Below the pieces are notes generated by a model. That model made no database searches. It was given only the letters and a program-made list of their open reading frames with translations, and was not told where the DNA came from. A stretch of 64,000 nucleotides of DNA from an uncultured Methylococcaceae bacterium (lineage in GTDB: Bacteria > Pseudomonadota > Gammaproteobacteria > Methylococcales > Methylomonadaceae), in the NCBI GenBank assembly GCA_903873165.1, contig CAIQNQ010000103.1, positions 8,387 through 72,386 on the forward strand. Direction: 5' to 3'. Shown here one piece after another: positions 1 through 64,000 of the stretch; positions within the stretch are counted from its first letter, which is position 1; the number at the start of each line of letters is the position of its first letter. The translations under genes were made by a program, and so were the position numbers.

Positions 1-1191
1 TAACAACTTACCTTGTGCTTCTAAAACCTCTAGGACTTTCGCATTCGCATTAAAAACATGCTGTCCGGCAAAAAGTTCGGTACTAGGTAAGAACACCCCA
101 TCAGCACCCACTGGATTTTCCACGGGTAAACCATATTTCTGACCGACTACATAATCTTCTTGACCATGACCTGGTGCAGTGTGAACAGCGCCCGTTCCCG
201 CATCCGTGGTGACATGATCACCTAAAATAATAGGTACTTGACGATCATAGAATGGATGTTGAACTAACAGGTGTTCCCAAGCAGAACCTTGGCAATAAGC
301 GACTACATGATAATTCTCGATACCATAGCGTAACATCGCATCTTTTAACAATGCCTCAGCAACAACTAATCTTTCTGTTTCAGTTTGAACTACCACATAC
401 TCTAAATCAGGATTTAAAGCGACGGCCTGATTAGCTGGCAACGTCCAAGGTGTAGTTGTCCAAATAACAACGGAAATCGGCCCATGACCTTCATGCTCTG
501 GCACATGATGACACGCACCTATAAATGCGGCTTCATCAACGACTTTAAAACGCACATCAATGGCGGGCGAATGTTTATCTTCATACTCAACCTCCGCTTC
601 CGCTAAAGCCGATCCACAATCCGTACACCAATGCACGGGTTTAGCACCCGCCGTAATATGACCTTTTTTAGCAATTTGTCCTAACGATCTAACGATATCC
701 GCTTCAAACCCATAGTCCATGGTTAAGTACGGATTCTGCCAATCACCCAAAATACCTAGGCGGATAAACGCTTCTTTTTGAATTTCTACTTGCTTAGCCG
801 CGTATTCACGACAGGCTTTACGAAATACGGCAGGAGTAACCTTAACACCCGCTTTACCGATTTTCTTTTCTACCATTAACTCAATCGGTAGACCATGACA
901 ATCCCAGCCAGGTACATAAGGCACATCAAAACCACTCAGGGTTTTGGACTTGATAATAAAATCTTTTAAAACCTTATTAACAGCATGACCAATATGAATT
1001 TCTCCGTTTGCATACGGAGGGCCATCATGTAATATAAACGGTGGACGCCCAGCAAACGTAGCTCTAATCTTTTGATATAAACCGGCTTCAGTCCATTTCT
1101 TTAAGCGCTCTGGTTCGCGTTGAGCCAAATTTCCTTTCATAGGAAACTCAGTGTTGGGTAAGTTGAGGGTCTTTTTATAATCTAGAGTCAT
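1..1191 (-). CDS. ileS: isoleucine--tRNA ligase, N-terminal part (continues beyond window start)
   Basis: Reverse translation from ATG at 1191 reads [33 protein letters not shown]...[28 protein letters not shown], which includes the class I HIGH signature. Its ATG overlaps the ribF stop as ATGA. The ribF-ileS order is canonical. Confidence 0.9.
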
Positions 1192-2171
1192 AACCTTTTT
1201 ATCTCAGCAAAAATCTTTTTAGTCTCAGCCACATCTTTTAATATTTGGGCTTTTAGTTCTTCTATTGAATTGAATCGTAATTCATTTCTAATCTTTTTAT
1301 GAAAATGTACTTCTACATAATGCCCATAGATTTCCTTATCAAAATCGAATAGATACGTTTCTAAAATAACTTTAGATCCGCCATCTACCGTTGGACGCGT
1401 CCCTACATTAGCCACACCCTCAAACACGACCCCATCAATCCCTGACATGGTGACCGCAAACACCCCATTAATCGGCGTATTTTTTCTAAACATCTGTATA
1501 TTAGCGGTAGGAAAACCAATGGTTCGCCCACGCTTATCGCCATGCGCGACTCGTCCGCAAATAGAATAGTGGTGGCCTAGCAAAACTTCTGCTTGCGCTA
1601 AATCACCGGCATTTAAGGCGTCTCTAATCAAAGTACTGCTTACCCGCACACCGGCCAGTTGATAAGATCCCGTATCATCAACCGTAAAACCTTTCTGCAA
1701 GCCCTTTTCCTTAAGCATGGCAAAATTACCGCGTCGCGCTTTGCCAAACCGAAAATCATCACCCACCACTAAATGCTTAACATTGAGTTTATTAATTAAA
1801 ACACTATCAATAAACTCTTCCGCATCACAGTTTGCAAAGACACGATTAAAACCGACTATCAATAAGTTATCAACTGGTAATTTAGTAAACTGTATGACTT
1901 TCTCGCGCAAACACATCAACCGAGAGGGAGCATTATCGCCTAAAAAATATTCTAAAGGTTGCGGCTCAAAAGTCATGACCACCACGGGTAAACCTAAGGT
2001 TTTGCCACGCTCCGCCAGCTTTTTAATCACGGCTTGATGCCCCAGGTGTAAGCCATCAAAATTACCAATAGTCAAAACACAGCCATTACTAAATGACTCT
2101 AAATGAGATAAGCCTCTAATTAAATGCATTATTTTTTGATGTAGAAAAGACTTTTTTATTCTATCACGCAC
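1188..2171 (-). CDS. ribF: bifunctional riboflavin kinase / FMN adenylyltransferase
   Basis: 327-aa ORF with the [11 protein letters not shown] nucleotidyltransferase motif and a C-terminal riboflavin kinase region ([10 protein letters not shown]). Synteny with ileS and murJ supports the call. Confidence 0.92.
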
Positions 2172-2176
2172 CGCGT

Positions 2177-3718
2177 TTAAATGCGGTAGTCATCCGCTAA
2201 ATGTCGAAATCGCAAACCTGACACGATCAAAGTTCCACCATAAATTAGCATCCCCACTACAATCCATTTTACCAACTGCATAACCCGCTCACCTGCCCCC
2301 CAAGCTTGCCACCAATTAGCATCAACCCAGTAATACAAGGCCGCAAACATCAAGGTACTAGCCACTAGCACGCGAGCAAAAAACCAACCCCATCCCGGCA
2401 TCGGACGATAAATCTTTTCTTTATGTAATTTAAATAATAATAACAGCGCATTAACAATCGACCCCAATGACGTCGCTAAAGCCAGCCCTGCATGTGCTAA
2501 TGGAAAGACCAAAACCACATTTAATAACAAACTAACCCCCATAGACCACAGCCCATAGCGCACCGGAGTTTGCAAATCATGACGCGAGGTAAATCCTGAC
2601 ACTAACACCCTAATAGCAATATAACCTAACAAACCTGCGGCATAAGCTCTTAAACTCATTGCCGAATTATGCACGTCTTGCAGACTAAATTCTTTATACT
2701 GAAATAAGGTTGAAATCATTGGCTCTGCCAACACCACTAAACCAATCGTCGCTGGCATCCCAAACAAGAATACCAAACGCAAGCCCCAGTCCAACGTGTT
2801 TGCAAAAGCATCGGAGGTTTTTTCTGCAAAACTTTTCGCTAAACGCGGCAAGATGACCGTGCCCAAAGCCAAGCCCAACATTCCAACCGGAAACTCTACT
2901 AATCGATCCGAATAATATAACCAAGACACACTACCGACGGTTAAAAATGACGCGATTAGGGTATCTAACAACAAATTAATCTGCGTGACTGACACACTAA
3001 AAATAGCGGGCACCACTAAGCTCAACATTTTTTTGACTTCAGGGTCACGATAACCCCATTTAAATCGCGGTAACAAACCTAAACGTAACAAAGCGGGTAC
3101 TTGATAGAGTAACTGCACGACACCCGCCACAAAAACGCCCCATGCCAACGCGGTGACAGGTTGAGCCATTAAGGGCGCCCACCAGACCGCCGCCATAATC
3201 ATACAAATATTTAACAGCGCAGGTGTAAAAGCGGGTACTACAAATTGGCCAAAGGCGTTTAACAAACCACCAGAAAAAGCGACTAAACCAATAAATAACA
3301 GATACGGTAAGCAAATCTGCAACAAAGAAGAAGCTATCTCAAATTGCGGACCTTGCAAAGCAAAGCCAGGCGCGATTACAAATATAATGGCAGGGGTAAA
3401 CACCATGCCTAACAGGGTTAAAACCAATAAGCTTAAGGCTAAGGTACCGGCTGCTCTATCAATAAATAGCTGCATAGCCGCTTTGCCGCCCCGCGCTTTA
3501 TAATCCTCTATAATAGGCATAAAGGCATGTGCAAAAGCGCCTTCTGCAAATATGCGTCTAAAGAAGTTGGGGATTTTAAAGGCGACAAAGAACGCATCTG
3601 TCGCAATATCCACACCTAATAACCGTGCTATTAACATATCTCTAACAAAACCGAGTATGCGAGATATTAGGGTCAAAGCACTGACTATTACAGTAGATTT
3701 AAAAAGCTGTCGACTCAA
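2177..3718 (-). CDS. murJ: lipid II flippase MurJ (MviN family)
   Basis: 513-aa polytopic membrane ORF. The N-terminus SALTLISRILGFVRDMLIARLLG is typical of MurJ. It lies divergent from rpsT, as in many Proteobacteria. Confidence 0.9.
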   Translation of the reverse strand: MSRQLFKSTVIVSALTLISRILGFVRDMLIARLLGVDIATDAFFVAFKIPNFFRRIFAEGAFAHAFMPIIEDYKARGGKAAMQLFIDRAAGTLALSLLVLTLLGMVFTPAIIFVIAPGFALQGPQFEIASSLLQICLPYLLFIGLVAFSGGLLNAFGQFVVPAFTPALLNICMIMAAVWWAPLMAQPVTALAWGVFVAGVVQLLYQVPALLRLGLLPRFKWGYRDPEVKKMLSLVVPAIFSVSVTQINLLLDTLIASFLTVGSVSWLYYSDRLVEFPVGMLGLALGTVILPRLAKSFAEKTSDAFANTLDWGLRLVFLFGMPATIGLVVLAEPMISTLFQYKEFSLQDVHNSAMSLRAYAAGLLGYIAIRVLVSGFTSRHDLQTPVRYGLWSMGVSLLLNVVLVFPLAHAGLALATSLGSIVNALLLLFKLHKEKIYRPMPGWGWFFARVLVASTLMFAALYYWVDANWWQAWGAGERVMQLVKWIVVGMLIYGGTLIVSGLRFRHLADDYRI

Positions 3719-3813
3719 GAGAATTCCTTTTTCCGAAGGTTTATGTTGACAATAATAGCATTTAAAAAGATAATGCGGGGCTATTTACTAACATATCAAC
3801 ACATTGAGACCCT

Positions 3814-4077
3814 ATGGCTAATACAGCACAAGCTAAAAAACGCGCGAAACAAGCGGAAAAAAGCCGTATTCGCAACGCCGGACAACGTAGCAACCTACGT
3901 ACATTCGTAAAAAAAGTACTTGCCGCAGTTAATGCTGGCGATAAAGAAAAAGCCCAAGCCGCTTTTAAAGTTGTAGTACCTATCATTGACTCTGCAGTTA
4001 ACAAAGGTATCATCCATAAAAATAAAGCAGCACGTGGTAAAAGCAGACTGAATTCAAAAGTAAAAGCAATCGCTTAA
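3814..4077 (+). CDS. rpsT: 30S ribosomal protein S20
   Basis: 87-aa basic ORF beginning [21 protein letters not shown]..., which is typical of S20. Confidence 0.95.
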
Positions 4078-4100
4078 TCTGGATTGTTTTCGCTTTATAA

Positions 4101-4130
4101 AAAGCCGGAGCCTCAAACTCCGGCTTTTTA
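4101..4130. terminator. bidirectional intrinsic terminator between rpsT and the convergent ABC ATPase gene
   Basis: The stem is GCCGGAG / CTCCGGC with a 7-nt loop. It is flanked by an A-run upstream and a T-run downstream. Confidence 0.8.
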
Positions 4131-4138
4131 GTCTGTAT

Positions 4139-4888
4139 CTATAAGAGTTGTTTTATCGCAGGATAATCATTTAACAACTGCTGCCTAAAAGCCTCGATGG
4201 CTTGTTCATTATTCCGATCGTCCCTAGCTATAGGCACGGTAATTTCAGTTACAAAGCCCATCGGGGCGGCTGATAAAAACACCAAACGATCAGCCAGCGC
4301 AATCGCCTCGCGTAAATCATGCGTAACAAACAACACCGTATGAGGGCGCTCTTGCCACAACACCAATAACGATTCTCTTACTTGCCTAGCAGTCGGTGCA
4401 TCTAAAGACACAAACGGCTCATCCATCAACAACAAATCGGGATTAACCGCAAAAGCTCTAATTAACGCGACACGCCGACTCATGCCCAACGATAATCTTT
4501 CTGGATAGACATGCTGAAACTGAGTTAACTGCATCACCTTCAGCAAATAATCAATCAGCTCAGCATTTTGATCACGCTCCAATACCAACTCAACATTTTG
4601 TCGCACTGTCCGCCACGGTAATAAACGCGGATTCTGAAAGACATAGCCTATTTTAGGTTGCGTACCGGATGGCCCCACCACAATCTGACCATCAAAATCC
4701 TGATCCAGTCCGGCAATAATATTCAACAACGTTGTCTTACCACAACCCGATGGCCCTACCAAACACACAAATTCATTAGAGCGAATCGTTAACTTAAAAT
4801 CCGCAATCGCAATATGCTCAGACGCTTGACTGACCGCCGGAAAACTTTTTTTAGCGATATTGATATTAACCAAGCTCACCGCCGCCAC
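4139..4888 (-). CDS. ABC transporter ATP-binding protein (nitrate/sulfonate/taurine NitT/TauT-like)
   Basis: Walker A GPSGCGKTT, ABC signature LSLGMSRR and Walker B LLLMDEPF. The ORF overlaps the permease gene. Confidence 0.88.
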   Translation of the reverse strand: MAAVSLVNINIAKKSFPAVSQASEHIAIADFKLTIRSNEFVCLVGPSGCGKTTLLNIIAGLDQDFDGQIVVGPSGTQPKIGYVFQNPRLLPWRTVRQNVELVLERDQNAELIDYLLKVMQLTQFQHVYPERLSLGMSRRVALIRAFAVNPDLLLMDEPFVSLDAPTARQVRESLLVLWQERPHTVLFVTHDLREAIALADRLVFLSAAPMGFVTEITVPIARDDRNNEQAIEAFRQQLLNDYPAIKQLL

Positions 4889-5634
4889 CCCAAAGCACGT
4901 TGATCTAATGGCTTTAAAATCAATAACTCAATTAATTGAATCACGCCCACAAAGGCCAAGGTATAAGCCAAAATACTTGCTACATCAAACATCTGAAAAA
5001 ACAAATGTAGCTGATAACCCATGCCATTGCTTCGGCCTAACAGCTCTACCACCAAAATAATCTTCCAGATTAAAGCTAAACCCGTCCGCGTTGCGCCCAT
5101 GATAAAGGGGTGTAATTGGGGCAAGATAACCTCAAACAACACTTTACGTTTACTTAAGCGATAACTCTTCGCCATATCCATTAAATCTTGATCCAAAGCC
5201 CGCGTGCCTTCTCTTATCGTCACAATCACATTGGGCAATTTATTAACCACCACCGCTAATATAGCCGAAGACTCCACCAAACCAAACCAGACATAACATA
5301 AAATAATGGTCACTAAGGCGGGCACATTTAAGAAAACCACCAACCAATTATCAAAAAAAGCGTCTAGCTGTTTTTGCCGCCCCAACGCTATGCCTAAAGC
5401 ACACCCCAATAACATAGCAATCGAAAAACTCATCACCAACCTTAGCAACGTTACGCCCAAATGATAAGGCAACTGCCCTGTTAAACAAGCTTGCCAAAAA
5501 ACCTGAGCCACCAGTAAAGGCGTTGGCAAGGTGTGGCTATTTAAATACGCCGCCAAGCCTTGCCAAATCAGCAATAATGCCAGCAATGACAACAGTGATA
5601 AAAATTGTTTGGGAATCTTCAATCTAAAGTCCAA
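4876..5634 (-). CDS. ABC transporter permease (BPD-type inner membrane component)
   Basis: 252-aa multi-TM ORF that overlaps both the ATPase and the binding-protein genes. Confidence 0.8.
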   Translation of the reverse strand: MDFRLKIPKQFLSLLSLLALLLIWQGLAAYLNSHTLPTPLLVAQVFWQACLTGQLPYHLGVTLLRLVMSFSIAMLLGCALGIALGRQKQLDAFFDNWLVVFLNVPALVTIILCYVWFGLVESSAILAVVVNKLPNVIVTIREGTRALDQDLMDMAKSYRLSKRKVLFEVILPQLHPFIMGATRTGLALIWKIILVVELLGRSNGMGYQLHLFFQMFDVASILAYTLAFVGVIQLIELLILKPLDQRALGWRR

Positions 5635-6584
5635 AAGGTGCCTGAAGTCACATGCTCAGCAGTACCGGTTAATTGATTTTGACTAACACCTCGCAACAAC
5701 TGATAAATCGTCTCAGCCGCTTGCTGCTCGGCAGTACCCCATTGCTCAACACCGCCCTGACAATAGCGCTGACGTAATAACTCTAAGGTCTTTTCATCAC
5801 TGACATGGGTTAAAGGCACAACAGTTTGCCAAACACTGTCTTTAGTACATATCTGCTGCTTAGCTAAACGAGCGGCTTTTAAAAAATGCGTTAATGCTGG
5901 CTTGTGCGCCTCGGCCCAACTCTTCTTAAAAACATACCCTAAGCTAGGCACATTCGCTGTTACCCCTAAGCCTTTTAAAATCTCACTGCCATCTATAATT
6001 TGTCGATAACCTTGAGTTTCTAAACGGGCCGCAAAATGCCAATACGTTAGCAAGGCGTCTAAACGCTCCTGTTTAATTTGCTCATTTAATAAGGGTGGAG
6101 CCGCATAGGTTTTTTCAACGGCTTCCGCTAAATTCAACTGCTGTTTTTGCGCTAAGGCTTGCAGCAATAACCAGTTTTTATCTAACTCGCCCCCAGCAAT
6201 CCCTAAGCGCTTGCCTCTAAGATCAGCTAAACTATGAATCGAACTATTTTCGGGTACGACTAAAGCGCCCGATGTCGTTGAATAAGGATAAAACGTTAAA
6301 TCTCCACCGGTTGCTCTGATGCTGGACACCCAAATCCAATCAGAAACAATGATATCCACGCTCCCTGATTGCAAGGCAATTTTACCCGCCTCGGCATTAG
6401 CCAATGAAGTAACTTGCACCTCAAAATCTGCATTATTTAAAGCCGGATCCGTTTTTAAAACCAACAACTCCCATTCTAGGGTTCCAGTCGATTGCACACC
6501 AATGCGGATAGGCGTTTTTTCTGCCGCTTCAGAGAGCCCGCATACACCTAGCCACAGTATTAACAAAAAAATTTTAAATCTCAT
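5619..6584 (-). CDS. periplasmic ABC substrate-binding protein (NMT1/SsuA-like)
   Basis: 321-aa ORF with an N-terminal signal peptide (MRFKIFLLILWLGVCGLSEA). It is the first gene of a three-gene ABC operon. Confidence 0.7.
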   Translation of the reverse strand: MRFKIFLLILWLGVCGLSEAAEKTPIRIGVQSTGTLEWELLVLKTDPALNNADFEVQVTSLANAEAGKIALQSGSVDIIVSDWIWVSSIRATGGDLTFYPYSTTSGALVVPENSSIHSLADLRGKRLGIAGGELDKNWLLLQALAQKQQLNLAEAVEKTYAAPPLLNEQIKQERLDALLTYWHFAARLETQGYRQIIDGSEILKGLGVTANVPSLGYVFKKSWAEAHKPALTHFLKAARLAKQQICTKDSVWQTVVPLTHVSDEKTLELLRQRYCQGGVEQWGTAEQQAAETIYQLLRGVSQNQLTGTAEHVTSGTFWTLD

Positions 6585-6808
6585 CGCCCTATTTCCCTAA
6601 GAGGTTATAAAGCCACGTATTCTATCTGCACGAAGGCATTGATGCGAGTTTGATTAGTGATTTATGCGGTTTAGGCTGAATATGATGTATTTTTAGATTG
6701 ATAGTGAACAACTATAGCGTACGACAGTATAAAAATATAAAGCACTGAATCTTGGCAAGACATATTACCAAGATTCAACAGAAACACCATTGATTGTAGT
6801 ATAGATTT

Positions 6809-7318
6809 TTAGACTATATGAAGAAAAAGATTAACACCTTCAGGCTCTTTGCCAATGGTAATATTTGTAAATCCAGCGGATTTCGCCAAATATTTCAAAG
6901 TATTTGGGCTTCTATGATGCAAATGCCACTCAAAAACTTCCATATAAGATTTACTTGGATTCATCGTTGAAAAATTGCCTATTACTATCTCTCCACCGCC
7001 TTCAAGCATGGAGCCTAATTTTTTTAATAAATGAACGAATACTTTGTCGTCAAAATAATCAAAAAGCCCAGCAGACCAAATCAGATCATATTTTGTAGTG
7101 GACTGAAATCGCAGTGCATTTTTTACATGAAAAGTAATATTGGGAAGAAAGTTTTTACACAACTCTTGGGCATAATTTACCGCATTTTGATCTTGTTCAA
7201 TGCAATCAAAATGCAAAGATGCATCTGGATTTTTCTCGAAAAATTGCAGCATGTCCCGACCTGGCCCGCTTGCAAGATTTAAAACTCTTCTGGCGTCTTG
7301 ACATTTATCATTGACTAT
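6809..7318 (-). pseudogene. class I SAM-dependent methyltransferase, 5'-truncated
   Basis: The listed ORF starts at an ATG at 7252. The same frame stays open upstream to a stop at 7319-7321 and encodes VLNLASGPGRD, a motif I (SAM-binding glycine loop). There is no canonical start codon upstream of that motif, and the usual N-terminal region is missing. Confidence 0.55.
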
Positions 7319-7345
7319 TTACATGAAATATCATATAAATAGTCA

Positions 7346-7714
7346 ATGAATACATTGAGAAACAAGCCCGTTGTTTGGATAGGATCATCCCATGAGGACT
7401 GGAAGACTTTCCCAGAGGATGTACAGGATGTCATGGGATATGCACTTCATTTAGCGCAACAAGGCGAAAAAGCACCGAATACCAAGCCCCTAATAAGCTT
7501 TCAAGGAGCATCTGTGTTGGAAATCAGGGACAATTACCTAGGTGATACCTACAGAGCTATTTATACAGTAAAATTTCATCAGATTGTGTATGTCCTCCAT
7601 GCTTTCCAAAAGAAAAGCAAAAAAGGAATTGCGACCCCTAAAAATGAAATTGATCTAATCGAACAGCGTTTAAGAACAGCGAAAGAACACTATGACCAAC
7701 ATCACACACACTGA
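7346..7714 (+). CDS. type II toxin, RelE/ParE superfamily (HigB / Gp49-like)
   Basis: 122-aa ORF whose ...YRAIYTVKFHQIVYVLHAFQKKSKKGIATPKNEIDLIEQR pattern is typical of Gp49/HigB-like toxins. It overlaps the downstream HTH gene by 23 nt, with the toxin gene first. Confidence 0.75.
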   Translation: MNTLRNKPVVWIGSSHEDWKTFPEDVQDVMGYALHLAQQGEKAPNTKPLISFQGASVLEIRDNYLGDTYRAIYTVKFHQIVYVLHAFQKKSKKGIATPKNEIDLIEQRLRTAKEHYDQHHTH

Positions 7715-8030
7715 CGATGAATCTATTACATCGACCTCGCATCCTTTTGAAGGATTGCCAAACGGTGAAGAACGTTTTGCCAAAGTCCAAATTGCTCGCC
7801 AGATTAATCTACTGATTGAGGAACGTGGCTTGAAACAAAAAGAAGCTTCAGAATTACTTGGGATTACCCAACCTGATGTTTCCAACCTCGCTAACGGACG
7901 ACTTTCTGGTTTTACCTTCGATCGCCTTTACCGTTGCTTATTTGCTCTTGATACAGATGTTGAGATTATTCTCAAGAAACACGCTCCAAATGATGTGACC
8001 CCCGCTTGCGTACATGTATCCTATCTTTGA
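7692..8030 (+). CDS. XRE-family HTH antitoxin (HigA-like)
   Basis: The helix-turn-helix segment is LKQKEASELLGITQPDVSNLANGR. The gene is positioned directly after the toxin. Confidence 0.75.
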   Translation: MTNITHTDDESITSTSHPFEGLPNGEERFAKVQIARQINLLIEERGLKQKEASELLGITQPDVSNLANGRLSGFTFDRLYRCLFALDTDVEIILKKHAPNDVTPACVHVSYL

Positions 8031-8119
8031 TTTGTAGTTGATAGCCCAAATAGCCTTGCAGCGTGTGATATTTTAAACAGTGCGCTAGATCGCGTAGTTT
8101 TTGACGCGCTTTCTATCTA

Positions 8120-8524
8120 TTAACGATTGATTAATCGACCATTTAGTTCTTTATAAGCAGGAAATGCCGTATCAAAATAAGCAATCGGGCATCATATATA
8201 ACGGCAGTGGCAATAATCAGGCGATAATCAGGCGATCTTGTGGATCTTTATGATGTTCGGGCAGTGCGGAGCCAAACTTGCAATTCGAGGGGTGACGGGC
8301 AAAAAGCGAACACACTGTGAGGCTTCAACTTCTTCCAACCATTGATCAAAACGACAACCTAGATCAATTCGATCATGCCTTACCAACCAAGACATTTCAA
8401 AGCAAGAAATAGCTGAAACTGCAACATCATCAGCTTGTTCAATCAGCTCAATGATGGGCGCTGATAATTTACCGAGAATTTGATTTGTCCACCAGTGCCA
8501 GATGTGTGTATCGAGCACGATCAT
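8120..8524 (-). pseudogene. vapC: PIN-domain toxin VapC, disrupted by frameshifts
   Basis: The N-terminus MIVLDTHIWHWW... carries the PIN Asp, and the ATG overlaps the antitoxin stop as ATGA. The frame then loses the expected C-terminal motif, which reappears in another frame as LPEHHKDPQDRLII. An 11-bp tandem duplication follows, and PIN-like sequence continues (ATAVIYDA.., ..FDTAFPAYKEL) in shifted frames. Confidence 0.6.
8213..8234. repeat. perfect 11-bp tandem duplication (ATAATCAGGCG x2) inside the vapC remnant
   Basis: Read directly from the sequence at 8213-8223 and 8224-8234. Because 11 is not a multiple of 3, the duplication shifts the frame. Confidence 0.9.
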
Positions 8525-8760
8525 TCTGTCAGCCCCCAATCCTCGGCAGAAAGTGTGTTCATAACATCGCCCAACTCTTTAACACGCCCAGCAAATTGGG
8601 GTGGCGGCACCCGTTTTTTAACGGGCAGTATATTAGGGGAGACTTCATCAAGTGGTAATATAACAACTTCAACTCGTTGATGCTGTATAAACTTGGGTAT
8701 AGAAATAAATTCTGGGGCGTCTTCATATATTTGGCGGAATGCGCTCATAAGTCTCTCCAT
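8521..8760 (-). CDS. putative VapB-type antitoxin
   Basis: 79-aa ORF immediately upstream of the PIN gene and overlapping it. The call rests on position and size only. Confidence 0.5.
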   Translation of the reverse strand: MERLMSAFRQIYEDAPEFISIPKFIQHQRVEVVILPLDEVSPNILPVKKRVPPPQFAGRVKELGDVMNTLSAEDWGLTE

Positions 8761-8988
8761 TAATTGTATTTATTCTATGGTCCGCTATAAATAAAGTTTC
8801 TCTTAAATGATAACGGAATGATTTTGTCAATCAAGTTATCATGTTTATATTTGAATTGCTATGAAAGTATTACAATAACCTTGCATTCACATGTATGCTA
8901 TCTATAATTTTTGGACATAGTATTTAAGTTAAACTTTACCGCATCAATTCTTAACCCAATATAAAAGCTGTGTTGACGCTCACCCTTG

Positions 8989-9288
8989 ATGTCGTACAGG
9001 GAAATCGCTCCGACCATGGCCTCACGGGACATAAAAAATTTACTGACTGAGTATGCGCGTATTTATCCTGAACATCTTCCTTATGGTGTCAAGTCGGTGT
9101 TAACAGCAAAAGCAACAGACGATTTCTTTATGGCTACTGACGGAAAAGGTATTTTTAAGTTTGCTGAGGTTGAATATAAAGGCTTCAACTCTAGAATTGA
9201 TTTATTGCAAGGATTAGCAAATATAAAGAACGGTAAGCCATTAACTGAGGTAAGACGCAATAATAAAACTCCATTTATCTTGGAGTAA
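8989..9288 (+). CDS. hypothetical protein
   Basis: About 99-aa ORF starting at the ATG at 8989 or the TTG at 8986. I recognised no motifs. Confidence 0.4.
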   Translation: MSYREIAPTMASRDIKNLLTEYARIYPEHLPYGVKSVLTAKATDDFFMATDGKGIFKFAEVEYKGFNSRIDLLQGLANIKNGKPLTEVRRNNKTPFILE

Positions 9289-9307
9289 AACAGCTTTAGC
9301 TGTTTTT
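9287..9307 (+). terminator. weak terminator-like hairpin after the 8989-9288 ORF
   Basis: AAAACAGC / GCTGTTTT stem with a 4-nt loop that overlaps the stop codon. Confidence 0.35.
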
Positions 9308-9318
9308 ACAGGCAATAG

Positions 9319-9366
9319 CTGCAGGAACAGGGACTATACCTGCTGTTACAGTCCCTGTTCCTGCAG
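9319..9366. repeat. 17-bp perfect inverted repeat (CTGCAGGAACAGGGACT ... AGTCCCTGTTCCTGCAG) with a 14-nt loop
   Basis: Read directly from the sequence. It lies in the convergent intergenic region and has no clear T-tract. Confidence 0.8.
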
Positions 9367-9437
9367 GTTTAGTACTTGTGACTAAAGCGGATCGAAAATC
9401 AACTCTTTATGGCGATGAATTTGGTGGAAAAGCAGCA

Positions 9438-9962
9438 TTACTTTAAATTATTAACTGCATCAACAAGTTGCAGATTAAGATTCTGATCTTTAAGAACGCC
9501 TGATTCAACATCAAAATTGTCATAAAAACTGGGCACTGAGAGACTGGCTTTAACATGACCCGCAAAATAAGGGGCAGAGTTTACAGCGGTTGCCAATACG
9601 GTAGATGCACCTCTTGGGCCTGGGGAAGTTGACAATAAAACCAGCGACTTATCCTGAAAGACTTTTGGATTAATACGAGAACACCAATCAAATAAGTTTT
9701 TGTAAGCAGCCGTGTAAGAACCGTTGTGTTCAGCAAAAGAAATAATGATCCCATCACTCGCTGCTATTTTTGCTATAAACGCTTGCGCTAATGGGGGATG
9801 ACCAAGTTCTTGTTCTTTATCAACACTGTACAAAGGTAATTCATAATCGTTTAAATCTAAAATCTCTACCTCAGCACCCTCAAGTAAAGTTGAAGCATAA
9901 ACGACTAATTGTTTATTAATGGATGTTTTACTACTACTTGCTGCAAATGCTAATAATTTCAT
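9438..9962 (-). CDS. NAD(P)H-dependent FMN reductase family protein
   Basis: 174-aa ORF with a flavodoxin-like N-terminus (MKLLAFAASSSKTSINKQL), typical of this family. Confidence 0.75.
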   Translation of the reverse strand: MKLLAFAASSSKTSINKQLVVYASTLLEGAEVEILDLNDYELPLYSVDKEQELGHPPLAQAFIAKIAASDGIIISFAEHNGSYTAAYKNLFDWCSRINPKVFQDKSLVLLSTSPGPRGASTVLATAVNSAPYFAGHVKASLSVPSFYDNFDVESGVLKDQNLNLQLVDAVNNLK

Positions 9963-10036
9963 GTTTTCTCCTAAGATGGTTTAAGCACCTATTATAAAAT
10001 GATTTGGACGCACGCAGCCCAACTACCTTCAACTTA

Positions 10037-10750
10037 TCACTTCTTAAACTTAACCACTTTATTTAAGGGACTGAGATTAATTTCATCAATCACTAAGTGG
10101 GTCGGTGAAGTTAAAACATACCCGACCGCTTCGGCAACATCTTCTGGATTGATGCTGTTACTCTGATGGTCGCCAGGTTCAAAACTTAAATCATCAAAAA
10201 ATGGGGTTTTTACCATACCGGGATTTATTAAACTCACCCGCACATTGCTTTTACCGCAATCCTCCCGTAAAGCTTGCGTGAAGCCACGTAAGGCAAATTT
10301 ACTGGCGCAATAAATTGCGCCTTTACGGCTACCTTTTAGAGCGGCTTCTGAACCTATATAAATTAAATCACTATGGTTTTTACGCTTTAAATCAGGCAAT
10401 AATGCTTTAGTTAAATAAACTTGGCTGGTAAAGTTTAGTGTTATTAAGGCATCAATCTGCTCATAAGAAAACTCTTCAATTGAGCCAAATTGTCCCATGC
10501 CAGCACAGAAAATCACCGTATCAATAGCCGGATGACTTTGTTGAATAGCTTTTATTTTCTGAGGCAAGTGCTCTAATTGGCTTAAGTCTAGAGTGATCGA
10601 TACAAACAGTGGGTATTGACTTAAGACTTGAGTTGCACGTCTAGCAATACCCAGCACTGTATGACCTTGTTTTAATAATTGTTCAGCTACCGCTAAACCA
10701 ATGCCAGAGCTACTTCCGGTGACTAATATAGTGCGTGTTAAAGAGTGCAT
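10037..10750 (-). CDS. short-chain dehydrogenase/reductase (SDR)
   Basis: TGSSSGIG cofactor motif and a YCASK catalytic motif. The ORF overlaps the upstream radical SAM gene by 13 nt. Confidence 0.85.
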   Translation of the reverse strand: MHSLTRTILVTGSSSGIGLAVAEQLLKQGHTVLGIARRATQVLSQYPLFVSITLDLSQLEHLPQKIKAIQQSHPAIDTVIFCAGMGQFGSIEEFSYEQIDALITLNFTSQVYLTKALLPDLKRKNHSDLIYIGSEAALKGSRKGAIYCASKFALRGFTQALREDCGKSNVRVSLINPGMVKTPFFDDLSFEPGDHQSNSINPEDVAEAVGYVLTSPTHLVIDEINLSPLNKVVKFKK

Positions 10751-11730
10751 GGAAAAAACACCGATTCAGGAATATAACTTAATAATTGTTCAGTACAATA
10801 ATTCATCATCTCTTGTTCTAAATCGCGCTGATAAGAAACCATACCTTGCTGATTAGATAGCGGACTCACGAACAAGCGCTCTTCTGGATACAATTTATGT
10901 ATCTTCTTAAAATAACTCTCTGGTAACCTAAATGTGCCTAAACTGACTGAATGTAACTGCTGCATGTTAATTTGAGAAAAAACCTGCTCAAACAAGCGTT
11001 GGTATTGGTCTTGATAACCGGATTGATAAATAAGTGGATCAAAACGTAAACCAATCTGCCAACCCTGAGCTTGTACTTTACAGAGGGCTTCTAACCGTCT
11101 TTCCAAAGAAGGCGCTTTATCTTCAACTTTAGTGGCGATTTCGTCAGGATTTAAACTAAAGGCGACGATACAACGCTCAAAAGGGGTTTTATTAAGCAAG
11201 CTTCTCACTTGAGTGCTTTTAGTGCGCAACTCTAACCAAGCGTTTGGTATTTGTTCAAATACAGGTAGAAATTGTTCAGCGAAACCTGTGACTGGCTCTA
11301 GGGCTAAACTATCGCAATCATAACCCGAGAAAAAATGTACGGGTTGATCCGGAAACTCAGCACAACGGGCTTTAATAGCGGCTTGAAAGTCTTCGTAATT
11401 AATAAACAAGACATAATTAGCCGATTGATACATGCCTTGTAAAAAACAATATCGACAGTCGTACAAGCAATTTAGCATGTGTGAGAAATAATAATTTTGT
11501 TCTGCCCCCACGCCATAGCCAGACGGAGCTGGCATGGTAAAATTCTTATATTTCTCGGCCAATATTAAAGCGGGCTTTTGTTTTTGGAGTCTAAAATTCT
11601 GGGCTTTGGGATTAAAAACCTCACCATAACGACCACAGGTAATGCGATTCGCGTGTGGAAAGCGCGCCAAAATCTCCAACACACGCGGATGTTGCAAGAT
11701 ATTTTCTTCTATATAGATGGTTTCAATCAT
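10738..11730 (-). CDS. radical SAM protein, spore-photoproduct-lyase-like (SplB family)
   Basis: CLYDCRYC is a CxxxCxxC cluster. The overall length and the N-terminus (IYIEE...HPR) resemble SPL-family proteins of non-sporulating bacteria. Confidence 0.7.
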   Translation of the reverse strand: MIETIYIEENILQHPRVLEILARFPHANRITCGRYGEVFNPKAQNFRLQKQKPALILAEKYKNFTMPAPSGYGVGAEQNYYFSHMLNCLYDCRYCFLQGMYQSANYVLFINYEDFQAAIKARCAEFPDQPVHFFSGYDCDSLALEPVTGFAEQFLPVFEQIPNAWLELRTKSTQVRSLLNKTPFERCIVAFSLNPDEIATKVEDKAPSLERRLEALCKVQAQGWQIGLRFDPLIYQSGYQDQYQRLFEQVFSQINMQQLHSVSLGTFRLPESYFKKIHKLYPEERLFVSPLSNQQGMVSYQRDLEQEMMNYCTEQLLSYIPESVFFPCTL

Positions 11731-11850
11731 GGAGGATAATTTTTACAAATGAGTCTTTCAACGATTCATTTTATAGGAAAACACTTGTGAATTATTGCGC
11801 TGGCCTTATATAGGTTAAAATATGTTTAACTTAACCAAACTTTATTAAAA

Positions 11851-12678
11851 ATGAATACACAAAAAATTGGTTTCATCGGCGGGGGCAATATGGCCTCTAG
11901 CTTGATTAGCGGTTTAATTGCTAGTGGTCATTCTGCCCAACATATATGGGTTTCAGACGTTAACCCAGAGGCTCTTAAATCCTTAGCAGATAATTTAAAT
12001 GTTAATACATCCACAGACAACGCAGAGCTTATCAATGCCGTTGATGTTGTGGTCTTAGCGGTAAAACCCCAAATACTTAAAGAAGTTGCAACAAATGCCG
12101 CGTCTTTAATTCAACAAAACAAATCATTAGTTGTTTCTATCGCAGCGGGCATAAGCCAAGCCAGCCTAAGTGAATGGTTAGGGTCAGATATTGCGATTGT
12201 TCGTTGTATGCCTAACACTCCGGCACTGGTATTAACCGGCGCGACAGCATTACATGCCAATTCTAAAGTCAATCCCACCCAGCATGATTTAGCAGAAAGT
12301 ATCATGCGTTCGGTAGGTATTGCACTGTGGGTTGAAGAAGAAGGTGAGTTGGATGCCGTAACCGCCGTTTCGGGTAGTGGCCCAGCCTATTACTTCTTGC
12401 TGATGGAAGCGATGGAAAAAACGGCGATAGAATTAGGCTTAACGCCAAATACCGCGCGGTTATTAGTGCAACAAACCGCTCTAGGCGCAGCAAAAATCGC
12501 TTTAGAATCGACTGAATCTCCAGAAGAGTTGCGTAAAAGAGTCACCTCACCTGGCGGCACGACTCAAAAAGCTATTGAAACTTTTGAGCAAGGTGGATTT
12601 ACAGAATTAGTATCAAAAGCACTGCACGCCGCTAAAGATCGTTCTATTGAAATGTCAAAACCCTCGGAGAAAAGCTAA
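11851..12678 (+). CDS. proC: pyrroline-5-carboxylate reductase
   Basis: 275 aa with a GFIGGGNMA Rossmann motif and a conserved C-terminal SPGGTT motif. Confidence 0.92.
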   Translation: MNTQKIGFIGGGNMASSLISGLIASGHSAQHIWVSDVNPEALKSLADNLNVNTSTDNAELINAVDVVVLAVKPQILKEVATNAASLIQQNKSLVVSIAAGISQASLSEWLGSDIAIVRCMPNTPALVLTGATALHANSKVNPTQHDLAESIMRSVGIALWVEEEGELDAVTAVSGSGPAYYFLLMEAMEKTAIELGLTPNTARLLVQQTALGAAKIALESTESPEELRKRVTSPGGTTQKAIETFEQGGFTELVSKALHAAKDRSIEMSKPSEKS

Positions 12679-13256
12679 TGGGTGCAACTTACTTTACTGA
12701 TCCACTTATTTTTTTAATTGATAGCGTATTCTCGCTTTATATATTGGCAGTGCTACTACGCTTTTTATTGCAATGGGGTGGTGCTGGATATTACAATCCA
12801 ATTCTACAATTTTTAGTCAAAATTACCCATCCACCTTTAAAGTTACTACGTCGCGTTGTGCCTTCGGTGGGTAGAATTGATACTGCGTCTTTGATTCTGA
12901 TATTTGCTTTACAAATGACTTCAGACTTTTCAATTCGCTTATTGTTAGAAGGCGGCATGATTAATATTGGTGCCCTTGCCATTACTTCTCTTGCGCAGCT
13001 AGTGTCTTTATTACTTAATGTATTGGTTTTTAGTATTTTTGCTAGAGCACTACTCAGCTGGGCAAATCCGGGTACTTTTAGTTCTGCTGAATCGGTATTA
13101 AGAACCATCACTGAACCAGTGCTAGATGTTTTTAGACGTGTAATTCCAGATTTAGGCGGTATTGATTTATCACCGTTAGCAGCCTTATTGGTTTTGCAAA
13201 TGGCAAAGATGGTTGTTTTGCCGCCGTTCTATGAACTAGCTAGTTTAATCAGTTAA
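12678..13256 (+). CDS. yggT: YggT family membrane protein
   Basis: 192-aa membrane ORF immediately after proC, which is the conserved proC-yggT pairing. It shows the duplicated YggT repeat pattern. Confidence 0.8.
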
Positions 13257-13819
13257 ACTGTTTTGGAGCCGAGCAATGCTGCTCTTTTTTGTTTAGCACG
13301 CTCGGCTTTTTCCTGATTTTCTTTCTCTATACGTAAGTTTTTTGCTTCGTAACGTTTTCGGGCTAATTGAGCAGCCGCATACTGCTGAGTTTTAAAAAAG
13401 TCCAACTCAGTTTCAACAAAAGGCTCTACATATCGCATCTCAATACAATCAACAGGACAGGGTGATATACAGAGTTCACAACCTGTACATTCAGAAGCTA
13501 TCACGGTATGCATAAACTTCGCCGCCCCTAAAATGGCGTCAACAGGGCAAGCGGCAATACATTTAACGCAACCGATACAGTCTTCTTCAATAATAAACGC
13601 CACTTGCTTGGGTTTATGCTCACCAAACTCTGGATTGAGTGGTTTAACCGAAAACCCAAGTAACTTAGCTAATTGCTCAATCCCCGCCTCTCCACCTGGA
13701 GGACATTGATTGATATCAGCTGCTTCTGCGGCTATTGCTTCGGCATAAGGTCGGCAGCCCTTAAAGCCACATTGACCACATTGTGTTTGGGGCAAAATTG
13801 CATTTATTTGTTCTATCAC
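13253..13819 (-). CDS. RnfB-related ferredoxin (4Fe-4S, no membrane anchor)
   Basis: The N-terminus has [13 protein letters not shown], a 4Fe4S Fe-S-binding motif. Two CxxCxxCxxxCP motifs follow. Confidence 0.8.
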
Positions 13820-13831
13820 GCGCTATTTAAA

Positions 13832-15427
13832 TTATTTCTTTTTACCAAACAGATTACTAATCATCGCCTTTGTTCTAGCAATATCATCTTTTACAAAATT
13901 AATTGGATTTTGTTCCGGTATAGGCTCATAAGGTTCTGCCTCAACTTCCGCAACGGGTTCTTGAATTGGTTTAATCTTAGTTTCAAGAACGGGTGACACG
14001 ACAGCAACTGGCTCAGTTTCTTTTATAGTTGCTTCTTCTGGTGTTTTTTTACCTAAGAGACCTTTAAATTTACCCGCAAAGCCACTACTGGTTTCTTTAG
14101 CGACAACAGGTGTTGGCTCAGTCACGACTGGCTCAATTACCACAGGAGTGACTTGCACAGGCGCTGGAACGGGTTCTGGAGCAGGAGCAGCAACTACCGT
14201 ATCAGCAGCTTCTGATTTACCCCGACCCAATAATCCTTTTAACTTGCCAAAACCAAACGACTTGTCTTCTTTGGCCGCAGATTGAGTAGGTTCTGGTTGG
14301 ATTGTTTCTATAGGCGTTGGCGTAACTTCAGGCTGTACTGGCGAAATTTCTGATAAAGCTACGTTAACTTCAACCTTCTCAGGGCCTTTGGCAAATAAAC
14401 CTTTAAACCGAGAAGATAGCCCCGCACCTGATTCTTTAGTTGCCGCCGGAACTTCTTCTTTAAACGCTTCAGGTTCTGGTAAGACTACTGGTTCAGATAC
14501 TACAACAGGCGCGACTTCAGCTAAAGTAACTTCTGCTGCTACTGGTTTTACTTCAGGGATAATAAGTTCAGGTTTAGGTTGAACTTCTGGCTCTGGTTCT
14601 AATATTACAATCGGTTCGACTTTATGGGTTTCCAATATCTGCGTGGCTTGCGGAGTATGGGTAGAAGTGGCCTGGAGTTGTTGCTCTAATAAAGAGACAC
14701 GCGCCAATTCTGCTTGGCTCTTAGCAACCGCTTCAGCTAAGGCTTGCTCAGCTTTATCTTGCTGAACTTTTAATATAGATTTTTGATCTTCAAGCGCTTG
14801 TTCTAATTTTGAAAGTTGATCTTGTTGCGTAACCAAGGTTGTTTGTAAAGTATCTCTTAACGACTCTAATTCCTTGCGTTGTAATGTTTCAACCTGATAG
14901 GCTTGATCCAATTGTACTCTAGCTTGCTGTTCACTTTGTAAGCGCGTGGCTAATAAATTGGTCACTCTATCGTGTTGTTGCCACAAACCTTCAGCTTTAA
15001 TGTCGCCCATAAGAGGCACAGGACGCTCACCTAAATCAAATCGAGTAGCTAGCGATTGAACCAAACTTGACACTTGTTCATTACGAAGTTTAACTAAACT
15101 CTCATGATTTTTAGCGCGTTCAGTTTCAGTTTCAGCCGTTTTTAGGGCTTGTTGCAATTGTTCAGTATTGACCTGTAATTGCTCTTGAATCGACTTTAAT
15201 TCTGCTTGTGCTGTTGCTATTTGTGCCGATAAATTAGCTTGTTCGGTACTATGCAACTTATCATTGAGGCGAATTTTTCTTTTTAAGAAACCAACTCTTA
15301 TGCTGTACAAGATTGCCGTTATGAGAAATACAGCACCCGCTAAAATACCTGCGTTAATCTGATTAATAACTGCCCATGCCAACCAATCAGAAAAAAGTTG
15401 ATTAATTAAAGGTAAATAAGTTTCCAT
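13832..15427 (-). CDS. membrane-anchored coiled-coil / Pro-Glu-Val-rich repeat protein, function unknown
   Basis: 531 aa with an N-terminal TM segment, a long Q/E/L-rich heptad-like region, and then a PEP/PVP-rich low-complexity region. The C-terminal part carries four [FL]-x-G-L-[FL]-[AG]-K-like motifs. Confidence 0.6.
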   Translation of the reverse strand: METYLPLINQLFSDWLAWAVINQINAGILAGAVFLITAILYSIRVGFLKRKIRLNDKLHSTEQANLSAQIATAQAELKSIQEQLQVNTEQLQQALKTAETETERAKNHESLVKLRNEQVSSLVQSLATRFDLGERPVPLMGDIKAEGLWQQHDRVTNLLATRLQSEQQARVQLDQAYQVETLQRKELESLRDTLQTTLVTQQDQLSKLEQALEDQKSILKVQQDKAEQALAEAVAKSQAELARVSLLEQQLQATSTHTPQATQILETHKVEPIVILEPEPEVQPKPELIIPEVKPVAAEVTLAEVAPVVVSEPVVLPEPEAFKEEVPAATKESGAGLSSRFKGLFAKGPEKVEVNVALSEISPVQPEVTPTPIETIQPEPTQSAAKEDKSFGFGKLKGLLGRGKSEAADTVVAAPAPEPVPAPVQVTPVVIEPVVTEPTPVVAKETSSGFAGKFKGLLGKKTPEEATIKETEPVAVVSPVLETKIKPIQEPVAEVEAEPYEPIPEQNPINFVKDDIARTKAMISNLFGKKK

Positions 15428-15587
15428 AAAATACGTTTCTCAATAAAAAGTAATAAGCGTTTTCAATTCTGCGGAACAGCACAGCAGCGAGTTCTTTTAA
15501 ACAGTACCTTATACAATAAGATTGAAAGATTGCAAAAACAAATGATTATTTATTGATCAATATATCGAGAACAATTTACTTTTAATA

Positions 15588-16124
15588 TTAAAATTCAATA
15601 CCTTGCTCTGCCTTGATGCCTTGTTCAAAAGCGTGTTTGATGAGCGTCATTTCAGTTACTGTGTCAGCAAGCGCAATAACTTCGGGTGCAGCATTACGCC
15701 CAGTTAATATTAAATGGCTCCAAGCCGGTTTCTCGTTGCGAATAAAGTCAGCAATAGCTTGACCATCAAGCCAACCATATCCACAGCAATAATTAATTTC
15801 GTCTAATAAGACTAGATCAAATTCACCAGAACGAATTTTTTCTTTGCTGAACTCCCAAATGGCTTGCGTAGTTTTGATATCTTGTTCTGGATTTTTAGTA
15901 TCCCAAGTAAAGCCATCACCTAAAGCATGCCACTCTATATTATCAAAACGAGCGGCGGCCTTTTGTTCACCTGTTTGCCATTGACCCTTAATATATTGAA
16001 TAACACAGACTTTCATACCCCAACCAGCGGCCCTAAAAACCATCCCCAAAGCACTTGATGATTTACCTTTACCTTCACCCATATTAACTAGAACTAGTCC
16101 GTGTCGGCGTTCTCTCGATTTCAT
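15588..16124 (-). CDS. cobO: cob(I)yrinic acid a,c-diamide adenosyltransferase
   Basis: 178 aa with a GEGKGKSS P-loop and a conserved CobA/CobO/BtuR layout. Confidence 0.88.
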   Translation of the reverse strand: MKSRERRHGLVLVNMGEGKGKSSSALGMVFRAAGWGMKVCVIQYIKGQWQTGEQKAAARFDNIEWHALGDGFTWDTKNPEQDIKTTQAIWEFSKEKIRSGEFDLVLLDEINYCCGYGWLDGQAIADFIRNEKPAWSHLILTGRNAAPEVIALADTVTEMTLIKHAFEQGIKAEQGIEF

Positions 16125-16256
16125 ATTCAGATCCCTAATTTAAATAAACACCAAGAAAAGATAATAATTTTACAAAAGTGAGCCGCCTTTGGCTTTCAAT
16201 CATGATAAAGTTGCCTTATTCTTACCACCCTCATTGTAACCTTAAAAAATCATATT

Positions 16257-17537
16257 ATGACTCAAGCAACTGTATTATTTTCTGAAGCTAAACAAGTTAT
16301 ACCCGGCGGTGTTAACTCGCCAGTACGTTCATTTAGTGGTGTGGGTGGCACTCCAGTATTTATTGATCATGCAGTTGGCCCTTATATAACGGATAGTTTT
16401 GGCAAACAATATATTGACTATGTCGGTTCTTGGGGGCCAATGGTTTTAGGTCATGCACATCCAGAAGTGATTAATGCCGTAAAAGTCGCGGCAGAAAAAG
16501 GTTTAAGTTTTGGGGCGCCCACTGAAATTGAAACCAGCATGGCGCAAAGAGTCTGTGAATTAGTTCCCTCATGTGATTTAGTGCGCATGGTAAGTTCTGG
16601 AACTGAAGCAACCATGAGTGCAATTCGATTAGCCAGAGGCTATACAGGCCGAGATAAAATCGTCAAATTTGAAGGCTGTTATCATGGACATTCTGATTCT
16701 TTGTTAGTTAAAGCGGGTTCAGGTGCGTTAACTTTTGGCGTGCCTAGCTCACCTGGAGTTCCCGCTTCTGTTGCAGCAAATACTATTACCTTACCTTTCA
16801 ATGATTCAGCAGCCGTCAAACAACTTTTTGCTGAAATTGGCGATCAAATCGCCGGTATTATCGTAGAACCAGTCGCTGGAAATATGAATTGTGTTCCTCC
16901 TGTACCTGGCTTTTTAGAAACATTGCGGCAAGTTTGTGATGAACACGCTAGTGTATTAATTTTTGATGAAGTAATGACCGGCTTTAGAGTGGCATTACAG
17001 GGTGCTCAAGGTCTATATAACATTCAACCCGACCTTACGACTTTAGGAAAGATTATTGGTGGCGGCATGCCAGTTGGGGCTTTTGGTGGCAAGCGTCACA
17101 TTATGGAACAGCTAGCACCACTAGGCCCCGTCTATCAAGCAGGCACATTATCAGGCAACCCTGTTGCGATGGCTGCGGGCTTAAAAACTTTACAGCTAAT
17201 TGCTGAGCCGGGATTTTATGAAAATTTAACGTTAAAAACTACCCAATTAACCTCTGGATTAAAAGATCACGCACAAAAAGCGGGCATTGCTTTAAGTACT
17301 AATCAAGTAGGTGGCATGTTTGGGCTATTCTTTAGTGCTGAACCGCACATATCCAGCTTTGCTCAAGTTATGCAATGTGATCAAATCCTATTTAAACGTT
17401 TTTTCCATGCCATGCTTGAGGCAGGTGTCTACTTAGCACCGTCAGCCTTTGAAGCAGGCTTTGTTTCAGCGGCTCATACGGATGCTGATATAGAAAAAAC
17501 CTTAGACATTGCTGAGACGGTGTTTAAAAACTTATAA
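16257..17537 (+). CDS. hemL: glutamate-1-semialdehyde 2,1-aminomutase
   Basis: 426 aa with [12 protein letters not shown] at the N-terminus and the PLP lysine context TLGKIIGGG. Confidence 0.95.
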
Positions 17538-17580
17538 AAATAGTCGACGGCATTAATAAATCATAGAGAACCACCGACTC

Positions 17581-17612
17581 AAAAAAAAGGCACTTAACTA
17601 AATTAAGTGCCT
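17581..17612 (-). terminator. intrinsic terminator with minus-strand polarity
   Basis: 10-bp perfect stem AGGCACTTAA / TTAAGTGCCT with a 5-nt loop. An A8 run precedes it on the plus strand, which is a T8 tail on the minus strand. No annotated minus-strand gene lies upstream of it. Confidence 0.6.
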
Positions 17613-17945
17613 CATAGTGGCAACACACAGGAGATCGAGAAACATTTACAATAGTTAAAGCAGTTAATATGCCAATCCACCAAAGGCCTGCACAAACTAA
17701 CTGTTACTCAGTAACTATTACCAATGACTGGCTCTTACGCCCCATCATGAGTCAGTTTTAAAGCATCACCCCCCTGTATTTGCACATGTTTAGAGCAAAA
17801 ATAAATTAAATCCCTTAACTTGCCCATCTAATATCTAATGTGGATTTCAATCTGCAATGTCTAAATCATTACTAAGACGCTATTGGGTGTTAGAATAGTG
17901 ACAAAAATCCCACCCTCGTAACATTTATAACTATTTGAGGATACT

Positions 17946-20588
17946 ATGCGGAACATGAAGTTTTTACCCGCGATTGTTGGTGTACTATTACTTGTCGCGA
18001 TTATTGTATTTATTGCATTCCACTTCATCTTTCTTGATTTATTCGTTGATCTCTGGTGGTTTCAATCTTTAAAACTAGAACCTTATTTCTGGCAAAGACT
18101 ACTCTATAAGTTTTTTCTTTCTGGAGGGGTTACTCTTTTCTTCTTTGCTATTTTCTTTTTTCATTTCTGGATTGCGGCGAGTTATTTAGGCATTGTCGAA
18201 CCCGAAGAAACGCAAGCTAATCTAAATCGTCGCCGTAACTTTCAACGCTTTACTAATGTCTTTATGAATGGCTCAGCGACGGTATACACACCTATCTCTT
18301 TAGCTTTGGCAGTGTTTATTGCCATCCCTTTTTATAATCAATGGGAAACCGCGTTACTGTTCTTTTTCGGACAAAACTCTGGCGTTAAAGAAAGCATCTA
18401 CGGCAACGACATCAGTTTTTATATGCTGTCGTATCCAATCTTTGTGTTAATTCAAAAAGAACTATTAATTACCGCCAGCGTGTTGTTTTCTGGTATTGGA
18501 ATTTTGTATTGGCTGGAACATAATTTTATACCTAATCAAAACAAAGCCTATCCGTTCGCTGTTAAAGTACATTTAGCTATTTTACTTAGCTTTGTAGTGG
18601 GTTTTGTGGTTTGGGGCTTTATGCTAGAGCGGTTTAATTTGCTCTACACTGAGACTCATGAACCTATCTTTTATGGCCCAGGTTATTTAGAAATTTTTTA
18701 TGACTTAAAAGTCATCTGGCTAAAAATTGCTACTTTTATCGCTACGGCTATCTCTTTAGGCTTACTGATATTCTCAACTGAACATCGGATTAAAAAGCCA
18801 TTTTTTATTGCTTTAGGTCTTTTTATAGTGGCGATGGCTGTGCCTTATGCGCACTTTATTCCTGATTCTATCAATCGATACTTGGTTAATCCGAATCCAG
18901 TATCGACTAATAAGCCGTTCATGCAACAAAATATAGATTCAACGCTAACCGCTTATAATCTAAATAATATTAATACTGTTGATGTGTCTATTCAATTGAA
19001 TGCAACTCAAGACATTGAAACGTGGGGTACTCAAAAACGTTTTGAAAATATTCCTGTTTGGGATAGAGAGTTTATAGTTGATAGTTATAAACAACTCCAA
19101 GAAATCAGGCCGTATTACAAAATATTGTCTGTTGATGAAGATCGATACTTTATTTTAGACCACACCCGCCAAGTTAATTTAGCCGCGCGTGAGGTCAATA
19201 CCACTAAACTGCCACCCGAAGCGCAAAACTGGGAAAACATACACTTACGTTATACACATGGCTATGGTGCAGCTGTGACCCCTGCCGCACAAGACGCCAA
19301 TAAACCGTTGGTTTGGTATTTACGTGACTTAAGCATGAACTCTGATGTCGGGTTTAAAGTTGATACCCCCGATATCTACTATGGCCTAGAAAATTATGAG
19401 TACGCCATTGTTCCGAATAAACTTAATATCGAAGCGATTGCTGGCACTGACCCTAACATCACCTTACCTTATCATGGTGAAGGTGGCATTCCGATTCCAT
19501 CCTTATTTAGAAAAGGTCTATTATCCTTATACTTTAAAGATGAAAAGATTTTCTTCTCGTCTAATATTAGTAGTGAAAGTAAAGTCAAAATACATCGTAA
19601 TATTACCGAGCGTATTCATAAACTCGCGCCTTTCTTACACTTAGATAAAGACCCTTATCTTGTCATTAATAAAGATCGATTTTATTGGATACAAGACGCT
19701 TATACCGTTTCAGATAAATTTCCAATTTCTCAACCGATTAATCACGCATTCTTAGATGGCAAAGAAACTTTTAACTACATTCGTAACTCGGTCAAAATTG
19801 TAGTTGACGCTTATGATGGCGACGTAGACTTTTATATTGCTGACCCAGCTGATCCTATTGTTAATGCTTATAGTAGTGCTTATCCGCATTTATTTAAAAA
19901 TCTGACCGAAATGCCCGCCGATCTAAAACAACATCTACGCTATCCACGAGATTTGTATAGTTTGCAGATGAAAATGTATGCAAAATATCATCAGCAAAGT
20001 CCTGAGTTGTTTTATGAACAAGCAGAAACGTGGGCGCAAGCTAATGTCAGAGGTCAACCTGTTGAACCCTATTATCAAACCATGGACTTTGGTAATTGTA
20101 ATGATTCCGAAGAGTTTGTATTGATTGAACCCATGACACCCGTTAATCGCACCAACTTAAGTATGATTGGTGTAGCAGGTACAATGGATAAAACCATTTG
20201 CGACGGTAGCTACAATCCTAGTATTACGGTTTATAAATTTGGTAAAGATATTCAAGTTAATGGCCCTGCACAAATTGAGGCCTTAACCCAACAAGATCCA
20301 GAAATATCCGCTCAGTTCACTTTATGGGGACAATACGGCTCAGTCGTTGAAATGGGTAGGATGATTATTATGCCAATGGGCCATACAGTGCTGTATGTAC
20401 AGCCCATATATATAGCATCCACTAAAGATAAAATGCCGCAATTGACTCGAATTATTGTTTCTATTGGTAATGAAACCATTATGGACACCACTTTATGGTC
20501 AGCCTTTAATCGTTTAAAACAAATCTTTATGAAAAATGCAGCCGAAAGTGATGGCACAGAAACGCCTAAAGCTATCAAAATGCAATAG
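17946..20588 (+). CDS. UPF0182 family membrane protein
   Basis: 880 aa with a multi-TM N-terminal third and a large soluble C-terminal part. The N-terminal pattern (FLDLFVDLWWFQSL) is characteristic of UPF0182. Confidence 0.8.
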   Translation: MRNMKFLPAIVGVLLLVAIIVFIAFHFIFLDLFVDLWWFQSLKLEPYFWQRLLYKFFLSGGVTLFFFAIFFFHFWIAASYLGIVEPEETQANLNRRRNFQRFTNVFMNGSATVYTPISLALAVFIAIPFYNQWETALLFFFGQNSGVKESIYGNDISFYMLSYPIFVLIQKELLITASVLFSGIGILYWLEHNFIPNQNKAYPFAVKVHLAILLSFVVGFVVWGFMLERFNLLYTETHEPIFYGPGYLEIFYDLKVIWLKIATFIATAISLGLLIFSTEHRIKKPFFIALGLFIVAMAVPYAHFIPDSINRYLVNPNPVSTNKPFMQQNIDSTLTAYNLNNINTVDVSIQLNATQDIETWGTQKRFENIPVWDREFIVDSYKQLQEIRPYYKILSVDEDRYFILDHTRQVNLAAREVNTTKLPPEAQNWENIHLRYTHGYGAAVTPAAQDANKPLVWYLRDLSMNSDVGFKVDTPDIYYGLENYEYAIVPNKLNIEAIAGTDPNITLPYHGEGGIPIPSLFRKGLLSLYFKDEKIFFSSNISSESKVKIHRNITERIHKLAPFLHLDKDPYLVINKDRFYWIQDAYTVSDKFPISQPINHAFLDGKETFNYIRNSVKIVVDAYDGDVDFYIADPADPIVNAYSSAYPHLFKNLTEMPADLKQHLRYPRDLYSLQMKMYAKYHQQSPELFYEQAETWAQANVRGQPVEPYYQTMDFGNCNDSEEFVLIEPMTPVNRTNLSMIGVAGTMDKTICDGSYNPSITVYKFGKDIQVNGPAQIEALTQQDPEISAQFTLWGQYGSVVEMGRMIIMPMGHTVLYVQPIYIASTKDKMPQLTRIIVSIGNETIMDTTLWSAFNRLKQIFMKNAAESDGTETPKAIKMQ

Positions 20589-20660
20589 GGTCGACTTTAC
20601 TGCTCGTAGCACTTGCAACGAGCAGTAAACATCAAGAATATTCGATTAAAATCTAACTGA

Positions 20661-21206
20661 ATGCTACATCAAACCCTTATTAATCATCCAGCTACTCCTT
20701 CTGATGTCGTGAGTCTGTTAACTGCAACACTCACCGAACTACCAGAAAACCGCTTGCTTCTAAGCTATCAATTAACTGGAGATTTAAGCCAACTATTAAT
20801 TCCAGAATTACAAACACCGTCCGCTGGTGATAACTTATGGCAACATAGTTGTTTTGAACTTTTCATTGCTCAAGCAGACACGGAAAATTATTATGAGTTT
20901 AACTTCTCTCCCTCTACTTTATGGGCGGCCTATGCTTTTAATAGTTATAGAGTAAGACAAGAATGGCACATTAAAAACGCTCCAAACATACGCATTAGCC
21001 AGACATTAAACCAACTCCAAGTTGAAGCCACACTAAATTTAACTGACTTACCGTTGTTAAACTTTAATAAAAATTGGTTAATCGGTTTATCCGCTGTAAT
21101 CGAAACGAAACACAATGACTTGTCATATTGGGCCATAAAACACCCCGAAGCACAGCCTAATTTTCATCATCGTGATGGCTATATCCTTTACACACCACTC
21201 ACTTAA
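20661..21206 (+). CDS. hypothetical protein (possibly DOMON/carbohydrate-binding-like)
   Basis: 181-aa ORF directly upstream of the DUF1343 gene. The function is not supported by any clear motif. Confidence 0.4.
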   Translation: MLHQTLINHPATPSDVVSLLTATLTELPENRLLLSYQLTGDLSQLLIPELQTPSAGDNLWQHSCFELFIAQADTENYYEFNFSPSTLWAAYAFNSYRVRQEWHIKNAPNIRISQTLNQLQVEATLNLTDLPLLNFNKNWLIGLSAVIETKHNDLSYWAIKHPEAQPNFHHRDGYILYTPLT

Positions 21207-21210
21207 ACTT

Positions 21211-22413
21211 ATGAAATTTGGTATAGATCGCTTACTTGAAGACGCCCAACTAAGACAGCCACTTATGGGCAAGCGTCTTGCACTACTAGCCCACCCTGCT
21301 TCAGTTACTCAAGATTTAACCCACAGTTTAGATGCCCTCTCAAGTTTGCCAGAGTTAAATATCACCGCCGCCTTTGGTCCACAACATGGTCTGCGTGGGG
21401 ACAAACAAGATAATATGATTGAGTCGCTGGACTATATGGATCCAGAATTAGGTATTCCGGTCTTTAGTTTGTATGGTGAAGTCCGTAAACCGACTGATGC
21501 TATGATGGATACCTTTGATATCTTATTAGTGGACTTACAAGATTTAGGTTGTCGTATTTATACCTTTATCACCACGTTGCGTTATGTTTTAGAAGCAGCC
21601 GCTGTGCATAATAAAAGCGTATGGATACTCGATAGACCCAATCCTGCAGGCAGACCAATTGAGGGTTTAATATTACGCTCCGGTTGGGAAAGTTTTGTAG
21701 GCGCTGGCGCACTGCCCATGCGACATGGTTTAACCATGGGAGAACTAGCCCACTGGTTTATTGATACTTTAAAATTAGATGTCGATTGCCAAGTCATTAA
21801 GATGCAAGATTGGCAACCAGAAACCGCACCGGGTTATGGATGGCCTGTACAAGAACGTACCTGGATTAACCCCAGCCCTAATGCCCCCAGCCTTTGGATG
21901 ACGCGCTGTTACGCGGGCACTGTCTTATTAGAAGGCACTACATTATCAGAAGGACGCGGCACAACTCGGCCCTTAGAATTGTTTGGTGCTCCTGATATTG
22001 AGGCCAAAACTATCATTAAAACCATGCACCAATTAGCACCGCAATGGTTAACAGGTTGTCGCTTAAGAGAATGTTGGTTTGAACCCACCTTCCATAAATA
22101 TGCGGGCCAATTGTGTTCAGGTGTGCAAATTCATGTTGAAGATCAAACCTATGATCACAACCAATTTAAACCTTGGCGAATACAAGCCTTGGCTTTTAAA
22201 GTTATACGCCAACTAAAGCCTGATTATCAACTTTGGCGTGATTTTCCTTATGAATACGAGCTGGATCGCTTAGCTATTGATGTGATTAATGGCTCAACAT
22301 TATTACGCGAATGGGTCGATGATCCACAAGCTATTCCTGCCGATTTAGAATCACTTACCCAGATTGATGAACAGGCTTGGCAGCAAGAGCGTTTAGTTTA
22401 TTTGCTTTATTAA
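21211..22413 (+). CDS. DUF1343 family protein (NamZ-like exo-muramidase family)
   Basis: MKFGIDRLLED...GKRLALLAHPASV is a typical DUF1343 N-terminus. I prefer the ATG at 21211 over the longer track ORF (21172), which overlaps the upstream gene. Confidence 0.75.
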   Translation: MKFGIDRLLEDAQLRQPLMGKRLALLAHPASVTQDLTHSLDALSSLPELNITAAFGPQHGLRGDKQDNMIESLDYMDPELGIPVFSLYGEVRKPTDAMMDTFDILLVDLQDLGCRIYTFITTLRYVLEAAAVHNKSVWILDRPNPAGRPIEGLILRSGWESFVGAGALPMRHGLTMGELAHWFIDTLKLDVDCQVIKMQDWQPETAPGYGWPVQERTWINPSPNAPSLWMTRCYAGTVLLEGTTLSEGRGTTRPLELFGAPDIEAKTIIKTMHQLAPQWLTGCRLRECWFEPTFHKYAGQLCSGVQIHVEDQTYDHNQFKPWRIQALAFKVIRQLKPDYQLWRDFPYEYELDRLAIDVINGSTLLREWVDDPQAIPADLESLTQIDEQAWQQERLVYLLY

Positions 22414-22461
22414 GCCCTCTGCTACAATACGCACTTTTTAAACCTAGATAAATATAGAATC

Positions 22462-24744
22462 ATGGATGTTATCCAACGCATAGCCGAAGAACTCTCCGTA
22501 AATAGCCAACAAGTAAAAGCGGCTGTCGCTTTATTGGATGAAGGTAGTACCGTCCCGTTTATCGCTCGTTACCGAAAAGAAGTCACTGGCGGTTTAGATG
22601 ACACGCAGTTAAGGCAATTAGAAGAGCGCTTAGGTTATTTGCGCGAACTGAATGCTCGACGCGAAACGATTTTAGATAGCATTAACTCGCAGGGTAAACT
22701 CACCCCAGAATTAGAAAAGGCCATTATTGATGCCGATACTAAAACCCTACTAGAAGATTTATATTTACCTTATAAACCTAAACGTCGCACCAAAGCCCAA
22801 ATTGCCAGAGAAGCGGGCTTAGAACCATTAGCCGATGCCATTTTAGATGATCGCAGTGTGATTCCAACAGATATTGCCCTTGCTTACATTAACACCGATA
22901 AAGAAGTGCCTGATGTGGCCGCCGCTTTAGAAGGTGCGCGACAAATTATTATGGAACGCATTTCTGAAAGTGCTGAACTCTTAGCCGAATTGCGTGATCG
23001 GGTCTGGAAAGACGGCATTATTCATGCGACAGTCATCCTTGGAAAAGAACAGACTGCAGAGAAATTTAAAGATTACTTTGACTACCAAGAAGCCATCAAT
23101 AAAATCCCATCGCACCGCGCTTTAGCTTTATTCCGGGGTCGCAATGAAGATTTATTAAACATTAATCTTAAACCAGGGCTTGAAGAAAAAGACGCGCATT
23201 TATTATGTACACAATTTGTTTCTCAACACCTAAATGTCACTGATACCACTAAACCTGCAGATGCATGGTTAGCAGAAACTGCGCGGTTTGCTTGGAAAAT
23301 TAAACTGTTTACCCGTATCGATTTGGATTTGAAAATGCGCTTAAGAGAGGCCGCCGAAACCGAAGCGATTAAAGTCTTTGCTAATAATTTAAAAGATTTG
23401 TTATTAGCCGCTCCCGCTGGCTCAAAAGCCACTATGGGTTTAGACCCCGGCATCCGTACTGGTGTTAAAGTGGCTATTATTGATGCCACTGGTAAAGTCT
23501 TAGGTACTGATACTATCTATCCGCATCCCCCGCGTAAACAATGGGATGAATCTATTGCCACCTTAGCTAAATTAATCGCACAACATCAAGTTTCCCTAGT
23601 CAGTATCGGTAACGGTACCGCATCAAGAGAAACGGATCAATTAGTCGCTGATGTTATCAAACGTCACCCCGAACTAAAATTTACTAAAATTACGGTTTCA
23701 GAAGCGGGTGCATCGGTATATTCAGCCTCTGAACTCGCGGCTAAAGAATTTCCTGAGTTGGATGTATCCTTACGTGGTGCTGTGTCTATTGCTAGACGCT
23801 TACAAGACCCATTAGCAGAGTTAGTAAAGATTGATCCTAAATCCATTGGCGTCGGTCAGTACCAACATGATGTTAATCAATTTCAGTTAGCAAAAAGCCT
23901 GGATATTGTCGTTGAGGATTGTGTAAACGCGGTAGGGGTAGATGTTAATACAGCCTCAGTTTCTTTACTTAAACAAGTGTCTGGCTTATCCGCAAGCGTC
24001 AGTGAAAATATTGTTACCTTTAGAAATACCAACGGCCCCTTCTTAAATCGTAAGCAATTAAAAAAAGTACCCCGATTGGGTGATAAAGCTTATGAACAAG
24101 CGGCTGGATTCTTAAGAGTCATGAATGGCGATAACCCTTTAGATGCCTCTGCGGTGCATCCAGAAGCTTACCCTGTGGTAGAAGCGATTATTGACAATAC
24201 CGGCAAATCTATACGCGATTTAATTGGTCAAAGTCAATTTTTACGCTCGTTAAACCCTACCAACTATACCAATGCTGACTTTGGTTTACCAACTGTCACT
24301 GATATTTTGCAAGAGTTAGAAAAGCCTGGTCGTGATCCTCGTCCAGAATTTAAAAGTGTCGAATTTAAAGCCGGTATTGAAAAGATATCTGACCTTAAAC
24401 CTGGCATGAGATTAGAGGGTGTTGTCACTAACGTGGCTAATTTTGGTGCCTTTGTGGATATTGGTGTGCATCAAGATGGCTTAATTCATATTTCACATCT
24501 ATCTGATACCTTTATCAAAGACCCTAGAGATGCCGTAAAAACGGGAGACATGGTTAAAGTAAAAGTATTAGAAGTGGATGCTGAGCGTAAGCGAATTTCC
24601 TTATCTATGAAAACTACTACAGATGAAGATTTTGTGGAAGCTAAGCCAGACCATAAATCCACAAAAGCACCAAACAAAGCGAAACCACAACCTGTTGTTC
24701 AAAACAGTATGGCTAACGCTTTTGCAAAAGCTTTAAAAAAGTAG
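22462..24744 (+). CDS. tex: transcription accessory protein Tex (S1 RNA-binding domain)
   Basis: 760 aa with the N-terminal Tex motif ([17 protein letters not shown]), a YqgF-like middle region and a C-terminal S1 domain ([16 protein letters not shown]). Confidence 0.93.
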
Positions 24745-24768
24745 AGTTACTCTAAAGATATATATGAA

Positions 24769-24808
24769 CAACAAGGCGTTGCTTATTCCATCAGCGCCTT
24801 GTTAGTTT
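24769..24808. terminator. terminator hairpin between tex and the convergent 108-aa ORF
   Basis: Stem AACAAGGCG / CGCCTTGTT with a 16-nt loop, followed by AGTTTT. Confidence 0.6.
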
Positions 24809-24821
24809 TGAAAAAATGACA

Positions 24822-25148
24822 TCAAGCTTCTTTAGGTTCAATGCGTTTACGAATGCCATCAGGCATTTCAAGTTTCGCTCTATCCCAACCCTCTAAATCT
24901 AATACTTCATCCAAGCACTTTTCCATTAACTCATGCGCTTGTTTTGTAACTTCTGCAATGCGTTCATGCACTTTCTTTTGTACTTCATTTTCAACTGGCA
25001 ATTCCAAACAAGTTTTTTGATAATCAAATAACTTACGTAAATTGCTAATTTGCATACTGATATGCACAGGACATGCACAGGTATAAAGGGCCGCTTGATT
25101 ATTAATAATAGCCAACTGCAAGGCCGTAAATTTATTATCAAGATTCAT
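24822..25148 (-). CDS. hypothetical protein (108 aa)
   Basis: ORF only. It contains a CACPVH motif and matches no family I recognise. Confidence 0.4.
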   Translation of the reverse strand: MNLDNKFTALQLAIINNQAALYTCACPVHISMQISNLRKLFDYQKTCLELPVENEVQKKVHERIAEVTKQAHELMEKCLDEVLDLEGWDRAKLEMPDGIRKRIEPKEA

Positions 25149-25445
25149 CTAGTTTCTCCTCATTATTTTTTTGCGACCGTTTATTTTTATTGCTTGAGTT
25201 CAAGCTATATTATTTTTAGCAACTCGGCCTTTATTGCTGTGATTATGATAACTCTAATATGTGCTACTGCCATCATTTTCTTATTAAAACGGTGAGTTAT
25301 TACTGCTTAAGATACTTTGACTTAAATCGCCATCATTAAATTTTAAATAGCCTATGCACATCTTTTTAATAGATGCATTAAAAATATTTTGACTGCTGTG
25401 CTTTTTGGCTTTATCATTCGCGTCAACAAAAAAGATGCAGAAAAA

Positions 25446-26036
25446 ATGAATATTAAATACCTAGTCAACGTATCAGCCGGACACCCTTTTCGCGAGAGTA
25501 TTCAACATGCTTTAGATGGAGATACTGCGGTTGTACAACTGAAAGATGTCGATCCAGAAAAAGGGCTTGATAGCGCTCAACTGTTCAAAGTGCATTTAAC
25601 GGGTCGTAAAAGTCCTGATTATTTACAACGAGGCGATATTCTCTTTGTCGGACGTGGTTACCGGATTTTTGCGGTGCTAGTCGATCAGGATTTACAGCCT
25701 ACCGTGGCTGGATCGCACTTCTTTATTCTCAGGGTTAGACCAAACAACCCAGATGTCAGTCCAGATTATTTGGTTTGGTATATTAATCATAAACAAGCAC
25801 AACGGTATTTTGCTCAACATGTAGCAGGCTCAGCGTTACCGCATGTCACCCGTACCACGCTTGAAGACTTACCGGTGCTGGTTCCGCCCTTAGCGGTGCA
25901 GGAACACATAGTCAAATTACACCATTGCCGACTAAAAGAAAAAGCCCTACTGGAAAAGTTAATCGAGAAGAAAAAACAGCTTATAGATGGCTTATTAGAT
26001 AAAACATTAGAACCGTATCACGAGGATAAAACATGA
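25446..26036 (+). CDS. hsdS: Type I restriction-modification specificity subunit, half-size (single target-recognition domain)
   Basis: TRD-like pattern (GDILFVGRG..., SHFFILR, PDYLVWYINHKQAQRYF, GSALPHVTRTTLEDLPVLVPPLAVQEHIV) followed by one conserved helical spacer. The stop overlaps the hsdM start as ATGA. The start is uncertain: ATG at 25446 or TTG at 25389. Confidence 0.7.
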   Translation: MNIKYLVNVSAGHPFRESIQHALDGDTAVVQLKDVDPEKGLDSAQLFKVHLTGRKSPDYLQRGDILFVGRGYRIFAVLVDQDLQPTVAGSHFFILRVRPNNPDVSPDYLVWYINHKQAQRYFAQHVAGSALPHVTRTTLEDLPVLVPPLAVQEHIVKLHHCRLKEKALLEKLIEKKKQLIDGLLDKTLEPYHEDKT

Positions 26037-27541
26037 GTACACAAATCAATCAAGATGAAATTAACAGCATTCTCTGGAAAGCCTGCGATACCTTTCGGGG
26101 CACTGTAGATGCCTCAGAGTATAAAAACTATATTCTAGTGATGCTGTTCGTAAAATACATTTCTGATGTGTGGCAAGAACACTACGAAAATCTAAAAGAA
26201 AAATTTGGCAATGATGAAGACATGATCTTACGCCGAATGCAACGTGAGCGTTTTGTATTGCCCAAAGGCTGTAATTTTCAAGAACTCTATAACCAACGCA
26301 ACGAGCCCAATGTTGGAGAGATTATCAATATCGCCTTAGAGCATATTGAAGAAACCAATAAACAAAAGCTCTCAGGTGTGTTTCGTAATATTGATTTTAA
26401 CTCAGAAGCTAACTTAGGCCAGACCAAAGACCGCAACACCCGCTTAAAACATCTGTTAGATGACTTTAATGACACCCGTTTAGATCTAAAGCCGTCTCGG
26501 GTGGGTAATCTGGATGTGATCGGTAATGCCTATGAATACCTAATCGCCCGCTTTGCCGCTGGTGCAGGTAAAAAAGCCGGGGAATTTTACACCCCCGCAG
26601 AAGTGTCAGAATTGATTGCCGAACTGGTTGACCCACAAGCAGGAGAGCGTATCTCTGATCCTACCTGTGGTTCAGGCTCATTACTGATTAAATGCGGCAA
26701 TCAACTCTTAAAACGCGGCATCAAAGACTTTGCCTTATATGGTCAAGAAATTACCGGCGCCACTTGGGCATTAGCAAAAATGAATATGTTTCTGCACAGT
26801 ATGGATAATGCCCGTATTGAATGGGGCGACACCATTAGAAACCCTAAGCTGATTGAAGACGACACCACTATGAAGTTTGAAGTCGTGGTAGCTAATCCAC
26901 CATTCTCTCTGGATAAATGGGGCTATGAAGTGGCCAGCAACGATCCTTATCAACGCTTTCATCGGGGCTTACCCCCCCAATCTAAAGGCGATTATGCCTT
27001 TATCTTGCACATGATAGAAACGACTACTCAAGATTCTGGCAGAGTCGGCGTGGTAGTACCTAATGGGGTATTATTCCGTGGTGCTGCCGAAGGTAAAATA
27101 CGCCAACAACTGATTGAAGAAAATTTACTGGACGCAGTCATTGGCTTACCAGCCAATCTGTTTTTTGGCACGGGAATCCCGGCGGCAGTATTACTATTTA
27201 AACGTAATAAAGCCGATAACAAGGTACTGTTTATTGATGCCAGTCGCGATTATCAAAGCGACAAAAATCAGAACAGACTCAGACAAACTGATATTGATAA
27301 AATTCTCACCACCTATCAAGCGAGAATCTCTGTCGATAAATATGCCTATCTTGCAGACATTAAAGAGCTTAAAGAAAATGACTTTAATCTTAATATCCCT
27401 CGCTATGTTGACACCTTCGAAGAAGAACAAGAGATTGATATTAATGCTGTGCAAGCTGAGATAGTTACCTTAGAAGCTGAACTGGCTGATGTGAAACTTC
27501 AAATGGTTGCTTACATGAAGGAACTTGGCTATGAGGCATAA
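26033..27541 (+). CDS. hsdM: Type I restriction-modification DNA methyltransferase subunit M (N6-adenine)
   Basis: HsdM N-terminal domain (LWKACDTFRG...YKNYILVMLFVKYISD), SAM motif DPTCGSGSLL and catalytic motif NPPF. Confidence 0.93.
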   Translation: MSTQINQDEINSILWKACDTFRGTVDASEYKNYILVMLFVKYISDVWQEHYENLKEKFGNDEDMILRRMQRERFVLPKGCNFQELYNQRNEPNVGEIINIALEHIEETNKQKLSGVFRNIDFNSEANLGQTKDRNTRLKHLLDDFNDTRLDLKPSRVGNLDVIGNAYEYLIARFAAGAGKKAGEFYTPAEVSELIAELVDPQAGERISDPTCGSGSLLIKCGNQLLKRGIKDFALYGQEITGATWALAKMNMFLHSMDNARIEWGDTIRNPKLIEDDTTMKFEVVVANPPFSLDKWGYEVASNDPYQRFHRGLPPQSKGDYAFILHMIETTTQDSGRVGVVVPNGVLFRGAAEGKIRQQLIEENLLDAVIGLPANLFFGTGIPAAVLLFKRNKADNKVLFIDASRDYQSDKNQNRLRQTDIDKILTTYQARISVDKYAYLADIKELKENDFNLNIPRYVDTFEEEQEIDINAVQAEIVTLEAELADVKLQMVAYMKELGYEA

Positions 27542-27586
27542 AGCACAGTGCTTTTTTTATGCTCATCTTTGTTGGAGTAATAGTCT

Positions 27587-28801
27587 ATGAGAGTACCTGA
27601 TGGATGGAATACTTTACCCATTTCAGACATATTAGAACGAGTTTCTGAGCCTGTCTTTCCAAAACCTGAAGAAAATTATTACCAAATTGGTATACGATCT
27701 CATGGCAAAGGATTGTTTCATAAGGAAGCAGTCACCGGCGAAGCATTAGGCGACAAAAGAGTATTTCGAGTTCATCCAGATTGCTTCATTGTTAATATTG
27801 TTTTTGCTTGGGAACAGGCTGTTGCAAAAACAAGTTCCAATGAAATTGGCATGATTGCATCACACAGATTCCCTATGTTTCGACCAAAAAACAATCAATG
27901 TGATATCCATTATTTAACTTATTTCTTCAAGACACCTAAAGGCAAGTACCTACTTGAGCTCGCTTCTCCCGGTGGAGCGGGTCGAAATAAGACATTGGGG
28001 CAAAATGAGTTTTCTTTACTAAAGTTAACGCTTCCACCCATAAATGAGCAACAAAAAATCTCACAGATTCTATCCACTTGGGACAAAGCTATTGATAAGT
28101 TGGAAGCGTTAATTGCCGCTAAGCAAAAGCGTAAAAAAGCCTTGATGCAACAGCTTTTAACTGGAAATAAAAGATATTTTGGATTTAATGAGGCTTGGGT
28201 TCAATTTAAACTTGGGGAGATATTCTCAAAGATTTCTAACGGTTTAACATATGACACCAATGCCGAAGAGGGATTACCTGTTACTCGAATTGAAACAACA
28301 ACTAACGGAAAAATAAATTATGAGAAAGTTGGTTGGGCCCCAAATAATGATAATACAAAGCGCTTCACACTTTGTTACGGCGACATTTTATACAGCCACA
28401 TAAATAGTCTTGAACATATTGGTAGAGTCGCTTTTTACCGTGCAGAAAAGCCTTTATATCATGGCATGAACTTACTTTTGCTTAGGCCAAATGAAAAAGT
28501 AGTGCCAGAATTAATTTTCCATATTTTAAATTCAATGATTGGTAAAAAATATGCTAGAAATTACGCAAAGTCAGCCGTAAATCAGGCAAGTATTTCTACA
28601 GCGGATATTAAAAGCTTTAAAATCAAAATTCCCACTTTAAAAGAACAACTAAAGATAGCAGATGTTATCACTGCTGCCGACAACGAAATAACCATACACC
28701 AAAACCAACTCGCAGCACTCAAGCAACAGAAAAAAGCCCTGATGCAACAGCTTTTGACCGGCAAGAAGCGGGTCAATATTGATCTTAAGGTGGTTGCATG
28801 A
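27587..28801 (+). CDS. hsdS: Type I restriction-modification specificity subunit S (two TRDs)
   Basis: 404 aa with two variable regions separated and followed by the conserved repeats KKALMQQLLTG(N/K)KR. Confidence 0.9.
   Translation: MRVPDGWNTLPISDILERVSEPVFPKPEENYYQIGIRSHGKGLFHKEAVTGEALGDKRVFRVHPDCFIVNIVFAWEQAVAKTSSNEIGMIASHRFPMFRPKNNQCDIHYLTYFFKTPKGKYLLELASPGGAGRNKTLGQNEFSLLKLTLPPINEQQKISQILSTWDKAIDKLEALIAAKQKRKKALMQQLLTGNKRYFGFNEAWVQFKLGEIFSKISNGLTYDTNAEEGLPVTRIETTTNGKINYEKVGWAPNNDNTKRFTLCYGDILYSHINSLEHIGRVAFYRAEKPLYHGMNLLLLRPNEKVVPELIFHILNSMIGKKYARNYAKSAVNQASISTADIKSFKIKIPTLKEQLKIADVITAADNEITIHQNQLAALKQQKKALMQQLLTGKKRVNIDLKVVA
28133..28164 (+). repeat. hsdS conserved-region direct repeat, copy 1
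   Basis: AAAAAAGCCTTGATGCAACAGCTTTTAACTGG has 3 mismatches over 32 nt against the copy at 28730-28761. Confidence 0.85.
28730..28761 (+). repeat. hsdS conserved-region direct repeat, copy 2
   Basis: AAAAAAGCCCTGATGCAACAGCTTTTGACCGG. Confidence 0.85.
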
Positions 28802-29301
28802 CCGATACAGTATTTGAAAATATACGCAAAGAGTGCCTGAGGATTGAAGAAGACGTTCTTCATTCGGGAAAAAGTCACTGCAATGCATCCGCCATGTGGT
28901 CATGGATTCATTATTTGATAGGCATACCTATGACAATTTTTGCAGCATGGGCCGGAATAGATGCTTTCAGTGAAAATTCACAGTTCTCAGGTTATTTGTC
29001 ATTAATAACAGCGACCTTGGCGGCATTACAGACATTTATAAGCCCGAGCGACAAATCATCAAAGCATAAAAGTGCCGGCACTGAATATTTCAGACTTAAA
29101 AACCAAACGCGGATATTTCGAGAAATTGAACTCGATGAAAGCGACAAAACTGAAGCCAAGAAAGCGATATGTCTACTTGCGCAGAATCGGGATGATTTAA
29201 ACAGTATTTCTCCTTCCATACCTTATTTGGCCTTTTGGTTGGCCCGCAAAGGAATCAATCGAGGGAATGCAGTTTATAACGTAGATAAAGGAGCGAATTA
29301 A
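28798..29301 (+). CDS. SLATT-like 2-TM effector protein
   Basis: 167 aa with two adjacent hydrophobic helices (WIHYLIGIPMTIFAAWAGI and GYLSLITATLAALQTFI), then a charged helical tail with the conserved-looking KHKSAGTEYFRLKN. The ATG overlaps the hsdS stop by 4 nt, and an SMODS-type gene follows immediately. Confidence 0.65.
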   Translation: MTDTVFENIRKECLRIEEDVLHSGKSHCNASAMWSWIHYLIGIPMTIFAAWAGIDAFSENSQFSGYLSLITATLAALQTFISPSDKSSKHKSAGTEYFRLKNQTRIFREIELDESDKTEAKKAICLLAQNRDDLNSISPSIPYLAFWLARKGINRGNAVYNVDKGAN

Positions 29302-30144
29302 ATGACAGTATCAACATATTTAAAGCGTATTTCTGATGGCGCGATCATTCGTGACAACGAAAAAGAGTCTATTCAAAAATCAATTTCTACCATTCAAGAT
29401 CGCCTTTATAGTTATTTTGGCAGTGCGATCAAGGAGAAGTTTATTTTCGGATCATATACTCGGGGAACAATTCTGCCGCGCTCCATGGACGATCAGTCTG
29501 ATATTGATTATATGGTTTTATTTGAAAACGATGGCGTTAAACCACAATCATATTTAGATCGGCTCAAGAAATTTGCAGAGAAACGCTATTCTACCTCTGA
29601 GATTAAACAGTCGCACCCCACAATAAAACTGAATCTGAACCATATTACTTTTGAGCTTGTTCCTGCGCAAAATGATTGGTTTTCAGGATATAAAATACCG
29701 TCAAAAAAATACGGAATTGATGATTGGATTGACACAAACCCGAATGACTTCAATCAAGCCTTAACTGAAAAAAATAAAGAATATGGATACGTTATTAAGC
29801 CACTGATACGCTTAGTGAAATATTGGAATGCGAGGAATGGCTACATTTTTAAGTCATTCTCTTTAGAAAAATGGATCGTAGAACAATCCTTTTCAGGGGC
29901 CACGATTCTTCATACTCCTGATTTAAAGGAATGTCTGTTTCAGTGCTTTGAAAGAATTGACACTGGAAAATTATCTGAAGCCAACAAAAACAAGGTTAAT
30001 CGCGCCAAAACTATTGTTGCAGAAGTCAGAAAACTTGAAAAAGATGGCCATCCTGTACCAGCAGAAGAAAAAATCAAAAAGCTAATTCCTGATACTGATG
30101 AAGATACAAAAGGGTTGGCGGCGATACTACTCGGTATGAGATAG
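29302..30144 (+). CDS. SMODS-type (Pol-beta fold) nucleotidyltransferase, CD-NTase-like
   Basis: FGSYTRGTILPRSMDDQSDIDYMVLF gives a G-S ... DxD minimal nucleotidyltransferase signature. The third acidic position is plausible in FELVPAQ. The ATG directly abuts the SLATT stop (TAAATG). Confidence 0.7.
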   Translation: MTVSTYLKRISDGAIIRDNEKESIQKSISTIQDRLYSYFGSAIKEKFIFGSYTRGTILPRSMDDQSDIDYMVLFENDGVKPQSYLDRLKKFAEKRYSTSEIKQSHPTIKLNLNHITFELVPAQNDWFSGYKIPSKKYGIDDWIDTNPNDFNQALTEKNKEYGYVIKPLIRLVKYWNARNGYIFKSFSLEKWIVEQSFSGATILHTPDLKECLFQCFERIDTGKLSEANKNKVNRAKTIVAEVRKLEKDGHPVPAEEKIKKLIPDTDEDTKGLAAILLGMR

Positions 30145-30151
30145 GATACAA

Positions 30152-30463
30152 GTGCTGATGGTCGCTCAAGAGTATGTGGAAGATTTGTCGTCGTTGCCTG
30201 CGCTTGGCTTGCTTGGTCAGTTAGGCTATCGGTATCTGACACCCTCTGAAAATTTGGCATTGCGTGGTGGTAGAACTACTAAGTTGATCTTGGAAACTGT
30301 ACTGAAAGAACAGCACCGTAAATTCAACTCCATCACTTTCAAAGGTAAACAATACGACTTCAGTGAAGGCAATATCCAGAAAGCCGTTCAGGCCTTAGCC
30401 GATATTCCCTTTGATAGTCTGATGAATACGCGAGAGCAGATTTACGACCCGCTCACCATTTAG
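30152..30463 (+). pseudogene. hsdR: hsdR 5' fragment (about 100 codons), diverged paralog of the N-terminus of the full hsdR
   Basis: The fragment reads EDLSSLPALGLLGQLGYRYLTPSENLALRGGRTTK...NSITFKGKQYDFSEGNIQKAVQALADIPFDSLMNTREQIYD. It aligns residue for residue with EDLSSLLPALTVLEKLGFSYLTPADQLALRGGRTSK...NSITFKGQVTAFTDSNIQKAVQALVGIPFDSLMNTSEQVYD of the 30678 gene. The fragment ends before any nuclease or helicase motif. Confidence 0.75.
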
Positions 30464-30556
30464 AATTTAATCTAGCCAGTATGGGCGCTCCATAAGATTA
30501 CGAGAAAAGATGGTAGGTGAGATTGCAAAAGCAATAGGCAATAAAAAACCCCTAAG

Positions 30557-30584
30557 CGATTTAACTGCAAAAGCAGTTAAATCG
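30557..30584. repeat. 12-bp perfect stem hairpin (CGATTTAACTGC aaaa GCAGTTAAATCG) just upstream of hsdR
   Basis: Read directly from the sequence. No T-tract follows it. Confidence 0.8.
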
Positions 30585-30677
30585 AAAGGAGCCGTGTTGA
30601 TGACCATTCTACTTAATCGACACAACTAAGCAAGTTTTTAATAAAAATCGGAATTGCTCGCCTACAGGAAGCGCACT

Positions 30678-33600
30678 ATGTCCATAAATGATTATCTGGA
30701 AGATTTATCTTCATTATTACCTGCACTGACGGTACTTGAAAAACTGGGGTTTAGTTATTTAACGCCCGCAGATCAATTAGCTTTACGGGGAGGCAGAACC
30801 TCTAAATGTGTGCAGGAAAGTATTCTGACTCAGCAATTACAAAAGATTAATTCGATTACTTTTAAAGGTCAGGTTACTGCATTTACTGACAGTAATATTC
30901 AAAAAGCCGTACAAGCATTAGTCGGCATTCCGTTTGATAGCCTCATGAATACCAGCGAACAAGTTTATGATTTATTAACGCTGGGTAAAAGTTTGGAACA
31001 AACGATTGACGGTTACACCAAAAGTTTTTCTCTGCATTACATTGATTGGAAACACCCTGAGAATAATGTCTTTCATGTGTGCGATGAATTTATTTTAGAG
31101 CGCCGCAATAGCAAACAAACACGCAGGCCTGACATTGTGTTGTTTGTAAACGGTATCCCATTGGTCGTGATTGAATGTAAGCGCCCTGACTTAAAGGATG
31201 CTATTGAACAAGGCATTAGCCAACACTTACGTAATCAACGCGGTGATGAAATCCCCGAATTGTTTACCTATGCACAGATTTTATTATCATTGAGCCAAAA
31301 TAAAGCGCTTTATGCTACCACTGGGACACCCGCTAAGTTTTGGGCACTTTGGAAAGAAGAAGATAAAGACGCACAAGAAAACTATCTACATGACTTAATC
31401 AATACACCTGTCAGTCTTGAATTTAAAAACCGTTTGTTCGCTGAGCGTGATGTCCAGCAACGACAAGCGATGGAAACGCTTTGGCAATCGGGCCAAAGAA
31501 CACCTTCTCCACAAGATAAAGCCCTACATAGTTTATTGAGGCCGGAACGCTTGTTAGAGTTGATTTATCAATTTATTGTCTTTGACAATAAAGAAAAGAA
31601 AATCTGTCGATATCAGCAATACTTTGCCGTTGCCGCGACCTTAAACCGCGTGAACCAACGCAAAGGTGACGCACCAAGACCCGGTGGCGTGATATGGCAT
31701 ACCACCGGTTCAGGAAAGTCTCTCACCATGGTGATGTTGGCGAAAGCGTTGGTGTTGGCACCGGCTATTCAGAATCCCAAAATTGTCTTGGTGACCGATC
31801 GAATTGATCTTGATGACCAGATTTATAAAACCTTTCATGCCTGCGGTAAGCCCGTTGTGCAAGCTAAAACCGGTGAACATTTATTAGAGCTTATTGCCCA
31901 TAATAAAGCCAGTATCATTACCACGATTATCGACAAGTTTGAGTCGGCCAGCCGTAAACGTAAAATCAGTGATGCCAGTAGTAATATCTTTGTGTTAGTC
32001 GATGAATCGCACCGCTCACAATACGGTGTTTCTCATGCAAAAATGCAGAATGTGTTTCCGAATGCTTGTTACATTGGCTTTACCGGTACACCACTACTAA
32101 AAAAAGAAAAGACCACTGCTGCCAAGTTCGGCGGTTTTATCCATAAATACACCATGAATCAAGCGGTCGCAGATGGCGCGGTGACGCCTTTATTGTATGA
32201 AGGCCGGATGAGTGAATTACAAGGCGATCAGGCGCAAATTGATAGGTGGTTCGAGCGAATCACTAAAGATCTTTCAAATGAGCAGAAGGCTGATTTAAAG
32301 AAGAAATTTCGTCGTGAAGAAGAACTAAGCAAGTCCGAACAACGCTTGAGCGAGATTGCTTATGATATAGGTCAACACTTTAAATCCAATTACAGAGGCA
32401 CAGGTAAAAAAGGCCAATTCGCCGTGACCAGTAAGGCGACGGCCTTACGTTATAAAAAATATTTTGATGAGTTTGGTGATGTAAGCGTTGAAGTTATTAT
32501 CTCTCCCCTCGATACGCGAGAAGGTAATACGTCCGTTGATGAAGATACGCTGGAAGATATACAGGTCTTTTGGAAGTCAATGATGGCGAAATATGGCAAT
32601 GATGAAAAATATCAGGAAAGCATCATCAATGCCTTTAAATATTCTGACGATCCAGAAATTTTGATTGTCGTGGACAAACTGCTCACGGGATTTGATGCAC
32701 CCAGAAACACGGTGCTCTATCTGGATAAACGCCTTAAAGAACACAATATATTGCAAGCCATTGCGCGGGTAAATCGCTTGTTTGAAGGTAAGGACTTTGG
32801 CTTAATTATCGATTATCGTGGCATCTTCGGTGAACTTAATGAAGCGATTGATACCTACTCTGCCCTAGAAAACGAAGGGTTTGATCCAGAAGATATTGAA
32901 GGCACCCTGACCGATATTACCGAAGAAATTAAACTGCTACCACAACGACATACTAATGTCTGGGAGGTATTTAAGGAGGTCAGTAATCAAAAGGATTTGG
33001 AGGCTATGCAACTGCATTTAGAGCCAGAAGACCGCCGCCAGCGATTTTATGATTGTTTAGCGGCATTTACCAAGACTCTGCAATTAGCCTTAGCTAATGC
33101 TAAGTTTCAGGATGAAACGCCCCCTAAGAAAATAGCGGTCTATAAAGATGATTTGAAATATTTCCTTAATCTTAGACAAGCCATCAAACAGCGCTTTGGC
33201 GAGTCTGTGGATTATTCATCTTATGAGCAACAGATCCGCAATATGGTTAACAAATACATCGGTGCGGATGCGGTTAAACAACTGATTGCCCCAGTGAATG
33301 TATTTGCTATTGATGAGTTTGAAAAAGAAATTGCTTCTATCGAAGGTGATGCTGCCAAAGCTGATGCTATAGCCTCAAGAATAAAAAAGACCATCACTGA
33401 AAAGATGGAAGAAGATCCAGCTTTATACAAACGACTTTCGGAAATGATTGATGAAGCCATCGCGGAGCATAGGGCAAAACGCCTCTCTGATATAGAGTAT
33501 TTAGAGCGCATTCGCAAAACGCTAACTGAATTGCGTGGTAAATCAAGCTCTGACCTACCGGAGATTTTATCCTATCATGATGAAGCTAAAGCCTTTTATG

Positions 33601-33875
33601 GGGTGATTAAAGAACCACTAAGCGAGTATCAAATTCCGGGCTTAACGCCTGAGTTGTTTGCGGCTGAAACGGCCTTAAAGCTAGAAGATATTATTTCTGA
33701 ACATAAAATTAGGGATTGGATAAAAAATCAGGATGTTAATAATGTGATTTTAAATGAGCTGGAAGACTATCTTTTTAGTTTGAAAGGTCGTTACGAACTG
33801 GCAATGGACTTAGATCTTATTGAGCGTATCACTCATCAAGTGCTTGCTATAGCAAAACGTAGAGATGGTAAATGA
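30678..33875 (+). CDS. hsdR: Type I restriction enzyme R subunit (endonuclease/helicase)
   Basis: Nuclease motif PDIVLFVNGIPLVVIECK, Walker A HTTGSGKSLTMV and DEAH-type motif VDESHRSQ. The ATG at 30678 (MSINDYLEDL) is preferred over the TTG at 30654. Confidence 0.93.
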   Translation: MSINDYLEDLSSLLPALTVLEKLGFSYLTPADQLALRGGRTSKCVQESILTQQLQKINSITFKGQVTAFTDSNIQKAVQALVGIPFDSLMNTSEQVYDLLTLGKSLEQTIDGYTKSFSLHYIDWKHPENNVFHVCDEFILERRNSKQTRRPDIVLFVNGIPLVVIECKRPDLKDAIEQGISQHLRNQRGDEIPELFTYAQILLSLSQNKALYATTGTPAKFWALWKEEDKDAQENYLHDLINTPVSLEFKNRLFAERDVQQRQAMETLWQSGQRTPSPQDKALHSLLRPERLLELIYQFIVFDNKEKKICRYQQYFAVAATLNRVNQRKGDAPRPGGVIWHTTGSGKSLTMVMLAKALVLAPAIQNPKIVLVTDRIDLDDQIYKTFHACGKPVVQAKTGEHLLELIAHNKASIITTIIDKFESASRKRKISDASSNIFVLVDESHRSQYGVSHAKMQNVFPNACYIGFTGTPLLKKEKTTAAKFGGFIHKYTMNQAVADGAVTPLLYEGRMSELQGDQAQIDRWFERITKDLSNEQKADLKKKFRREEELSKSEQRLSEIAYDIGQHFKSNYRGTGKKGQFAVTSKATALRYKKYFDEFGDVSVEVIISPLDTREGNTSVDEDTLEDIQVFWKSMMAKYGNDEKYQESIINAFKYSDDPEILIVVDKLLTGFDAPRNTVLYLDKRLKEHNILQAIARVNRLFEGKDFGLIIDYRGIFGELNEAIDTYSALENEGFDPEDIEGTLTDITEEIKLLPQRHTNVWEVFKEVSNQKDLEAMQLHLEPEDRRQRFYDCLAAFTKTLQLALANAKFQDETPPKKIAVYKDDLKYFLNLRQAIKQRFGESVDYSSYEQQIRNMVNKYIGADAVKQLIAPVNVFAIDEFEKEIASIEGDAAKADAIASRIKKTITEKMEEDPALYKRLSEMIDEAIAEHRAKRLSDIEYLERIRKTLTELRGKSSSDLPEILSYHDEAKAFYGVIKEPLSEYQIPGLTPELFAAETALKLEDIISEHKIRDWIKNQDVNNVILNELEDYLFSLKGRYELAMDLDLIERITHQVLAIAKRRDGK

Positions 33876-34591
33876 GTGAGGTTTTATTAAATGAGAGAAA
33901 ACAATCGGTCTTGTTCGGTCAGGCTGAAATTACTTATGTCGTTAATTGGAGTGATCGTAAGACCCTGGCAATTCATGTGTATCCAGATGGGGAAGTTGTT
34001 GTTGATGCACCGATAGCAGTGAGTCAGATTGCCATTGCCCAAAAAGTTAAAAAACGAGCCGCATGGATTTTTAAACAACAAATGCAATTTGCCGCCTATC
34101 CGCCCGTCATGCCAGAAAGACGCTATGTATCTGGCGAATCTTATCGCTACTTGGGGCGGCAATATCGGTTGTTGGTAAAGCAAGGCAGCGGCGAGCACGT
34201 CAAACTTATTAAAGGTCGAATTGTGGTTGAGACGGCTGATCCTGAAAATGCAAATAAAGTTAAAGCCCTGCTGCTCTATTGGTCAAGGTCAAGAGCACAA
34301 ATTATCTTTTCTGAGCGTTACCATATTTGTCTGAAGTTGGTTGCCAAATTGGGTATAGAGCACTATCAGGGTTTTCAACTCCGATCAATGCCTAAACGTT
34401 GGGGTAGTTGTACCGGTCAAGGCAATATCATGTTAAACCCTGAACTGATTGCCGCGCCTAAAGAGTGTATCGATTATGTGATTACACATGAGTTTTGCCA
34501 TTTAAAAATACGCAATCACAGTCCGGTATTTTATAAATTGTTAGCTAAGGTGATGCCTGATTGGGAAATTAGGCGTAAACGCTTAAATTAA
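33872..34591 (+). CDS. DUF45/YgjP-like HExxH metal-dependent hydrolase
   Basis: 239 aa with a C-terminal HEFCHL zinc motif. It overlaps the hsdR stop by 4 nt. DUF45 genes commonly follow hsdR. Confidence 0.8.
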   Translation: MSEVLLNERKQSVLFGQAEITYVVNWSDRKTLAIHVYPDGEVVVDAPIAVSQIAIAQKVKKRAAWIFKQQMQFAAYPPVMPERRYVSGESYRYLGRQYRLLVKQGSGEHVKLIKGRIVVETADPENANKVKALLLYWSRSRAQIIFSERYHICLKLVAKLGIEHYQGFQLRSMPKRWGSCTGQGNIMLNPELIAAPKECIDYVITHEFCHLKIRNHSPVFYKLLAKVMPDWEIRRKRLN

Positions 34592-34672
34592 AGGGTAGAA
34601 GTGATGTTTTCTTGTAGACTAATTTGACAAAATTTGCCATTATCAACGCCATACTTATTTTTAGGTGACGTT

Positions 34673-34903
34673 ATGACAACAATGAACATATCGCTTCCTG
34701 ATACCCTTAAGTCTTTGTAGACACTCATGTATAGGAACAAGGTTACAGTACGTCTATCAAGTATGTCCGAACCCTTATCCGAAATGATCAGGTTAAACGT
34801 GCGGAATAGCGATTAGCCGCATTAATGCTAGAAGGTCTGGAATCAGGCCCTCCATTTCCATAAATAAAACTTACTGGAACAAAAAGCGCGAAGTTCTTAA
34901 ATA
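34673..34903 (+). pseudogene. parD: ParD-family antitoxin remnant (frameshift plus in-frame stops)
   Basis: A good SD (AGGTGA) precedes ATG...MTTMNISLPDTLKS. After a +1 shift the sequence reads FVDTHV*EQGYSTSIKYVRTLIRNDQVKRAE*RLAALMLEGLESGPPFP*. This matches the ParD pattern (MN.SL...F.. .V..G.Y.S.SEYVR.LIR.DQ ... L..L..EG..SGP). Confidence 0.6.
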
Positions 34904-34916
34904 ACGATATCCAGTT

Positions 34917-35020
34917 AAATGATGAAATCCAGGCGCGAGACCGCCCCCATACTGATTCGGAATTGACATCTTAGCGGATTACATCGCACTTCGGAGTTGA
35001 ATCCGCGATATTAGTTTAGC
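34917..35020 (+). pseudogene. possible ParE toxin N-terminal fragment
   Basis: Shifted frames read ..IDILADYIAL.. and ..SELNPRY. This resembles the ParE DL..I..YIA....NP..A region. Only about 35 codons remain. Confidence 0.3.
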
Positions 35021-35044
35021 GTTCTCTTAAATTTAAATAAAAAA

Positions 35045-35069
35045 AGCCCCGCATTTTTATGTGAGGCTA
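35045..35069 (-). terminator. intrinsic terminator (minus strand)
   Basis: The minus strand reads AGCCTCACATAAAAATGCGGGGCTTTTTTT, an imperfect stem plus a T7 tail. It lies downstream of the small lipoprotein ORF. Confidence 0.5.
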
Positions 35070-35128
35070 ATTGTGTTGAAGTGCAGTTGCTAGAGATTCA
35101 GTAATGACACCTAAGCGAACACATCAGT

Positions 35129-35251
35129 TTATTTTATAGATATATTTGAAGCATTTGTTGCTGCAGGTTTACTTGGGCCTTTTCCTGAGTCACAAGCAAC
35201 AAGACTGAAGATAGTGATAACTAACAATAACAATTGGCTTACATATTTCAT
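35129..35251 (-). CDS. small putative lipoprotein (40 aa), absent from the ORF track
   Basis: Reverse translation gives MKYVSQLLLLVITIFSLVACDSGKGPSKPAATNASNISIK*, with a signal peptide and an LVAC lipobox. The SD is weak (GAGA). It has its own downstream terminator. Confidence 0.4.
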   Translation of the reverse strand: MKYVSQLLLLVITIFSLVACDSGKGPSKPAATNASNISIK

Positions 35252-35399
35252 GAGTTTCTCGTTTATAATTAAGATTTATTATCGATTTCTTCTTTAACAT
35301 TTAAGAGAAAGAAGCAATTATGCTTAAGTTTTATTAGGCATCATTATTTATACAGGTGTATTAAAATTAAAAACTGATTTGGATCAATAAATCACGAGA

Positions 35400-36356
35400 A
35401 TGAATAATCGGTTTCAGACAAACTTTGAATATGCTTGTAATGATCGGAAAGAGGTTTTAGTGATTAAACAAAAAGATATTGATCGCTTACGGGTTGAGCC
35501 GGGTAAAAAGATTCATCTTAAAGATTTTAATACCGAATGGGATAAGCTTGATAAGTATGAAGAGGCTGGCGAAACCGCTTTAAAAGCACAGCTTAATTTA
35601 CTATTAGCAAAAAACCTAACCGATTTAACAAAAGCTCAACAATTACTTTATGTGGATGATCGTTATTCCGTATTGATTGTGTTTCAGGCGATGGATGCGG
35701 CAGGTAAAGACAGCACGATTAAGCATGTGATGTCGGGGGTTAATCCGCAGGGCTGTCAGGTATATAGTTTTAAAAAACCTTCTTTAGAAGACGCTGGACA
35801 TAACTTTCTCTGGCGTTATGCCAAATGTTTACCTGAACGGGGCAGAATTGGTATTTTTAATCGCTCTTATTATGAAGATGTCTTAGTGGTTAAAGTGCAT
35901 CCAGAGCTATTACAAAACTTGCCAGAGGGTAAAGTCAATAAAGCTTTTTGGCAGGGGCGCTATGATGATATTAACGCGTTTGAGCAGCACCTGCATAGAA
36001 ACGGTACCATCATCCTAAAATTCTTTTTAAATCTCTCTAAGCATGAGCAAAAGAAACGCTTTTTAGAGCGCATTGATAAGCCAGAAAAAAACTGGAAATT
36101 AACAGAGGCAGATTTAGCAGAGCGTGATTATTGGCAAGACTATATGGTGGCGTATGAAGAGGCTATTAATGCCACGAGTACTGAGTGGGCGCCTTGGTAT
36201 ATTGTGCCCGCTGATAATAAAAGGGTAACGCGGGCTTTAGTAGCGGAAACAATTACTTCAACCTTAAAAAGTCTAGAGCTTAATTATCCTAAGGTCAGTA
36301 AAGAGCAGGCCGATTTTTTAATTAATGCGCGTGAGAAATTAGTTTTGGATAGCTGA
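35400..36356 (+). CDS. ppk2: polyphosphate kinase 2 family protein
   Basis: P-loop-like MDAAGKDSTIKHV, plus FLWRYAKCLPERGRIGIFNRSYYEDVLVVKVH, which is typical of PPK2. Confidence 0.88.
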   Translation: MNNRFQTNFEYACNDRKEVLVIKQKDIDRLRVEPGKKIHLKDFNTEWDKLDKYEEAGETALKAQLNLLLAKNLTDLTKAQQLLYVDDRYSVLIVFQAMDAAGKDSTIKHVMSGVNPQGCQVYSFKKPSLEDAGHNFLWRYAKCLPERGRIGIFNRSYYEDVLVVKVHPELLQNLPEGKVNKAFWQGRYDDINAFEQHLHRNGTIILKFFLNLSKHEQKKRFLERIDKPEKNWKLTEADLAERDYWQDYMVAYEEAINATSTEWAPWYIVPADNKRVTRALVAETITSTLKSLELNYPKVSKEQADFLINAREKLVLDS

Positions 36357-36408
36357 GTGGTTGATGACAAAGCGCTTATTAATAAATAAGCGCTTTGGAG
36401 TTGAGCTA

Positions 36409-36762
36409 TTACAGGGGAGGTTGTTTGCTTAAGTACCAAAAGATACTGGCAGAAATTAGAGCAACAACTGTGAGTACTATTCCGATTAGCACGCCTTTAT
36501 TAAGCGTAGTTTCTGTTTTTTCTGGCGTCTTATTCGTTATAACAACGCCTTCGATTTGAGCGTTAATGGCTTTAAATTTACCACGTTGATCTCTCGTAAT
36601 TTGGTAGTGTATGATGTCGCCGGTAACGGGTCTTCTGCTGCTACTGTCTAAGGCTGAGATATGCATAAAAATATCTTTGCTACCGTCATCGGGTTTTATA
36701 AAGCCAAACCCCCGATCTTCTTTCCACGTTTTTAAAACTCCCTGAACTGTTTTTCTTGTCAT
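36409..36762 (-). CDS. cold-shock-domain protein with C-terminal TM anchor
   Basis: The CSD RNP motifs are GFGFIKPDDGSKDIFMH. The C-terminus has the hydrophobic helix VLIGIVLTVVALISASIFWYL. Confidence 0.8.
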   Translation of the reverse strand: MTRKTVQGVLKTWKEDRGFGFIKPDDGSKDIFMHISALDSSSRRPVTGDIIHYQITRDQRGKFKAINAQIEGVVITNKTPEKTETTLNKGVLIGIVLTVVALISASIFWYLSKQPPL

Positions 36763-36887
36763 AAGTTTTCTATTATTTCTGTGTAGTGTTGTAGAGCGTG
36801 ATCCATTGAGCCATAAGTAGTGTTTACCGATAGCTCAATTAGACATTCTGCTTTGTAAGGGAATGAGTTGATTAGTTGGATAATTAA

Positions 36888-37259
36888 TTAAAACTTCTTG
36901 TGTATAACAATTTTATCATCAATAATTAATTCTGATATGCCGCCTAAAGAGGCTTGTAAAGTGCAGCTGGCTTTTTTAAAGCCACCTTTCTGAGCATTTT
37001 CACCTAACCAAATTAGAGTAATGTAAGTATCTTTATCTGATTTTGTTTCAGTGGGGAAAAAGACTTGCTCTCCGGTTTCTTTTTTAATGACTACTGGGCA
37101 TTTTTCATTTGCCATAGTTTGGATAGCAACATAGTTTCTGATACTTGCAGCGGCTTCTTTTTGAGCGTTACTCGGTTCTTCTTTGCTTAAACCGACCATG
37201 ATAAATCCGGCCGCAAAAAGTGCTAATACAGAGAGTCCAATTTTCGTTGATTCAGGCAT
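36888..37259 (-). CDS. hypothetical membrane-anchored protein
   Basis: 123-aa ORF with an N-terminal TM segment and no recognised motif. Confidence 0.45.
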   Translation of the reverse strand: MPESTKIGLSVLALFAAGFIMVGLSKEEPSNAQKEAAASIRNYVAIQTMANEKCPVVIKKETGEQVFFPTETKSDKDTYITLIWLGENAQKGGFKKASCTLQASLGGISELIIDDKIVIHKKF

Positions 37260-37396
37260 TTTTATTTCCTATTGTGTTAAGGTTATCCAATCAAACTATT
37301 GATCCTTAAAAAGCCGTTCAATTCTATGCGAATTAATCATACTGGGCAATGAAAGTTAATAGTCTGACTGGAGTGGGCGGTTATTATTAAGATCGA

Positions 37397-39535
37397 TTAG
37401 TGGGTATTGGCTAAGTCAATGACCGCTGGATAATTAATTTTACCCGTCATTAAGACAGGGATACTGTCAACGACGATGATCTTTTTGGGTAGACAGATAT
37501 TATTAACGCCGGGTGATGCTGCCATAAGATCATTATTAGTCGCGCCTTTATGGGTCGTTACCATAATGATTTGTTCGCCCTTCTTTGCATCAGCAATGCT
37601 CACCGCAGCATGATGAGCCTCAGGCCAAGCATTAATGGCTAATTGCTCTACAGCCACTAAAGAAATCATTTCGCCACCAATTTTGGCAAAGCGTTTGCTG
37701 CGACCCCGAATACTGATAAAACCTTCGTGGTCGACATGCACAATATCCCCAGTATCGTGCCAGCCTTTACCAAAGCAGGATTCGGGCGGAACTAATTGGC
37801 CTGGATTGTTGGGTAATATGTAACCCAACATAATGTTGGGGCCACTCACATGCAATAGGCCGCCGTCAGTAATTCCATCTATTGGCTCTAATTCATACGC
37901 CATCCTGGGCATAAAGCGCCCGACAGTGCCCGATTTATGATGTAGAGGCGTATTAACTGAGGTAATCGGTGACGTTTCGGTCGCGCCATAACCTTCTAAG
38001 ATTCTGATACCAAATTTATCGGCCCAAATTTGGCGAGTACTTTCTTGCAGTTTTTCAGCACCTGCTACTACATAGCGTAAATTATAGAAATCATAGGCGT
38101 GGGCTTTTTTGGCATAAGCGGCAAAGAACGTATTCGTGCCAAACATAATAGTGGCATGAACTTCATAAGCAATTTCTGGAATAACACTAAAATGTAAGGG
38201 GGATGGATAGTAGAAGGTTCTCATTCCGCTGATAGTCGGTAAAATGGTACCTACGGTGAAACCAAAGGAATGAAACATGGGTAAAAAGTTAAGTACGATA
38301 TCTTTGGCGTTAAAACTAATGCAAGCTTCTAATTGTTTAAGATTACCTAAGATATTCGCGTGCGATAACACCACTCCTTTAGGAGTCCCTTCTGAGCCAG
38401 AGGTAAATAAAACCACTGCTGGGGTATCGGCATTAAAGTTTTTAGCTTTGTACCAAAGGCCAGTAGTTTTAGCTTTTAATAAGCCCGTTAGTTTATCTAA
38501 TCGGGAAATGGTCGGCGCCAAATCTTCAAGATAGATTAATTGGCAATGCTGACTTAATTGTTCGGCTTCTTGTTTTAGATTACCCAGTTCTATAAAACGA
38601 TGTGAAGTTAAAACAGTTTTAATTTGTGCAGTATGACAAGCTGAAATAATATTAGCCGATCCCGTTGAGTAATTAAGCATCGCGGGGACGCGATGATGTA
38701 ATTGTAAGCCTAGGATGGTTATCAGGGTTTTAGAGGAGTTGGGCAAAAAGACGCCCACGTTTTCACCGGTAGAAGTCATTTTTTCAAGCGCTGCTCCTAG
38801 GATAATGGTGCGGGTAATTAAATCATCATAATTAAGCGTAGAGCGGTCTGTGTCTTCTGCAATGATGTGTTTGCCACCATGGATTTTTTTGGCTTCTAAG
38901 AGGCTAGTAAAGATAGCTTGTTGGTATTGACTCGTATCAAACATCATATTTGACATGATATCGGCTAATATTTGCCCACAATAAGCCCGACGTTCTCTGC
39001 CTTTAATGTCTGAGGGAGCGGAAATATGAGTGGGTTTTGAAATATGGATAGTAATTTTAGGGAATAAGCGTAACCGGACAATATCATGTAGCTTAGAAAA
39101 GTGCGTATATTGCGCACCCGCAATTCGAATAGGTAAAACAGTGGCTTGGGTTTTATCGGCAACCATACCCGTGCCATCATAAACTTTCATTAAAGCTCCA
39201 GTAACAGAGATTCGCCCTTCAGGAAAAATAACGGTACGAGTATCGTTTTCAAGATGATGAATTAAATCTTTTAAAGATAATGGATGCGTCGGATCCATAG
39301 GAAAAACTTTAGATAAACCTAAAAAGGGTTTTAGCCACCAACGTTGAGAAATATGGGTATTAATGGCAAAGGTTATGTTATCGGGTAAAAATACCCCCAG
39401 TAATAAAGGATCTAAAAATGAGCTGTGATTGGCAACAATTAACACGCGATTTCCGGCATTTTTATAGTTATCTAAGCCAGTGACTTCTACTTTATAAAGT
39501 AAACGTAGTAGCAAGCGTAAACATATTTTTAACAT
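37397..39535 (-). CDS. aas: bifunctional 2-acylglycerophosphoethanolamine acyltransferase / acyl-ACP synthetase
   Basis: 712 aa with an N-terminal PlsC-type acyltransferase motif NHSSFLDP (HX4D) and a C-terminal AMP-binding domain (TSGSEGTPKGV, GYGATE). The architecture matches Aas. Confidence 0.85.
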   Translation of the reverse strand: MLKICLRLLLRLLYKVEVTGLDNYKNAGNRVLIVANHSSFLDPLLLGVFLPDNITFAINTHISQRWWLKPFLGLSKVFPMDPTHPLSLKDLIHHLENDTRTVIFPEGRISVTGALMKVYDGTGMVADKTQATVLPIRIAGAQYTHFSKLHDIVRLRLFPKITIHISKPTHISAPSDIKGRERRAYCGQILADIMSNMMFDTSQYQQAIFTSLLEAKKIHGGKHIIAEDTDRSTLNYDDLITRTIILGAALEKMTSTGENVGVFLPNSSKTLITILGLQLHHRVPAMLNYSTGSANIISACHTAQIKTVLTSHRFIELGNLKQEAEQLSQHCQLIYLEDLAPTISRLDKLTGLLKAKTTGLWYKAKNFNADTPAVVLFTSGSEGTPKGVVLSHANILGNLKQLEACISFNAKDIVLNFLPMFHSFGFTVGTILPTISGMRTFYYPSPLHFSVIPEIAYEVHATIMFGTNTFFAAYAKKAHAYDFYNLRYVVAGAEKLQESTRQIWADKFGIRILEGYGATETSPITSVNTPLHHKSGTVGRFMPRMAYELEPIDGITDGGLLHVSGPNIMLGYILPNNPGQLVPPESCFGKGWHDTGDIVHVDHEGFISIRGRSKRFAKIGGEMISLVAVEQLAINAWPEAHHAAVSIADAKKGEQIIMVTTHKGATNNDLMAASPGVNNICLPKKIIVVDSIPVLMTGKINYPAVIDLANTH

Positions 39536-39641
39536 GGGTATCTCTTTAAGTTTTAAAATTGCAGTATTTTTAATGTAGAAGTCTTAAATTAAATTTATTT
39601 AAGATTATAATTTTGCTTAATAATTGTATGTTGATTGATAA

Positions 39642-41333
<1,692 letters not shown>

Positions 41334-41398
41334 ATATACTTAGCGTTTTTTTAGAAAAAGTTAGCACGGATGCTGGCTTTTTTAATTGGAATTTCGAC

Positions 41399-44347
41399 AT
41401 GGTCATTCGACACATATTAAATTATTTTAAAAAGATAGTGTTAATCGCTGGAATTCTTTTTTCGTGTTACGTTGTTTTAGGTGCTTTTGTTTTTCCTCAG
41501 TTATTAAAGCATAAACTTCCCGATATTATTCACCAAGAAACAGGGCGAACTGCTTTGGTTTCGGATGTTAAATTTCAACCTTTTCAACTTTCGCTTAATC
41601 TTCAGGGTCTTCAAGTTAAAGAGCCTAATGAGCAGATATTAATGGCTTTTGATGAGCTTAGTGTGGATTTGAATTTGTTTGCTTCAATTAAGCAAATGGG
41701 TTTGGTATTTGATGAGGTGGTTTTAAAAAAGCCCATTGTCAATATTGTAAGAAATAAAGAGGGAACTATCAATCTTAAAGACCTTATAAAACCTAAAGCT
41801 GAAAAAGCCCTCCCTTCAGATTCAAAAGTTTTCCCTTATGCTGTTACTCAATTATCTATTCAAGAAGGCGTGGTGTCTTGGGCGGATATGCAAGCGGATC
41901 AACTCAATAAAGAACAGATTACAGACATCAATATCAATCTGCAAAGTTTGGCAAATGTTGGAGATACACTGGCTAATTTTAATGGTTCTTTGGCATTAAA
42001 ATCAGGCGGCACTTTACATATAAAGACGGACTTTAATATCCCCAATCAATCGGCAGACGGTCATATCAGTTTAAACAAAGTGCCATTAAACACGTTGTTA
42101 TCTTTAGCCAAAGCCCCGCTTTTTCCTTTAATATTGGATGGCTATGAATTGTTAGAAACGGATTTTAGCGTGAATGGGTTTAGTCATGATGCAAAATTGC
42201 ATATTAAAAATGCGGCAGTGCAAGTGAATGACTTTAGCTTACAAGAAAAAGATCAACAAAAAGATCTTATCACGATCCCTAAGTTTTCAGTTGCCGGATT
42301 GGATCTTAATTTAAAACAAAAAACACTGAGTATTAAGTCTATTTCTGCCGCAGGCGGGAATATACAAGCGAGTTTGGAGTCGGATGGACAGCTTAATTAT
42401 GCAACTTTACTGACAAAACTAAGTGAGCCAGAAATCGCGATACCACAACCCCAAGCTAAGCCAAAAACAGTGCCCGAAAAGTCTTGGGACATTAAGGTAG
42501 CGAGTGTAGATTTGACCGATTTTGGGTTGGATTTTGAAGATAAAACTTTAAAAAACTGGGTAAAAGTTAATTTGCGGCCGATTAATTTTAATGTGACGGA
42601 TTATAGAAACGAGCCTCTTATCAAAACGCCTATTCAAGTACTCGTGGGTATTAATAATCAGGGATCAATTAAATTAACCGGCAATAGCGTAATGGAACCC
42701 TTTGCGCTCGATGGGGACATTAAAATTGAGAATGTTGACTTAGAGAAATTTCAGTCTTATTACGAAAAGTTTGTGAAACTTGATGTTATTGATGGCGCTT
42801 TAAATATGGAGGGCAAGCTGGCTTTTGCAAAATTAGATCAAGACAGGCCAGATATTCAATTTTTAGGTGACGTTGAAATTGCTAGATTACTAACGCGTGA
42901 TCAACTGCTGAATAAAGACTTTGTAAAATGGGAGAATATGGCGCTTAAAGATATAACGATTGATTATAGTGCCAATCAATATTCAGCAAAGACGTTATTG
43001 TTTGATAAACCTTATCTTAGAATTGCTATTAGAAAGGATAAAACGGCTAATTTTAGTGATATTTTGGTGGCTAATAATGCCGCTTCCCAAGACAAAGTTA
43101 AAATAGCAGCTCCTGAAGTAACAGTAGAAAAGATTAATAAGCCTAATTTTAATTTAGGGAGTGTGCAGATAAAAGAGGGTACCTCTGACTTTTCTGATTT
43201 GTCTTTAATATTGCCTTTTGAGGCGCAAATTCAAAGTTTAGATGGGGGGGCTACAGGCATTTCGTCTGAAAAAGATTCCACTATTAAGCTGAATTTGCAA
43301 GGAAGTGCTTATGATTTAGCTCCCGTGGATATTAACGGCGAAATGAGTCCCTATCAAGGTAGTTATCATGCAAAAGTAAATTTTAAGGGCTTACCCATGC
43401 CCTTGGTTACACCTTATATGGTGCAATTCTCTGGATATAAGGTTGAAAAAGGTAAGATGACCTTAGGCTTAAATTATAGTGTGGCAAAAAATGATTTATC
43501 GGCCACCAATAATTTATTGATTGATCAGTTTGAGCTGGGTGAACAGGTAGAAAACCCCAATGCAGTGTCATTACCGATTAAATTGGCCGTAGCTTTGTTA
43601 AAAGATGCGCAGGGCAGAATAAAAATTGATGTACCCATTTCGGGCAGTTTGGATGATCCGCAGTTTAACTTAGGTGGCGTTATTTCGGATGCTTTGTTCA
43701 ACGGCTTAAGCAGTTTAGTTTCATCGCCCTTTACGACTTTAGCACTGTTGATTGGTGATGAAAAAGATCTTAATTTAATTAGTTTTGAGGCGGGAAGTTC
43801 TGTGCTCACTAAGCTACAAAAAGATAAATTATTAGCTTTAGCTAAGGGGTTAAGAACACGTCCCAATTTAAATTTAGAAATTAAAGGGACTGCGTTTCAA
43901 GTTAAAGATTGGCCGATGATTAGACAAGACGCGCTTTATGAACAGCTCAAAAGACAGCGGGCTAGTGAGCTTAATAAAAATGCTAAAAAAAGAATTCGTG
44001 ATGAATATGTGCAACTGAGTGATGAAGATTACAAGCGGTTATTAGCTGATTTGTTTATTGAAAAGTTTCCTAATTTAGCAAAACGATCTATATTAGGTGA
44101 TCCCCAACTTCTTGACTCAAGTACGGGTGATTTTTATCTGATCGCTAAAGAAAAGTTGCTAACACTTTTTAAGCCGGAGCCTGAGCGACTTAAAACATTG
44201 GCAATTAAAAGAGCTCAAGCGATAGCGAATTTTTTGGTTAATGATGGCGGTTTAGCAGCAGAAGAAATTTATCTATTGGATACCCATGTTGATCTTGATT
44301 CATCTGATAAAGAAATTGCTACGATACTCTCTCTAAATGCGGATTAA
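41399..44347 (+). CDS. DUF748 domain-containing (AsmA-like) envelope protein
   Basis: 982 aa with an N-terminal TM anchor and long repetitive beta-rich regions. The assignment is by resemblance only. Confidence 0.6.
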   Translation: MVIRHILNYFKKIVLIAGILFSCYVVLGAFVFPQLLKHKLPDIIHQETGRTALVSDVKFQPFQLSLNLQGLQVKEPNEQILMAFDELSVDLNLFASIKQMGLVFDEVVLKKPIVNIVRNKEGTINLKDLIKPKAEKALPSDSKVFPYAVTQLSIQEGVVSWADMQADQLNKEQITDININLQSLANVGDTLANFNGSLALKSGGTLHIKTDFNIPNQSADGHISLNKVPLNTLLSLAKAPLFPLILDGYELLETDFSVNGFSHDAKLHIKNAAVQVNDFSLQEKDQQKDLITIPKFSVAGLDLNLKQKTLSIKSISAAGGNIQASLESDGQLNYATLLTKLSEPEIAIPQPQAKPKTVPEKSWDIKVASVDLTDFGLDFEDKTLKNWVKVNLRPINFNVTDYRNEPLIKTPIQVLVGINNQGSIKLTGNSVMEPFALDGDIKIENVDLEKFQSYYEKFVKLDVIDGALNMEGKLAFAKLDQDRPDIQFLGDVEIARLLTRDQLLNKDFVKWENMALKDITIDYSANQYSAKTLLFDKPYLRIAIRKDKTANFSDILVANNAASQDKVKIAAPEVTVEKINKPNFNLGSVQIKEGTSDFSDLSLILPFEAQIQSLDGGATGISSEKDSTIKLNLQGSAYDLAPVDINGEMSPYQGSYHAKVNFKGLPMPLVTPYMVQFSGYKVEKGKMTLGLNYSVAKNDLSATNNLLIDQFELGEQVENPNAVSLPIKLAVALLKDAQGRIKIDVPISGSLDDPQFNLGGVISDALFNGLSSLVSSPFTTLALLIGDEKDLNLISFEAGSSVLTKLQKDKLLALAKGLRTRPNLNLEIKGTAFQVKDWPMIRQDALYEQLKRQRASELNKNAKKRIRDEYVQLSDEDYKRLLADLFIEKFPNLAKRSILGDPQLLDSSTGDFYLIAKEKLLTLFKPEPERLKTLAIKRAQAIANFLVNDGGLAAEEIYLLDTHVDLDSSDKEIATILSLNAD

Positions 44348-44355
44348 TTGAGTGT

Positions 44356-44697
44356 TTACCACTCAAATATTTTCCACATATTGATGTTGCTTTCGCCACG
44401 GTCTAAATCATCTCTACGCACATCCATCTTGCCATCACCATCTCTATCGAGAAAATAGTAAGGTGGGCCAATATCGGGTATTACTTTAATCATAAAAAGC
44501 TTGCCACCCCGACGATATTCTTGAATGGTTTTTTTTTCTTTACGAATAATTGTAATATCTGGCTCCAAGACTTCACCACTTTGGGCGGGTGGAATGGGAT
44601 CAGGTGCTTCTGGAAGGGCTTCAAGTTGCGGCGGTTTATCATCAACAGCAAAAACTGGAAAAGCCAGCACAATGCTGAGTAAAATAAGATAACGCAT
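44356..44697 (-). CDS. DUF2782 domain-containing periplasmic protein
   Basis: Signal peptide, then ..PDITIIRKEKKTIQEYRRGGKLFMIKVIPDIGPPYYFLDRDGDG, which is typical of DUF2782. Confidence 0.7.
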   Translation of the reverse strand: MRYLILLSIVLAFPVFAVDDKPPQLEALPEAPDPIPPAQSGEVLEPDITIIRKEKKTIQEYRRGGKLFMIKVIPDIGPPYYFLDRDGDGKMDVRRDDLDRGESNINMWKIFEW

Positions 44698-44824
44698 AAG
44701 ATGACTCGTTTAATGTAAGGTTGATACTATCTTATTATAATTTTTAGTCACTCGCTTAACTATAATTGCAAAACCTAAGTGCTGATTCACTGGGTTATAA
44801 TATTTGATTTAAAAGGCTCGATAG

Positions 44825-46200
<1,376 letters not shown>

Positions 46201-46400
46201 GCTAATAACAATAGTGAAATAAAGACCTCTTAAGAGGATTTGTTAAAACACTGATTCCTTAGGGGCCAGAGCATCAATCAAGGGTTTCTCAGCGGGGAGT
46301 CGCTTTTTTTGATAAAGATTCCCTGGGTTCTTACTTGAAAATTTTGCACAAACTACGCGACTTTTACTGCTTTAATTGCCCCTAATTTATTCTACTTCCG

Positions 46401-46442
46401 TATCTAAGCGTTACACCCAACAGGGAGTGTAAAGCTTAGATA
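46401..46442. repeat. long imperfect hairpin in the argB-HEAT1 intergenic region
   Basis: TATCTAAGC-G-TTACAC (loop CCAACAGGGA) GTGTAA-A-GCTTAGATA gives 9+6 paired bases with one mismatch. Confidence 0.7.
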
Positions 46443-46577
46443 GGCCATTTCTTAAAGACTGTATTTTCATTGCGTTTCCATATATACGGAGTATTTACTG
46501 CTCCATATCTTCGTTACAATTTTTTTTAACTTAAATCAAGTTTAAATTTTTAACAATTTTAATAAACTCATTTCATC

Positions 46578-46603
46578 AAAAGTGTGTCATATGACACAGT
46601 TTT
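46578..46603. promoter_or_regulatory. palindromic regulator-binding site S1 (AAAAG TGTGTCAT ATGACACA GTTTT)
   Basis: The core at 46583-46598 is a perfect 16-bp palindrome. It is one of six related copies in the window. Confidence 0.7.
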
Positions 46604-46609
46604 TTTAAC

Positions 46610-46635
46610 AAAAGTGTGTCATATGACACACTTTT
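46610..46635. promoter_or_regulatory. palindromic regulator-binding site S2 (perfect 26-bp palindrome AAAAGTGTGTCAT ATGACACACTTTT)
   Basis: Read directly from the sequence. The centre-to-centre distance from S1 is 32 bp. Confidence 0.7.
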
Positions 46636-46674
46636 ATTAAATTTATTTTATGTCTATTTAATTTAATATATTAA

Positions 46675-46687
46675 TATCAATTTCTTG
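46675..46687 (+). promoter_or_regulatory. IHF-consensus-like site (TATCAATTTCTTG)
   Basis: Matches WATCAANNNNTTR and lies between the palindrome pair and the -24/-12 element. The motif carries little information in AT-rich DNA. Confidence 0.3.
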
Positions 46688-46694
46688 TGGGTAT

Positions 46695-46710
46695 TGGCGC
46701 TATTTTTGCA
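46695..46710 (+). promoter_or_regulatory. sigma54-type promoter (TGGCGC-TATTT-TTGCA)
   Basis: GG at 46696-97 and GC at 46708-09 have the canonical 12-nt offset. The match to TGGCAC-N5-TTGCW is near-consensus. It lies about 50 nt upstream of the ATG at 46760. Confidence 0.6.
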
Positions 46711-46759
46711 ATTTATACTGAGAAAATTAATAAATATTTAGGTTAATCTGTAAAATTAA

Positions 46760-47509
46760 ATGCAAAAAAAGATTAGTTTATTAAAGCTAGGCTTAAATGT
46801 TATAGGGATACTTACAATAATATCTTCAGTTAACGCAACAGAGTTGGCTAAGCGTAAAGATGCGAATAATTTTTCTCAAGTAGCACTGCAGATAGCCCAA
46901 ACTCAGCACTTAAGATTGCATTATCCAAGTCATTTGAGCAATAAGTCGGTTAATAATAAATGCCCAGAAGATACCATTGATAAAGTTGTTACTTGCTTAC
47001 TAGGCGGTGCATTTATAGATATGGTTATTAAGAGTAAGTTTGATGGTAAACCGGAAGAGGTTTGGATAGTCGATAGTCAAAATACGCATAACAGCGTTGC
47101 AAAAAATCAACTAGTGAATGTTGATGAACATAATGTCGCAAATGATTCTGCTGACTTATTAGCATTAGCACAATCTGAAGACGCTTTAGAAAGATCACAA
47201 GCTATTGGTAATATGGCAGTCTCAGAAATTAGTGACCCCATTTTAGCTAAAAAGATTCTATCAGATGCTTTAGAAGATAAAGATCCAGACATTCGGGCTA
47301 AAGCGGTTAATAGTGTAACTAAAGTGGACAATGAAAATGCTAGGTCTGTATTACTTCGTATGCTAACAGATAAAGAAGTTAGTGTTAGGCTAGCTTCTGT
47401 TGTTGCTGCCTATAATGATGAAGAAGTATTACATATGGCAGAAGGAGATAGTGATGAGCAGGTTCGTATGTTGGCTGAAATTAGTTTAAATAAGTTAAAA
47501 AGCCAATAG
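46760..47509 (+). CDS. secreted HEAT-repeat protein (copy 1)
   Basis: Signal peptide, then a C-terminal half with HEAT/PBS-lyase-like repeats (ALEDKDPDIRAKAVNSV, LTDKEVSVRLASV, DSDEQVRMLAEISL). Confidence 0.7.
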   Translation: MQKKISLLKLGLNVIGILTIISSVNATELAKRKDANNFSQVALQIAQTQHLRLHYPSHLSNKSVNNKCPEDTIDKVVTCLLGGAFIDMVIKSKFDGKPEEVWIVDSQNTHNSVAKNQLVNVDEHNVANDSADLLALAQSEDALERSQAIGNMAVSEISDPILAKKILSDALEDKDPDIRAKAVNSVTKVDNENARSVLLRMLTDKEVSVRLASVVAAYNDEEVLHMAEGDSDEQVRMLAEISLNKLKSQ

Positions 47510-47682
47510 TTTTTGAATCTAATATGACGGATTTAAACGGATGGTAGATTAATAAATGGGAATTTTATTAAGGTATTTTTCCAAAATCAAGAATACTTAA
47601 TATTTTGAGTACAAAATGATTAAGCATACCGTTGAAAAGGCATTGGTCTTTTTAATTTTAGTAATAAGTGTGGAGTTTAGAA

Positions 47683-48384
47683 ATGCAAAAAATTAAATTA
47701 GTAAAGGCAATGTCTTTGGCATTATTGAGTTTAACTACAGTGGATATAGCTTCTGCTCATGATTTGTTGGGTGGATCATTGGCTGCCGCGCAAAACTCGG
47801 TAGATGTTTTTACTACTAGTTGTTTTAGTTGGAATGGTGCGGTGCCCAATGCAGCAACGGGAATTACTTATGGCCCATTACCCGCAGGTGAAGTTGTAAC
47901 ACCAGCGAGGGGGTTTAAAGCGGCTATTAGTTTGACTGCTGGATCAACAGTGACGGCTACAATTGGTTATACCTCAGTAGGCAATATCAATGGTAATGCT
48001 GTAGGTAATAATGTATTACCAGCATCACCAGCACCTAAAGCACTCGTGGTTACTGATACTACTTTAGGTTCTGCATGGAATAAAACTAGCACGATTCTTC
48101 CTGAGTTTAATGCGTTGGGCGTGTCACCTAAAGGATTTGGTCCTGCCGGCTTTTTAGATATTACAGGTGTAGCACCTACAAAAACAAACAACGGGAATGG
48201 TGAGTACGTTATTGTGATCTCTCATGCTTCTGCGGTGGCAACTAAATATGATTTTCTAGGTCATTGTCAAACTGGCACTAGCGGATCTCTTACTGGTATT
48301 CATACAGGTCAAGGTGCAAATTTTGTAAAAGCAGGAAATCAAGTTGCGCCAACTTTTGATTATGATCAACTTATTGATCAATAG
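47683..48384 (+). CDS. secreted protein of unknown family, predicted to mature with N-terminal His (copy 1)
   Basis: The ATG at 47683 has a GGAG SD. The signal peptide MQKIKLVKAMSLALLSLTTVDIASA is followed by HDLL. It shares the conserved islands TSCFSWN, ISHAS, GHC, GIHTG and a terminal LIDQ with the 57258-57971 paralog. Confidence 0.65.
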   Translation: MQKIKLVKAMSLALLSLTTVDIASAHDLLGGSLAAAQNSVDVFTTSCFSWNGAVPNAATGITYGPLPAGEVVTPARGFKAAISLTAGSTVTATIGYTSVGNINGNAVGNNVLPASPAPKALVVTDTTLGSAWNKTSTILPEFNALGVSPKGFGPAGFLDITGVAPTKTNNGNGEYVIVISHASAVATKYDFLGHCQTGTSGSLTGIHTGQGANFVKAGNQVAPTFDYDQLIDQ

Positions 48385-48527
48385 GTTAAGTAAAGAAGTA
48401 AAATAATATTTTAACTCGATTGAAAGATACAACAAAATATTTAAACGCCCTTTAAAGGGCGTTTAATGTTTAATCTACGGTAATGAATTTAGATGTGTCT
48501 AGATAGATTAAGGTTTTATAAATAATC

Positions 48528-49280
48528 ATGAAAGAATTAAATTGCTTGGTATTAATCTTAATAATTAATATCAGTTCTCTAGTGCATGCAGACAACTTTC
48601 AATTGAAAAGTAATGAACAAAAGTCTAGCTATGCATTAGGTGTGGATTATATGAATGGTCTATATCAAGACAATCTAGCCTTGGATAATAGGGCTTTTTT
48701 GCAAGGCATAAAAGATGTGCAAGCGGGCTTGGGTTCTCGTCTTAACCCCGAAGAACAAAGACGAGCATTAAATTTTTTTATTGTAAAACGCCTTAAACAA
48801 AGACAGTTGCAAAGCGACGCTACTTTGGCTCAAGGTAAAACTTATTTGCTTGAAAATAAAAAGCATTCGGGTGTTAAAGAACAACCGAGTGGTCTTCAGT
48901 ATAAGATATTAAAAATGCCTAATAGTCAACAACAAGTCACTAGCTCAGATGGCGTTGCTATACGTTATCGACTATTTGATATCAAAGGTAAACAGTTAAT
49001 GGCATCACCTGAAGGTAATAGCCAAAAATTAGTGATAAACGCAATTTTTCCTGGTTTACAAGAAGCGTTATTGTTAATGAAAGTAGGTGAAAAAATTGAA
49101 GCAGTGATACCTCCTGAACTGGCTTTTGGGGTTAATGGTAGTCCAGATGGCTTAATTAAGCCTAATCAAACTCTAGTCTATGAGTTGGAGTTGGTAAGTG
49201 TTATTTCTGCGGAACAGGCAAAAGTTGAAATGGAAAAACCCACATTAGTGGGTGGCAAGCCAAATACTTTTGATCAGTAA
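48528..49280 (+). CDS. FKBP-type peptidyl-prolyl cis-trans isomerase (FkpA/Mip-like), periplasmic (copy 1)
   Basis: Signal peptide, an N-terminal dimerisation-type region (SYALGVDYMNGL) and a C-terminal FKBP domain (LVYELELVSV). Confidence 0.85.
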   Translation: MKELNCLVLILIINISSLVHADNFQLKSNEQKSSYALGVDYMNGLYQDNLALDNRAFLQGIKDVQAGLGSRLNPEEQRRALNFFIVKRLKQRQLQSDATLAQGKTYLLENKKHSGVKEQPSGLQYKILKMPNSQQQVTSSDGVAIRYRLFDIKGKQLMASPEGNSQKLVINAIFPGLQEALLLMKVGEKIEAVIPPELAFGVNGSPDGLIKPNQTLVYELELVSVISAEQAKVEMEKPTLVGGKPNTFDQ

Positions 49281-49324
49281 TCTATAATGATAAAGTGTTA
49301 TTATTTTTTAAAAAGCAACAAGAT

Positions 49325-49543
49325 ATGAAAGTTAAAATACTCATCATTCTATTATTCATTGGTTTTTTTCTTACAGGTTGCGCTGAAGTAAAACCTTGGC
49401 AGCGGGGTAATTTAGCTAAGTCCATCATGGCTAATGACCCATCTCCTTTACAATCTTCTTTTAGACAGCATAATTATTCCAGCCGAGAAGCGGCAGGTGC
49501 TACTAGTTCTGGAGCAACTGGTGGTGGTTGTGGCTGCAATTAA
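49325..49543 (+). CDS. DUF4266 family lipoprotein (copy 1)
   Basis: MKVKILIILLFIGFFLTGC lipobox, VKPWQRGNLAK, HNYSSREAA and a terminal GGGCGCN, which is the characteristic DUF4266 pattern. Confidence 0.8.
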   Translation: MKVKILIILLFIGFFLTGCAEVKPWQRGNLAKSIMANDPSPLQSSFRQHNYSSREAAGATSSGATGGGCGCN

Positions 49544-52343
49544 GTCAAAATCTAAATATGTCAAAAGTGCTACTTTACAAGCTTTATGCCTATCAGCATT
49601 GACATTGCCAGGCCTGTCCATTGCTGATAATGCTGCAGGTACTGATGCCAGTATGCATGGTAAATCAAATACCAATTCAGCAAGTGAGACACCTAAACAA
49701 AGTCTTAAGCAATCAGATGCTTTTGATGAAATTGATTACCAATATACTATTTATCAAGAGGGTAAGCGTGATACTTATGATACAGCGCCTTACACTATTG
49801 ATAATAACGGCATCATGACTTCAACTGGGCCTTATAAATACCAAACAAATTTACAACCTATCACTGTGGATAGTGAGCATGCCTCCAGTCGTTTTCGGTT
49901 TGGTGATAGAACACGCTTTGGGTTTAATTATGTACAGGATGTTTGGTCAGGTGCTACGCCTTGGTTTACTACGGCGGCGGGCAATTTTATGATTAAAGCA
50001 AATCCTCAATCTTTAGTGGGAGCTACTTATTGGGCTAATGGCGCGGGTGGTGGGCAGTTATTTGATGCAAAGAATAAGCCATTAACCTTGGCCGCTTTTG
50101 ATACGAATACGAGTACTATTCTCGCAACCAGTCCTTCTCGTATTCAACATGTATTAGGTTATGCCTCACCTGAAATGCGTAATCAGGCGGATTTCAAGTT
50201 AGGATATGACTTTGATCATGCTGCATTGGATATTGGTGGTGGATTATCTGTTGAACGTGATTATCTATCGCAATTTGGAAATTTGGCAGGGCGCATGGAC
50301 TTTAATCAAAAACGTACAACCTTAAATTTTGGGTTGAGTTATACCAATAGTGCGACACACGCTACGTCCACCACAAATTCTTCTAGTGGAACAGTATTAG
50401 ATCCCAGTGTTAATGTCAGTCAACACCAAGCTATGTCGATGTTACCTGGTGATGTTCCTGTTTATGAGCAAATTATTAAAGGTACGCGAGAGGATGGAAC
50501 TATTTCTTTAGCACTTAGCCAAGTGTTAACTAAAAACTCAGTGCTTACTAGTGGTGTTGGTTATACACGTAGTAGTGGTTATATGAGTAATCCTTATAAA
50601 GCAGTCATGGTTTATAATATGGATCCTAATTGGCGATCGGATGGCGGCTCTGGAGCCGTGCTGCCTGATACGGCTTTTCCGGGAGTGCAAATGGCAACGA
50701 GTGGTGGCCCAGTTGCGGAACAGCGGCCGCATTTACGAAATCAGTTAAACTGGGATATCTCTTATCGGCACTATATTGAACCTTTAAATGCTGCCGGCAA
50801 AGTTGGGTACAACTTTTTTCATGATGATTGGGGTATTAACGCACACAGTTTCGATGCTGAATGGCGACAAGCCTTAGGTGATAGTTGGACACTTACGCCG
50901 CATACCCGATATTATTCGCAATCATCGGCTAGTTTTTATACCCCCTACCTTTTATATACTAATGGGGATGTGAGTCCACAAGATCCTGGTTATTTAACAC
51001 CTCTTGCAAGTCAGCATTTTTCTTCTGACCAACGCTTATCATCTTATGGTGCCATTAGTGGAGGGATAACTTTGGGTAAGCAATTAGCGCAAGGTTTAAA
51101 CCTTGAGTTAGGTTACGAATATTATGTCCATAAAGGCGCACTGGCAATAAGTAGTGGCACAGGAGATTACGCTGATTATCATTATTATGCAGCAAGTGCC
51201 ACTATGCGAGTTAATCTCGATCAACTGTCGTTAAGAGGCGGCGCTTATGATAATTACGGACTCTCGGATTGGTTAGGTAATCTGTTTGGTGGAAACGATG
51301 TTGAATCTATTAGCGCTAACTCAAGTCATCAACATAATCATGGTCTAGCTCCTGCGGGGGTTATGTTCTCTCACATGCTTTCTCATGCAGGTGAAACTAT
51401 GGTGGGTTATCGTTATATGCGCGATACGCAGAGTGGTAATTATTTACAGGGCGCTCAAGCGTTAAGTTCGACTCAGCTTACTAATTCTCAGGCTTGTATG
51501 CCATTGGGTCAATGTACTATGCTTTCTAATAGCATGGACATGAATATGCACATGGTTGATTTGATGTATGCTCCCACGGATTGGCTAAATTTGATGTTGA
51601 TGCCGCAGTTTATGTCAATGTCGATGGAAATGAATATGCCAGTTGCTATGTCCATGACTGCAATGGGTGGCGGAATGAATATGCCGGCTTTACGTGATTT
51701 TCAAGGCAGTGGTGGATTTGGTGATACTGGGGCGTATGCTTTATTCAAGCTATGGGATGGTGATGGACAACATTTACATCTAACTCAAGGTATCAGTGCG
51801 CCGACGGGTGCAACGAATATTCGTCAGAGTTCTCCGGGTGGTCCAGAATATTATTATTCTTATGGCATGCAACTAGGTAGTGGTACTTGGGATTATAAGC
51901 CTAGTTTGACCTATACGGGAATTTTGAATGATTGGTTCTGGGGTGGGCAGGTGAGTGGTACCCATAGATTGGAAAATTTAAATAATCAAGGTTATAGGCA
52001 GGGTGATATTTTCCAGACCACGGCATGGGGTGGCTATAAATTGACGCCTTGGCTTAGCTCTACCATACGTGCGGTTTATACTGCACAAAGCAAAATGGTT
52101 GGCACTCATACAAATGTGAATACAGTTGCTGGAGTACCTATGTGGATGCCTGAAGACAATCCAAGTAATTATGGTGGCTTCTTTGTTGATGTCGGCTTCG
52201 GTGCGACAGTGAGTATGCCTTATGGCAAACTGGCTGGTCATTCTTTAGGGTTTGAATGGTTGCAACCTGTTAGCACTAATTTCCAAGGCTATCAGTTAGA
52301 TAGAGCAGGGGCTTTGTCTGCGACATGGAATTATAAGTTTTAG
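49530..52343 (+). CDS. DUF3570 domain protein fused to a C-terminal His/Met-rich beta-barrel-like domain (copy 1)
   Basis: DUF3570-like motifs are present (VQDVWSGATP, GYMSNPYKAV, EQRPHLRNQ, FHDDWGINAHSF, RYYSQSSASFY, SSDQRLSSYG). A roughly 390-aa extension follows, with a Met-rich tract and a terminal aromatic residue (..WNYKF). The GTG start at 49530 (VAAIKSK..) is chosen by analogy with the paralog start MAVIKTP. This gives the same 14-nt overlap with the DUF4266 gene. Confidence 0.7.
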   Translation: MAAIKSKSKYVKSATLQALCLSALTLPGLSIADNAAGTDASMHGKSNTNSASETPKQSLKQSDAFDEIDYQYTIYQEGKRDTYDTAPYTIDNNGIMTSTGPYKYQTNLQPITVDSEHASSRFRFGDRTRFGFNYVQDVWSGATPWFTTAAGNFMIKANPQSLVGATYWANGAGGGQLFDAKNKPLTLAAFDTNTSTILATSPSRIQHVLGYASPEMRNQADFKLGYDFDHAALDIGGGLSVERDYLSQFGNLAGRMDFNQKRTTLNFGLSYTNSATHATSTTNSSSGTVLDPSVNVSQHQAMSMLPGDVPVYEQIIKGTREDGTISLALSQVLTKNSVLTSGVGYTRSSGYMSNPYKAVMVYNMDPNWRSDGGSGAVLPDTAFPGVQMATSGGPVAEQRPHLRNQLNWDISYRHYIEPLNAAGKVGYNFFHDDWGINAHSFDAEWRQALGDSWTLTPHTRYYSQSSASFYTPYLLYTNGDVSPQDPGYLTPLASQHFSSDQRLSSYGAISGGITLGKQLAQGLNLELGYEYYVHKGALAISSGTGDYADYHYYAASATMRVNLDQLSLRGGAYDNYGLSDWLGNLFGGNDVESISANSSHQHNHGLAPAGVMFSHMLSHAGETMVGYRYMRDTQSGNYLQGAQALSSTQLTNSQACMPLGQCTMLSNSMDMNMHMVDLMYAPTDWLNLMLMPQFMSMSMEMNMPVAMSMTAMGGGMNMPALRDFQGSGGFGDTGAYALFKLWDGDGQHLHLTQGISAPTGATNIRQSSPGGPEYYYSYGMQLGSGTWDYKPSLTYTGILNDWFWGGQVSGTHRLENLNNQGYRQGDIFQTTAWGGYKLTPWLSSTIRAVYTAQSKMVGTHTNVNTVAGVPMWMPEDNPSNYGGFFVDVGFGATVSMPYGKLAGHSLGFEWLQPVSTNFQGYQLDRAGALSATWNYKF

Positions 52344-52388
52344 CCTTCGCCTATAATAGAACAAGGCTTAATTGCCTCACTAGACACT

Positions 52389-53294
52389 ATGAAAGCCAAG
52401 AAGCTTAAGCAATTTAACTATCACTTTAATGCTATGGGCACTCAGTGTGAAATCCAGCTTTTTAGTGAGCACCCCGGCAGAGCCAATCGACTCGGTAAAC
52501 GCATTATTGCGGATGTCGAGCGCTTGGAGGCAAAATATTCGCGTTATCGGCCAGAAAGCCAGTTAAGCCAAATTAATAATGTGGCCTTATTGGGCGGTAG
52601 TATTGCGGTGGATGATGAGACAGCCGTTTTGCTTAATTATGCTGAAACTTGTTATCAACAAAGTGATGGCTTATTTGATATTACCTCTGGCGTTTTAAGG
52701 GGCGCATGGCGATTTCATGCTCAGCGCTTACCGACTCAAGCAGATATAGATCCCTTATTAGAAAAGGTGGGTTGGCATAAGCTAAATTGGCACATGCCTA
52801 GGCTAGAGTTTACTCAGCCCGGCATGGAATTGGATTTAGGAGGGGTGGTAAAAGAATATGCTGTCGATAGAGCTGCCACTTTATGTAGAGAAGTCGGTAT
52901 CAAAAGTGGATTGATAAATTTAGGGGGTGATATCAGGTTAGTAGGCCCCAGAGGTGACGGTGAGCCTTGGATAGTTGGGATTGAGCATCCTCGGAAACCG
53001 AGTTCTGTGTTGATTAATTTGTCCGTAACGCGTGGCGCATTAGCAAGCAGTGGGGATTATCAACGCTGTATTGTTATAGATGGCATTCGCTATGCGCATA
53101 TTCTTAACCCCAAAACGGGTTGGCCAGTTAAGCATTTAGCGGCTGTTAGTGTTATGAGTGATTTTTGCGTCGTAGCCGGTAGCGCCTCAACCATTGCCAT
53201 GCTTAAAGAGGAGCAAGGCCCTGAGTGGTTGAGGCAATTAGGTTTACCGCACCTGTGGGTCGATATTAATGGTAAACAGGGCGGTGATTTATAA
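52389..53294 (+). CDS. apbE: FAD:protein FMN transferase (ApbE family)
   Basis: FNAMGTQCEI, GLFDITSG, LDLGGVVKEYAVDRA, INLGGDI, SSGDYQRC...HILNPKTGWP and AGSASTIAM motifs. No N-terminal signal peptide is visible. Confidence 0.88.
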   Translation: MKAKKLKQFNYHFNAMGTQCEIQLFSEHPGRANRLGKRIIADVERLEAKYSRYRPESQLSQINNVALLGGSIAVDDETAVLLNYAETCYQQSDGLFDITSGVLRGAWRFHAQRLPTQADIDPLLEKVGWHKLNWHMPRLEFTQPGMELDLGGVVKEYAVDRAATLCREVGIKSGLINLGGDIRLVGPRGDGEPWIVGIEHPRKPSSVLINLSVTRGALASSGDYQRCIVIDGIRYAHILNPKTGWPVKHLAAVSVMSDFCVVAGSASTIAMLKEEQGPEWLRQLGLPHLWVDINGKQGGDL

Positions 53295-53334
53295 AGCAGT
53301 TTTGAAAATTACGAGGTATTTATTAGCTAAACTA

Positions 53335-54093
53335 TTAGGGCTGTTTCCAGCTTGACGTGGGTTTTAGATCGCTAGTTTGTGAGGCGATTTTTTCCACAAT
53401 ACTCATCAGTTCAACCTCATAAATCAGGACTTCATTCGGCGCTAAATGGCCGGGGGCACCCGTTTCACCATAGGCTAGATTGCTTGGTACAAACAATTGC
53501 CATTTACTGCCTTCGGTCATTAACAACATAGCCTCCTTCCAGCCAGGCACCAAGCTGGCAATCTGCACCTCGGGTACTTTTGCAGAGGTTAGCGTATTGG
53601 TTAATTCTTTGCCATCCAGTTGCGTGATTTTAAAGCGCACCTGGGCTGATTCTTTTAGTGTCGGTTGACGCGATGATTTGCCGGGAATTAGCACCTTGTA
53701 CTGTAAGCCACTGGCGGTCGTAATAACGCCTGGTTTTTGCTTGTTCTCTGCTAAAAATGCCTCACCTTTAGCCAGATTTAAGGCACCCATTTTTTCATTG
53801 TACTTTACGTGTTGTACAAAAACCCAGTCCTGGCCTTTTAGCAATTCGTTCGGATTAAGGCGTAACGGATGCTTGTTTAGTACATCATTCATACCTAACA
53901 CAAACAAACTCTGATCCAGTGGAATCTCGCTTTTTTGCAAGTTTTGCAAATAATTAACCCCTTGCGCATAGCTGGATTTTTGCTGATCTGATTGCAGGAT
54001 TGGTTCGGTGATAACCGATTTGGTAGGTGGCGTCGCTGCGCAACCTGTTAAAAAACTGAAACACAGGGCTGTGAAATAAGTTTTAGCTTTCAT
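53335..54093 (-). CDS. FKBP-type peptidyl-prolyl isomerase, lipoprotein (copy 2)
   Basis: Lipobox FLTGC, SYAQGVNYLQNL and a C-terminal FKBP domain (LIYEVELMSI). Confidence 0.85.
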   Translation of the reverse strand: MKAKTYFTALCFSFLTGCAATPPTKSVITEPILQSDQQKSSYAQGVNYLQNLQKSEIPLDQSLFVLGMNDVLNKHPLRLNPNELLKGQDWVFVQHVKYNEKMGALNLAKGEAFLAENKQKPGVITTASGLQYKVLIPGKSSRQPTLKESAQVRFKITQLDGKELTNTLTSAKVPEVQIASLVPGWKEAMLLMTEGSKWQLFVPSNLAYGETGAPGHLAPNEVLIYEVELMSIVEKIASQTSDLKPTSSWKQP

Positions 54094-54139
54094 GGATCCT
54101 CTTAAAAATAAAAATTTAAATAAAAATTAACAACCGTTA

Positions 54140-56884
54140 TCAAAACCCAACGCCCCACGTTGCAGTTAATGCGCCACTGCGTTCTAATTGATAGCCGTTA
54201 TAGTCGGTGTGTACCGGTTGCAGCCATTCAAATTTGAGGGTATTGCCGGCAAAAGTACCTGTGGGTACTGTCACATTAATGCCCAAACCGACATCCACAA
54301 ATTGACCGCCGTAGTTACTGGTAAATTGGCTAGGCATTCGATAGTTGCCGAATTGGTTATAGGGGATTGTACTGCCATCAGTCATGACTACGGGCTTGAG
54401 TACCCCATGAATACTGTCCTGCCAGGTATAGATGCCACGTACGTTAGCAGACAACCAGTTATTCCATTGATAACCACCCCATATGCTGCTCTGGAAGATA
54501 TCACCTAAGGCATAACCGGATTCATTGTGTTTATCTAAGCGTTTGGTACCGGTAGCCTGAGCGCCCCAGATAATGGCTTCCATTGCGCCACTGTAGGTCA
54601 AGCTGGGTTTAAGATCCCAGGTGCCACTGCCCAGTTGCATGCTGTAATCGAGTGGAATGATTGCAGCGTTAGAAGTGTTCTTTTTCTGCATCAGTGAGAC
54701 ATTGCCGGTGGGCGCGGTGCCGCCTAGGCTTAGGGTGAGCTGATGACCGTGTTGTTCAAATAGTTTGATCAGCGCATACAAACCGGTATCGCCAATGCCG
54801 CCGGATTGTTGATTCATTACGGGCATATCGAGGCCCATGCCAGTAGTGCTGCGTTTCATCTCTGACTGGTTCATTTTCATATCCATATCCGTCCATTGCG
54901 GCATTAGCATTAGTGTTACCCGGTCAGTGGCGGCCACCATCAGCTCCAGCATGTGCATATTCATAGTCATAGTGCTGGGTAACATCATGCAGGTTTGATC
55001 AGCGCAACCCTGTGCAATGGCCGTATCGTTACTGGCTGTCGACGTGCCAGACAGCATAGAGCCAGATTGTTCGTTACGCATGTACCGGTACCCCGCCATC
55101 ATATCGCCGGCATTATCCAGCGCATGATCAAACATGATACCGGCTGGCGTAATGGCATGGCTGGCATGGTGATGAGCTGTGCTGCTGCTATCGTTGCTAC
55201 CTCCATTAAAACGCAAAGCACCCAGATTGATTTTAAGTGCGGCATTGGCCGTCCAATAATCAAAATTATTGAACGCCTGTTCACTACCGCTACCACCACC
55301 CAACTTTAAGGCACTCTGATGCGTGTAATATTCAAACCCAGCTTGCAGACTGATGCCTTTGGCGAATTGTTTTGCTACGATGACTCCACCACTCAGAGCA
55401 CCAAAACCTGCCAAACGCTGGTCGCTGGAATAATAATCCGGTAGGGCTTTGGAATAGATGACATTACCTGAAGCATCATACCCTGACATGGTTGTCGTAA
55501 AATACGGGGCATAAAAATCCGCTGCCGATTGCGAGTAATAACGTACTTTGGGGGTGATTGTCCAGCCGGCACCTACCGGTTGCGCCCAATCGGCCTCAAA
55601 CGTATGAGAATTAATGCCCCAATCATCATGTGCCCCCGTGTAACGAGTATGCAGCGCAGCGTTGAGCGGCTCAATATAATAATGGTAGCCCAGATTGCCG
55701 TTGACCTGATTGCGCTCATGCGGGCGAGCCTCCCATTGACCTGCTCCGCTGTACATTAATGGTTGGCTTGGATCCTGACCGGGGTTGGCGTGAAACACAT
55801 ACACCGCCTTGTAAGGATTACTTAAGTAGCCAGTGCTATGGGTAAAACTCGTTCCCACATCCATTACGGCGTTTTGGGTCAGAATCTGGGTTAGGCCCAA
55901 ATTACCAGCGACATCTTGACGAGTACCGGTCAGGGTAGTTGTTTGTGCACCAATCATCCCTCTGTTAGGAAGGCTTGTTGTTACCTGATGATAAGTACCT
56001 TCGGTCTGAGGACTGTAGAAGTTACGCGTTGTAGTATTGCCATTGACGGTGCTGCCGTTAAAGGAATAGGGGCCACCAGCCATGTAAGTCACAGCAAATG
56101 GATCCAGGGTGGCGTGGGTATAACTGTTGGTATAGCTTACGCCGGCATTGAGGCTGGTGCGTTTTTGGTTAAAATCCAGGCGCAAACCCAGATTACCGAA
56201 GCGCGAGTCATAATCATTTTCTACCGAATAGCCACCGCCGCCGTTAACGCTGGCGTTATCCCAATCATAATCCAGTTTAAAGTCGCTTTGTTTGCGGGTT
56301 TCTGGCGAGGCGCCGACCAATACATTAGTCACCTGGTTGACTATAGCACCGGGTGTAAACGTACTACTCCCCGTATTAGGATCATAATGATAGTTTTGGC
56401 TATGAATATTATTCTGTTTGTCTATATAGAAAGGATTAGAATTTGTGTTACGTAACAGAGGTGAAGCACCAGTAATGGCATTAGTGACAGGGTTCGATAC
56501 CGGACTCGCTGCATTCGACACGACCGGCGCAGAGGCAATCGGTGTGGCTCCGGCCCAGGTATCCTGAGTGTAATTAAACGCAAACTTGACCCGGTCAGTC
56601 AGGTGAACACGAGAACTACCATGTAAGCCATCTACTTCGATCGGGTTTAAATAATTGGGTGTTTTACTGGACGTGAATGTGCCAGTAGGATTTACATTGG
56701 TATAAATATTGCGGTAACCTTCCTGGTAATGGCTGTACTGAAAGTCCACTTCATCTTCATCGGCTGCGTAAGCTGGGGCTTGCATTAGGCCGGGCAGGAT
56801 TAAGGCCGCTGCGGTTAATGCTTGTAAATTAGACTTGCCACGAGAGGGTGCTTTGGGTTTTTCGGGGGTTTTAATTACAGCCAC
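54140..56884 (-). CDS. DUF3570 domain protein fused to a C-terminal His/Met-rich beta-barrel-like domain (copy 2)
   Basis: 914 aa and collinear with copy 1, sharing FNYTQDTWAGATP, GYLSNPYKAV, EARPHERNQ, AHDDWGINSHTF, RYYSQSAADFY and SSDQRLAGFG. The tracts HHHASHAITPAGIMF and MMLPSTMTMNMHMLELM...MLMPQWTDMDMKM follow. It ends ..WGVGF. Confidence 0.75.
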   Translation of the reverse strand: MAVIKTPEKPKAPSRGKSNLQALTAAALILPGLMQAPAYAADEDEVDFQYSHYQEGYRNIYTNVNPTGTFTSSKTPNYLNPIEVDGLHGSSRVHLTDRVKFAFNYTQDTWAGATPIASAPVVSNAASPVSNPVTNAITGASPLLRNTNSNPFYIDKQNNIHSQNYHYDPNTGSSTFTPGAIVNQVTNVLVGASPETRKQSDFKLDYDWDNASVNGGGGYSVENDYDSRFGNLGLRLDFNQKRTSLNAGVSYTNSYTHATLDPFAVTYMAGGPYSFNGSTVNGNTTTRNFYSPQTEGTYHQVTTSLPNRGMIGAQTTTLTGTRQDVAGNLGLTQILTQNAVMDVGTSFTHSTGYLSNPYKAVYVFHANPGQDPSQPLMYSGAGQWEARPHERNQVNGNLGYHYYIEPLNAALHTRYTGAHDDWGINSHTFEADWAQPVGAGWTITPKVRYYSQSAADFYAPYFTTTMSGYDASGNVIYSKALPDYYSSDQRLAGFGALSGGVIVAKQFAKGISLQAGFEYYTHQSALKLGGGSGSEQAFNNFDYWTANAALKINLGALRFNGGSNDSSSTAHHHASHAITPAGIMFDHALDNAGDMMAGYRYMRNEQSGSMLSGTSTASNDTAIAQGCADQTCMMLPSTMTMNMHMLELMVAATDRVTLMLMPQWTDMDMKMNQSEMKRSTTGMGLDMPVMNQQSGGIGDTGLYALIKLFEQHGHQLTLSLGGTAPTGNVSLMQKKNTSNAAIIPLDYSMQLGSGTWDLKPSLTYSGAMEAIIWGAQATGTKRLDKHNESGYALGDIFQSSIWGGYQWNNWLSANVRGIYTWQDSIHGVLKPVVMTDGSTIPYNQFGNYRMPSQFTSNYGGQFVDVGLGINVTVPTGTFAGNTLKFEWLQPVHTDYNGYQLERSGALTATWGVGF

Positions 56885-57092
56885 AACCGCCTCCTTGTGA
56901 GTTATTTGCCGCTGAAGCTGCCTCGCGGCTACCGTAGTTATGCTGACTCAACCCGCTTTGCAAGGGATAAGGATCCAGTGCCATGTGTGGTTTGGCCAGG
57001 TTGCCGCGCTCCCAGGGCTGAACGCTGGTGCAGCCAGTGAGTACTAGCAGTACGTAAACCAGTAATAGGTGATGTAAAACTATTTTGTCCAT
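56871..57092 (-). CDS. DUF4266 family lipoprotein (copy 2)
   Basis: MDKIVLHHLLLVYVLLVLTGC lipobox, VQPWERGNLAK, HNYGSREAA and a terminal GGGCGCN. It overlaps the DUF3570 start by 14 nt. Confidence 0.8.
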   Translation of the reverse strand: MDKIVLHHLLLVYVLLVLTGCTSVQPWERGNLAKPHMALDPYPLQSGLSQHNYGSREAASAANNSQGGGCGCN

Positions 57093-57257
57093 GTATTCCT
57101 TTGAGTAAAGCGTTGCAATCTGCGATAACAATTAAGCCAAAAACTTTTTTAGAAAAAGCCGGTAACTCGTAGGAGCTACCGACTTTTTGGTAATGCAATA
57201 ATACCTACCGTTGTTTAACTTAAGCAGGCCTGTGTTATCGTTGTGATGACTATGGAT

Positions 57258-57971
57258 TTATTGGTCAATGAATTGATTCCAATCAGCTGCTGTAGTACCG
57301 GAACCATTGGGTACATCAATAAAGCTGTTGGGGTTAGCGCCAGTATTCACCCCAGTACCTGTGTGAATACCCACAGAAGAATCGGGCGCTGGGAGTGCGC
57401 CTACCGCCACGTTTTCGCAGTGAAAAGTGGCTAGATAATTAGTCGCCACACCCGGAGTATGAGAAACGGCGACGGTGTAAGTGCCGTTAGCATCTGCGCC
57501 TAAATTATCTTTTACCTGTGCCCAGGCGCCAGCATTGGTTCCGTCGCCCCATAAATTAGGAATAACAGTGCCATCGACCAAAATCCCACCGCTGTTAACC
57601 GGAACCCCTGTTGTTGAGGATACGCCAGCTAAAGGGGTATTTCCGAATGGAGAGCCGACGGATACTTTTACTTTAGAGGTGGCGCCACTAAGCGCAGTCG
57701 GAGTGCAAGTTGCATCGAGTGTTGAACAGCGATGATACGCCCTGGCCACAAAGCGTTTAGCAGCGGCTGTCGATTCGCCGCCGGCTGCCGCTGCACCTGC
57801 TGCGTTCCACGTAAAGCAACTGGTGTGATACACGTCAATCTCAGAGGCTGTGCCAGCATCCGCCGCCGAGAGTGTTCCAGGTGCTGTATGCGCCATACTT
57901 ACATTAGACAGGCTTATTGCACATAGCATAGCAGTTGATAATAATGTTAGTTTTAGAGTATTATTTTTCAT
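57258..57971 (-). CDS. secreted protein of unknown family, predicted to mature with N-terminal His (copy 2)
   Basis: The signal peptide ...LSNVSMA is followed by HTAPG. It shares the conserved islands TSCFTWN, VSHTP, FHC, GIHTG and a terminal FIDQ with copy 1. Confidence 0.65.
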   Translation of the reverse strand: MKNNTLKLTLLSTAMLCAISLSNVSMAHTAPGTLSAADAGTASEIDVYHTSCFTWNAAGAAAAGGESTAAAKRFVARAYHRCSTLDATCTPTALSGATSKVKVSVGSPFGNTPLAGVSSTTGVPVNSGGILVDGTVIPNLWGDGTNAGAWAQVKDNLGADANGTYTVAVSHTPGVATNYLATFHCENVAVGALPAPDSSVGIHTGTGVNTGANPNSFIDVPNGSGTTAADWNQFIDQ

Positions 57972-57992
57972 AGGAATCTCAATTTAATGGAT

Positions 57993-58031
57993 TAAAAAAA
58001 TGCCGACGCGCTATTTCGAGTTGCGCTCGGC
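57993..58031 (-). terminator. intrinsic-terminator-like hairpin between HEAT2 and the His1-protein gene (minus strand)
   Basis: The minus strand reads GCCGAGCGC..loop..GCGCGTCGGC followed by CATTTTTTT. The T-tail ends about 22 nt before the ATG at 57971. Confidence 0.5.
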
Positions 58032-58118
58032 CGGTACACTTATCACCATTGATAGGTGTACTTGCTTTTGCTGTCGGCGTACGGACTAGGTACGTCGACT
58101 ACAAAATCTTTGCTAGGT

Positions 58119-59009
58119 TTATTGTTGTCCATTACGTTCGCGGTAACGAAGCAACATACCTAATTTATCAGCCGCGTAATTGCTGACACTTTTATCACTA
58201 TCATTCTGGGCCTGTTCCAGCAGATCCTGATTATTGGCTGCACTTTCAATTGCCGCCATGCGCACGCTACTGTCGGTATCCTGTAAACCACGACTAATAA
58301 TTTCCTTAGCATTGTCTTTGTCTAATGCCGCCATTGATGACAAGGCCTGACTGCGGATGGTGGGGTTTTTATCCCCCATCGCCTCGGTAAGTGCTGCACG
58401 CACATTTGGATCATTAATATTGGCGCCTGCCGTTAAATAACTGAGGGCATTTTTACGTTCTTCTGCGGTTTTGGCTTCTTTAAGACCGGTTAATAGGGCA
58501 TCGGAGTATTCTTTATTGGGTGGTTCCGGTTTTCGTTGGGAATTATCGATACCAGATTCAGTTTTTATGGATACGGGTGTGGATTCAATCGTTAAGGTCT
58601 GACAACTACCAACACTGGAACCTAGTAGCCAAAATTCTGCGGGTTTGCCGGGTTCCGGTTTGTTTGCTACCAAGCCAATTTGCTTGGCCAGCAAGCAATC
58701 CATTAATTGCCAAACGTTTGTGCCAGCGCAAGTCGCCGTTACCGGCGCTTCTGGTAATGCGGAGTAATGAAAAATTGCACCAGTTTTACTGGCAATTTCA
58801 TTAAGGATTTCCCCCAGGGGCATTTGCCTTACTTCTAAACTGATCGGGCTGTCTGCTTGTGTCGATAACACAAGTTGAATGCTGGGTTGTATCGTCGGCG
58901 TTACCACGGGTTTATCTTTTACCGTTTCAGCAAGCAAGGGATTGCTAGACAAAAAGCTCCCAACCATTGAAACGACCAAGCTTATATATTGCGTATATTT
59001 AATGATCAA
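58119..59009 (-). CDS. secreted HEAT-repeat protein (copy 2)
   Basis: TTG start with a signal-like N-terminus. The C-terminal half carries HEAT-like repeats (MGDKNPTIRSQALSSM, LQDTDSSVRMAAIES, DSDKSVSNYAADKL). Confidence 0.65.
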   Translation of the reverse strand: MIIKYTQYISLVVSMVGSFLSSNPLLAETVKDKPVVTPTIQPSIQLVLSTQADSPISLEVRQMPLGEILNEIASKTGAIFHYSALPEAPVTATCAGTNVWQLMDCLLAKQIGLVANKPEPGKPAEFWLLGSSVGSCQTLTIESTPVSIKTESGIDNSQRKPEPPNKEYSDALLTGLKEAKTAEERKNALSYLTAGANINDPNVRAALTEAMGDKNPTIRSQALSSMAALDKDNAKEIISRGLQDTDSSVRMAAIESAANNQDLLEQAQNDSDKSVSNYAADKLGMLLRYRERNGQQ

Positions 59010-59103
59010 GCGTCTATAACCTCTAGTTTAGAAATAGCAGGGCTTAAATCACATCCCCACGTAGCCCGTGGGGATGAGAAAAAGAGTTAAAAGGTATAGA
59101 GAG

Positions 59104-59934
59104 TTAAAAAGCCCGCACAGCCCGGACAGGAGCATAGGCATTTTTAGGAGCGTATCCAGCGTCACCGTAGTAGAAGTCGTAAGTCCAGGCCCCCAAGTCG
59201 TCGCTTTCTGAAGAACTCCAGAAGGAAGTACTGTCTGATTTAGTAATACCTCCTACCCCATGATCCGCTAAATTCTTATACATTAGAGTAAGTTCGTTAA
59301 TTGATGGTAAATACCAATCACTTTTATTGGCTGTTAAATAAAGATCAGCTTGCTTGGCTGCACCCGTTGAGCAAGCTCCAAGCATGGCTGTGGTGTTCGC
59401 CTTACCAGCACCTAAAGCTCTAGCAGACCAAGCCGCTACCTGTGGAATTGAGGTGTTGGTAATATTACACCACTGGGTAACTGCTATATCAGTCGGAGCG
59501 GCTTCCAGATAATTAAAGCCTGGATATTCATCGTTATAATCAACAAAGAATATCCAGCCCCCACCGGGACCTACCTCGCCAACTTTACAAGCCACTTTGC
59601 CACTGGCACCACAAGTCATAGAATAGGCAAATGAACTTCCAGAGCCTGAAGAACCTGCAGGCCCCATAGCCCCTGTAGCCCCCATAGCCCCTGTGTCACC
59701 TTTTGCGCCAGTGGCCCCCGTCATTCCTATCGGTCCCTGAACTCCTGGCTCACCTTTAGCTCCTTTTGGGCCTCTTGGTCCAATAGGTCCTCTTGGACCT
59801 CTAGTTCCAGCGGACGATGCCGTTGCTAGCCCTTGAACGCCCACAGCGTCTGTTGCATCAGCAACACTCCATAATGATGACAATATCAGTGCTGACATAA
59901 TCATTGGTATTTTTAATAACGATAATATTTTCAT
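59104..59934 (-). CDS. secreted collagen-like triple-helix repeat protein with DUF1566 (Lcl-type) C-terminal domain
   Basis: Signal peptide, then about 19 uninterrupted G-X-Y triplets ([40 protein letters not shown]...). The C-terminal domain contains [14 protein letters not shown], which is typical of DUF1566. Confidence 0.75.
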
Positions 59935-60031
59935 AAATGTTTTCTCAATTTAAGATGCGAATTTAACTTTTAAACCAACTGATAAAGTGGGTAGGATTAA
60001 CCTTATGGAACGTTAAGGCTAATGTTAACTA

Positions 60032-60047
60032 AGCAGGTTACGTGCCA
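60032..60047 (-). promoter_or_regulatory. sigma54-type promoter (minus strand TGGCACG-TAAC-CTGCT)
   Basis: The reverse complement of 60032-60047 has canonical GG/GC spacing and a near-consensus -24 box. It lies about 100 nt upstream of the collagen-like gene start at 59934. Confidence 0.6.
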
Positions 60048-60117
60048 TATTTATAAAAATATTTATAAATGACATATTACTGTAATATTGAGTCTGTTTT
60101 TGCGAAGGTTATTTTAT

Positions 60118-60130
60118 TAACCAATTGATA
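60118..60130 (-). promoter_or_regulatory. IHF-consensus-like site (minus strand TATCAATTGGTTA)
   Basis: Matches WATCAANNNNTTR and lies between the palindrome pair and the sigma54 element. The motif carries little information. Confidence 0.25.
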
Positions 60131-60218
60131 TATAATAATATTTACAGGAAGGTAAATAAAAATATATTATTTGAATAAGTTGTCAATTAAATCGGAATTA
60201 AATTAACTTTTTTAAAGC

Positions 60219-60234
60219 AGTGTTATATGACGCA
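60219..60234. promoter_or_regulatory. palindromic site A (AGTGTTAT ATGACGCA)
   Basis: Three mismatches to TGTGTCAT ATGACACA. It is flanked by AAAGC and GTTTT. Confidence 0.55.
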
Positions 60235-60248
60235 GTTTTATAGATAAG

Positions 60249-60264
60249 TGTGTCATATAACACA
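60249..60264. promoter_or_regulatory. palindromic site B (TGTGTCAT ATAACACA)
   Basis: One mismatch to the consensus. The centre is 30 bp from site A. Confidence 0.65.
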
Positions 60265-60267
60265 AGT

Positions 60268-60933
60268 TTAGCCATCCAGAATATCTATAACTGTTTCGCA
60301 GCTAATTTCGTTTTCAGTGCTATTGCCTATAAAATAGGCCAATCTTTCAATAGCCTGCCAATAAATAGCTGTGTTGATAAATTCAAAAGCTTCCCTAAGT
60401 AGTCGCGTTATGTTTTCTGAATGACGCGACTTATCCGCAATAAAATCATCGAGATACTCCTGAATATTTTCTAGATCAGAACTACCGCCATATTGGTGTA
60501 AGGTATTTATCTCGATATTTTGTAAATCAAAACGCTGCCCACTTTTAAGGGCTAGATATTTGGCTTCTGCTAATGGCCCCGCTAGTAGATTGACAATATC
60601 TGCCTCAAATGCGCTTTTAATACTATCTTTTTCGCTATTACTATAAAACATACTGCTTTCGATGATATTAAACGGTAGGTTTTGTATTAAGCGGCCTTCG
60701 ATCACTTGGGCAATATAATGTTTATCCCTAGGATCAATTTGATTTGAATTCGATAGTATGGATGATGAATTGCTTCTCAGATTTATCTGAAAATAAACGG
60801 GGGGTAAGTTTTTTTGTTGATTATTAAGATGTATGGCGGCCGCATGACCCGCTTCATGAAAAGCAGTTTTTAATAATAAGTCTTTATCAAAAAGGCTGTG
60901 GGTATGGTAGTTAATTGGGTGATTTCGTTTCAT
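60268..60933 (-). CDS. stand-alone M41 (FtsH-peptidase-like) HEAGH zinc metalloprotease domain protein
   Basis: 221 aa. AFHEAGHAAAIHL resembles the FtsH HEAGHA motif, and YGGSSDLENIQEY resembles the FtsH G.S.D...A segment. There is no AAA domain, TM segment or signal peptide. Confidence 0.55.
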   Translation of the reverse strand: MKRNHPINYHTHSLFDKDLLLKTAFHEAGHAAAIHLNNQQKNLPPVYFQINLRSNSSSILSNSNQIDPRDKHYIAQVIEGRLIQNLPFNIIESSMFYSNSEKDSIKSAFEADIVNLLAGPLAEAKYLALKSGQRFDLQNIEINTLHQYGGSSDLENIQEYLDDFIADKSRHSENITRLLREAFEFINTAIYWQAIERLAYFIGNSTENEISCETVIDILDG

Positions 60934-60951
60934 TAAGTCGCCTCAAACTAT

Positions 60952-60978
60952 AAAAAAAAGCGGTCATAATGACCGCTT
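60952..60978 (-). terminator. intrinsic-terminator-like hairpin in the 5' leader of the M41-like gene (minus strand)
   Basis: 9-bp perfect stem AAGCGGTCA / TGACCGCTT with a 3-nt loop. A T8 run follows on the minus strand and ends about 18 nt before the ATG at 60933. Confidence 0.5.
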
Positions 60979-61079
60979 GAGGGGGAGGATCTTTAAACTC
61001 TGATACCTTTAGGGGCGGAGCGCCTATCAAGAGTTGCATACAGAATAGACCTGAAAAAGATATTTGGAAATGTGGCAAA

Positions 61080-61093
61080 TTGTCGCGCGACAA
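61080..61093. promoter_or_regulatory. 14-bp perfect palindrome TTGTCGCGCGACAA, flanked by GATATTTGG direct repeats
   Basis: Read directly from the sequence. A related half-site, AATGTCGCGA, lies at 61094-61103. GATATTTGG occurs at about 61059 and 61102. Confidence 0.4.
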
Positions 61094-61107
61094 AATGTCG
61101 CGATATT

Positions 61108-61123
61108 TGGCATAGTTACTGCT
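61108..61123 (+). promoter_or_regulatory. sigma54-like element (TGGCAT-AGTTA-CTGCT)
   Basis: GG at 61109-10 and GC at 61121-22 have the canonical spacing. It lies upstream, not downstream, of palindromes C and D, about 240 nt from the ATG at 61364. Confidence 0.4.
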
Positions 61124-61202
61124 TTATATTCCTTTCTTAATTTTTAAAGTCTCGGTTAATTGAGAGTTTTCAAGGCATACAAGCCATTAATTTAAATAGA
61201 GC

Positions 61203-61218
61203 TGTGTCATAAGACACA
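61203..61218. promoter_or_regulatory. palindromic site C (TGTGTCAT AAGACACA)
   Basis: One mismatch to the consensus. Confidence 0.65.
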
Positions 61219-61232
61219 ACTTTTAGCAAAAG

Positions 61233-61248
61233 TGGGTGATATGACGCA
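61233..61248. promoter_or_regulatory. palindromic site D (TGGGTGAT ATGACGCA)
   Basis: Three mismatches to the consensus, an AAAAG 5' flank, and a centre 30 bp from site C. Confidence 0.5.
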
Positions 61249-61302
61249 TAGTTCGTTAAGGCTGGGTAGCAGTCAATAGCACCCTATTTAAATAAGAATG
61301 AT

Positions 61303-61331
61303 TTGCATTTGCATATTTCTAAGGTTAGAAT
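61303..61331 (+). promoter_or_regulatory. candidate sigma70 promoter (TTGCAT-17 nt-TAGAAT)
   Basis: Hexamers with a 17-nt spacer, about 30 nt upstream of the ATG at 61364. Confidence 0.35.
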
Positions 61332-61363
61332 CTAATTAACTAACAAATAGTGGAGATAGGTGT

Positions 61364-62884
61364 ATGAAAGATCATAAAGTTTTAAGAAATAGTTTGGGCA
61401 TTATGGCAGTGACGGTGTTTAGTCTGTCAGCCAATGCTTTAGATAAGCCACAGACGATGGACGATATGTGGAAAATTATCCAAGCACAACAACAGCAACT
61501 TAACGACATGAAGTCCCGTTTAGAAAAAGCGGAGAGTAAATCGACGGTTGCCAGCGTTCAACCAGCCAATCAGTCAGTTTCTGATAATAAACCGCCACTA
61601 GAGAATAAAGATTCAACGAGTCTTGCCACCAATTCTCAGGGCACTCAGCCACAAACTACTAATAATCAGGTAAAGAAATTAGAGCGTAAAACCGATATTC
61701 TTAGTCAAGAAGTTGAGAAGTTGCGCACAAACCTAGCCATTCCAGAAGAAAAACAACTTAAAAGCGCTTATGGTATGGGGCCTGCTGCTTCTAAGGTATA
61801 TCAGGTGGGTAAAGGTTTATCGATTGGGGGTTATGGGGAAGGTTTTTATCAAAATATTGTTGGCGATAAAGGTACAGAAAAATCGAAAGCGGATATGGAA
61901 AGAATGGTGATGTACGTTGGTTATAAGTTTACCGATAGTATTATCATGAATAGTGAGTTGGAGTTTGAACATGGCACTACGGGTGAGGGCGCTGAAGCAA
62001 AAGGTGAAGTCTCTGCAGAATTTGCTTATTTAGATTTTTTATTCAATCCTAAAGTGAATGTGCGCACTGGCTTAGTATTAATGCCGATGGGGCTGATTAA
62101 TAGAATGCACGAGCCATTATTTTATTTTGGTAATCATCGTCCGGTGGTTGAGCAAACTATTATCCCAACTACGTGGCGAGAAATGGGTGTCGGCCTGTTT
62201 GGTGCTATCACGCCTAATCTGACGTATACCACTTATGCCGTTAATGGCTTAAATGCCCGTGGTTTTAGCTCTACGGGTGTTCGTGAGGGTTCGGGTGGTG
62301 GTAGTCAAGCCTTAGCACAAGATTTGGGTTATGTGGCTCGGTTAGACTATACGCCTAATGCTTTACCTGGCTTAACCATAGGTGGTTCGGGTTACGTTAG
62401 TAATTCTGGTCAAGATTTGACTTATAATGGTCAAAAGGCAAATGTATTAACCCAAATATATGAGTCGCATTTACAATGGAAATATTATGGTCTTGAATTT
62501 AGAGCGTTAGGATCATGGGGGTTGATTAATAATGCGGGCTTACTGAGTGCTAACGTCGGCGCAAACCCTATTACCGGTGAAAATGTAATTGGCTCACAAA
62601 ATTATGGTTGGTACACTGAAGCGGGTTATGACGTTTTACCATTGATGTTTAAAGATACTCCGCAATATTTAGCACCTTTTGTGCGTTATGAAAAATTAAA
62701 TACCATCGCTAAGGCCCCATTGGGTTATAGTGCTGACCCTACTAAGGATCAGGAAGTATTTCAGGTGGGTTTACAGTATAAGCCTATCCCACAAGTGGTA
62801 CTTAAAGCGGATTATAGAAATTTTGTGGCAAAACAAGGCAGTTTGCCAGATGATTTCAATTTAGGTTTTGGTTTTATATTTTAA
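61364..62884 (+). CDS. outer-membrane porin-like beta-barrel with N-terminal coiled-coil
   Basis: Signal peptide, a Q-rich coiled-coil (MWKIIQAQQQQLNDMKSRLEKAE, KKLERKTDILSQEVEKLR), and then alternating beta-strand-type sequence ending ...NLGFGFIF with a terminal Phe. Confidence 0.65.
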   Translation: MKDHKVLRNSLGIMAVTVFSLSANALDKPQTMDDMWKIIQAQQQQLNDMKSRLEKAESKSTVASVQPANQSVSDNKPPLENKDSTSLATNSQGTQPQTTNNQVKKLERKTDILSQEVEKLRTNLAIPEEKQLKSAYGMGPAASKVYQVGKGLSIGGYGEGFYQNIVGDKGTEKSKADMERMVMYVGYKFTDSIIMNSELEFEHGTTGEGAEAKGEVSAEFAYLDFLFNPKVNVRTGLVLMPMGLINRMHEPLFYFGNHRPVVEQTIIPTTWREMGVGLFGAITPNLTYTTYAVNGLNARGFSSTGVREGSGGGSQALAQDLGYVARLDYTPNALPGLTIGGSGYVSNSGQDLTYNGQKANVLTQIYESHLQWKYYGLEFRALGSWGLINNAGLLSANVGANPITGENVIGSQNYGWYTEAGYDVLPLMFKDTPQYLAPFVRYEKLNTIAKAPLGYSADPTKDQEVFQVGLQYKPIPQVVLKADYRNFVAKQGSLPDDFNLGFGFIF

Positions 62885-62914
62885 TAGGTTACGGCTCTTT
62901 AGTGGAACTACACG

Positions 62915-63457
62915 ATGAAAATAGTTAAGTTAATTTTATTAAGCGGCATATTGCTGATGGTTACACCCAGTTTTGCGACTATTTATTACAGCAAAAATGA
63001 AGCGATGGAATTGGCCTTCGGTGCAGGTATCCCTATTGAGCCGTTATCTTTATTTCCCGATGAAGCACAGATCGCTAAAATAGAACAAGTCGCTAAGCAA
63101 AAATTAGAGTCCGGCTTATTCACTTTTTATGTCGGTAAAAATCAAGATAAAATATTGGGCTATGCAGCCATAGAAACCAGTACAGTTAGGACTAAACCAG
63201 AAACCTTGTTGATTGTATTAACCCCAGAGGGTGAGTTACGTAATATTTATACTTTAGCTTTTCATGAGCCGAATGAATATGAGCCGCCGCAAGCTTGGTA
63301 TGAAAGGCTCTATAATAAGCCGCTTGCTAACATGGATTTTAATAAAGGTGTGGATGGCATCAGTGGCGCGACCTTAAGTACGCGTACTGCGTTAAGTAGT
63401 ATTCGTAAAGTAATGATGATTTATCAAGTTATGATAAAAAATAAGGACTCTGAATAA
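62915..63457 (+). CDS. FMN-binding domain protein (predicted ApbE substrate), exported
   Basis: Signal/anchor MKIVKLILLSGILLMVTPSFA. The C-terminal VDGISGATLSTRTALSSIRKV matches the FMN_bind flavinylation motif D-x-x-S-G-A-T. Confidence 0.75.
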   Translation: MKIVKLILLSGILLMVTPSFATIYYSKNEAMELAFGAGIPIEPLSLFPDEAQIAKIEQVAKQKLESGLFTFYVGKNQDKILGYAAIETSTVRTKPETLLIVLTPEGELRNIYTLAFHEPNEYEPPQAWYERLYNKPLANMDFNKGVDGISGATLSTRTALSSIRKVMMIYQVMIKNKDSE

Positions 63458-63960
63458 TGCGGTATTTTGTAACAGGTGAGCAACAACGCAAAGCATTACT
63501 TAACGCGTTGGTGTTGATGTTTTTAGGCTATATTGCTTTACTATGGTTGAGTAATGCATTGATGTATTTTCATCATATGGCTTTAACGCCCAGTTCAGTA
63601 ATCGCCTATTATTTGGGTTCAGAAGAACAATTTACCCAGCCTAGAAGCTATCAAGGCATGTTAGAAGTGTCACATTTTCATTTGTTTTCTATGGGCATGT
63701 TGATAGTGACGTTAACCCATCTAATGTTAATGACAGATTTTTCGGTATATCTAAAGATTTGGCTCAGTGCATTAACTTATCTTTCTGCTATAGCAGATGA
63801 GGCAGCCGGTTGGTTGGTAAGGTTTGTACATCCATTGTTTGCCTATTTTAAAATTGCGGCCTTTATTACCTTAGAGTGTTCATTGTTGGCATTGTTAGTC
63901 GTAGTGATTTGGGCGTTGTTAAGGGCTAGAACACAAATGCAGCCTACCCAAACAGATTAA
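63457..63960 (+). CDS. 4-TM membrane protein with conserved-looking His residues, unknown family
   Basis: 167 aa with four hydrophobic segments. His residues lie at or within the helices (YFHHM, SHFHLF, LTHLM, FVHP). Its ATG overlaps the stop of the FMN-binding gene. Confidence 0.55.
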   Translation: MRYFVTGEQQRKALLNALVLMFLGYIALLWLSNALMYFHHMALTPSSVIAYYLGSEEQFTQPRSYQGMLEVSHFHLFSMGMLIVTLTHLMLMTDFSVYLKIWLSALTYLSAIADEAAGWLVRFVHPLFAYFKIAAFITLECSLLALLVVVIWALLRARTQMQPTQTD

Positions 63961-64000
63961 TGTTTTAATAAGCTTTTGGGCACTAAACAATCGACTCCTT

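Follow-up and report, generated by a model that had tools for sequence, protein, structure and literature searches.

The window analysed here, a stretch of 64,000 nucleotides from an uncultured Methylococcaceae bacterium, carries two genes for small secreted proteins, called N-His proteins A and B, in which histidine is predicted to be the first residue of the mature chain. The features of the locus are collected in Table 1. Both open reading frames described in the earlier note are present, and their products are paralogs with 29% sequence identity (BLASTP, E 9e-13). That note did not give the strand of the second gene, at 57258-57971, which is encoded on the minus strand. For paralog A, a GGAG element is found 8 nt 5' of the ATG at 47683. 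The leaders end in ...IASA/HD in paralog A and ...VSMA/HT in paralog B, where the slash marks the predicted cleavage point; both fit the -3/-1 rule, in agreement with the histidine that had been proposed at mature position 1. The segments TSCF(S/T)WN, (I/V)SH, HC, GIHTG, and (L/F)IDQ, listed earlier as common to the two proteins, were all found in both. The closest relatives of paralog B come from the B-type loci L005 and L006 (45% identity). No flavinylation motif was seen in the N-His proteins when they were searched by eye. The genes that flank the region in the window are housekeeping genes without synteny to the homologue loci.

Table 1. Features of the two N-His modules (window coordinates).
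Feature	Position	Strand	Remarks
TGTGTCATATGACACA palindrome, two perfect copies	46583..46630		copies 32 bp apart; ~130-175 nt 5' of HEAT_A
HEAT_A	46760..47509	+	first gene of module A; Pfam HEAT_2 E 2e-9
N-His protein, paralog A	47683..48384	+	ORF, 233 aa
Signal peptide of paralog A	47683-47757	+	predicted from -3/-1 rule
Paralog A, predicted mature start His26	47758-47760	+
Paralog A, D41	47803-47805		key codon
Paralog A, C47	47821-47823		key codon
Paralog A, Y189	48247-48249		key codon
Paralog A, H194	48262-48264		key codon
Paralog A, C195	48265-48267		key codon
Paralog A, H207	48301-48303		key codon
Paralog A, terminal Q233	48379-48381		key codon
Hairpin	48441..48466		perfect, 11-bp stem; between N-His_A and FKBP_A; resembles a terminator or attenuator
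FKBP_A	48528..49280	+	secreted Mip-like FKBP-type prolyl isomerase; Pfam FKBP_N + FKBP_C
DUF4266_A	49295..49543	+	small lipoprotein, C-terminal CXC; ends ...GGGCGCN; Pfam DUF4266 E 5.7e-22
Long DUF3570_A	49434..52343	+	969 aa; Pfam DUF3570 E 4e-97, residues 49-570
ApbE (FAD:protein FMN transferase)	52389..53294	+	Pfam ApbE E 7e-76
FKBP_B	53335..54093	-	lipoprotein-type FKBP isomerase, module B
Long DUF3570_B	54140..56884	-	914 aa; Pfam DUF3570 E 5e-103
DUF4266_B	56871..57131	-	small lipoprotein, ends ...GGGCGCN
N-His protein, paralog B	57258..57971	-	ORF, 237 aa
Paralog B, predicted mature start His28	57888-57890	-
Paralog B, C52	57816-57818		key residue
Paralog B, H184	57420-57422		key residue
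Paralog B, C185	57417-57419		key residue
Paralog B, H203	57363-57365		key residue
Paralog B, D46, Y179, terminal Q237			further key residues
HEAT_B	58119..59009	-	module B equivalent of HEAT_A; Pfam HEAT_2 E 5e-11
TGTGTCATATGACACA near-copy pair	60219..60264		3 and 1 mismatches; 5' of minus-strand Lcl/HEAT_B/N-His_B

The N-His genes are part of a recurrent module that encodes a HEAT protein, the N-His protein, an FKBP or thioredoxin-like protein, a DUF4266 lipoprotein, a long DUF3570 protein, and usually ApbE. This module was seen at all 12 homologue loci, at 2 further MAG loci, and in both window copies, and its A-type and B-type components evolve together in matching sets, which substantiates the tie to the adjacent Met-rich barrel protein that had been suspected. 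In nearly all loci, the HEAT gene lies 5' of the N-His gene. HEAT_A is secreted and consists of an N-terminal domain of ~70 residues, in which a Cys pair and a Trp are invariant, and C-terminal HEAT repeats. FKBP_A takes the slot that is held by a thioredoxin-like protein in methanotroph loci. The thioredoxin-like partner is present in L005, L013-L015, L017, L018, and L022; neither window module has it, and an FKBP occupies its slot there. A single ApbE gene is situated between the two mirrored modules, and the absence of a signal peptide from the ApbE of these modules complicates the flavinylation step. Redox helpers encoded near homologue loci include a thioredoxin-like protein, a DsbC-like protein, and a dihaem cytochrome c.

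The palindrome TGTGTCATATGACACA, in near-copies for module B, precedes both modules in the window, where six matches were observed and 0.2 were expected. The motif is also present 5' of the HEAT gene in L007-L010, L013, L015, L017, and L018. Judged from the DNA sequence, it is a candidate operator, and a neighbouring set of porin, FMN_bind, and membrane-protein genes shares a candidate operator of the same type.

The N-His proteins define an unnamed superfamily, with 128 representatives found at E<=1e-3 among 1.84 billion sequences searched. Residue conservation was counted on a MAFFT alignment of 143 superfamily members, and the cleavage site was placed by applying the -3/-1 rule to 125 leaders, which have a hydrophobic h-region and a median length of 27 residues. 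The residue at -3 is always Ala, Val, Ser, Thr, or Gly, so that all 125 leaders conform to the rule; Ala is found at -1 in 119 of them and in 134 of the 143 aligned members. The earlier note had made its proposal depend on the conservation of the His and Cys positions among homologues, and apart from one His they are conserved: position +1 is His in 136/143 aligned members (96%), and both cysteines (Cys-47 and Cys-195 in the numbering of paralog A, used throughout) are kept in 142/142. The pattern of His at +1 is well beyond chance, and the alignment supports the N-terminal His as the most conserved feature across the whole superfamily. The His of the His-Cys pair, His-194, is His in 135/143. 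The third His, His-207, is His in 120/143 and Glu in 14, an exchange that has the appearance of a typical ligand swap. Asp-41 and Tyr-189 are kept in 138/143 and 140/143, respectively, and the C-terminal Gln in 95/143. Minimal members of ~120 residues retain the same signature. Four conserved histidines and two cysteines had been counted from the two paralogs; three of the histidines (His-26, His-194, and His-207) and both cysteines stand, but the His of (I/V)SH, His-181, is His in just 55/143 members and Lys in 57.

All three histidines are missing from P0006, P0016, the N-terminal copy of P0143, and L015:10131-10583, which amounts to loss in at least four lineages. For the three pairs of histidines, the Fisher p values of co-loss are 7.5e-4, 1.2e-3, and 2.7e-6. 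Because the three histidines vanish jointly in at least four lineages, they look like one site. The His-less protein L015:10131-10583 adjoins an intact paralog. Since such His-less paralogs are retained, the scaffold appears to have some role that is independent of the site.

Scans of both paralogs and ten short relatives with Pfam and NCBIfam gave sub-threshold noise only (Ntox25, Cbm74, VirB11, and Peptidase_S41). No HMM match at E<=0.1 was obtained in these two collections for CopC (PF04234), YcnI (DUF1775), or PCuAC. Profile searches of PDB sequences returned nothing meaningful even at E<=10, tblastn with paralog A against plasmids gave no match, and no earlier description of the family was found in the literature. 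The earlier note had been unable to assign the proteins to any family, and after these searches there is still no Pfam, NCBIfam, or PDB sequence match. The family is undescribed, and its signature, as read from the alignment, is sharp: His1, the Cys pair, His-Cys, and His/Glu-Thr-Gly. Membership among the LPMOs (AA9-AA17; LPMO_10 and Glyco_hydro_61) was rejected, with no match in Pfam, in Foldseek with either model, or among PDB sequences. JDVT-CTERM proteins, which are reported beside DUF4266, DUF3570, and TlpA, carry a C-terminal Cys, a transmembrane segment, and an Arg-rich sorting signal. Paralogs A and B end in ...IDQ without a C-terminal transmembrane segment, and a JDVT-CTERM identity was dropped because they contain no C-terminal sorting signal.

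Structure prediction, which had been recommended, resulted in two confident AlphaFold models with pLDDT values of 82.8 (paralog A; pTM 0.82) and 91.3. The fold is a jelly-roll β-sandwich. In the models, His1 opens strand 1 and the first Cys closes strand 2 of the same hairpin, whereas the His-Cys pair closes strand 8 and the third His is situated in the loop that joins strands 8 and 9. From these strand positions, all of them belong to the same end of the sandwich, and the topology thus suggests that the three histidines cluster in space. The conserved C-terminal residue would lie at the other end. Foldseek gave no significant match for either model, and LPMO, CopC, YcnI, and PmoB were absent from its lists. 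With the 208-aa model, only viral jelly rolls were retrieved, at a TM score of ~0.3; CorA (4bz4), of the MopE/CorA surface copper proteins of methanotrophs, came at rank 11 with a TM score of 0.20 and a probability of 0.15 and was rejected as noise. With the 118-aa core, PPC, collagen-binding domain (CBD), and CBM folds were found with TM scores of up to 0.6 and E>=5e-3, matches that we treat as indicating a fold class, not homology. The best neighbour of the core is the PPC/clostridial collagenase CBD (1nqj and 5sv5), with TM scores of 0.59-0.60 and an rmsd of ~3 Å over ~100 columns, but the E values are >=1e-2, the identity is ~16%, and there is no Pfam PPC match. The PPC/collagen-binding domains lack an N-terminal His, and their ligands are Ca2+ and collagen.

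The nearest folds of the core (PPC/collagen-binding domain, CBM6, and CBM61) are binding modules, and this favours one alternative, in which the protein is mainly a non-metal adaptor or plug on the DUF3570 barrel and its histidines bind Zn, Ni, or Co or have a structural or pH-sensing function. The His-less paralogs kept inside modules, where the scaffold works without the site, would suit such a role, and the C-terminal Gln, at the sandwich end opposite the His cluster, hints at docking. We nevertheless consider the adaptor decidedly unlikely. The conservation of His at +1, the joint loss of the three histidines, and the exchange of His for Glu are hard to explain without ligand chemistry, and structural histidines seldom stand at the very start of a mature chain.

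A histidine brace requires an N-terminal His that is unmasked by removal of the signal peptide (PMC10952591), and the N-His sequences combine a predicted mature His1 with a second conserved His, His-194, that is lost together with it. Like the known histidine-brace proteins (LPMOs AA9-AA17, CopC, YcnI, PmoB, PmoF1, and X325/Bim1), they are secreted, would expose His1 only after cleavage, have a β-sandwich fold, and contain at least one further conserved His. Their third His or Glu recalls the PmoB CuB site, with the ligands His33, His137, and His139, and CopC, with His, Asp, and His. They differ from these proteins in a jelly-roll fold akin to the PPC/collagen-binding domain, in a predicted disulfide beside the ligand His of the His-Cys pair, and in their partners, which are flavinylation genes and not copCD, ycnJ, or pmo. 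The metal site proposed in the earlier note is upheld in part. His1 is kept, it co-varies with two further histidines, and Glu replaces His at one of these; the fourth His is not conserved, and neither homology nor fold similarity to LPMO, CopC, YcnI, or PmoB was found in Pfam, NCBIfam, Foldseek, or PDB sequences.

A histidine-brace-like copper site is our best reading of this evidence, with iron as a serious rival. Cleavage by signal peptidase would free the amino group and the imidazole of His1 as metal ligands. A mononuclear site may then be formed by His1, the His of the His-Cys pair, and the third His, or the Glu that replaces it in some members, in the H-T-G-x-G loop, in the manner of PmoB CuB or a CopC-like histidine brace. 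The Cys of the His-Cys pair, Cys-195, probably forms a disulfide with Cys-47, the invariant Cys close to the N-terminal hairpin. We infer that the metal is copper. The description of paralogs A and B as small jelly-roll proteins of an undescribed, Sec-exported family with a histidine-brace-like site, most likely for copper, that partner a flavinylated DUF3570-barrel protein is given about an even chance of being right.

The partner was recognized in the earlier note as a Met-rich barrel, which missed that it is a DUF3570 protein, a known substrate of ApbE, and the system is therefore recast as redox-driven. Flavinylation of DUF3570 by ApbE, at two [S/T]GA[S/T] motifs, has been demonstrated for the Chlorobium luteolum protein only (PMC8238504). 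DUF3570_A contains the flavinylation-type motifs WSGAT (172) and VGAT (195) in its N-terminal half. The DUF3570 domain is followed by a His-rich linker, a C-x5-C pair, a Met/His motif with 18 Met in 60 residues from residue 689, a second barrel-like domain, and a terminal Phe. DUF3570_B contains AGAT (111), TGAS (138), and VGAS (190), a C-x4-C pair, 16 Met in 60 residues from residue 631, and a terminal Phe. Paired motifs of this type, 20-26 residues apart, are present in 11 of 12 long DUF3570 proteins, with only one motif in L001; the first residue is sometimes Ala or Val and not Ser or Thr. The Met/His motif is kept in 12/12 of the long DUF3570 proteins examined, and the barrel strands show alternating methionines (MNMHM...LMLMPQFMxMxM).

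A cluster of DUF3570, DUF4266, thioredoxin-like protein, and ApbE, with or without DsbD, has been described (Meheust et al. 2021, PMC8238504), and it shares the DUF3570 motifs, the DUF4266 CXC, and ApbE with the modules studied here. The DUF3570 proteins here have 860-1010 residues, compared with about 420 in that cluster, and add the His-rich linker, the Cys pair, and the Met-lined barrel. An FKBP replaces the thioredoxin-like protein in the window, although related loci carry the latter, and the ApbE here is without a signal peptide. Two further conserved components, the N-His and HEAT proteins, do not figure in PMC8238504.

The C-terminal half of the long DUF3570 proteins resembles the Phenol_MetA_deg 'transporter' barrels (PF13557), with E 9e-4 and a score of 19.8 bits against a gathering threshold of 22 bits, but here this half is joined to DUF3570 in one chain and has the conserved Met/His motif. 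The plasmid matches of the barrel in tblastn are likewise 'transporter'/Phenol_MetA_deg-like barrels, free-standing homologues with 26-33% identity over 80-85% of the domain, some of them without the Met/His motif. A CopB/PcoB identity was rejected, as there was no NCBIfam match and no pcoB or copB among the tblastn matches from 72,556 plasmids. Alternating Met motifs bind Cu(I) in CusF, CopB/PcoB, and Ctr1. By analogy with such Met-rich conduits (CopB/PcoB, CusF/CusB, and Ctr1), the alternating MxM and MxHxM motifs may line the presumed path of Cu(I).

On a Methylosinus plasmid, a free-standing homologue of the barrel is encoded directly 5' of feoB/feoC, near genes for a PepSY-TM protein, a TonB receptor, and FecR. 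This arrangement counts against copper and raises the alternative of reductive iron assimilation with the same architecture, in which FMN on DUF3570 would reduce Fe(III) and Fe(II) would pass through the barrel. The N-His protein would then bind iron through three His or two His and one Glu, or would act as a copper-dependent helper in the manner of P19/FetP. In the published survey (PMC8238504), flavinylation genes occur together with iron transporter genes, 25 DUF3570 clusters contain the VIT1 ferrous iron transporter, and iron assimilation is the function indicated. The adjacent porin, FMN_bind, and membrane-protein set under the same candidate operator is also in keeping with iron. With Glu as the third ligand, the set would be 2-His-1-carboxylate, a type characteristic of Fe(II). 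Methionine thioethers, in contrast, are poor iron ligands, and Cu(I) is the metal that MxM and MxHxM motifs typically bind. Neither a Fur-type box nor an iron transporter was found in 14 N-His-associated neighbourhoods, and no iron protein is known to us in which an N-terminal His serves as the chelate. On this evidence, we regard iron as unlikely. Copper has its own difficulties: besides the Methylosinus neighbourhood and the DUF3570 clusters linked to VIT1, the N-His proteins have no sequence or fold relation to any known histidine-brace protein, His-less paralogs persist, the ApbE of the module has no signal peptide, and no copper genes (copA, cueO, cusCBA, copCD, or a CueR/CopRS regulator) were found in the sampled homologue neighbourhoods.

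The coupling to a flavoprotein allows a further alternative, in which the N-His protein is a redox mono-copper enzyme or electron acceptor that is reduced by the flavinylated DUF3570 and acts on an envelope or extracellular substrate, analogous to an LPMO reduced by cellobiose dehydrogenase. The histidine-brace-like site and the obligate character of this coupling would fit such an enzyme, and thioredoxin-like and DsbC-like proteins and a dihaem cytochrome c lie nearby. Peroxygenases and oxygenases that depend on an external reductant are known among histidine-brace proteins (PMC10952591). The minimal domain of ~120 residues, however, has no evident substrate-binding extension, there is no likeness to LPMO folds, His-less paralogs persist, and the Met/His-lined barrel is left unexplained. 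We consider an enzyme very unlikely.

In our main reading, the N-His protein would act as the soluble metal handler that pairs with its cognate outer-membrane DUF3570-barrel protein and would hold the Cu(II) that FMN on DUF3570 reduces. The electrons might be supplied by a thioredoxin-like/DsbD route, the CXC tail of DUF4266, or the neighbouring FMN_bind system, and Cu(I) would cross the outer membrane along the Met/His-lined barrel, in uptake or export. This electron path and any direction of transport are inferred. A bolder reading makes the module a new outer-membrane machine for reductive copper transport in Methylococcales-like gammaproteobacteria, with Cu(II) capture by a brace of new fold, reduction by covalently bound FMN, and a Met ladder for Cu(I) inside the fused barrel; this is a tentative and rather doubtful proposal. 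Fre1 is a flavin-dependent cupric reductase that works with Ctr1 in eukaryotes. The yeast Fre1-Ctr1 pair would be a functional analogue, as it couples a flavin reductase to a Cu(I) channel lined with Met, but here reductase and channel would be one outer-membrane polypeptide, for which NCBIfam and tblastn gave no CopB/PcoB match.

If the N-His proteins bind copper, a new fold is added to the short list of histidine-brace proteins. If the transport proposal is true, it gives a function to the DUF3570/DUF4266/ApbE cluster, for which substrate modification alone has experimental proof, and a bacterial single-polypeptide counterpart of the eukaryotic Fre1-Ctr1. It touches the question of how gammaproteobacterial methanotrophs move copper over the outer membrane, and it would answer how copper is imported for pMMO in methanotrophs without methanobactin. 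Many histidine-brace proteins are bacterial copper-trafficking proteins of methanotrophs (PMC10952591). The N-His family is found mainly in relatives of methane-oxidising bacteria, and the nearest MAGs carry the label Methylococcaceae. The conserved candidate operator and the His-less paralogs are further experimental handles. The named members come from the methanotrophs Methylolobus aquaticus and Methylotetracoccus oryzae, and since these are in culture, the idea is directly testable.

Both open reading frames reported in the earlier note are present, and they are paralogous (BLASTP, 29% identity, E 9e-13). A GGAG sequence lies 8 nt 5' of the ATG of paralog A. The leaders end in IASA (A) and VSMA (B), followed by HD and HT, and every motif claimed for the pair was found in both proteins. 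Neither matches Pfam or NCBIfam, and profile searches of PDB sequences also gave no match; the earlier note, too, had assigned the pair to no family. Word-seeded searches of 5.8 billion clusters gave only ~20 relatives. When 1.84 billion representatives were searched exhaustively with a profile, 128 proteins scored E ≤ 1e-3 and 20 of them E ≤ 1e-30; many are shorter, at 145-200 aa.

Coordinates of features in the window and, where a locus (L) is named, in loci of homologues or relatives
Feature	Positions	Strand	Remarks
Paralog A (N-His_A), ORF	47683-48384	+	233 aa
Paralog B (N-His_B), ORF	57258-57971	-	237 aa
Module A genes	46760-52343
Module B genes	53335-59009
HEAT proteins	46760-47509; 58119-59009
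ApbE	52389-53294
Longest DUF3570_A ORF, overlap with DUF4266_A	49434-49543		110 nt
Palindrome, upstream of HEAT_A	46583-46630		two copies
Palindrome, upstream of Lcl, module B direction	60219-60264		near-copy pair
Palindrome, divergent intergenic region 60933-61364	61203-61248		near-copy pair
Palindrome, other loci	L007 3350/3370; L009 8805/8825/8898; L010 4505/4525; L017 7449; L013 7579; L015 7598; L018 7574
Hairpin, right after N-His_A, before FKBP_A	48441-48466		perfect, 11-bp stem
Hairpin, between HEAT_B and N-His_B	58033-58062		13-bp stem
Collagen-repeat/Lcl protein	59104-59934	-
HEAGH protein	60268-60933	-	221 aa
Second putative ApbE-substrate system	61364-63960
Type I restriction-modification system	25389-33875		hsdM 26033-27541; hsdR 30654-33875
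His-less extra paralog	L015 10131-10583
Intact tandem copy	L022 3078-3554
Plasmid barrel	L020 6792-9008		738 aa

The family has an established signature. In a MAFFT alignment of 143 members (A numbering), Cys-47 and Cys-195 occur in 142 of 142, Asp-41 in 138, Tyr-189 in 140, His-194 in 135, His-207 in 120 (with Glu in 14 more), Thr-208 in 119, Gly-209 in 123, and the C-terminal Gln in 95. His-26, the predicted position +1 of the mature protein, is present in 136 and Ala at -1 in 134, in keeping with the claim of a mature N-terminal His. Among 125 family leaders (median length 27 aa, hydrophobic h-region), A/V/S/T/G occupies position -3 without exception, and 119 have Ala at -1; because these residues are consistent, the predicted cleavage right before His is family-wide. 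Of the four conserved His proposed previously, His-26, His-194, and His-207 stand, but His-181 of the (I/V)SH motif is not a conserved ligand, since it is His in only 55 members and Lys in 57. In a minimal subfamily of ~120 aa when mature, the same His1, Asp, Cys, Tyr, and His-Cys are invariant, and His-Thr-x-Thr is nearly so.

All three His are absent together in four members, each of which retains both Cys: P0006 (A-type), P0016 (B-type), the N-terminal copy of P0143 (a tandem protein of the short type), and an extra paralog in L015 that adjoins an intact copy. These losses fall in different subfamilies. With phylogeny ignored, pairwise co-loss gives Fisher p values of 7.5e-4 (first and second His), 1.2e-3 (first and third), and 2.7e-6 (second and third). 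At the level of sequence, the three His act as a single unit, and the replacement of the third by Glu looks like a typical metal-ligand exchange. Tandem pairs of family genes occur in some modules. One copy lacks all three His in L015 and P0143 (residues 1-150), with, for example, Ala after the cleavage-site Ala, A-C, and no H-T-G; L022 has two intact copies. A second, metal-independent role is suggested by the His-less copies.

The mature A protein was modeled by AlphaFold2 as all-beta (pLDDT 82.8, pTM 0.82), and a 118-aa core from Methylolobus aquaticus as nine strands (pLDDT 91.3, pTM 0.84). With either model, Foldseek found nothing in the PDB at E ≤ 1e-3. The long form gave only viral jelly rolls (TM ~0.3); the core was closest to pre-peptidase C-terminal/collagen-binding domains (TM 0.6, rmsd ~3 Å, ~16% identity, E ≥ 1e-2), with CBM6 and CBM61 also among its nearest folds. 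CorA (4bz4) was rejected as a fold relative (TM 0.20, noise). In the modeled strand order, strand 1 begins with His1, and strand 2, the other arm of that hairpin, finishes with the first Cys; His-Cys closes strand 8, and the third His lies in the strand 8-9 loop. A putative Cys-Cys disulfide would therefore bring His1 close to His-194 at one end of the sandwich, next to His-207. The conserved C-terminal Gln would lie at the opposite end. The site may work like that of histidine-brace proteins, but the family belongs to none of those known by sequence or fold; LPMO, CopC, YcnI, and PmoB are absent from the Foldseek matches of either model.

Each paralog sits in one of two mirrored modules. Module A reads HEAT_A, N-His_A, FKBP_A, DUF4266_A, DUF3570_A, and then ApbE; module B, on the opposite strand, comprises FKBP_B, DUF3570_B, DUF4266_B, N-His_B, and HEAT_B. 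The same set (with an FKBP or thioredoxin-like protein and a DUF3570 of 860-1010 aa) was present at 12 of 12 homologue look-ups and two further MAG loci (L009, L012), down to ~25-30% identity between members. The upstream HEAT slot is taken in L001 and L003/L004 by a protein of 364-388 aa that has no annotation. ApbE follows where the contig reaches far enough, with none in the region read of L001, L003, and L016. Every A component is closest to A-type loci and every B component to B-type loci, so the parts evolve as cognate sets. Named members come from the methanotrophs M. aquaticus and Methylotetracoccus oryzae, and the nearest genomes are MAGs labelled Methylococcaceae. The GC content is 0.45-0.51 in module B genes and 0.35-0.43 in module A and flanking genes (GC3 0.41-0.52 and 0.24-0.36; ApbE intermediate, 0.41). 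Module B probably arrived by horizontal transfer and not through a recent local duplication, in line with L005/L006, both B-type loci, as its closest relatives. The HEAT proteins share an N-terminal ~70-aa domain with an invariant Cys pair and Trp (L..IA.KTG..LHYS.LPE..VT..C.G......ECLLG...EVW), STN-like by eye with no STN match in Pfam.

DUF3570 is flavinylated by ApbE at two [S/T]GA[S/T] motifs, as shown experimentally for the Chlorobium luteolum protein; its usual gene neighbours are DUF4266 (C-terminal CXC) and a thioredoxin-like protein, at times joined by DsbD, with a hint toward a role in iron (PMC8238504). The window module is a variant of this cluster that adds the N-His protein, the HEAT protein, and a Met-lined barrel extension, and our literature search found no prior description of these three. 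Its DUF3570 modules have no thioredoxin-like or DsbD partner in the window. The DUF3570 proteins are about twice the usual length and carry flavinylation-type motifs (WSGAT/VGAT in A; WAGAT/TGAS/VGAS in B). Past the domain follow a stretch rich in His, a C-x4-7-C pair (none was found in L001 and L003), the motif M-N-M-H-M-L-D-L-M-Y-A-P-T-D-W-L-x-L-M-L-M-P-Q-F-M-x-M-x-M, kept in all 12 long proteins examined, and a barrel-like domain with a terminal Phe; this half matches Phenol_MetA_deg weakly (E 9e-4, below threshold). Alternating Met on strands is typical of Cu(I) sites (CusF, CopB/PcoB, Ctr1). The real DUF3570_A start probably lies downstream of the longest-ORF start, just before a signal-peptide-like segment ending in ALCLSALTLPGLSIA and followed by D-N-A. 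ApbE, here and in L005, L007, L013-L015, and L018, has no signal peptide or lipobox and starts at the conserved AMG(T/S) core, even though the substrate presumed for it resides in the outer membrane.

A histidine brace requires an unmasked N-terminal His (PMC10952591). Once exported and cleaved, the protein would hold one metal ion, most likely copper, in a brace-like site formed by His1 (amine and imidazole), His-194, and His-207 (or Glu). It would swap the ion with its flavinylated, Met/His-lined outer-membrane DUF3570 partner, by which Cu(II) would be reduced and through which Cu(I) would pass. We regard this proposal as evenly balanced between right and wrong. Free-standing homologues of the Met-rich half occur on plasmids: in Ruegeria they adjoin DsbD and Ccm genes, in Methylocystis one lies near a CusA/CzcA pump with the Met motif lost, and in Methylosinus one is directly upstream of feoB/feoC, among genes for iron uptake. 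These contexts do not settle the metal, and the same machinery acting on iron is an unlikely but serious alternative. A different metal, or a role chiefly in structure or docking, draws some support from the His-less paralogs and seems slightly less probable still. Least probable is a redox enzyme fed by the flavoprotein, as an LPMO is by cellobiose dehydrogenase. The Methylosinus sp. C49 barrel (L020, plasmid pMSC49c) keeps an NMKMQMHMF motif and a long His/Gly-rich linker, lies also near a PepSY-TM protein, a TonB receptor, and FecR, and may be an outer-membrane partner of Feo.

The 16-nt perfect palindrome TGTGTCATATGACACA matches the window six times, near-copies included (0.2 expected), in tandem pairs 30-32 bp apart. 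It has a TGTGT-N6-ACACA architecture and is probably a regulator's operator. It also lies 5' of the HEAT gene in L007-L010, L013, L015, L017, and L018, and this conservation upstream of HEAT-led modules in distant organisms indicates a conserved regulator. The two hairpins are possible internal terminators or attenuators setting component ratios. Between an operator pair and module B lies the gene of a protein with collagen repeats and a C-terminal Lcl domain (Pfam Collagen, Lcl_C); it may be co-transcribed with the module. Operator pairs flank both sides of a protein with a zinc-protease-like HEAGH (HExxH) motif and no Pfam match. Behind the same operator, the second putative ApbE-substrate system encodes a 506-aa porin-like barrel ending in GFGFIF, a secreted protein of 180 aa whose DGISGATLS is a textbook flavinylation motif (Pfam FMN_bind, E 8.6e-4, narrowly sub-threshold), and a polytopic membrane protein of 167 aa in which His residues look conserved. 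The DUF3570 modules may receive electrons from this system. The window also holds a type I restriction-modification system (NCBIfam), unrelated to the N-His proteins.

Follow-up and report, generated by a model that had tools for sequence, protein, structure and literature searches.

In NifA-type promoters such as that of Klebsiella nifH, a TGT-N10-ACA activator site is followed by an IHF site and then by the -24/-12 element; NifA itself contains GAF, AAA+ and HTH domains, and its sites are found upstream of nif or fix genes. PspF, from the PspF/PspA system of enterobacteria, is a short AAA+ and HTH protein devoid of an N-terminal regulatory domain, and its promoters carry two upstream sites and an IHF site. 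In methanotrophs, MmoR and sigma-54 control the soluble methane monooxygenase, which is on at low copper. To our knowledge, how methanotrophs perceive copper and turn the genes for its acquisition on and off has been a question without an answer for decades, and in the literature that we searched, no operator or regulator was found for the corA/mopE-type genes of gammaproteobacterial methanotrophs.

We analyzed positions 60032-60264 of a 64 kb stretch of DNA from a Methylococcaceae methanotroph (the whole of this stretch is called the window below). This region lies upstream of a set of genes referred to as arm 2; a second set, arm 1, is found elsewhere in the window. As in NifA-type promoters, a dyad site stands 100-250 bp upstream, an IHF-type site lies in between and a GG-N10-GC element follows, and the palindrome of arm 1, TGTGTCATATGACACA, formally fits TGT-N10-ACA. 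Unlike NifA-type sites, those described here are conserved beyond the outer triplets over a 16-bp core, TG-G--ATAT--C-CA, and form phased pairs. Their assignment as NifA upstream activator sites was rejected: the regulon contains no nif genes, none being found after any of the at least 30 promoters examined, and the adjacent activators, including the candidate discussed below, have no GAF domain.

Our candidate activator resembles PspF in being a short AAA+ and HTH protein without an N-terminal regulatory domain, and the promoters concerned are likewise of the sigma-54 type with two upstream sites and an IHF site. Unlike in PspF/PspA, the candidate partner is a DsbD_2 protein integral to the membrane, with six helices and an HCxGxCG motif; some lineages have it fused to the activator, and the regulon appears metal-acquisition-like and not made of membrane-stress genes. 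With the MmoR system, the locus would share sigma-54 dependence, induction at low copper and a methanotroph host, as predicted here from sequence, whereas its targets include no mmo genes and the candidate activator belongs to a different, much shorter family. The copper-repressible corA-corB/mopE loci (PMC3912023) are related to ours through gene pairs for a CorA-like protein and a di-haem peroxidase, which likewise have the motif together with a sigma-54 element; unlike these loci, arm 2 contains no CorA, the link consisting of the shared control sequences only. Finally, ApbE/DUF3570/DUF4266 flavinylation clusters have been described (Meheust et al. 2021, PMC8238504), DUF3570 being a flavinylated ApbE substrate. 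Both arms similarly encode DUF3570 and DUF4266, and arm 1 also encodes ApbE. Unlike in those clusters, the DUF3570 protein is extended by a Met/His-rich domain of about 380 aa, HEAT, His1 and FKBP genes are added, neither a thioredoxin-like gene nor DsbD is found in the window, and sigma-54 control is predicted.

The putative sigma-54 element and its upstream sites

The elements of the control region, together with those of arm 1 and of a third palindrome pair, are the following.

60032..60047, minus strand: sigma-54-type -24/-12 element TGGCACGTAACCTGCT, predicted start at about 60021
60118..60130, minus strand: IHF-consensus site TATCAATTGGTTA, centre at about -103, between the putative enhancer and the promoter
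60219..60234, no strand: second, weaker putative enhancer site AGTGTTATATGACGCA, centre at about -205.5
60249..60264, no strand: distal putative enhancer site TGTGTCATATAACACA, centre at about -235.5, 4 bp past the stop codon of the 221-aa gene
46583..46630, no strand: putative enhancer of arm 1, two perfect copies of TGTGTCATATGACACA at a distance of 32 bp, centred at about -130.5 and -98.5
46695..46710, plus strand: arm 1 sigma-54-type element TGGCGCTATTTTTGCA, 64 nt past the pair and 50 nt upstream of the HEAT1 start codon, predicted start near 46721
61203..61248, no strand: third pair, made up of TGTGTCATAAGACACA and TGGGTGATATGACGCA with a 30-bp spacing, flanked by the 221-aa gene and the porin-like/FMN_bind operon

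Sigma-54 elements were defined by GG at -24, GC at -12, exactly 10 nt between the two and a TGGCAC-N5-TTGCW context. TGGCACGTAACCTGCT has both this spacing and this context and is the top-scoring match of the whole window: in addition to GG and GC, 7 of the 8 other consensus positions are matched, a level reached by no other site in the 64 kb; a shuffled window is expected to contain 0.2 sites as good, both strands counted. It is the only GG-N10-GC site in the spacer upstream of the collagen-like gene, a non-coding sequence of 333 bp (59935-60267) in which it is co-oriented with this gene and lies 98 nt from its start codon (59934). Taking the -12 C at 60033, transcription is predicted to start at about 60021 on the minus strand with a leader of about 87 nt, and the arm 2 positions listed above are relative to this start. 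We regard the element as a credible sigma-54 promoter.

Upstream of it, TGTGTCATATAACACA fits the core TG-G--ATAT--C-CA without mismatch, and the site at 60219 deviates from the motif at two positions; the ACGCA half-site variant of the latter recurs at 61233 in the window and in two related loci (L015 and L011). The two centres are 30 bp apart, which places two 16-bp dyad sites on the same helix face, within the range of 80-300 bp upstream of the -24/-12 element expected of an upstream activator site. Between pair and promoter, the minus strand matches the IHF consensus WATCAANNNNTTR exactly at 60130-60118. This is a sequence match only, and the consensus is weak as a lone site (12 matches in the window versus 6.0 expected). 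In related loci, the consensus is over-represented in the interval from pair to promoter (10 matches versus 0.67 expected), and closely similar IHF-like sequences are found at the same position in relatives (TATCAATTGCTTA in L011, TATCAATAGGTTA in L125).

The original prediction had proposed a near-consensus sigma-54 promoter about 100 nt from the ATG, an IHF-like site on the minus strand and palindromes at about -205 and -235. Every sequence that it quoted was recovered in place by a direct check of the window, and the recomputed geometry agrees with the one proposed; the promoter, backed by comparison, is correctly placed and oriented. Reading 60032-60264 as a sigma-54 promoter with an upstream enhancer is, in our view, well supported by comparison and probable. 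RNA polymerase-sigma-54 would be held closed on TGGCACGTAACCTGCT, dimers of an enhancer-binding ATPase would occupy the two 16-bp palindromes, separated by three helical turns, an IHF-type bend near -103 would carry the ATPase to the polymerase, and ATP hydrolysis would drive promoter opening.

Genes of arm 2 and extent of the predicted transcript

Arm 2 contains the following genes and spacer structures.

59104..59934, minus strand: collagen-like gene with ATG start, encoding a secreted collagen-repeat protein of 276 aa with Collagen and Lcl_C domains
59052..59076, minus strand: GC-rich 10-bp hairpin in the spacer between the collagen-like gene and HEAT2, without a clear U tract
58119..59009, minus strand: HEAT2, the arm 2 copy of the HEAT-repeat protein
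57994..58031, minus strand: terminator-like hairpin followed by U7, the last of three in the HEAT2-His1 spacer, ending about 20 nt upstream of the start of His1
57258..57971, minus strand: His1 protein, secreted, with a signal peptide cleaved between A and H and with conserved Cys and His
56871..57131, minus strand: DUF4266 small secreted protein
54140..56884, minus strand: DUF3570 protein with the Met/His-rich C-terminal extension of about 380 aa
53335..54093, minus strand: FKBP2, FKBP_N and FKBP_C peptidyl-prolyl isomerase, the last arm 2 gene

As had been noted, all ORFs from the collagen-like gene to 53335 are on the minus strand, and arm 2 is compositionally distinct, its GC and GC3 being above those of arm 1 and of the backbone. 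The same gene order is found in a close relative (sample ERZ1426828) whose His1 protein is 98% identical. PDB sequence searches with the His1 family, the 221-aa protein and a 321-aa protein from L015 returned nothing usable, the L015 protein had no sequence match to CorA or MopE, and the AlphaFold model of the His1 protein, built on a 15-sequence alignment, had a mean pLDDT of 57.8, too poor for a fold search.

A single transcript running over the six genes from the collagen-like gene to FKBP2 had been proposed; it is unproven, since two structured spacers interrupt arm 2, one of them terminator-like. The collagen-like/HEAT2 spacer (94 nt) folds at -29.9 kcal/mol (z -4.2) and the HEAT2-His1 spacer (147 nt) at -43.7 kcal/mol (z -4.45). 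The promoter might then serve mainly the collagen-like gene and perhaps HEAT2, with the genes from His1 to FKBP2 insulated and expressed separately or at a much lower level. The stable hairpin after the collagen-like gene speaks for such insulation, as do the three hairpins before His1, of which the last is followed by U7, and the comparable hairpin and T run conserved at the same place in L008, L014 and L015. The gene between promoter and HEAT2 also varies among arm 2-type loci: it is collagen-like here and codes for a PEP-CTERM protein in L015, so that the first cistron may be modular. However, the approximately 20 nt between U tract and His1 start codon are too few to contain a promoter, arm 2 is free of internal sigma-54 elements and palindromes, and in arm 1-type loci the same gene set stands behind one promoter with short spacers (63 nt in L001). 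In addition, the conserved hairpin would fit attenuation or transcript processing equally well as full termination. We judge insulation rather unlikely. In the mechanism that we favor, the transcript would begin with the gene for the collagen-like surface protein and probably run on into HEAT2, His1, DUF4266, DUF3570 and FKBP2, attenuated by the structured spacers.

Related loci, copper and a candidate activator

The window contains three palindrome pairs (46583/46615, 60219/60249 and 61203/61233), all three intergenic. A search for the motif TGTGTYATATRACACA with at most 3 mismatches gave 7 matches versus 1.33 expected, a number reached in 0 of 100 shuffles, and 6 of these 7 form the three intergenic pairs, with a spacing of 30-32 bp. 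The GC-independent core TG-G--ATAT--C-CA, with at most 1 mismatch, also gave 7 matches, six being the three pairs, versus 2.2 in shuffles.

Homologous operons in other genomes were retrieved via the His1 protein, therefore independently of the motif. Operons of the HEAT/His1/FKBP/DUF4266/DUF3570/ApbE type again have paired sites followed by a -24/-12 element. Two or three sites and TGGCATAYATAATGCT, about 45 nt upstream of the start codon of HEAT, are present in L001/L018, L003-6 and L017; in L012/13, TGGCATGGCATGTGCT is preceded at about 100 bp by a pair with 31-bp spacing; in L011, a pair 31 bp apart and an IHF-like site are followed by TGGTATGAATAATGCT; and L015 contains two pair-bearing regions. 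An equivalent sigma-54 element is kept in the arm 1-type or more distant loci L001, L003, L011, L012 and L017. Among arm 2-type loci, it is kept in L008/9, together with one core site, and in L016, where the palindrome site is absent; L015 has a pair and a weak sigma-54 match (4/8), and L014 has a degenerate pair without a -24/-12 element, a group II intron reverse transcriptase being encoded upstream. Conservation is thus patchier in the closest arm 2-type loci than in the arm 1-type loci.

Among 55 distinct compact pairs found by scanning metagenomes, 37 had an outward-facing sigma-54 element within 350 bp, the chance expectation being about 0.17 per locus. Pair and element are separated by either 51-66 nt (64 in arm 1) or about 130-300 nt (171 in arm 2), and the sites of the 55 related loci are spaced by 20-22 or 30-31 bp, which corresponds to helical phasing. 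Since most motif positions were fixed in the pattern used to pick these loci, the resulting logo is partly circular, and some matches to the pattern are unrelated 20-bp satellites. The association of site and sigma-54 element also holds at corA-corB loci found by protein homology, without the motif, in which TGCGGCATATCGCTCA and TGCGGCATATGCCGCA are followed by TGGCATGAATCTGGCT. The sequence elements, their conservation and their co-occurrence are direct observations. The proposal that the arm 2 pair is an enhancer in common with arm 1 gains from them, the motif adjoining sigma-54 elements in many related loci, and the palindrome (the core with its A/T-run flanks) is, by this comparison, the predicted operator common to a Methylococcales sigma-54 regulon.

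The genes downstream of pair promoters encode HEAT proteins, TonB receptors, cytochromes, a redoxin and a CorA-like Cu(I)-binding protein (PF18252, E 2.5e-44); the search for CorA homologues did not reach the CorA or MopE proteins of cultured strains. CorA-CorB synthesis is copper-repressed in Methylomicrobium album BG8 (PMC3912023), and putative sigma-54 promoters have been noted in copper-responding clusters of M. capsulatus (PMC4831470). Because the regulon includes corA-corB and TonB receptors, copper starvation is its most likely signal, and on the basis of gene membership we lean slightly towards calling it a copper-limitation regulon. Overall, we consider it likely that 60032-60264 is a sigma-54 (RpoN) control region with a minus-strand start near 60021 and a regulon of this content.

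No rpoN or enhancer-binding protein gene was found in the window or in 18 homologous loci, and a GAFTGA and Walker A scan of all six frames, with Pfam on nearly all ORFs of at least 100 aa, gave no activator in the window or the homologous loci. Our candidate, encoded outside the window, is a PspF-like protein of about 313 aa with AAA+ and HTH_8 only, and the DsbD_2 membrane protein (six helices, HCxGxCG) is either fused to it or encoded beside its gene. As it lacks an N-terminal regulatory domain, it is presumably controlled in trans by a membrane-linked partner. The gene for the DsbD_2-linked activator adjoins a pair in five loci from three lineages (L046, L105, L032, L091 and L134), in three of which the pair occupies the divergent intergenic region of this gene. 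In L046, L105 and Methylomarinovum caldicuralii (AP024714.1), this region separates a TonB receptor gene from a DsbD_2-AAA+-HTH_8 gene. In Methylococcus, a DsbD_2 gene directly precedes the gene for the 313-aa form, and no palindrome site was found near the activator loci of Methylococcus and L130. All named relatives of the DsbD_2-linked activator are Methylococcales, and its helix-turn-helix is near-invariant in 116 of 120 cluster representatives.

The promoter and enhancer could also be real and be served by a two-component NtrC-type response regulator with a sensor kinase. One locus, L075, whose GC of 0.37 is like that of the window backbone, has this arrangement: genes for a sensor kinase (590 aa), a response-regulator enhancer-binding protein (466 aa) and a DsbD_N-like protein are followed by a pair, TGGCACAAAATTAGCA and a HEAT gene. 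It is nonetheless the only such case in 110 pair-bearing stretches, against the five adjacencies of the DsbD_2-linked type, and at least 13 HEAT operon loci have no NtrC-type regulator within 10 kb, making a two-component activator improbable. For the DsbD_2-linked protein, the chance that it is the activator of the palindrome-pair promoters is close to even, slightly on the doubtful side. We propose, tentatively and as less likely than not, that the palindrome may be the operator of a copper-starvation regulator of gammaproteobacterial methanotrophs in which a DsbD_2 copper sensor restrains a PspF-like activator; regulon content, activator adjacency, fused and split forms, restriction to methanotrophs and the invariant helix-turn-helix all point this way. 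That the promoters are activated in this manner, that copper controls them and which protein is the activator are what we infer from sequence. The six-helix DsbD_2 protein would set the activity of the PspF-like activator, sensing copper through its HCxGxCG motif and keeping the activator inactive until copper is short; once freed, the activator would induce corA-corB and the genes for TonB receptors and surface cytochromes, as well as the flavin-linked outer-membrane systems of the HEAT/His1/DUF3570 type, among them arm 2 with its horizontal origin. An operator or activator of this kind was not described in the literature that we searched on DUF3570, DsbD_2, or sigma-54 and copper in methanotrophs.

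The window thus supplies three copies of a short, defined putative operator next to predicted sigma-54 promoters; by comparison, corA-corB and TonB receptor genes throughout the order have this operator upstream. The comparison also singles out one methanotroph-restricted activator gene pair, which is present in the cultured Methylococcus and Methylomarinovum caldicuralii. It leads to the prediction that the copper response extends to the unstudied HEAT/His1/FKBP/DUF4266/DUF3570/ApbE systems, and suggests that a foreign gene cluster can join a host regulon merely by carrying the common enhancer. This conserved enhancer would be a concrete handle on how methane-oxidising bacteria may sense copper shortage.

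Other readings of the palindromes and the third pair

The palindromes resemble the CRP site TGTGA-N6-TCACA in their length of 16 bp, their 5-6-5 dyad and their TGTG/CACA arms, and they might bind a regulator of sigma-70 promoters such as a CRP/FNR-like dimer, the -24/-12 match being incidental. Sigma-70-like sequences are indeed present at 60186-60159 on the minus strand (TTGACA-16-TATTTT) and after the third pair (TTTGCA-18-TAGAAT), but such matches number 14 in the arm 2 control region versus 17.0 in shuffles. Unlike in the CRP site, positions 5 and 12 are T and A (93% of symmetrised sites) and not A and T, and the centre is a conserved ATAT. A CRP/FNR-type operator, expected at -41.5 to -90 of a sigma-70 promoter, therefore failed as a candidate: the pairs lie 100-300 bp from gene starts and upstream of sigma-54 elements that follow them far above chance, and an enhancer-binding protein gene adjoins several pair loci. 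We consider this reading very improbable. That the palindromes are a dispersed repeat or chance matches without a regulatory role is highly unlikely. In favor of this reading are the high AT content of the spacers (GC 0.25), the segment of homology, about 100 bp long, that the arm 1 and third-pair regions have in common, and the matches of the search pattern to tandem satellites elsewhere; against it, the core is kept across genomes of GC 0.37-0.63 while its flanks differ, the sites are helically phased, and their position is constant relative to sigma-54 elements and gene starts.

The third pair (61203/61233) departs from the usual geometry of pair and promoter, and no minus-strand sigma-54 element that would link it to the 221-aa gene was found within 60934-61363. 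With Rfam at gathering thresholds, no match was obtained in the whole window. The conserved segment near 46250 and 61000 was considered as a leader RNA and rejected, its orientation relative to neighbouring terminators differing between the two copies. This third pair, like the methanotroph and copper context and the activator candidate outside the window, is an addition to the original prediction.

Control elements upstream of arm 2

The original prediction placed a pair of 16-bp palindromes, an IHF-like site and a sigma-54 promoter upstream of the collagen-like gene of arm 2, one of two paralogous gene sets. The palindromes AGTGTTATATGACGCA (60219-60234) and TGTGTCATATAACACA (60249-60264) were found there with centres 30 bp apart, and the minus strand carries the IHF-like TATCAATTGGTTA (60130-60118) and the -24/-12 element TGGCACGTAACCTGCT (60047-60032). 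The start codon at 59934 was confirmed and opens an ORF of 276 aa with a signal peptide, Gly-X-Y repeats and an Lcl_C domain. Judged from the -12 C at 60033, transcription is predicted to start around 60021, giving a leader of about 87 nt and placing the palindromes at -205.5 and -235.5, as had been claimed, and the IHF-like site at about -103. The GC content of this spacer is only 0.25.

The palindrome is more than a chance feature. A search for TGTGTYATATRACACA with up to three mismatches returned 7 matches in the window against 1.33 expected; all but one fall into three pairs with a spacing of 30-32 bp, each pair in spacer DNA.

Palindrome pairs in the window (TGTGTYATATRACACA, up to three mismatches)
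46583/46615: first pair
60219/60249: pair of the arm 2 control region
61203/61233: third pair (61203-61248), between a 221-aa gene and a porin-like/FMN_bind/membrane-protein operon (61364 onward)

For the promoter, all GG-N10-GC sites were scored at the eight remaining consensus positions of TGGCACG-N4-TTGCW. The arm 2 site, the only such site in its spacer, matches 7 of 8, a score without equal in the window and reached 0.2 times per block-shuffled window (both strands). The reading of this region as a putative sigma-54 promoter under an enhancer shared with arm 1 is well supported by comparison across loci.

The two arms are convergent and diverged, with protein identities of 29-40%. Arm 2 is indeed distinct in composition, as predicted (GC 0.475, GC3 0.35-0.50, versus 0.40 and 0.24-0.41 in arm 1; the backbone is also lower).

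Genes of the two arms
Arm 1, plus strand: HEAT, 238-aa secreted protein, FKBP, 969-aa DUF3570 protein, ApbE
Arm 2, minus strand: collagen-like, HEAT (HEAT2), 237-aa secreted paralogue, DUF4266, 914-aa DUF3570 protein, FKBP
47668-48384 (plus) and 57258-57971 (minus): secreted His1 family; conserved C52, H184-C185 and H203-T-G-x-G
49434-52343 (plus) and 54140-56884 (minus): DUF3570 proteins; His-/Met-rich C-terminal extension of about 380 aa

The signal peptide of the His1 family (237/238 aa) ends in Ala|His, which predicts a mature N-terminal histidine. Only 17 clusters among 5.8 billion proteins represent this rare family, and the five loci that encode it across 185,579 scanned species genomes are all from Methylococcaceae MAGs; the window accordingly derives from a gammaproteobacterial methanotroph. 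Together with the predicted N-terminal His, the conserved residues resemble a putative histidine-brace-like copper site; the AlphaFold model was of low confidence (pLDDT 57.8). DUF3570 is a known flavinylated ApbE substrate and DUF4266 its usual companion (PMC8238504). The C-terminal extension suggests a metal-binding outer-membrane module fused to the flavinylated domain. Motifs in this extension include HHHASHA, MNMHMLELM and MPQWTDMDMKMN.

Conservation of the palindrome pair and promoter

Homologous operons were retrieved through the His1 protein and are thus independent of the DNA motif. One group (L001/L002/L018, L003-L006 and L017) carries TGTGTGATATGACACA and TGTG(T/C)CATATCACACA 20 bp apart, a third site about 90 bp beyond, and TGGCATA(T/C)ATAATGC(T/A) about 45 nt ahead of the HEAT start codon. 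In L012/13, TGTGTGATTTGGCACA and TGCGTGAAATAACATA are 31 bp apart with TGGCATGGCATGTGCT about 100 bp on, and in L011 two degenerate sites at 31 bp are followed by TATCAATTGCTTA, comparable to the IHF-like site of the window, and then by TGGTATGAATAATGCT. The arm 2-type relatives are less uniform. In L015 the pair is followed by a PEP-CTERM protein gene, positioned like the collagen-like gene of the window, and then HEAT2, with a sigma-54 match of only 4/8; L008/9 shows TGGCATATACCTTGCT with a single core site 294 bp upstream. A sigma-54 element is present in L016, where no palindrome site was found, and L014 has a degenerate pair, with no -24/-12 element found. A group II intron reverse transcriptase/maturase gene (L014, 6424-7743) lies directly upstream of the HEAT2 control region and may explain the missing element. 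L007 does not include the upstream DNA.

A metagenome collection was also scanned with TGTGTNATATNACACA-N(2-32)-TGNGNNATATNACNCA, yielding 110 stretches. Unrelated tandem 20-bp satellites among them were excluded by demanding a compact pair; L087, L096 and similar short contigs, arrays of ACACATGTGTGATATGACAC with no sigma-54 link, were rejected as false positives. A sigma-54 element (GG/GC plus at least 5/8 positions, within 350 bp, directed away from the pair) accompanies 37 of the 55 distinct compact pairs, against about 0.17 per locus predicted by the same-contig background. Between pair and -24 T the gaps are either short (51-66 nt) or long (about 130-300 nt); arm 1 (64 nt) sits inside a tight peak at 63-66 and arm 2 (171 nt) in the long class. 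Two helical turns separate the sites in 47 cases (20-22 bp) and three in 9 (30-31 bp), three being the spacing of the window pairs. Ten IHF-consensus matches lie between pair and promoter where 0.67 are expected, mostly in the long-gap class, and because of this enrichment the match at 60118-60130, weak singly, gains some weight. The logo of the scanned loci is partly circular, since the pattern had most positions fixed; the sites obtained independently of the motif, from homologous operons and corA loci, give a GC-independent core TG-G--ATAT--C-CA.

Content of the putative regulon and candidate activator

The first genes behind these promoters encode HEAT proteins, TonB-dependent receptors, c-type cytochromes, a redoxin, RTX proteins, a YtkA-like protein, CorA-like Cu(I)-binding proteins (PF18252, E 2.5e-44) and a second secreted family with His right after the signal peptide. 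The corA loci were retrieved by protein similarity only. In L131/132 (GC 0.63), TGCGGCATATCGCTCA and TGCGGCATATGCCGCA lie 22 bp apart and TGGCATGAATCTGGCT 52 bp on, followed by corA and a di-haem peroxidase gene; L133 has a single site plus TGGCATGAATCTAGCT. Another site and sigma-54 region in L015 precedes a cluster whose last gene is a di-haem peroxidase. In Methylomicrobium album BG8, CorA and CorB are encoded on one copper-repressed transcript (PMC3912023), and copper-responding clusters of Methylococcus capsulatus were assigned putative sigma-54 promoters, without an operator or regulator (PMC4831470). From this gene content we infer a copper-starvation regulon, a reading also consistent with the His-first and Met-rich arm proteins.

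Neither the window nor any of the 18 homologous loci was found to encode an activator. Enhancer-binding protein genes do adjoin the pair in five pair-bearing metagenome loci. In L046/L105 a 566-aa protein joins an N-terminal six-helix DsbD_2 (HCxGxCG) to a sigma-54 interaction domain and HTH_8; its gene is divergent from a TonB receptor gene, and their common spacer holds the pair and AGGCAT-N5-TTGC(T/A). L032/L091 encode the same two parts in adjacent in-frame ORFs with only one stop codon between them; a TonB receptor gene, the pair and CGGCACGGCAATTGCT lie alongside. The methanotroph-restricted DsbD_2-linked activator occurs either fused (about 560 aa; L046, L105, L134) or as a 313-aa AAA+ plus HTH protein with no regulatory domain (split; L032, L091, L129, L130), and all its named relatives are Methylococcales. 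In Methylococcus and another MAG the DsbD_2 gene immediately precedes the 313-aa form, next to pyrF, which the split pair usually adjoins. The cultured Methylomarinovum caldicuralii (AP024714.1) has TGTGTGATATGCCGCA-N5-TGTGGCATATCACACA between its fused activator gene and a TonB receptor gene, then TGGCATTTTGTTTGCT 65 bp on. The HTH GNRSRSARLLGISRDTLLYRMQKY hardly varies among 116 of the 120 cluster representatives, which fits an operator core kept in genomes of 0.37 to 0.63 GC.

Judging from gene adjacency only, we tentatively prefer the DsbD_2-linked protein as candidate activator, at slightly under even chances. A response-regulator type activator is a less likely alternative, suggested by L075, where the order is sensor kinase, response-regulator type activator, DsbD_N-like gene, pair, TGGCACAAAATTAGCA and HEAT gene. 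The closest mechanistic analogue of the DsbD_2-linked candidate is PspF, a domain-less AAA+ activator restrained by a membrane-linked partner.

Promoters such as those of nifH and pspA show the textbook sigma-54 enhancer layout, and the arrangement in the window follows it. In formal terms the palindrome matches the NifA site TGT-N10-ACA, and its symmetry is 5-6-5, like that of a CRP site; membership of either class is ruled out by the conserved ATAT centre and T/A at positions 5/12, and by regulon content together with the adjacent activator type. The operator is conserved and apparently undescribed. The analysis exposes this operator, with a candidate activator, for putative methanotroph copper-acquisition genes.

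Transcript extent and neighbouring features

A single sigma-54 transcript had been proposed for arm 2. Its genes all point the same way, and the arm was found to contain no additional palindrome or sigma-54 element, but two minus-strand spacers are strongly structured. A 10-bp GC-rich hairpin (59076-59052) lies 3' of the collagen-like gene (spacer fold -29.9 kcal/mol, z -4.2), and the HEAT2-His1 spacer contains three hairpins (-43.7 kcal/mol, z -4.45), the last (58031-58002) followed by U7 and ending about 20 nt ahead of the His1 start codon. A hairpin and T run occupy the equivalent position in L008, L014 and L015, and comparable structures stand ahead of ORFs in L125 and ahead of the 221-aa gene of the window. 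Because no promoter fits beyond the U tract, attenuation or processing, which would give the first genes and the rest different levels, is likeliest. In every arm 2-type locus (L007, L008, L014, L015, L016), as in the window (57972-58118), the HEAT2-His1 spacer is long and has strong structure, with partly conserved hairpins (GTACACCTATCAATGGTGATAAGTGTACC in the window is the counterpart of GTGCCCATATCAATGGTGATATGTGTACC in L007). The spacer matched nothing in Rfam and may act in cis as an RNA element not yet described.

Near the third pair the only sigma-54-like element, TGGCATAGTTACTGCT (61108-61123, plus), lies upstream of the pair, which would put the pair around +70 to +115 relative to this promoter; on the minus strand no sigma-54 element was found there. 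Candidate targets of the pair are the porin-like/FMN_bind operon and the 221-aa gene. A sigma-70-like TTGCAT-N17-TAGAAT is present about 55 bp beyond the pair. The 221-aa protein (60268-60933, minus) has an HEAGH motif and a weak Peptidase_M41 match (E 0.021). It may belong to the same regulon, since in L125 a homologue with 40% identity (12449-13168) follows a control region of the usual kind, made up of a triple site, an IHF-like site and TGGCACAGGATTTGCT. A terminator-like hairpin with T8 (60978-60958) precedes the window gene.

A homologous segment of about 100 bp (46200-46330 and 60935-61075; core CTGATWCCTTNAGGGGCNNAGC, 2 copies versus 0.01 expected) edges the arm 1 and third-pair control regions, each copy beside a small hairpin, and may represent a duplicated boundary or the scar of a mobile element. 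Elsewhere, a defence island (25389-34591) holds type I restriction-modification genes (two specificity genes, methylase, restriction subunit), an embedded SMODS nucleotidyltransferase gene (29302-30144) and a YgjP-like metallopeptidase gene. ORFs 13832-15427 (minus, 531 aa) and 20661-21206 (181 aa) have no Pfam match. Finally, a Gp49-like and HTH_37 gene pair (7346-8030), in a HigB/HigA toxin-antitoxin-like arrangement, also occurs near the arm 1-type operon of L001 and L018, suggesting that the organisms are related.

What the first reader, a model, noticed from the sequence alone, without database searches (positions are those of the whole stretch)
61364..63960. Porin-like barrel, flavinylatable FMN-binding protein and His-rich 4-TM protein form a compact operon that matches the orphan ApbE
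Seen in sequence: three co-oriented genes have 30-nt and overlapping junctions. The first is an outer-membrane barrel with an unusual N-terminal Q-rich coiled-coil. The second is an exported 180-aa protein ending in an FMN_bind domain with VDGISGATLS. The third is a 167-aa protein with four TM helices carrying His residues at or in the helices (YFHHM, SHFHLF, LTHLM, FVHP). Established knowledge: ApbE attaches FMN to the Thr of D-x-x-S-G-A-T motifs in extracytoplasmic FMN-binding domains. Such domains are widely associated with transmembrane electron transfer and with iron or other metal reduction modules. Inference: the 4-TM protein may be a small di-heme or metal-binding electron conduit. It would pass electrons to the periplasmic flavoprotein, with the porin supplying or exporting the substrate. 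Together with ApbE and the shared palindromes, this would provide the redox arm of the proposed envelope metal system, for example reduction of Cu(II) or Fe(III) before uptake.
Basis: partly seen in the sequence, partly recalled or inferred. Interest (0 to 1): 0.65.

Follow-up and report, generated by a model that had tools for sequence, protein, structure and literature searches.

The report
Iron-regulated porin–flavoprotein–membrane protein operon
This is a real three-gene operon in a methane-oxidising bacterium (an outer-membrane pore, an exported flavin-carrying protein and an uncharacterised four-helix membrane protein) that carries an iron-repressor site and elsewhere sits beside iron transporters, so it most likely reduces iron for uptake and is not the partner of the nearby ApbE gene.

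Summary
Three co-oriented genes lie at 61364-63960 with a 30-nt gap and a TAATG overlap: a 16-strand porin-fold barrel with an N-terminal coiled coil, a signal-peptide FMN_bind protein (VDGISGATLS), and a 4-TM protein of Pfam PF27139 (Aq_1264_TM). The organism is a Methylococcales methanotroph.

The trio is a conserved unit. FMN_bind precedes the 4-TM gene in 82 of 83 Methylococcales loci, and the barrel precedes both in 61 of 66. The same order recurs in distant lineages, where the 4-TM domain is fused or adjacent to ApbE. There it also neighbours FeoAB, FTR1 and Fur genes, and is once fused to DtxR-C/FeoA.

A Fur-box palindrome lies upstream of the barrel in 45 of 70 Methylococcales loci and in three or four distant ones. 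The window copy (61288-61306) overlaps the predicted -35.

Only H73, H75 and H88 (all in TM2) and E70 are conserved. Tandem 8-TM forms split them between halves (E70 and H73 in one, H75 and H88 in the other), implying a dimer-interface site. This is not a classical four-His di-haem bundle.

The window's ApbE is not orphan: it follows DUF3570, a proven substrate. It lacks an export signal and is not co-conserved with the trio.

Best reading: a Fur-repressed reductive iron-acquisition module with an undescribed transmembrane partner. The function is inferred and untested.

The parts
61288..61306 (+). Fur-box-like operator, TTAAATAAGAATGATTTGC
   Evidence: It has 1 mismatch to AAATRANAATCATTTG and matches 14/19 of the idealised family palindrome GCAAATGATAATCATTTGC. 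The palindrome's core, AATGATAATCATT, equals the core of the E. coli Fur box. Of 52 matches at 15/19 or better in 933 kb of Methylococcales loci, 46 lie within 200 nt upstream of the barrel gene, in 45 of 70 loci. The whole block is nearly identical in L004.
61302..61331 (+). Predicted sigma-70 promoter: -35 TTTGCA, 18-nt spacer, -10 TAGAAT. The operator overlaps the -35.
   Evidence: Consensus scan, 9 of 12 matches. The sequence is conserved in L004. The promoter is predicted only; no transcription start site data exist.
61364..62884 (+). Outer-membrane 16-strand porin-fold barrel (506 aa) with a signal peptide, two periplasmic N-terminal helices joined by a Q/S/T-rich linker, and an invariant N-x-E-x-E-x-E-H motif (196-203). 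No Pfam family matches it.
   Evidence: Homologues lie upstream of FMN_bind in distant loci at 35-48% identity, E 2e-70 to 2e-138.
62915..63457 (+). Exported FMN_bind protein (180 aa) with the flavinylation motif DGISGAT(153)LS
   Evidence: One metatranscriptome contig covers 63100-63285.
63457..63960 (+). Inner-membrane 4-TM protein (167 aa) of Pfam PF27139 (Aq_1264_TM), with both termini cytoplasmic. The conserved residues are Y52, G54, E70, H73, H75, H88, K100 and K132.
   Evidence: It is translationally coupled to FMN_bind by the TAATG overlap.

Best explanation
The three genes form one Fur-repressed operon that encodes a reductive iron-acquisition module spanning the cell envelope.

Shown by computation:
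(a) The genes are co-oriented, tightly spaced and co-conserved as a unit.
(b) The first protein has a trimeric-porin fold.
(c) The second is a Sec-exported FMN_bind protein with an invariant ApbE acceptor Thr.
(d) The third belongs to Aq_1264_TM, a 4-TM family with cytoplasmic termini. In other lineages this family is fused or adjacent to ApbE.
(e) A Fur-type operator lies over the -35.
(f) Feo, FTR1 and Fur genes flank the module in other phyla.

Inferred:
- When iron is scarce, Fur releases the promoter.
- The porin admits Fe(III), probably as small chelates, into the periplasm.
- An ApbE encoded elsewhere in the genome loads covalent FMN onto T153 of the flavoprotein, which then reduces Fe(III) to Fe(II).
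- The 4-TM protein works as a dimer. It docks the flavoprotein and feeds it electrons from the quinol pool or the cytoplasm. The route is a His/Glu site at the dimer interface, formed by E70 and H73 of one subunit and H75 and H88 of the other. The cofactor could be haem b, a non-haem metal or a bound quinone; which one is unknown.
- Fe(II) then enters through FeoB or an FTR1-type permease encoded elsewhere.
For: Operon and unit.
- ORFs and junctions.
- FMN_bind is directly upstream of the 4-TM gene in 82 of 83 loci. The gap is 10 nt or less in all 82, and the codons overlap in 59.
- The barrel is upstream on the same strand in 61 of 66 loci.
- No other gene family is shared by more than 17 of the 83 loci.
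- The same order holds in the distant loci L084, L085, L087, L089, L091, L094 and L096.

Link to flavinylation.
- TM::ApbE fusions carry a basic linker and a fifth hydrophobic segment before the ApbE domain.
- ApbE is adjacent in L085, L086, L089 and L091.
- T153 and G151 are invariant.

Link to iron.
- L091/L092 hold a FeoA-FeoB-ApbE operon convergent to the module.
- L089/L090 hold an FTR1/FtrD-like permease directly upstream and FeS_assembly_P downstream.
- L086 holds TM::Fe_dep_repr_C::FeoA followed by Fur.
- L094 holds Fur and PccH upstream.
- L093 holds a FeoB_associated gene.
- L004 holds a Fur-family gene and a TonB-dependent receptor directly upstream.
- Fur boxes lie upstream of the barrel in 45 of 70 Methylococcales loci.
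- Distant loci also have them: L087 17/17, L085 16/17, an array in L091, and L094 15/19.
- Rodionov et al. 2004 (PMC545781) independently predicted a Fur-regulated porin, 'psp', with homologues only in Aquifex and uncultured bacteria.

Precedent. Flavinylated systems are proposed as assimilatory iron reductases, and some are Fur-regulated, for example PepSY-like/VciB and MsrQ-like/VIT1 (PMC8238504).

Dimer site. In 16 tandem 8-TM representatives the N-half keeps E70 (14/16) and H73 (16/16) and never H75 or H88. The C-half keeps H75 and H88 (16/16 each).

Topology. The cytoplasmic domains PilZ and DtxR-C/FeoA are fused at the C-terminus.
Against: - No member of any of the three families has been studied experimentally. 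No paper in the library mentions Aq_1264 or PF27139.
- The 4-TM model has no significant structural relative (best Foldseek E 0.64). It shows no sequence similarity to cytochrome b, PepSY, MsrQ or FTR1 families.
- Three His on a single helix cannot by themselves form two bis-His haems. The tandem forms retain only one set, so a transmembrane two-haem wire is not supported.
- E70, H73 and H75 look as much like a 2-His-1-carboxylate metal site as like haem ligands.
- No ApbE and no Fe(II) permease lies within +-8 kb of the trio in Methylococcales.
- The window's Fur box is a weak copy (14/19), and the window holds no canonical iron gene to calibrate the motif.
- Twelve loci carry a di-haem cytochrome c peroxidase inside the operon, which could point to a different electron acceptor.
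- The RNA evidence is a single 186-nt contig.
Confidence: 0.5

Rival explanations
1. The 4-TM protein is the inner-membrane metal (Fe2+) permease of the module and not an electron conduit. Metal would bind at a periplasm-facing 2-His-1-carboxylate site (E70 and H73 from one domain, H75 from the other) and pass H88 on its way to the cytoplasm. The flavoprotein would reduce Fe(III) using electrons from some other periplasmic donor.
For: - E70 is almost invariant (58 of 60) and segregates with H73 in the tandem forms. A haem site would not need it.
- Cytoplasmic metal-sensing domains (Fe_dep_repr_C plus FeoA) are fused to the C-terminus, as is typical for gated transporters.
- A FeoB_associated gene lies next to a pair of family members.
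- The parallel 4+4 TM dimer architecture is common among small transporters (author's own knowledge).
Against: - Separate Fe(II) permeases (FeoAB, FTR1) sit beside the module in L089 and L091. That suggests the module itself lacks one.
- The flavoprotein would be left with no electron source encoded in the operon.
- The ApbE fusions and the translational coupling tie the TM protein to the flavoprotein, not to a transport step.
- No similarity to any known metal-transporter family was found.
Confidence: 0.18
2. The module is an iron-sparing periplasmic electron-transfer chain. Under iron limitation, a covalent flavoprotein replaces iron-rich c-type cytochromes as the electron donor to periplasmic enzymes such as cytochrome c peroxidase. 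The 4-TM protein would be its quinol-linked reductase, and the porin would be incidental or would admit the substrate.
For: - Twelve Methylococcales loci carry a CCP_MauG di-haem peroxidase between the barrel and FMN_bind genes.
- A thioredoxin/AhpC-type gene is convergent to the module in L096.
- The flavinylation survey notes functional redundancy between flavinylated proteins and cytochromes (PMC8238504).
- Fur control is also typical of iron-sparing switches (author's own knowledge).
Against: - The peroxidase is present in only 12 of 83 loci.
- The strictly co-conserved porin and the Feo, FTR1 and DtxR/FeoA contexts point to metal uptake.
- E. coli EfeB shows that a peroxidase can itself belong to an iron-uptake operon (author's own knowledge).
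Confidence: 0.1
3. The 4-TM protein is a flavinylation biogenesis factor. It would export or present FAD to ApbE, or anchor ApbE and its substrate, and would take no part in the working redox chain.
For: - The direct TM::ApbE fusions would place a periplasmic ApbE domain on the TM module.
- Dedicated flavin trafficking to extracytosolic ApbE-like enzymes is known in Listeria (title and abstract of PMC9973259).
Against: - In Methylococcales the 4-TM gene is coupled to FMN_bind in 82 of 83 loci with no ApbE nearby.
- Other ApbE substrates such as NqrC, RnfG and DUF3570 are flavinylated without this family (PMC8238504).
- Fusions to PilZ and DtxR-C/FeoA suggest a regulated activity, not a biogenesis role.
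Confidence: 0.08
4. One reading: the trio is the redox arm of a copper or metal envelope system built around the neighbouring DUF3570 proteins and the 'orphan' ApbE. The three would be co-regulated through shared palindromes, with the 4-TM protein acting as a small di-haem conduit.
For: - ApbE lies 8 kb away in the window.
- The palindrome TGTGTCATWWGACACA occurs upstream of both DUF3570 clusters and 160 nt upstream of the barrel.
- The DUF3570 proteins have Met/His-rich tails.
- One distant module lies next to an HMA/YHS P-type ATPase.
Against: - The ApbE is adjacent to DUF3570, its proven substrate, and lacks an export signal.
- No ApbE or DUF3570 lies within +-8 kb of the trio in 82 other loci.
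- In L004 the palindrome stays with p221 and is separated from the barrel by a Fur-family gene and a TonB-dependent receptor. It is absent from all other loci.
- The conserved His pattern is not that of a four-His di-haem bundle.
- The regulatory and genomic context points to iron.
Confidence: 0.05

Closest known systems
PepSY-like / DUF2271 / ApbE clusters and Vibrio cholerae VciB (flavinylation-associated assimilatory iron reduction; PMC8238504)
   Same: Both combine a small transmembrane protein, an exported ApbE substrate and ApbE. Both show Fur regulation and neighbouring iron transporters. The proposed role is the same: periplasmic Fe(III) reduction for uptake.
   Different: The transmembrane partner here is Aq_1264_TM (4 TM, working as a dimer), not the 3-TM PepSY-like protein. 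The substrate is FMN_bind, not DUF2271. A dedicated porin takes the place of a TonB-dependent receptor. There is no sequence similarity.
MsrQ-like / FMN_bind / ApbE systems with VIT1 (PMC8238504)
   Same: An FMN_bind substrate is paired with a membrane electron-transfer protein and linked to iron transporters.
   Different: MsrQ-like proteins have six TM helices and two bis-His haem sites, often with an NAD-binding domain. This protein has four TM helices, three conserved His on one helix and no cytoplasmic redox domain.
Listeria extracellular electron transfer locus (PplA, EetA/EetB, FmnB, Ndh2, DmkA)
   Same: A covalently flavinylated FMN_bind protein outside the cytoplasm is fed by small membrane proteins with no recognised cofactor. 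Ferric iron is an acceptor. The comparison rests on the author's own knowledge and PMC8238504.
   Different: The Listeria system is Gram-positive, uses a lipoprotein with two FMN_bind domains, and has a dedicated NADH dehydrogenase and demethylmenaquinone synthesis. It has no porin, and no homology to Aq_1264_TM was detected.
NqrC and RnfG subunits of Na+-NQR and RNF
   Same: They share the FMN_bind domain with the SGAT acceptor Thr. JGI annotates many relatives as 'RnfG subunit'.
   Different: No other NQR or RNF subunit lies nearby. The NCBIfam RnfG model scores 16 bits against a cut-off of 205. The 'RnfG' label on relatives is a domain-level carry-over.
'psp', the Fur-regulated hypothetical porin of Geobacter metallireducens and Desulfuromonas (Rodionov et al. 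2004, PMC545781)
   Same: It is a predicted porin preceded by Fur boxes, with homologues 'only in Aquifex aeolicus and uncultured bacteria', and was suggested to act in iron transport. Pfam names the 4-TM family after Aquifex aq_1264.
   Different: Identity of psp with this barrel family could not be checked because no psp sequence was at hand. That paper did not note the FMN_bind or 4-TM partners.
General trimeric porins (OmpC, OmpF, OmpK36) and DcaP of Acinetobacter baumannii
   Same: They share the 16-strand barrel fold (E about 1e-12, TMt 0.65). DcaP also has an N-terminal periplasmic coiled coil.
   Different: Sequence identity is only 12-16%, and no Pfam porin family matches. The barrel has a family-specific invariant N-x-E-x-E-x-E-H motif and H249-E250-P251. 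The N-terminal half of the barrel model has low confidence.
Bacterial cytochrome b561 (CybB) and other four-helix di-haem cytochromes b
   Same: They have four TM helices and a similar size. H75 and H88 lie 13 residues apart on one helix, a spacing reminiscent of di-haem helices (author's own knowledge).
   Different: Those proteins need four His on two helices. Here only three are conserved, all on TM2. No sequence or fold match was found.

Membership tests
Pfam PF04205 FMN_bind / ApbE substrate | Match to the FMN_bind profile above the gathering score | tested here: inconclusive
   The window protein scores 20.4 bits against a cut-off of 22 (E 8.6e-4). Many relatives at 71-83% identity carry the precomputed PF04205 hit, and distant orthologues are annotated FMN_bind.
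Pfam PF04205 FMN_bind / ApbE substrate | Flavinylation motif [S/T]GA[S/T] with an acceptor Thr/Ser | tested here: met
   The window has DGISGAT(153)LS. G151 and T153 are invariant in 11 distant orthologues, and 9 of 11 have [S/T]GAT.
Pfam PF04205 FMN_bind / ApbE substrate | Extracytosolic location (an export signal) | tested here: met
   By inspection the N-terminus is MKIVKLILLSGILLMVTPSFA|T. No dedicated signal-peptide predictor was available.
Pfam PF04205 FMN_bind / ApbE substrate | Covalent FMN attached by ApbE | not testable with these tools
   This needs co-expression with an exported ApbE and UV fluorescence on SDS-PAGE, with a T153A control.
Pfam PF27139 Aq_1264_TM | Match to the family profile | tested here: met
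   The local Pfam copy lacks this model. All 120 listed relatives at 79-98% identity carry the precomputed PF27139 hit, and one search gives the family name. The family has 425 representatives at the 50%-identity level.
Four-helix di-haem cytochrome b (CybB / b561 type) | Four conserved axial His, two on each of two helices | tested here: not met
   Only H73, H75 and H88 are conserved, all on TM2. H39, H40 and H125 vary. The tandem forms keep a single set split between their halves.
Four-helix di-haem cytochrome b (CybB / b561 type) | Sequence or fold similarity to known members | tested here: not met
   The profile search of PDB sequences gave nothing better than E 0.084, to an unrelated protein. 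The best Foldseek E was 0.64, to generic helix bundles. There was no recurring Pfam hit among 51 members.
Flavinylation-associated gene cluster as defined by Meheust et al. 2021 | A cluster holding an ApbE, FMN_bind, DUF3570 or DUF2271 gene, at least one with an export signal, plus a transmembrane electron-transfer component | tested here: met
   An exported FMN_bind gene is coupled to a membrane protein. In other lineages ApbE is fused or adjacent. The TM component is not one of the paper's five classes.
Fur regulon | A Fur-box operator overlapping the promoter | tested here: met
   The box at 61288-61306 overlaps the -35. It is positionally conserved in 45 of 70 loci. Fur boxes also lie upstream of distant modules. 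This is in-silico evidence only.
Fur regulon | Fur binding and iron-dependent repression | not testable with these tools
   This needs EMSA or footprinting and expression data under iron limitation. Only one uninformative RNA contig was found.
General (16-strand, trimeric) porins | A 16-strand beta-barrel fold | tested here: met
   Foldseek gave E 1.7e-12, probability 1.00 and TMt 0.65 to OmpE36, OmpC and OmpF. Model confidence is only moderate (mean pLDDT 62; C-terminal half 80-93).
General (16-strand, trimeric) porins | Match to a Pfam porin family | tested here: not met
   There is no Pfam hit for the window protein or for any of 120 relatives.
Trx-like / DUF4266 / DUF3570 / ApbE cluster (relevant to the claim that the ApbE is an orphan) | ApbE adjacent to a DUF3570 gene carrying [S/T]GA[S/T] motifs, and a DUF4266 gene with a C-terminal CXC | tested here: met
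   DUF3570a (E 4e-97) ends 45 nt before ApbE and has SGAT at 172 and TGAT at 791. DUF4266 ends in GCGCN. PMC8238504 shows that ApbE flavinylates DUF3570.

The most novel reading that the evidence does not exclude
Aq_1264_TM is a sixth, previously unrecognised class of transmembrane partner for ApbE-flavinylated proteins. It would work as a (pseudo)dimer with an asymmetric His3/Glu interface site. Together with a dedicated Fur-regulated porin and an FMN_bind flavoprotein it would form a compact trans-envelope reductive iron-uptake pathway found in many phyla. The pathway would need neither a siderophore nor a TonB-dependent receptor.
Probability: 0.4. Interest if true: 0.75.

Novelty: new variant of a known kind. 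Interest (0 to 1): 0.62.

Why it matters
Flavinylation-based electron transfer outside the cytoplasm has been proposed as a widespread route for iron assimilation, but only five transmembrane partners have been catalogued. This module adds a well-delimited candidate made of three uncharacterised families: a porin with no Pfam entry, an FMN_bind subfamily, and a TM family that has a Pfam entry but no literature. The TM family has 425 clusters at 50% identity, and the barrel has at least 4,044 relatives.

The module's anatomy makes sharp predictions that can be tested: iron and Fur control, flavinylation at T153, and a dimer-interface site built from E70, H73, H75 and H88. The natural tandem forms point directly to the mutants to make.

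For methanotrophs living at oxic-anoxic interfaces, it would be a siderophore-independent way to obtain iron for their iron-rich metabolism.

The analysis also corrects two annotations. The 'RnfG' label on relatives is a domain-level carry-over. The nearby ApbE belongs to the DUF3570 cluster.

Tried and rejected
- Legionella origin. The Lcl_C/collagen ORF suggested it, but the relatives are Methylococcales.
- Local Pfam and NCBIfam scans of the barrel and the 4-TM protein found nothing.
- PDB sequence searches for all three proteins found nothing meaningful.
- The fold search of the 4-TM model returned only generic helix bundles and weak MAPEG-like overlaps (TMq about 0.46, E above 0.6). I rejected these as uninformative.
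It was repeated with 13 sequences, but the 80 loci kept were all Methylococcales. Distant contexts therefore came from 12 single-protein look-ups.
- Model coordinates are not exposed to scripts. His-His distances could not be measured, and no multimer prediction was possible.
- Calibrating the Fur motif on known iron genes inside the window failed, because the window holds none. The weak extra matches are at an FMN_red gene (9943), inside DUF3570b (56203) and at 44846.
- The GC-rich palindromes at 61080-61107 are unique in the window.
- The TGTGTCATWWGACACA palindrome was rejected as a trio operator after comparison with L004.
- RNA evidence for co-transcription: one metatranscriptome run gave a single 186-nt contig.
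- Literature searches for Aq_1264/PF27139, and for methanotroph iron-limitation studies naming this operon, found nothing specific.

Full report
**1. What is there**

Three + strand ORFs occupy 61364-62884 (506 aa), 62915-63457 (180 aa) and 63457-63960 (167 aa). The first junction is a 30-nt gap. The second is a one-base overlap of stop and start codons, TAATG.

Upstream lies a predicted sigma-70 promoter: TTTGCA at 61302, an 18-nt spacer, and TAGAAT ending at 61331. The closest relatives of all three proteins come from Methylococcales methanotrophs such as Methylobacter, Methylovulum, Crenothrix and Methyloglobulus. The window is therefore from a freshwater methanotroph, not from Legionella, despite the Lcl-like collagen ORF next door. 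DNA runs holding the stretch are lake and pond metagenomes.

**2. The three proteins**

*Barrel.* It has a signal peptide and ends in F. Neither it nor any of its 120 listed relatives has a Pfam domain, and every source calls it hypothetical.
- The AF2 model is moderate overall (mean pLDDT 62) but confident in the C-terminal half (80-93). It shows two N-terminal helices (32-58, 97-125) followed by about 16-18 strands.
- Foldseek places it with the 16-strand trimeric porins OmpC, OmpF and OmpK36 (E about 1e-12, TMt 0.65). DcaP, which also carries an N-terminal periplasmic coiled coil, is among the hits.
- Invariant residues include N196, E198, E200, E202, H203 and H249-E250-P251.

*FMN_bind protein.* It has a signal peptide and a C-terminal FMN_bind domain with DGISGAT(153)LS.
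- The Pfam score (20.4 bits) is just under the cut-off of 22, but relatives pass.
- In 11 orthologues down to 28% identity, G151 and T153 are invariant and 9 have [S/T]GAT.

*4-TM protein.* It belongs to PF27139, Aq_1264_TM. That model is absent from the local Pfam copy, and no paper in the library mentions it.
- The AF2 model is very confident (pLDDT 93.2, pTM 0.84), with helices 8-41, 45-53, 65-91, 97-123 and 128-160.
- It has no significant structural or sequence relative in the PDB.
- None of 51 diverse members shows a recurring Pfam match.

**3. Conservation and topology of the 4-TM protein**

A search of 1.84 billion cluster representatives found 425 clusters at E 1e-3 or better. Across 62 full-length representatives the conserved residues are Y52, G54, E70, H73 (52 of 60), H75 (59 of 62), H88 (59 of 62), K100 and K132. 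All three conserved His lie on TM2.

Fusions fix the topology.
- ApbE fusions have a strongly basic linker and a fifth hydrophobic segment after TM4, before the ApbE domain.
- Other members carry the cytoplasmic domains PilZ or DtxR-C plus FeoA at the C-terminus.

Both termini are therefore cytoplasmic. E70, H73 and H75 sit at the periplasmic end of TM2, and H88 sits near its cytoplasmic end.

Sixteen tandem (8-TM) representatives show a complementary split.
- The N-half keeps E70 (14/16) and H73 (16/16) and never H75 or H88.
- The C-half keeps H75, H88, Y51 and G54 (16/16 each), Y52 (15/16) and R122 (12/16), and mostly loses H73 (3/16).

The functional unit is therefore a dimer or pseudo-dimer. 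It has one essential interface site built from E70 and H73 of one domain and H75 and H88 of the other. This pattern does not fit a classical four-His, two-helix di-haem bundle. It is compatible with one interface haem plus a second centre, with a non-haem metal site, or with a quinone pocket.

**4. The trio is a unit**

I surveyed 83 Methylococcales loci.
- FMN_bind lies directly upstream of the 4-TM gene in 82. The one exception is a truncated contig.
- The gap between them is 10 nt or less in all 82, and the codons overlap in 59.
- The barrel lies upstream on the same strand in 61 of the 66 loci with enough DNA.
- No other gene family is shared by more than 17 loci, and most of the rest are spurious antisense ORFs. 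The flanks therefore vary.
- Occasional insertions between the barrel and FMN_bind are a CCP_MauG di-haem peroxidase (12 loci) and DUF3782 genes in Methylovulum.

**5. Distant lineages give the functional context**

I made twelve look-ups with representatives at 27-52% identity. They returned the following layouts.
- L084: barrel - FMN_bind - TM::ApbE.
- L085: barrel - FMN_bind - tandem TM, with a convergent ApbE.
- L086: ApbE - FMN_bind - TM::DtxR-C::FeoA - Fur.
- L087/L088: barrel - FMN_bind - tandem TM::ApbE, with a convergent HMA/YHS ATPase.
- L089/L090: FTR1/FtrD-like - barrel - FMN_bind - TM - ApbE - FeS_assembly_P.
- L091/L092: barrel - FMN_bind - TM, convergent to FeoA - FeoB - ApbE.
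- L093: TM - TM - FeoB_associated.
- L094: Fur - PccH - DUF2325 - barrel - FMN_bind - tandem TM.
- L096/L097: barrel - FMN_bind - TM, with a convergent thioredoxin-like gene.

The barrels are true homologues at 35-48% identity, with E values from 2e-70 to 2e-138.

The module is therefore barrel + FMN_bind + Aq_1264_TM, with ApbE as a frequent fourth member. Iron transport or iron-regulator genes are its commonest neighbours.

**6. Iron regulation**

A palindrome, GCAAATGA.AATCATTTGC, recurs 60-90 nt upstream of the barrel gene. Its core, AATGATAATCATT, equals the central 13 bp of the classical Fur box.
- Of 52 matches at 15/19 or better in 933 kb of loci, 46 lie within 200 nt upstream of the barrel, in 45 of 70 loci.
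- The window copy, TTAAATAAGAATGATTTGC (61288-61306), overlaps the -35.
- The whole promoter block is nearly identical in the closest relative, L004. There a Fur-family gene and a TonB-dependent receptor sit immediately upstream.
- Distant modules also have Fur boxes matching the delta-proteobacterial consensus: L087 17/17 at -41, L085 16/17 at -36, an overlapping array in L091, and 15/19 upstream of the pccH-led operon in L094.

Rodionov et al. 2004 (PMC545781) had predicted a Fur-regulated porin, 'psp', in Geobacter metallireducens and Desulfuromonas. They found homologues only in Aquifex and uncultured bacteria. This is probably the same barrel family, but I could not verify that.

**7. The ApbE question**

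The ApbE at 52389-53294 starts 45 nt after DUF3570a, which carries SGAT and TGAT motifs. Meheust et al. 2021 showed experimentally that ApbE flavinylates DUF3570, and they described ApbE/DUF3570/thioredoxin-like/DUF4266 clusters (PMC8238504). The window holds two such paralogous clusters in convergent orientation. This ApbE is therefore not an orphan.

It also lacks any export signal, whereas the module-linked ApbEs of L085, L089 (a Tat signal) and L091 have one. ApbE and DUF3570 are not within +-8 kb of the trio in the other Methylococcales loci. Only L004 shows a DUF4266 gene 8 kb downstream. The flavoprotein is most likely flavinylated by an exported ApbE encoded elsewhere. This is an inference.

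**8. The shared palindrome**

TGTGTCATWWGACACA occurs at 46583, 46615, 60249 (one mismatch) and 61203. These sites are upstream of both DUF3570 clusters and 160 nt upstream of the barrel. The palindrome is found only in the window and in L004. In L004 the corresponding copy stays about 300 nt upstream of the p221 homologue, separated from the barrel by two genes. It therefore marks the DUF3570/Lcl/p221 neighbourhood and is not part of the trio's promoter.

**9. Mechanism**

The best-supported reading is a Fur-repressed reductive iron-acquisition module.
- The porin admits Fe(III) species.
- The covalent flavoprotein reduces them.
- The Aq_1264_TM dimer supplies electrons from the membrane or the cytoplasm.
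- Fe(II) enters through Feo or FTR1.

The shown steps are the anatomy, the co-conservation, the ApbE and iron-gene associations, and the operator. The enzymatic steps and the cofactor are inferred.

The rivals, in order of weight:
- The 4-TM protein is itself an Fe(II) permease. E70, H73 and H75 resemble a 2-His-1-carboxylate site, and the DtxR-C/FeoA fusion fits a gated transporter.
- The module is an iron-sparing flavin-based periplasmic electron donor, for example to the peroxidase found in 12 loci.
- The 4-TM protein is a flavin-delivery or biogenesis factor for ApbE.

**10. Comparison with what is known, and novelty**

The system works like the PepSY-like/DUF2271 and MsrQ-like/FMN_bind flavinylated systems, which have been proposed as assimilatory iron reductases. 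Its transmembrane component is none of the five catalogued classes, and its porin and TM families are uncharacterised. I rate it a new variant of a known kind. It is of moderate to high interest to people working on extracytosolic electron transfer and on bacterial iron uptake.

**11. Limits**

- There are no experimental data for any member of the three families.
- Only 80 of the 482 genome loci were returned, all from one order.
- The distant contexts are a sample of 12 look-ups, several on short contigs.
- The window's Fur box is a weak copy.
- The RNA evidence is a single 186-nt contig inside the FMN_bind gene.

Noticed in passing
window 46760-53294 (+) and 53335-59934 (-): Two paralogous clusters lie in convergent orientation. 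The + strand cluster is HEAT-repeat protein, a secreted protein of about 238 aa, FKBP, DUF3570a and ApbE. The - strand cluster is a collagen/Lcl_C protein, HEAT-repeat protein, a secreted protein of about 237 aa, DUF4266, DUF3570b and FKBP. Both DUF3570 proteins carry C-terminal extensions of about 400 aa rich in Met (29 and 26) and His (13 and 12). That is about twice the length of the DUF3570 domain and suggests metal binding.
   Followed up: partly
window 52389-53294: The DUF3570-adjacent ApbE (301 aa) has no signal peptide, lipobox or Tat motif. The ORF cannot be extended upstream. Module-linked ApbEs in L085, L089 and L091 all have export signals. How this enzyme would reach an outer-membrane or periplasmic substrate is unexplained.
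   Followed up: partly
window 46583-46598, 46615-46630, 60249-60264, 61203-61218; L004 2788, 10326, 10356, 11514: The 16-bp palindrome TGTGTCATWWGACACA, whose TGTG-N8-CACA outline resembles CRP/FNR-type sites, occurs only in promoter regions of the DUF3570/Lcl/p221 neighbourhood. It is found only in this genome and its closest relative. It is likely a lineage-specific regulator site for those clusters.
   Followed up: partly
window 60268-60933 (-): A 221-aa protein with an HEAGH zinc-protease-like motif and no Pfam family, flanked on both sides by copies of the palindrome.
   Followed up: no
L007:6111-7340 and 11 further loci (L011, L012, L013, L021, L023, L027, L032, L042, L047, L079, L082): A di-haem cytochrome c peroxidase (CCP_MauG plus Cytochrom_C) gene is inserted between the barrel and FMN_bind genes in 12 Methylococcales loci. 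In Methylovulum (L001) two DUF3782 genes occupy the same position.
   Followed up: partly
L098:138-1398: An Aq_1264_TM::PilZ fusion is followed by a secreted protein with a CXXCH motif (CLSCH) near its N-terminus. That protein could be a Cyc2-like porin-cytochrome. The contig ends after 143 aa.
   Followed up: no
L093:62-1187: Two adjacent single-domain Aq_1264_TM genes, a possible heterodimer intermediate between the homodimeric and tandem forms, are followed by a small FeoB_associated gene.
   Followed up: no
window 9943-9961: A Fur-box-like sequence (15/19 match to the family palindrome) lies at the 5' end of an NADPH-dependent FMN reductase / flavodoxin-like gene (9438-9962, - strand). This may be an iron-sparing flavoprotein, or it may be chance.
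   Followed up: no
window 61080-61107: Adjacent GC-rich palindromes, TTGTCGCGCGACAA and AATGTCGCGATATT, lie between p221 and the barrel promoter. They are unique in the window and their function is unknown. A terminator-like hairpin on the - strand sits at 60958-60978.
   Followed up: partly
L004:3165-5794: In the closest relative a divergent Fur-family regulator (34 bits to PF01475) and a TonB-dependent receptor are inserted directly upstream of the trio. They are absent from the window.
   Followed up: partly
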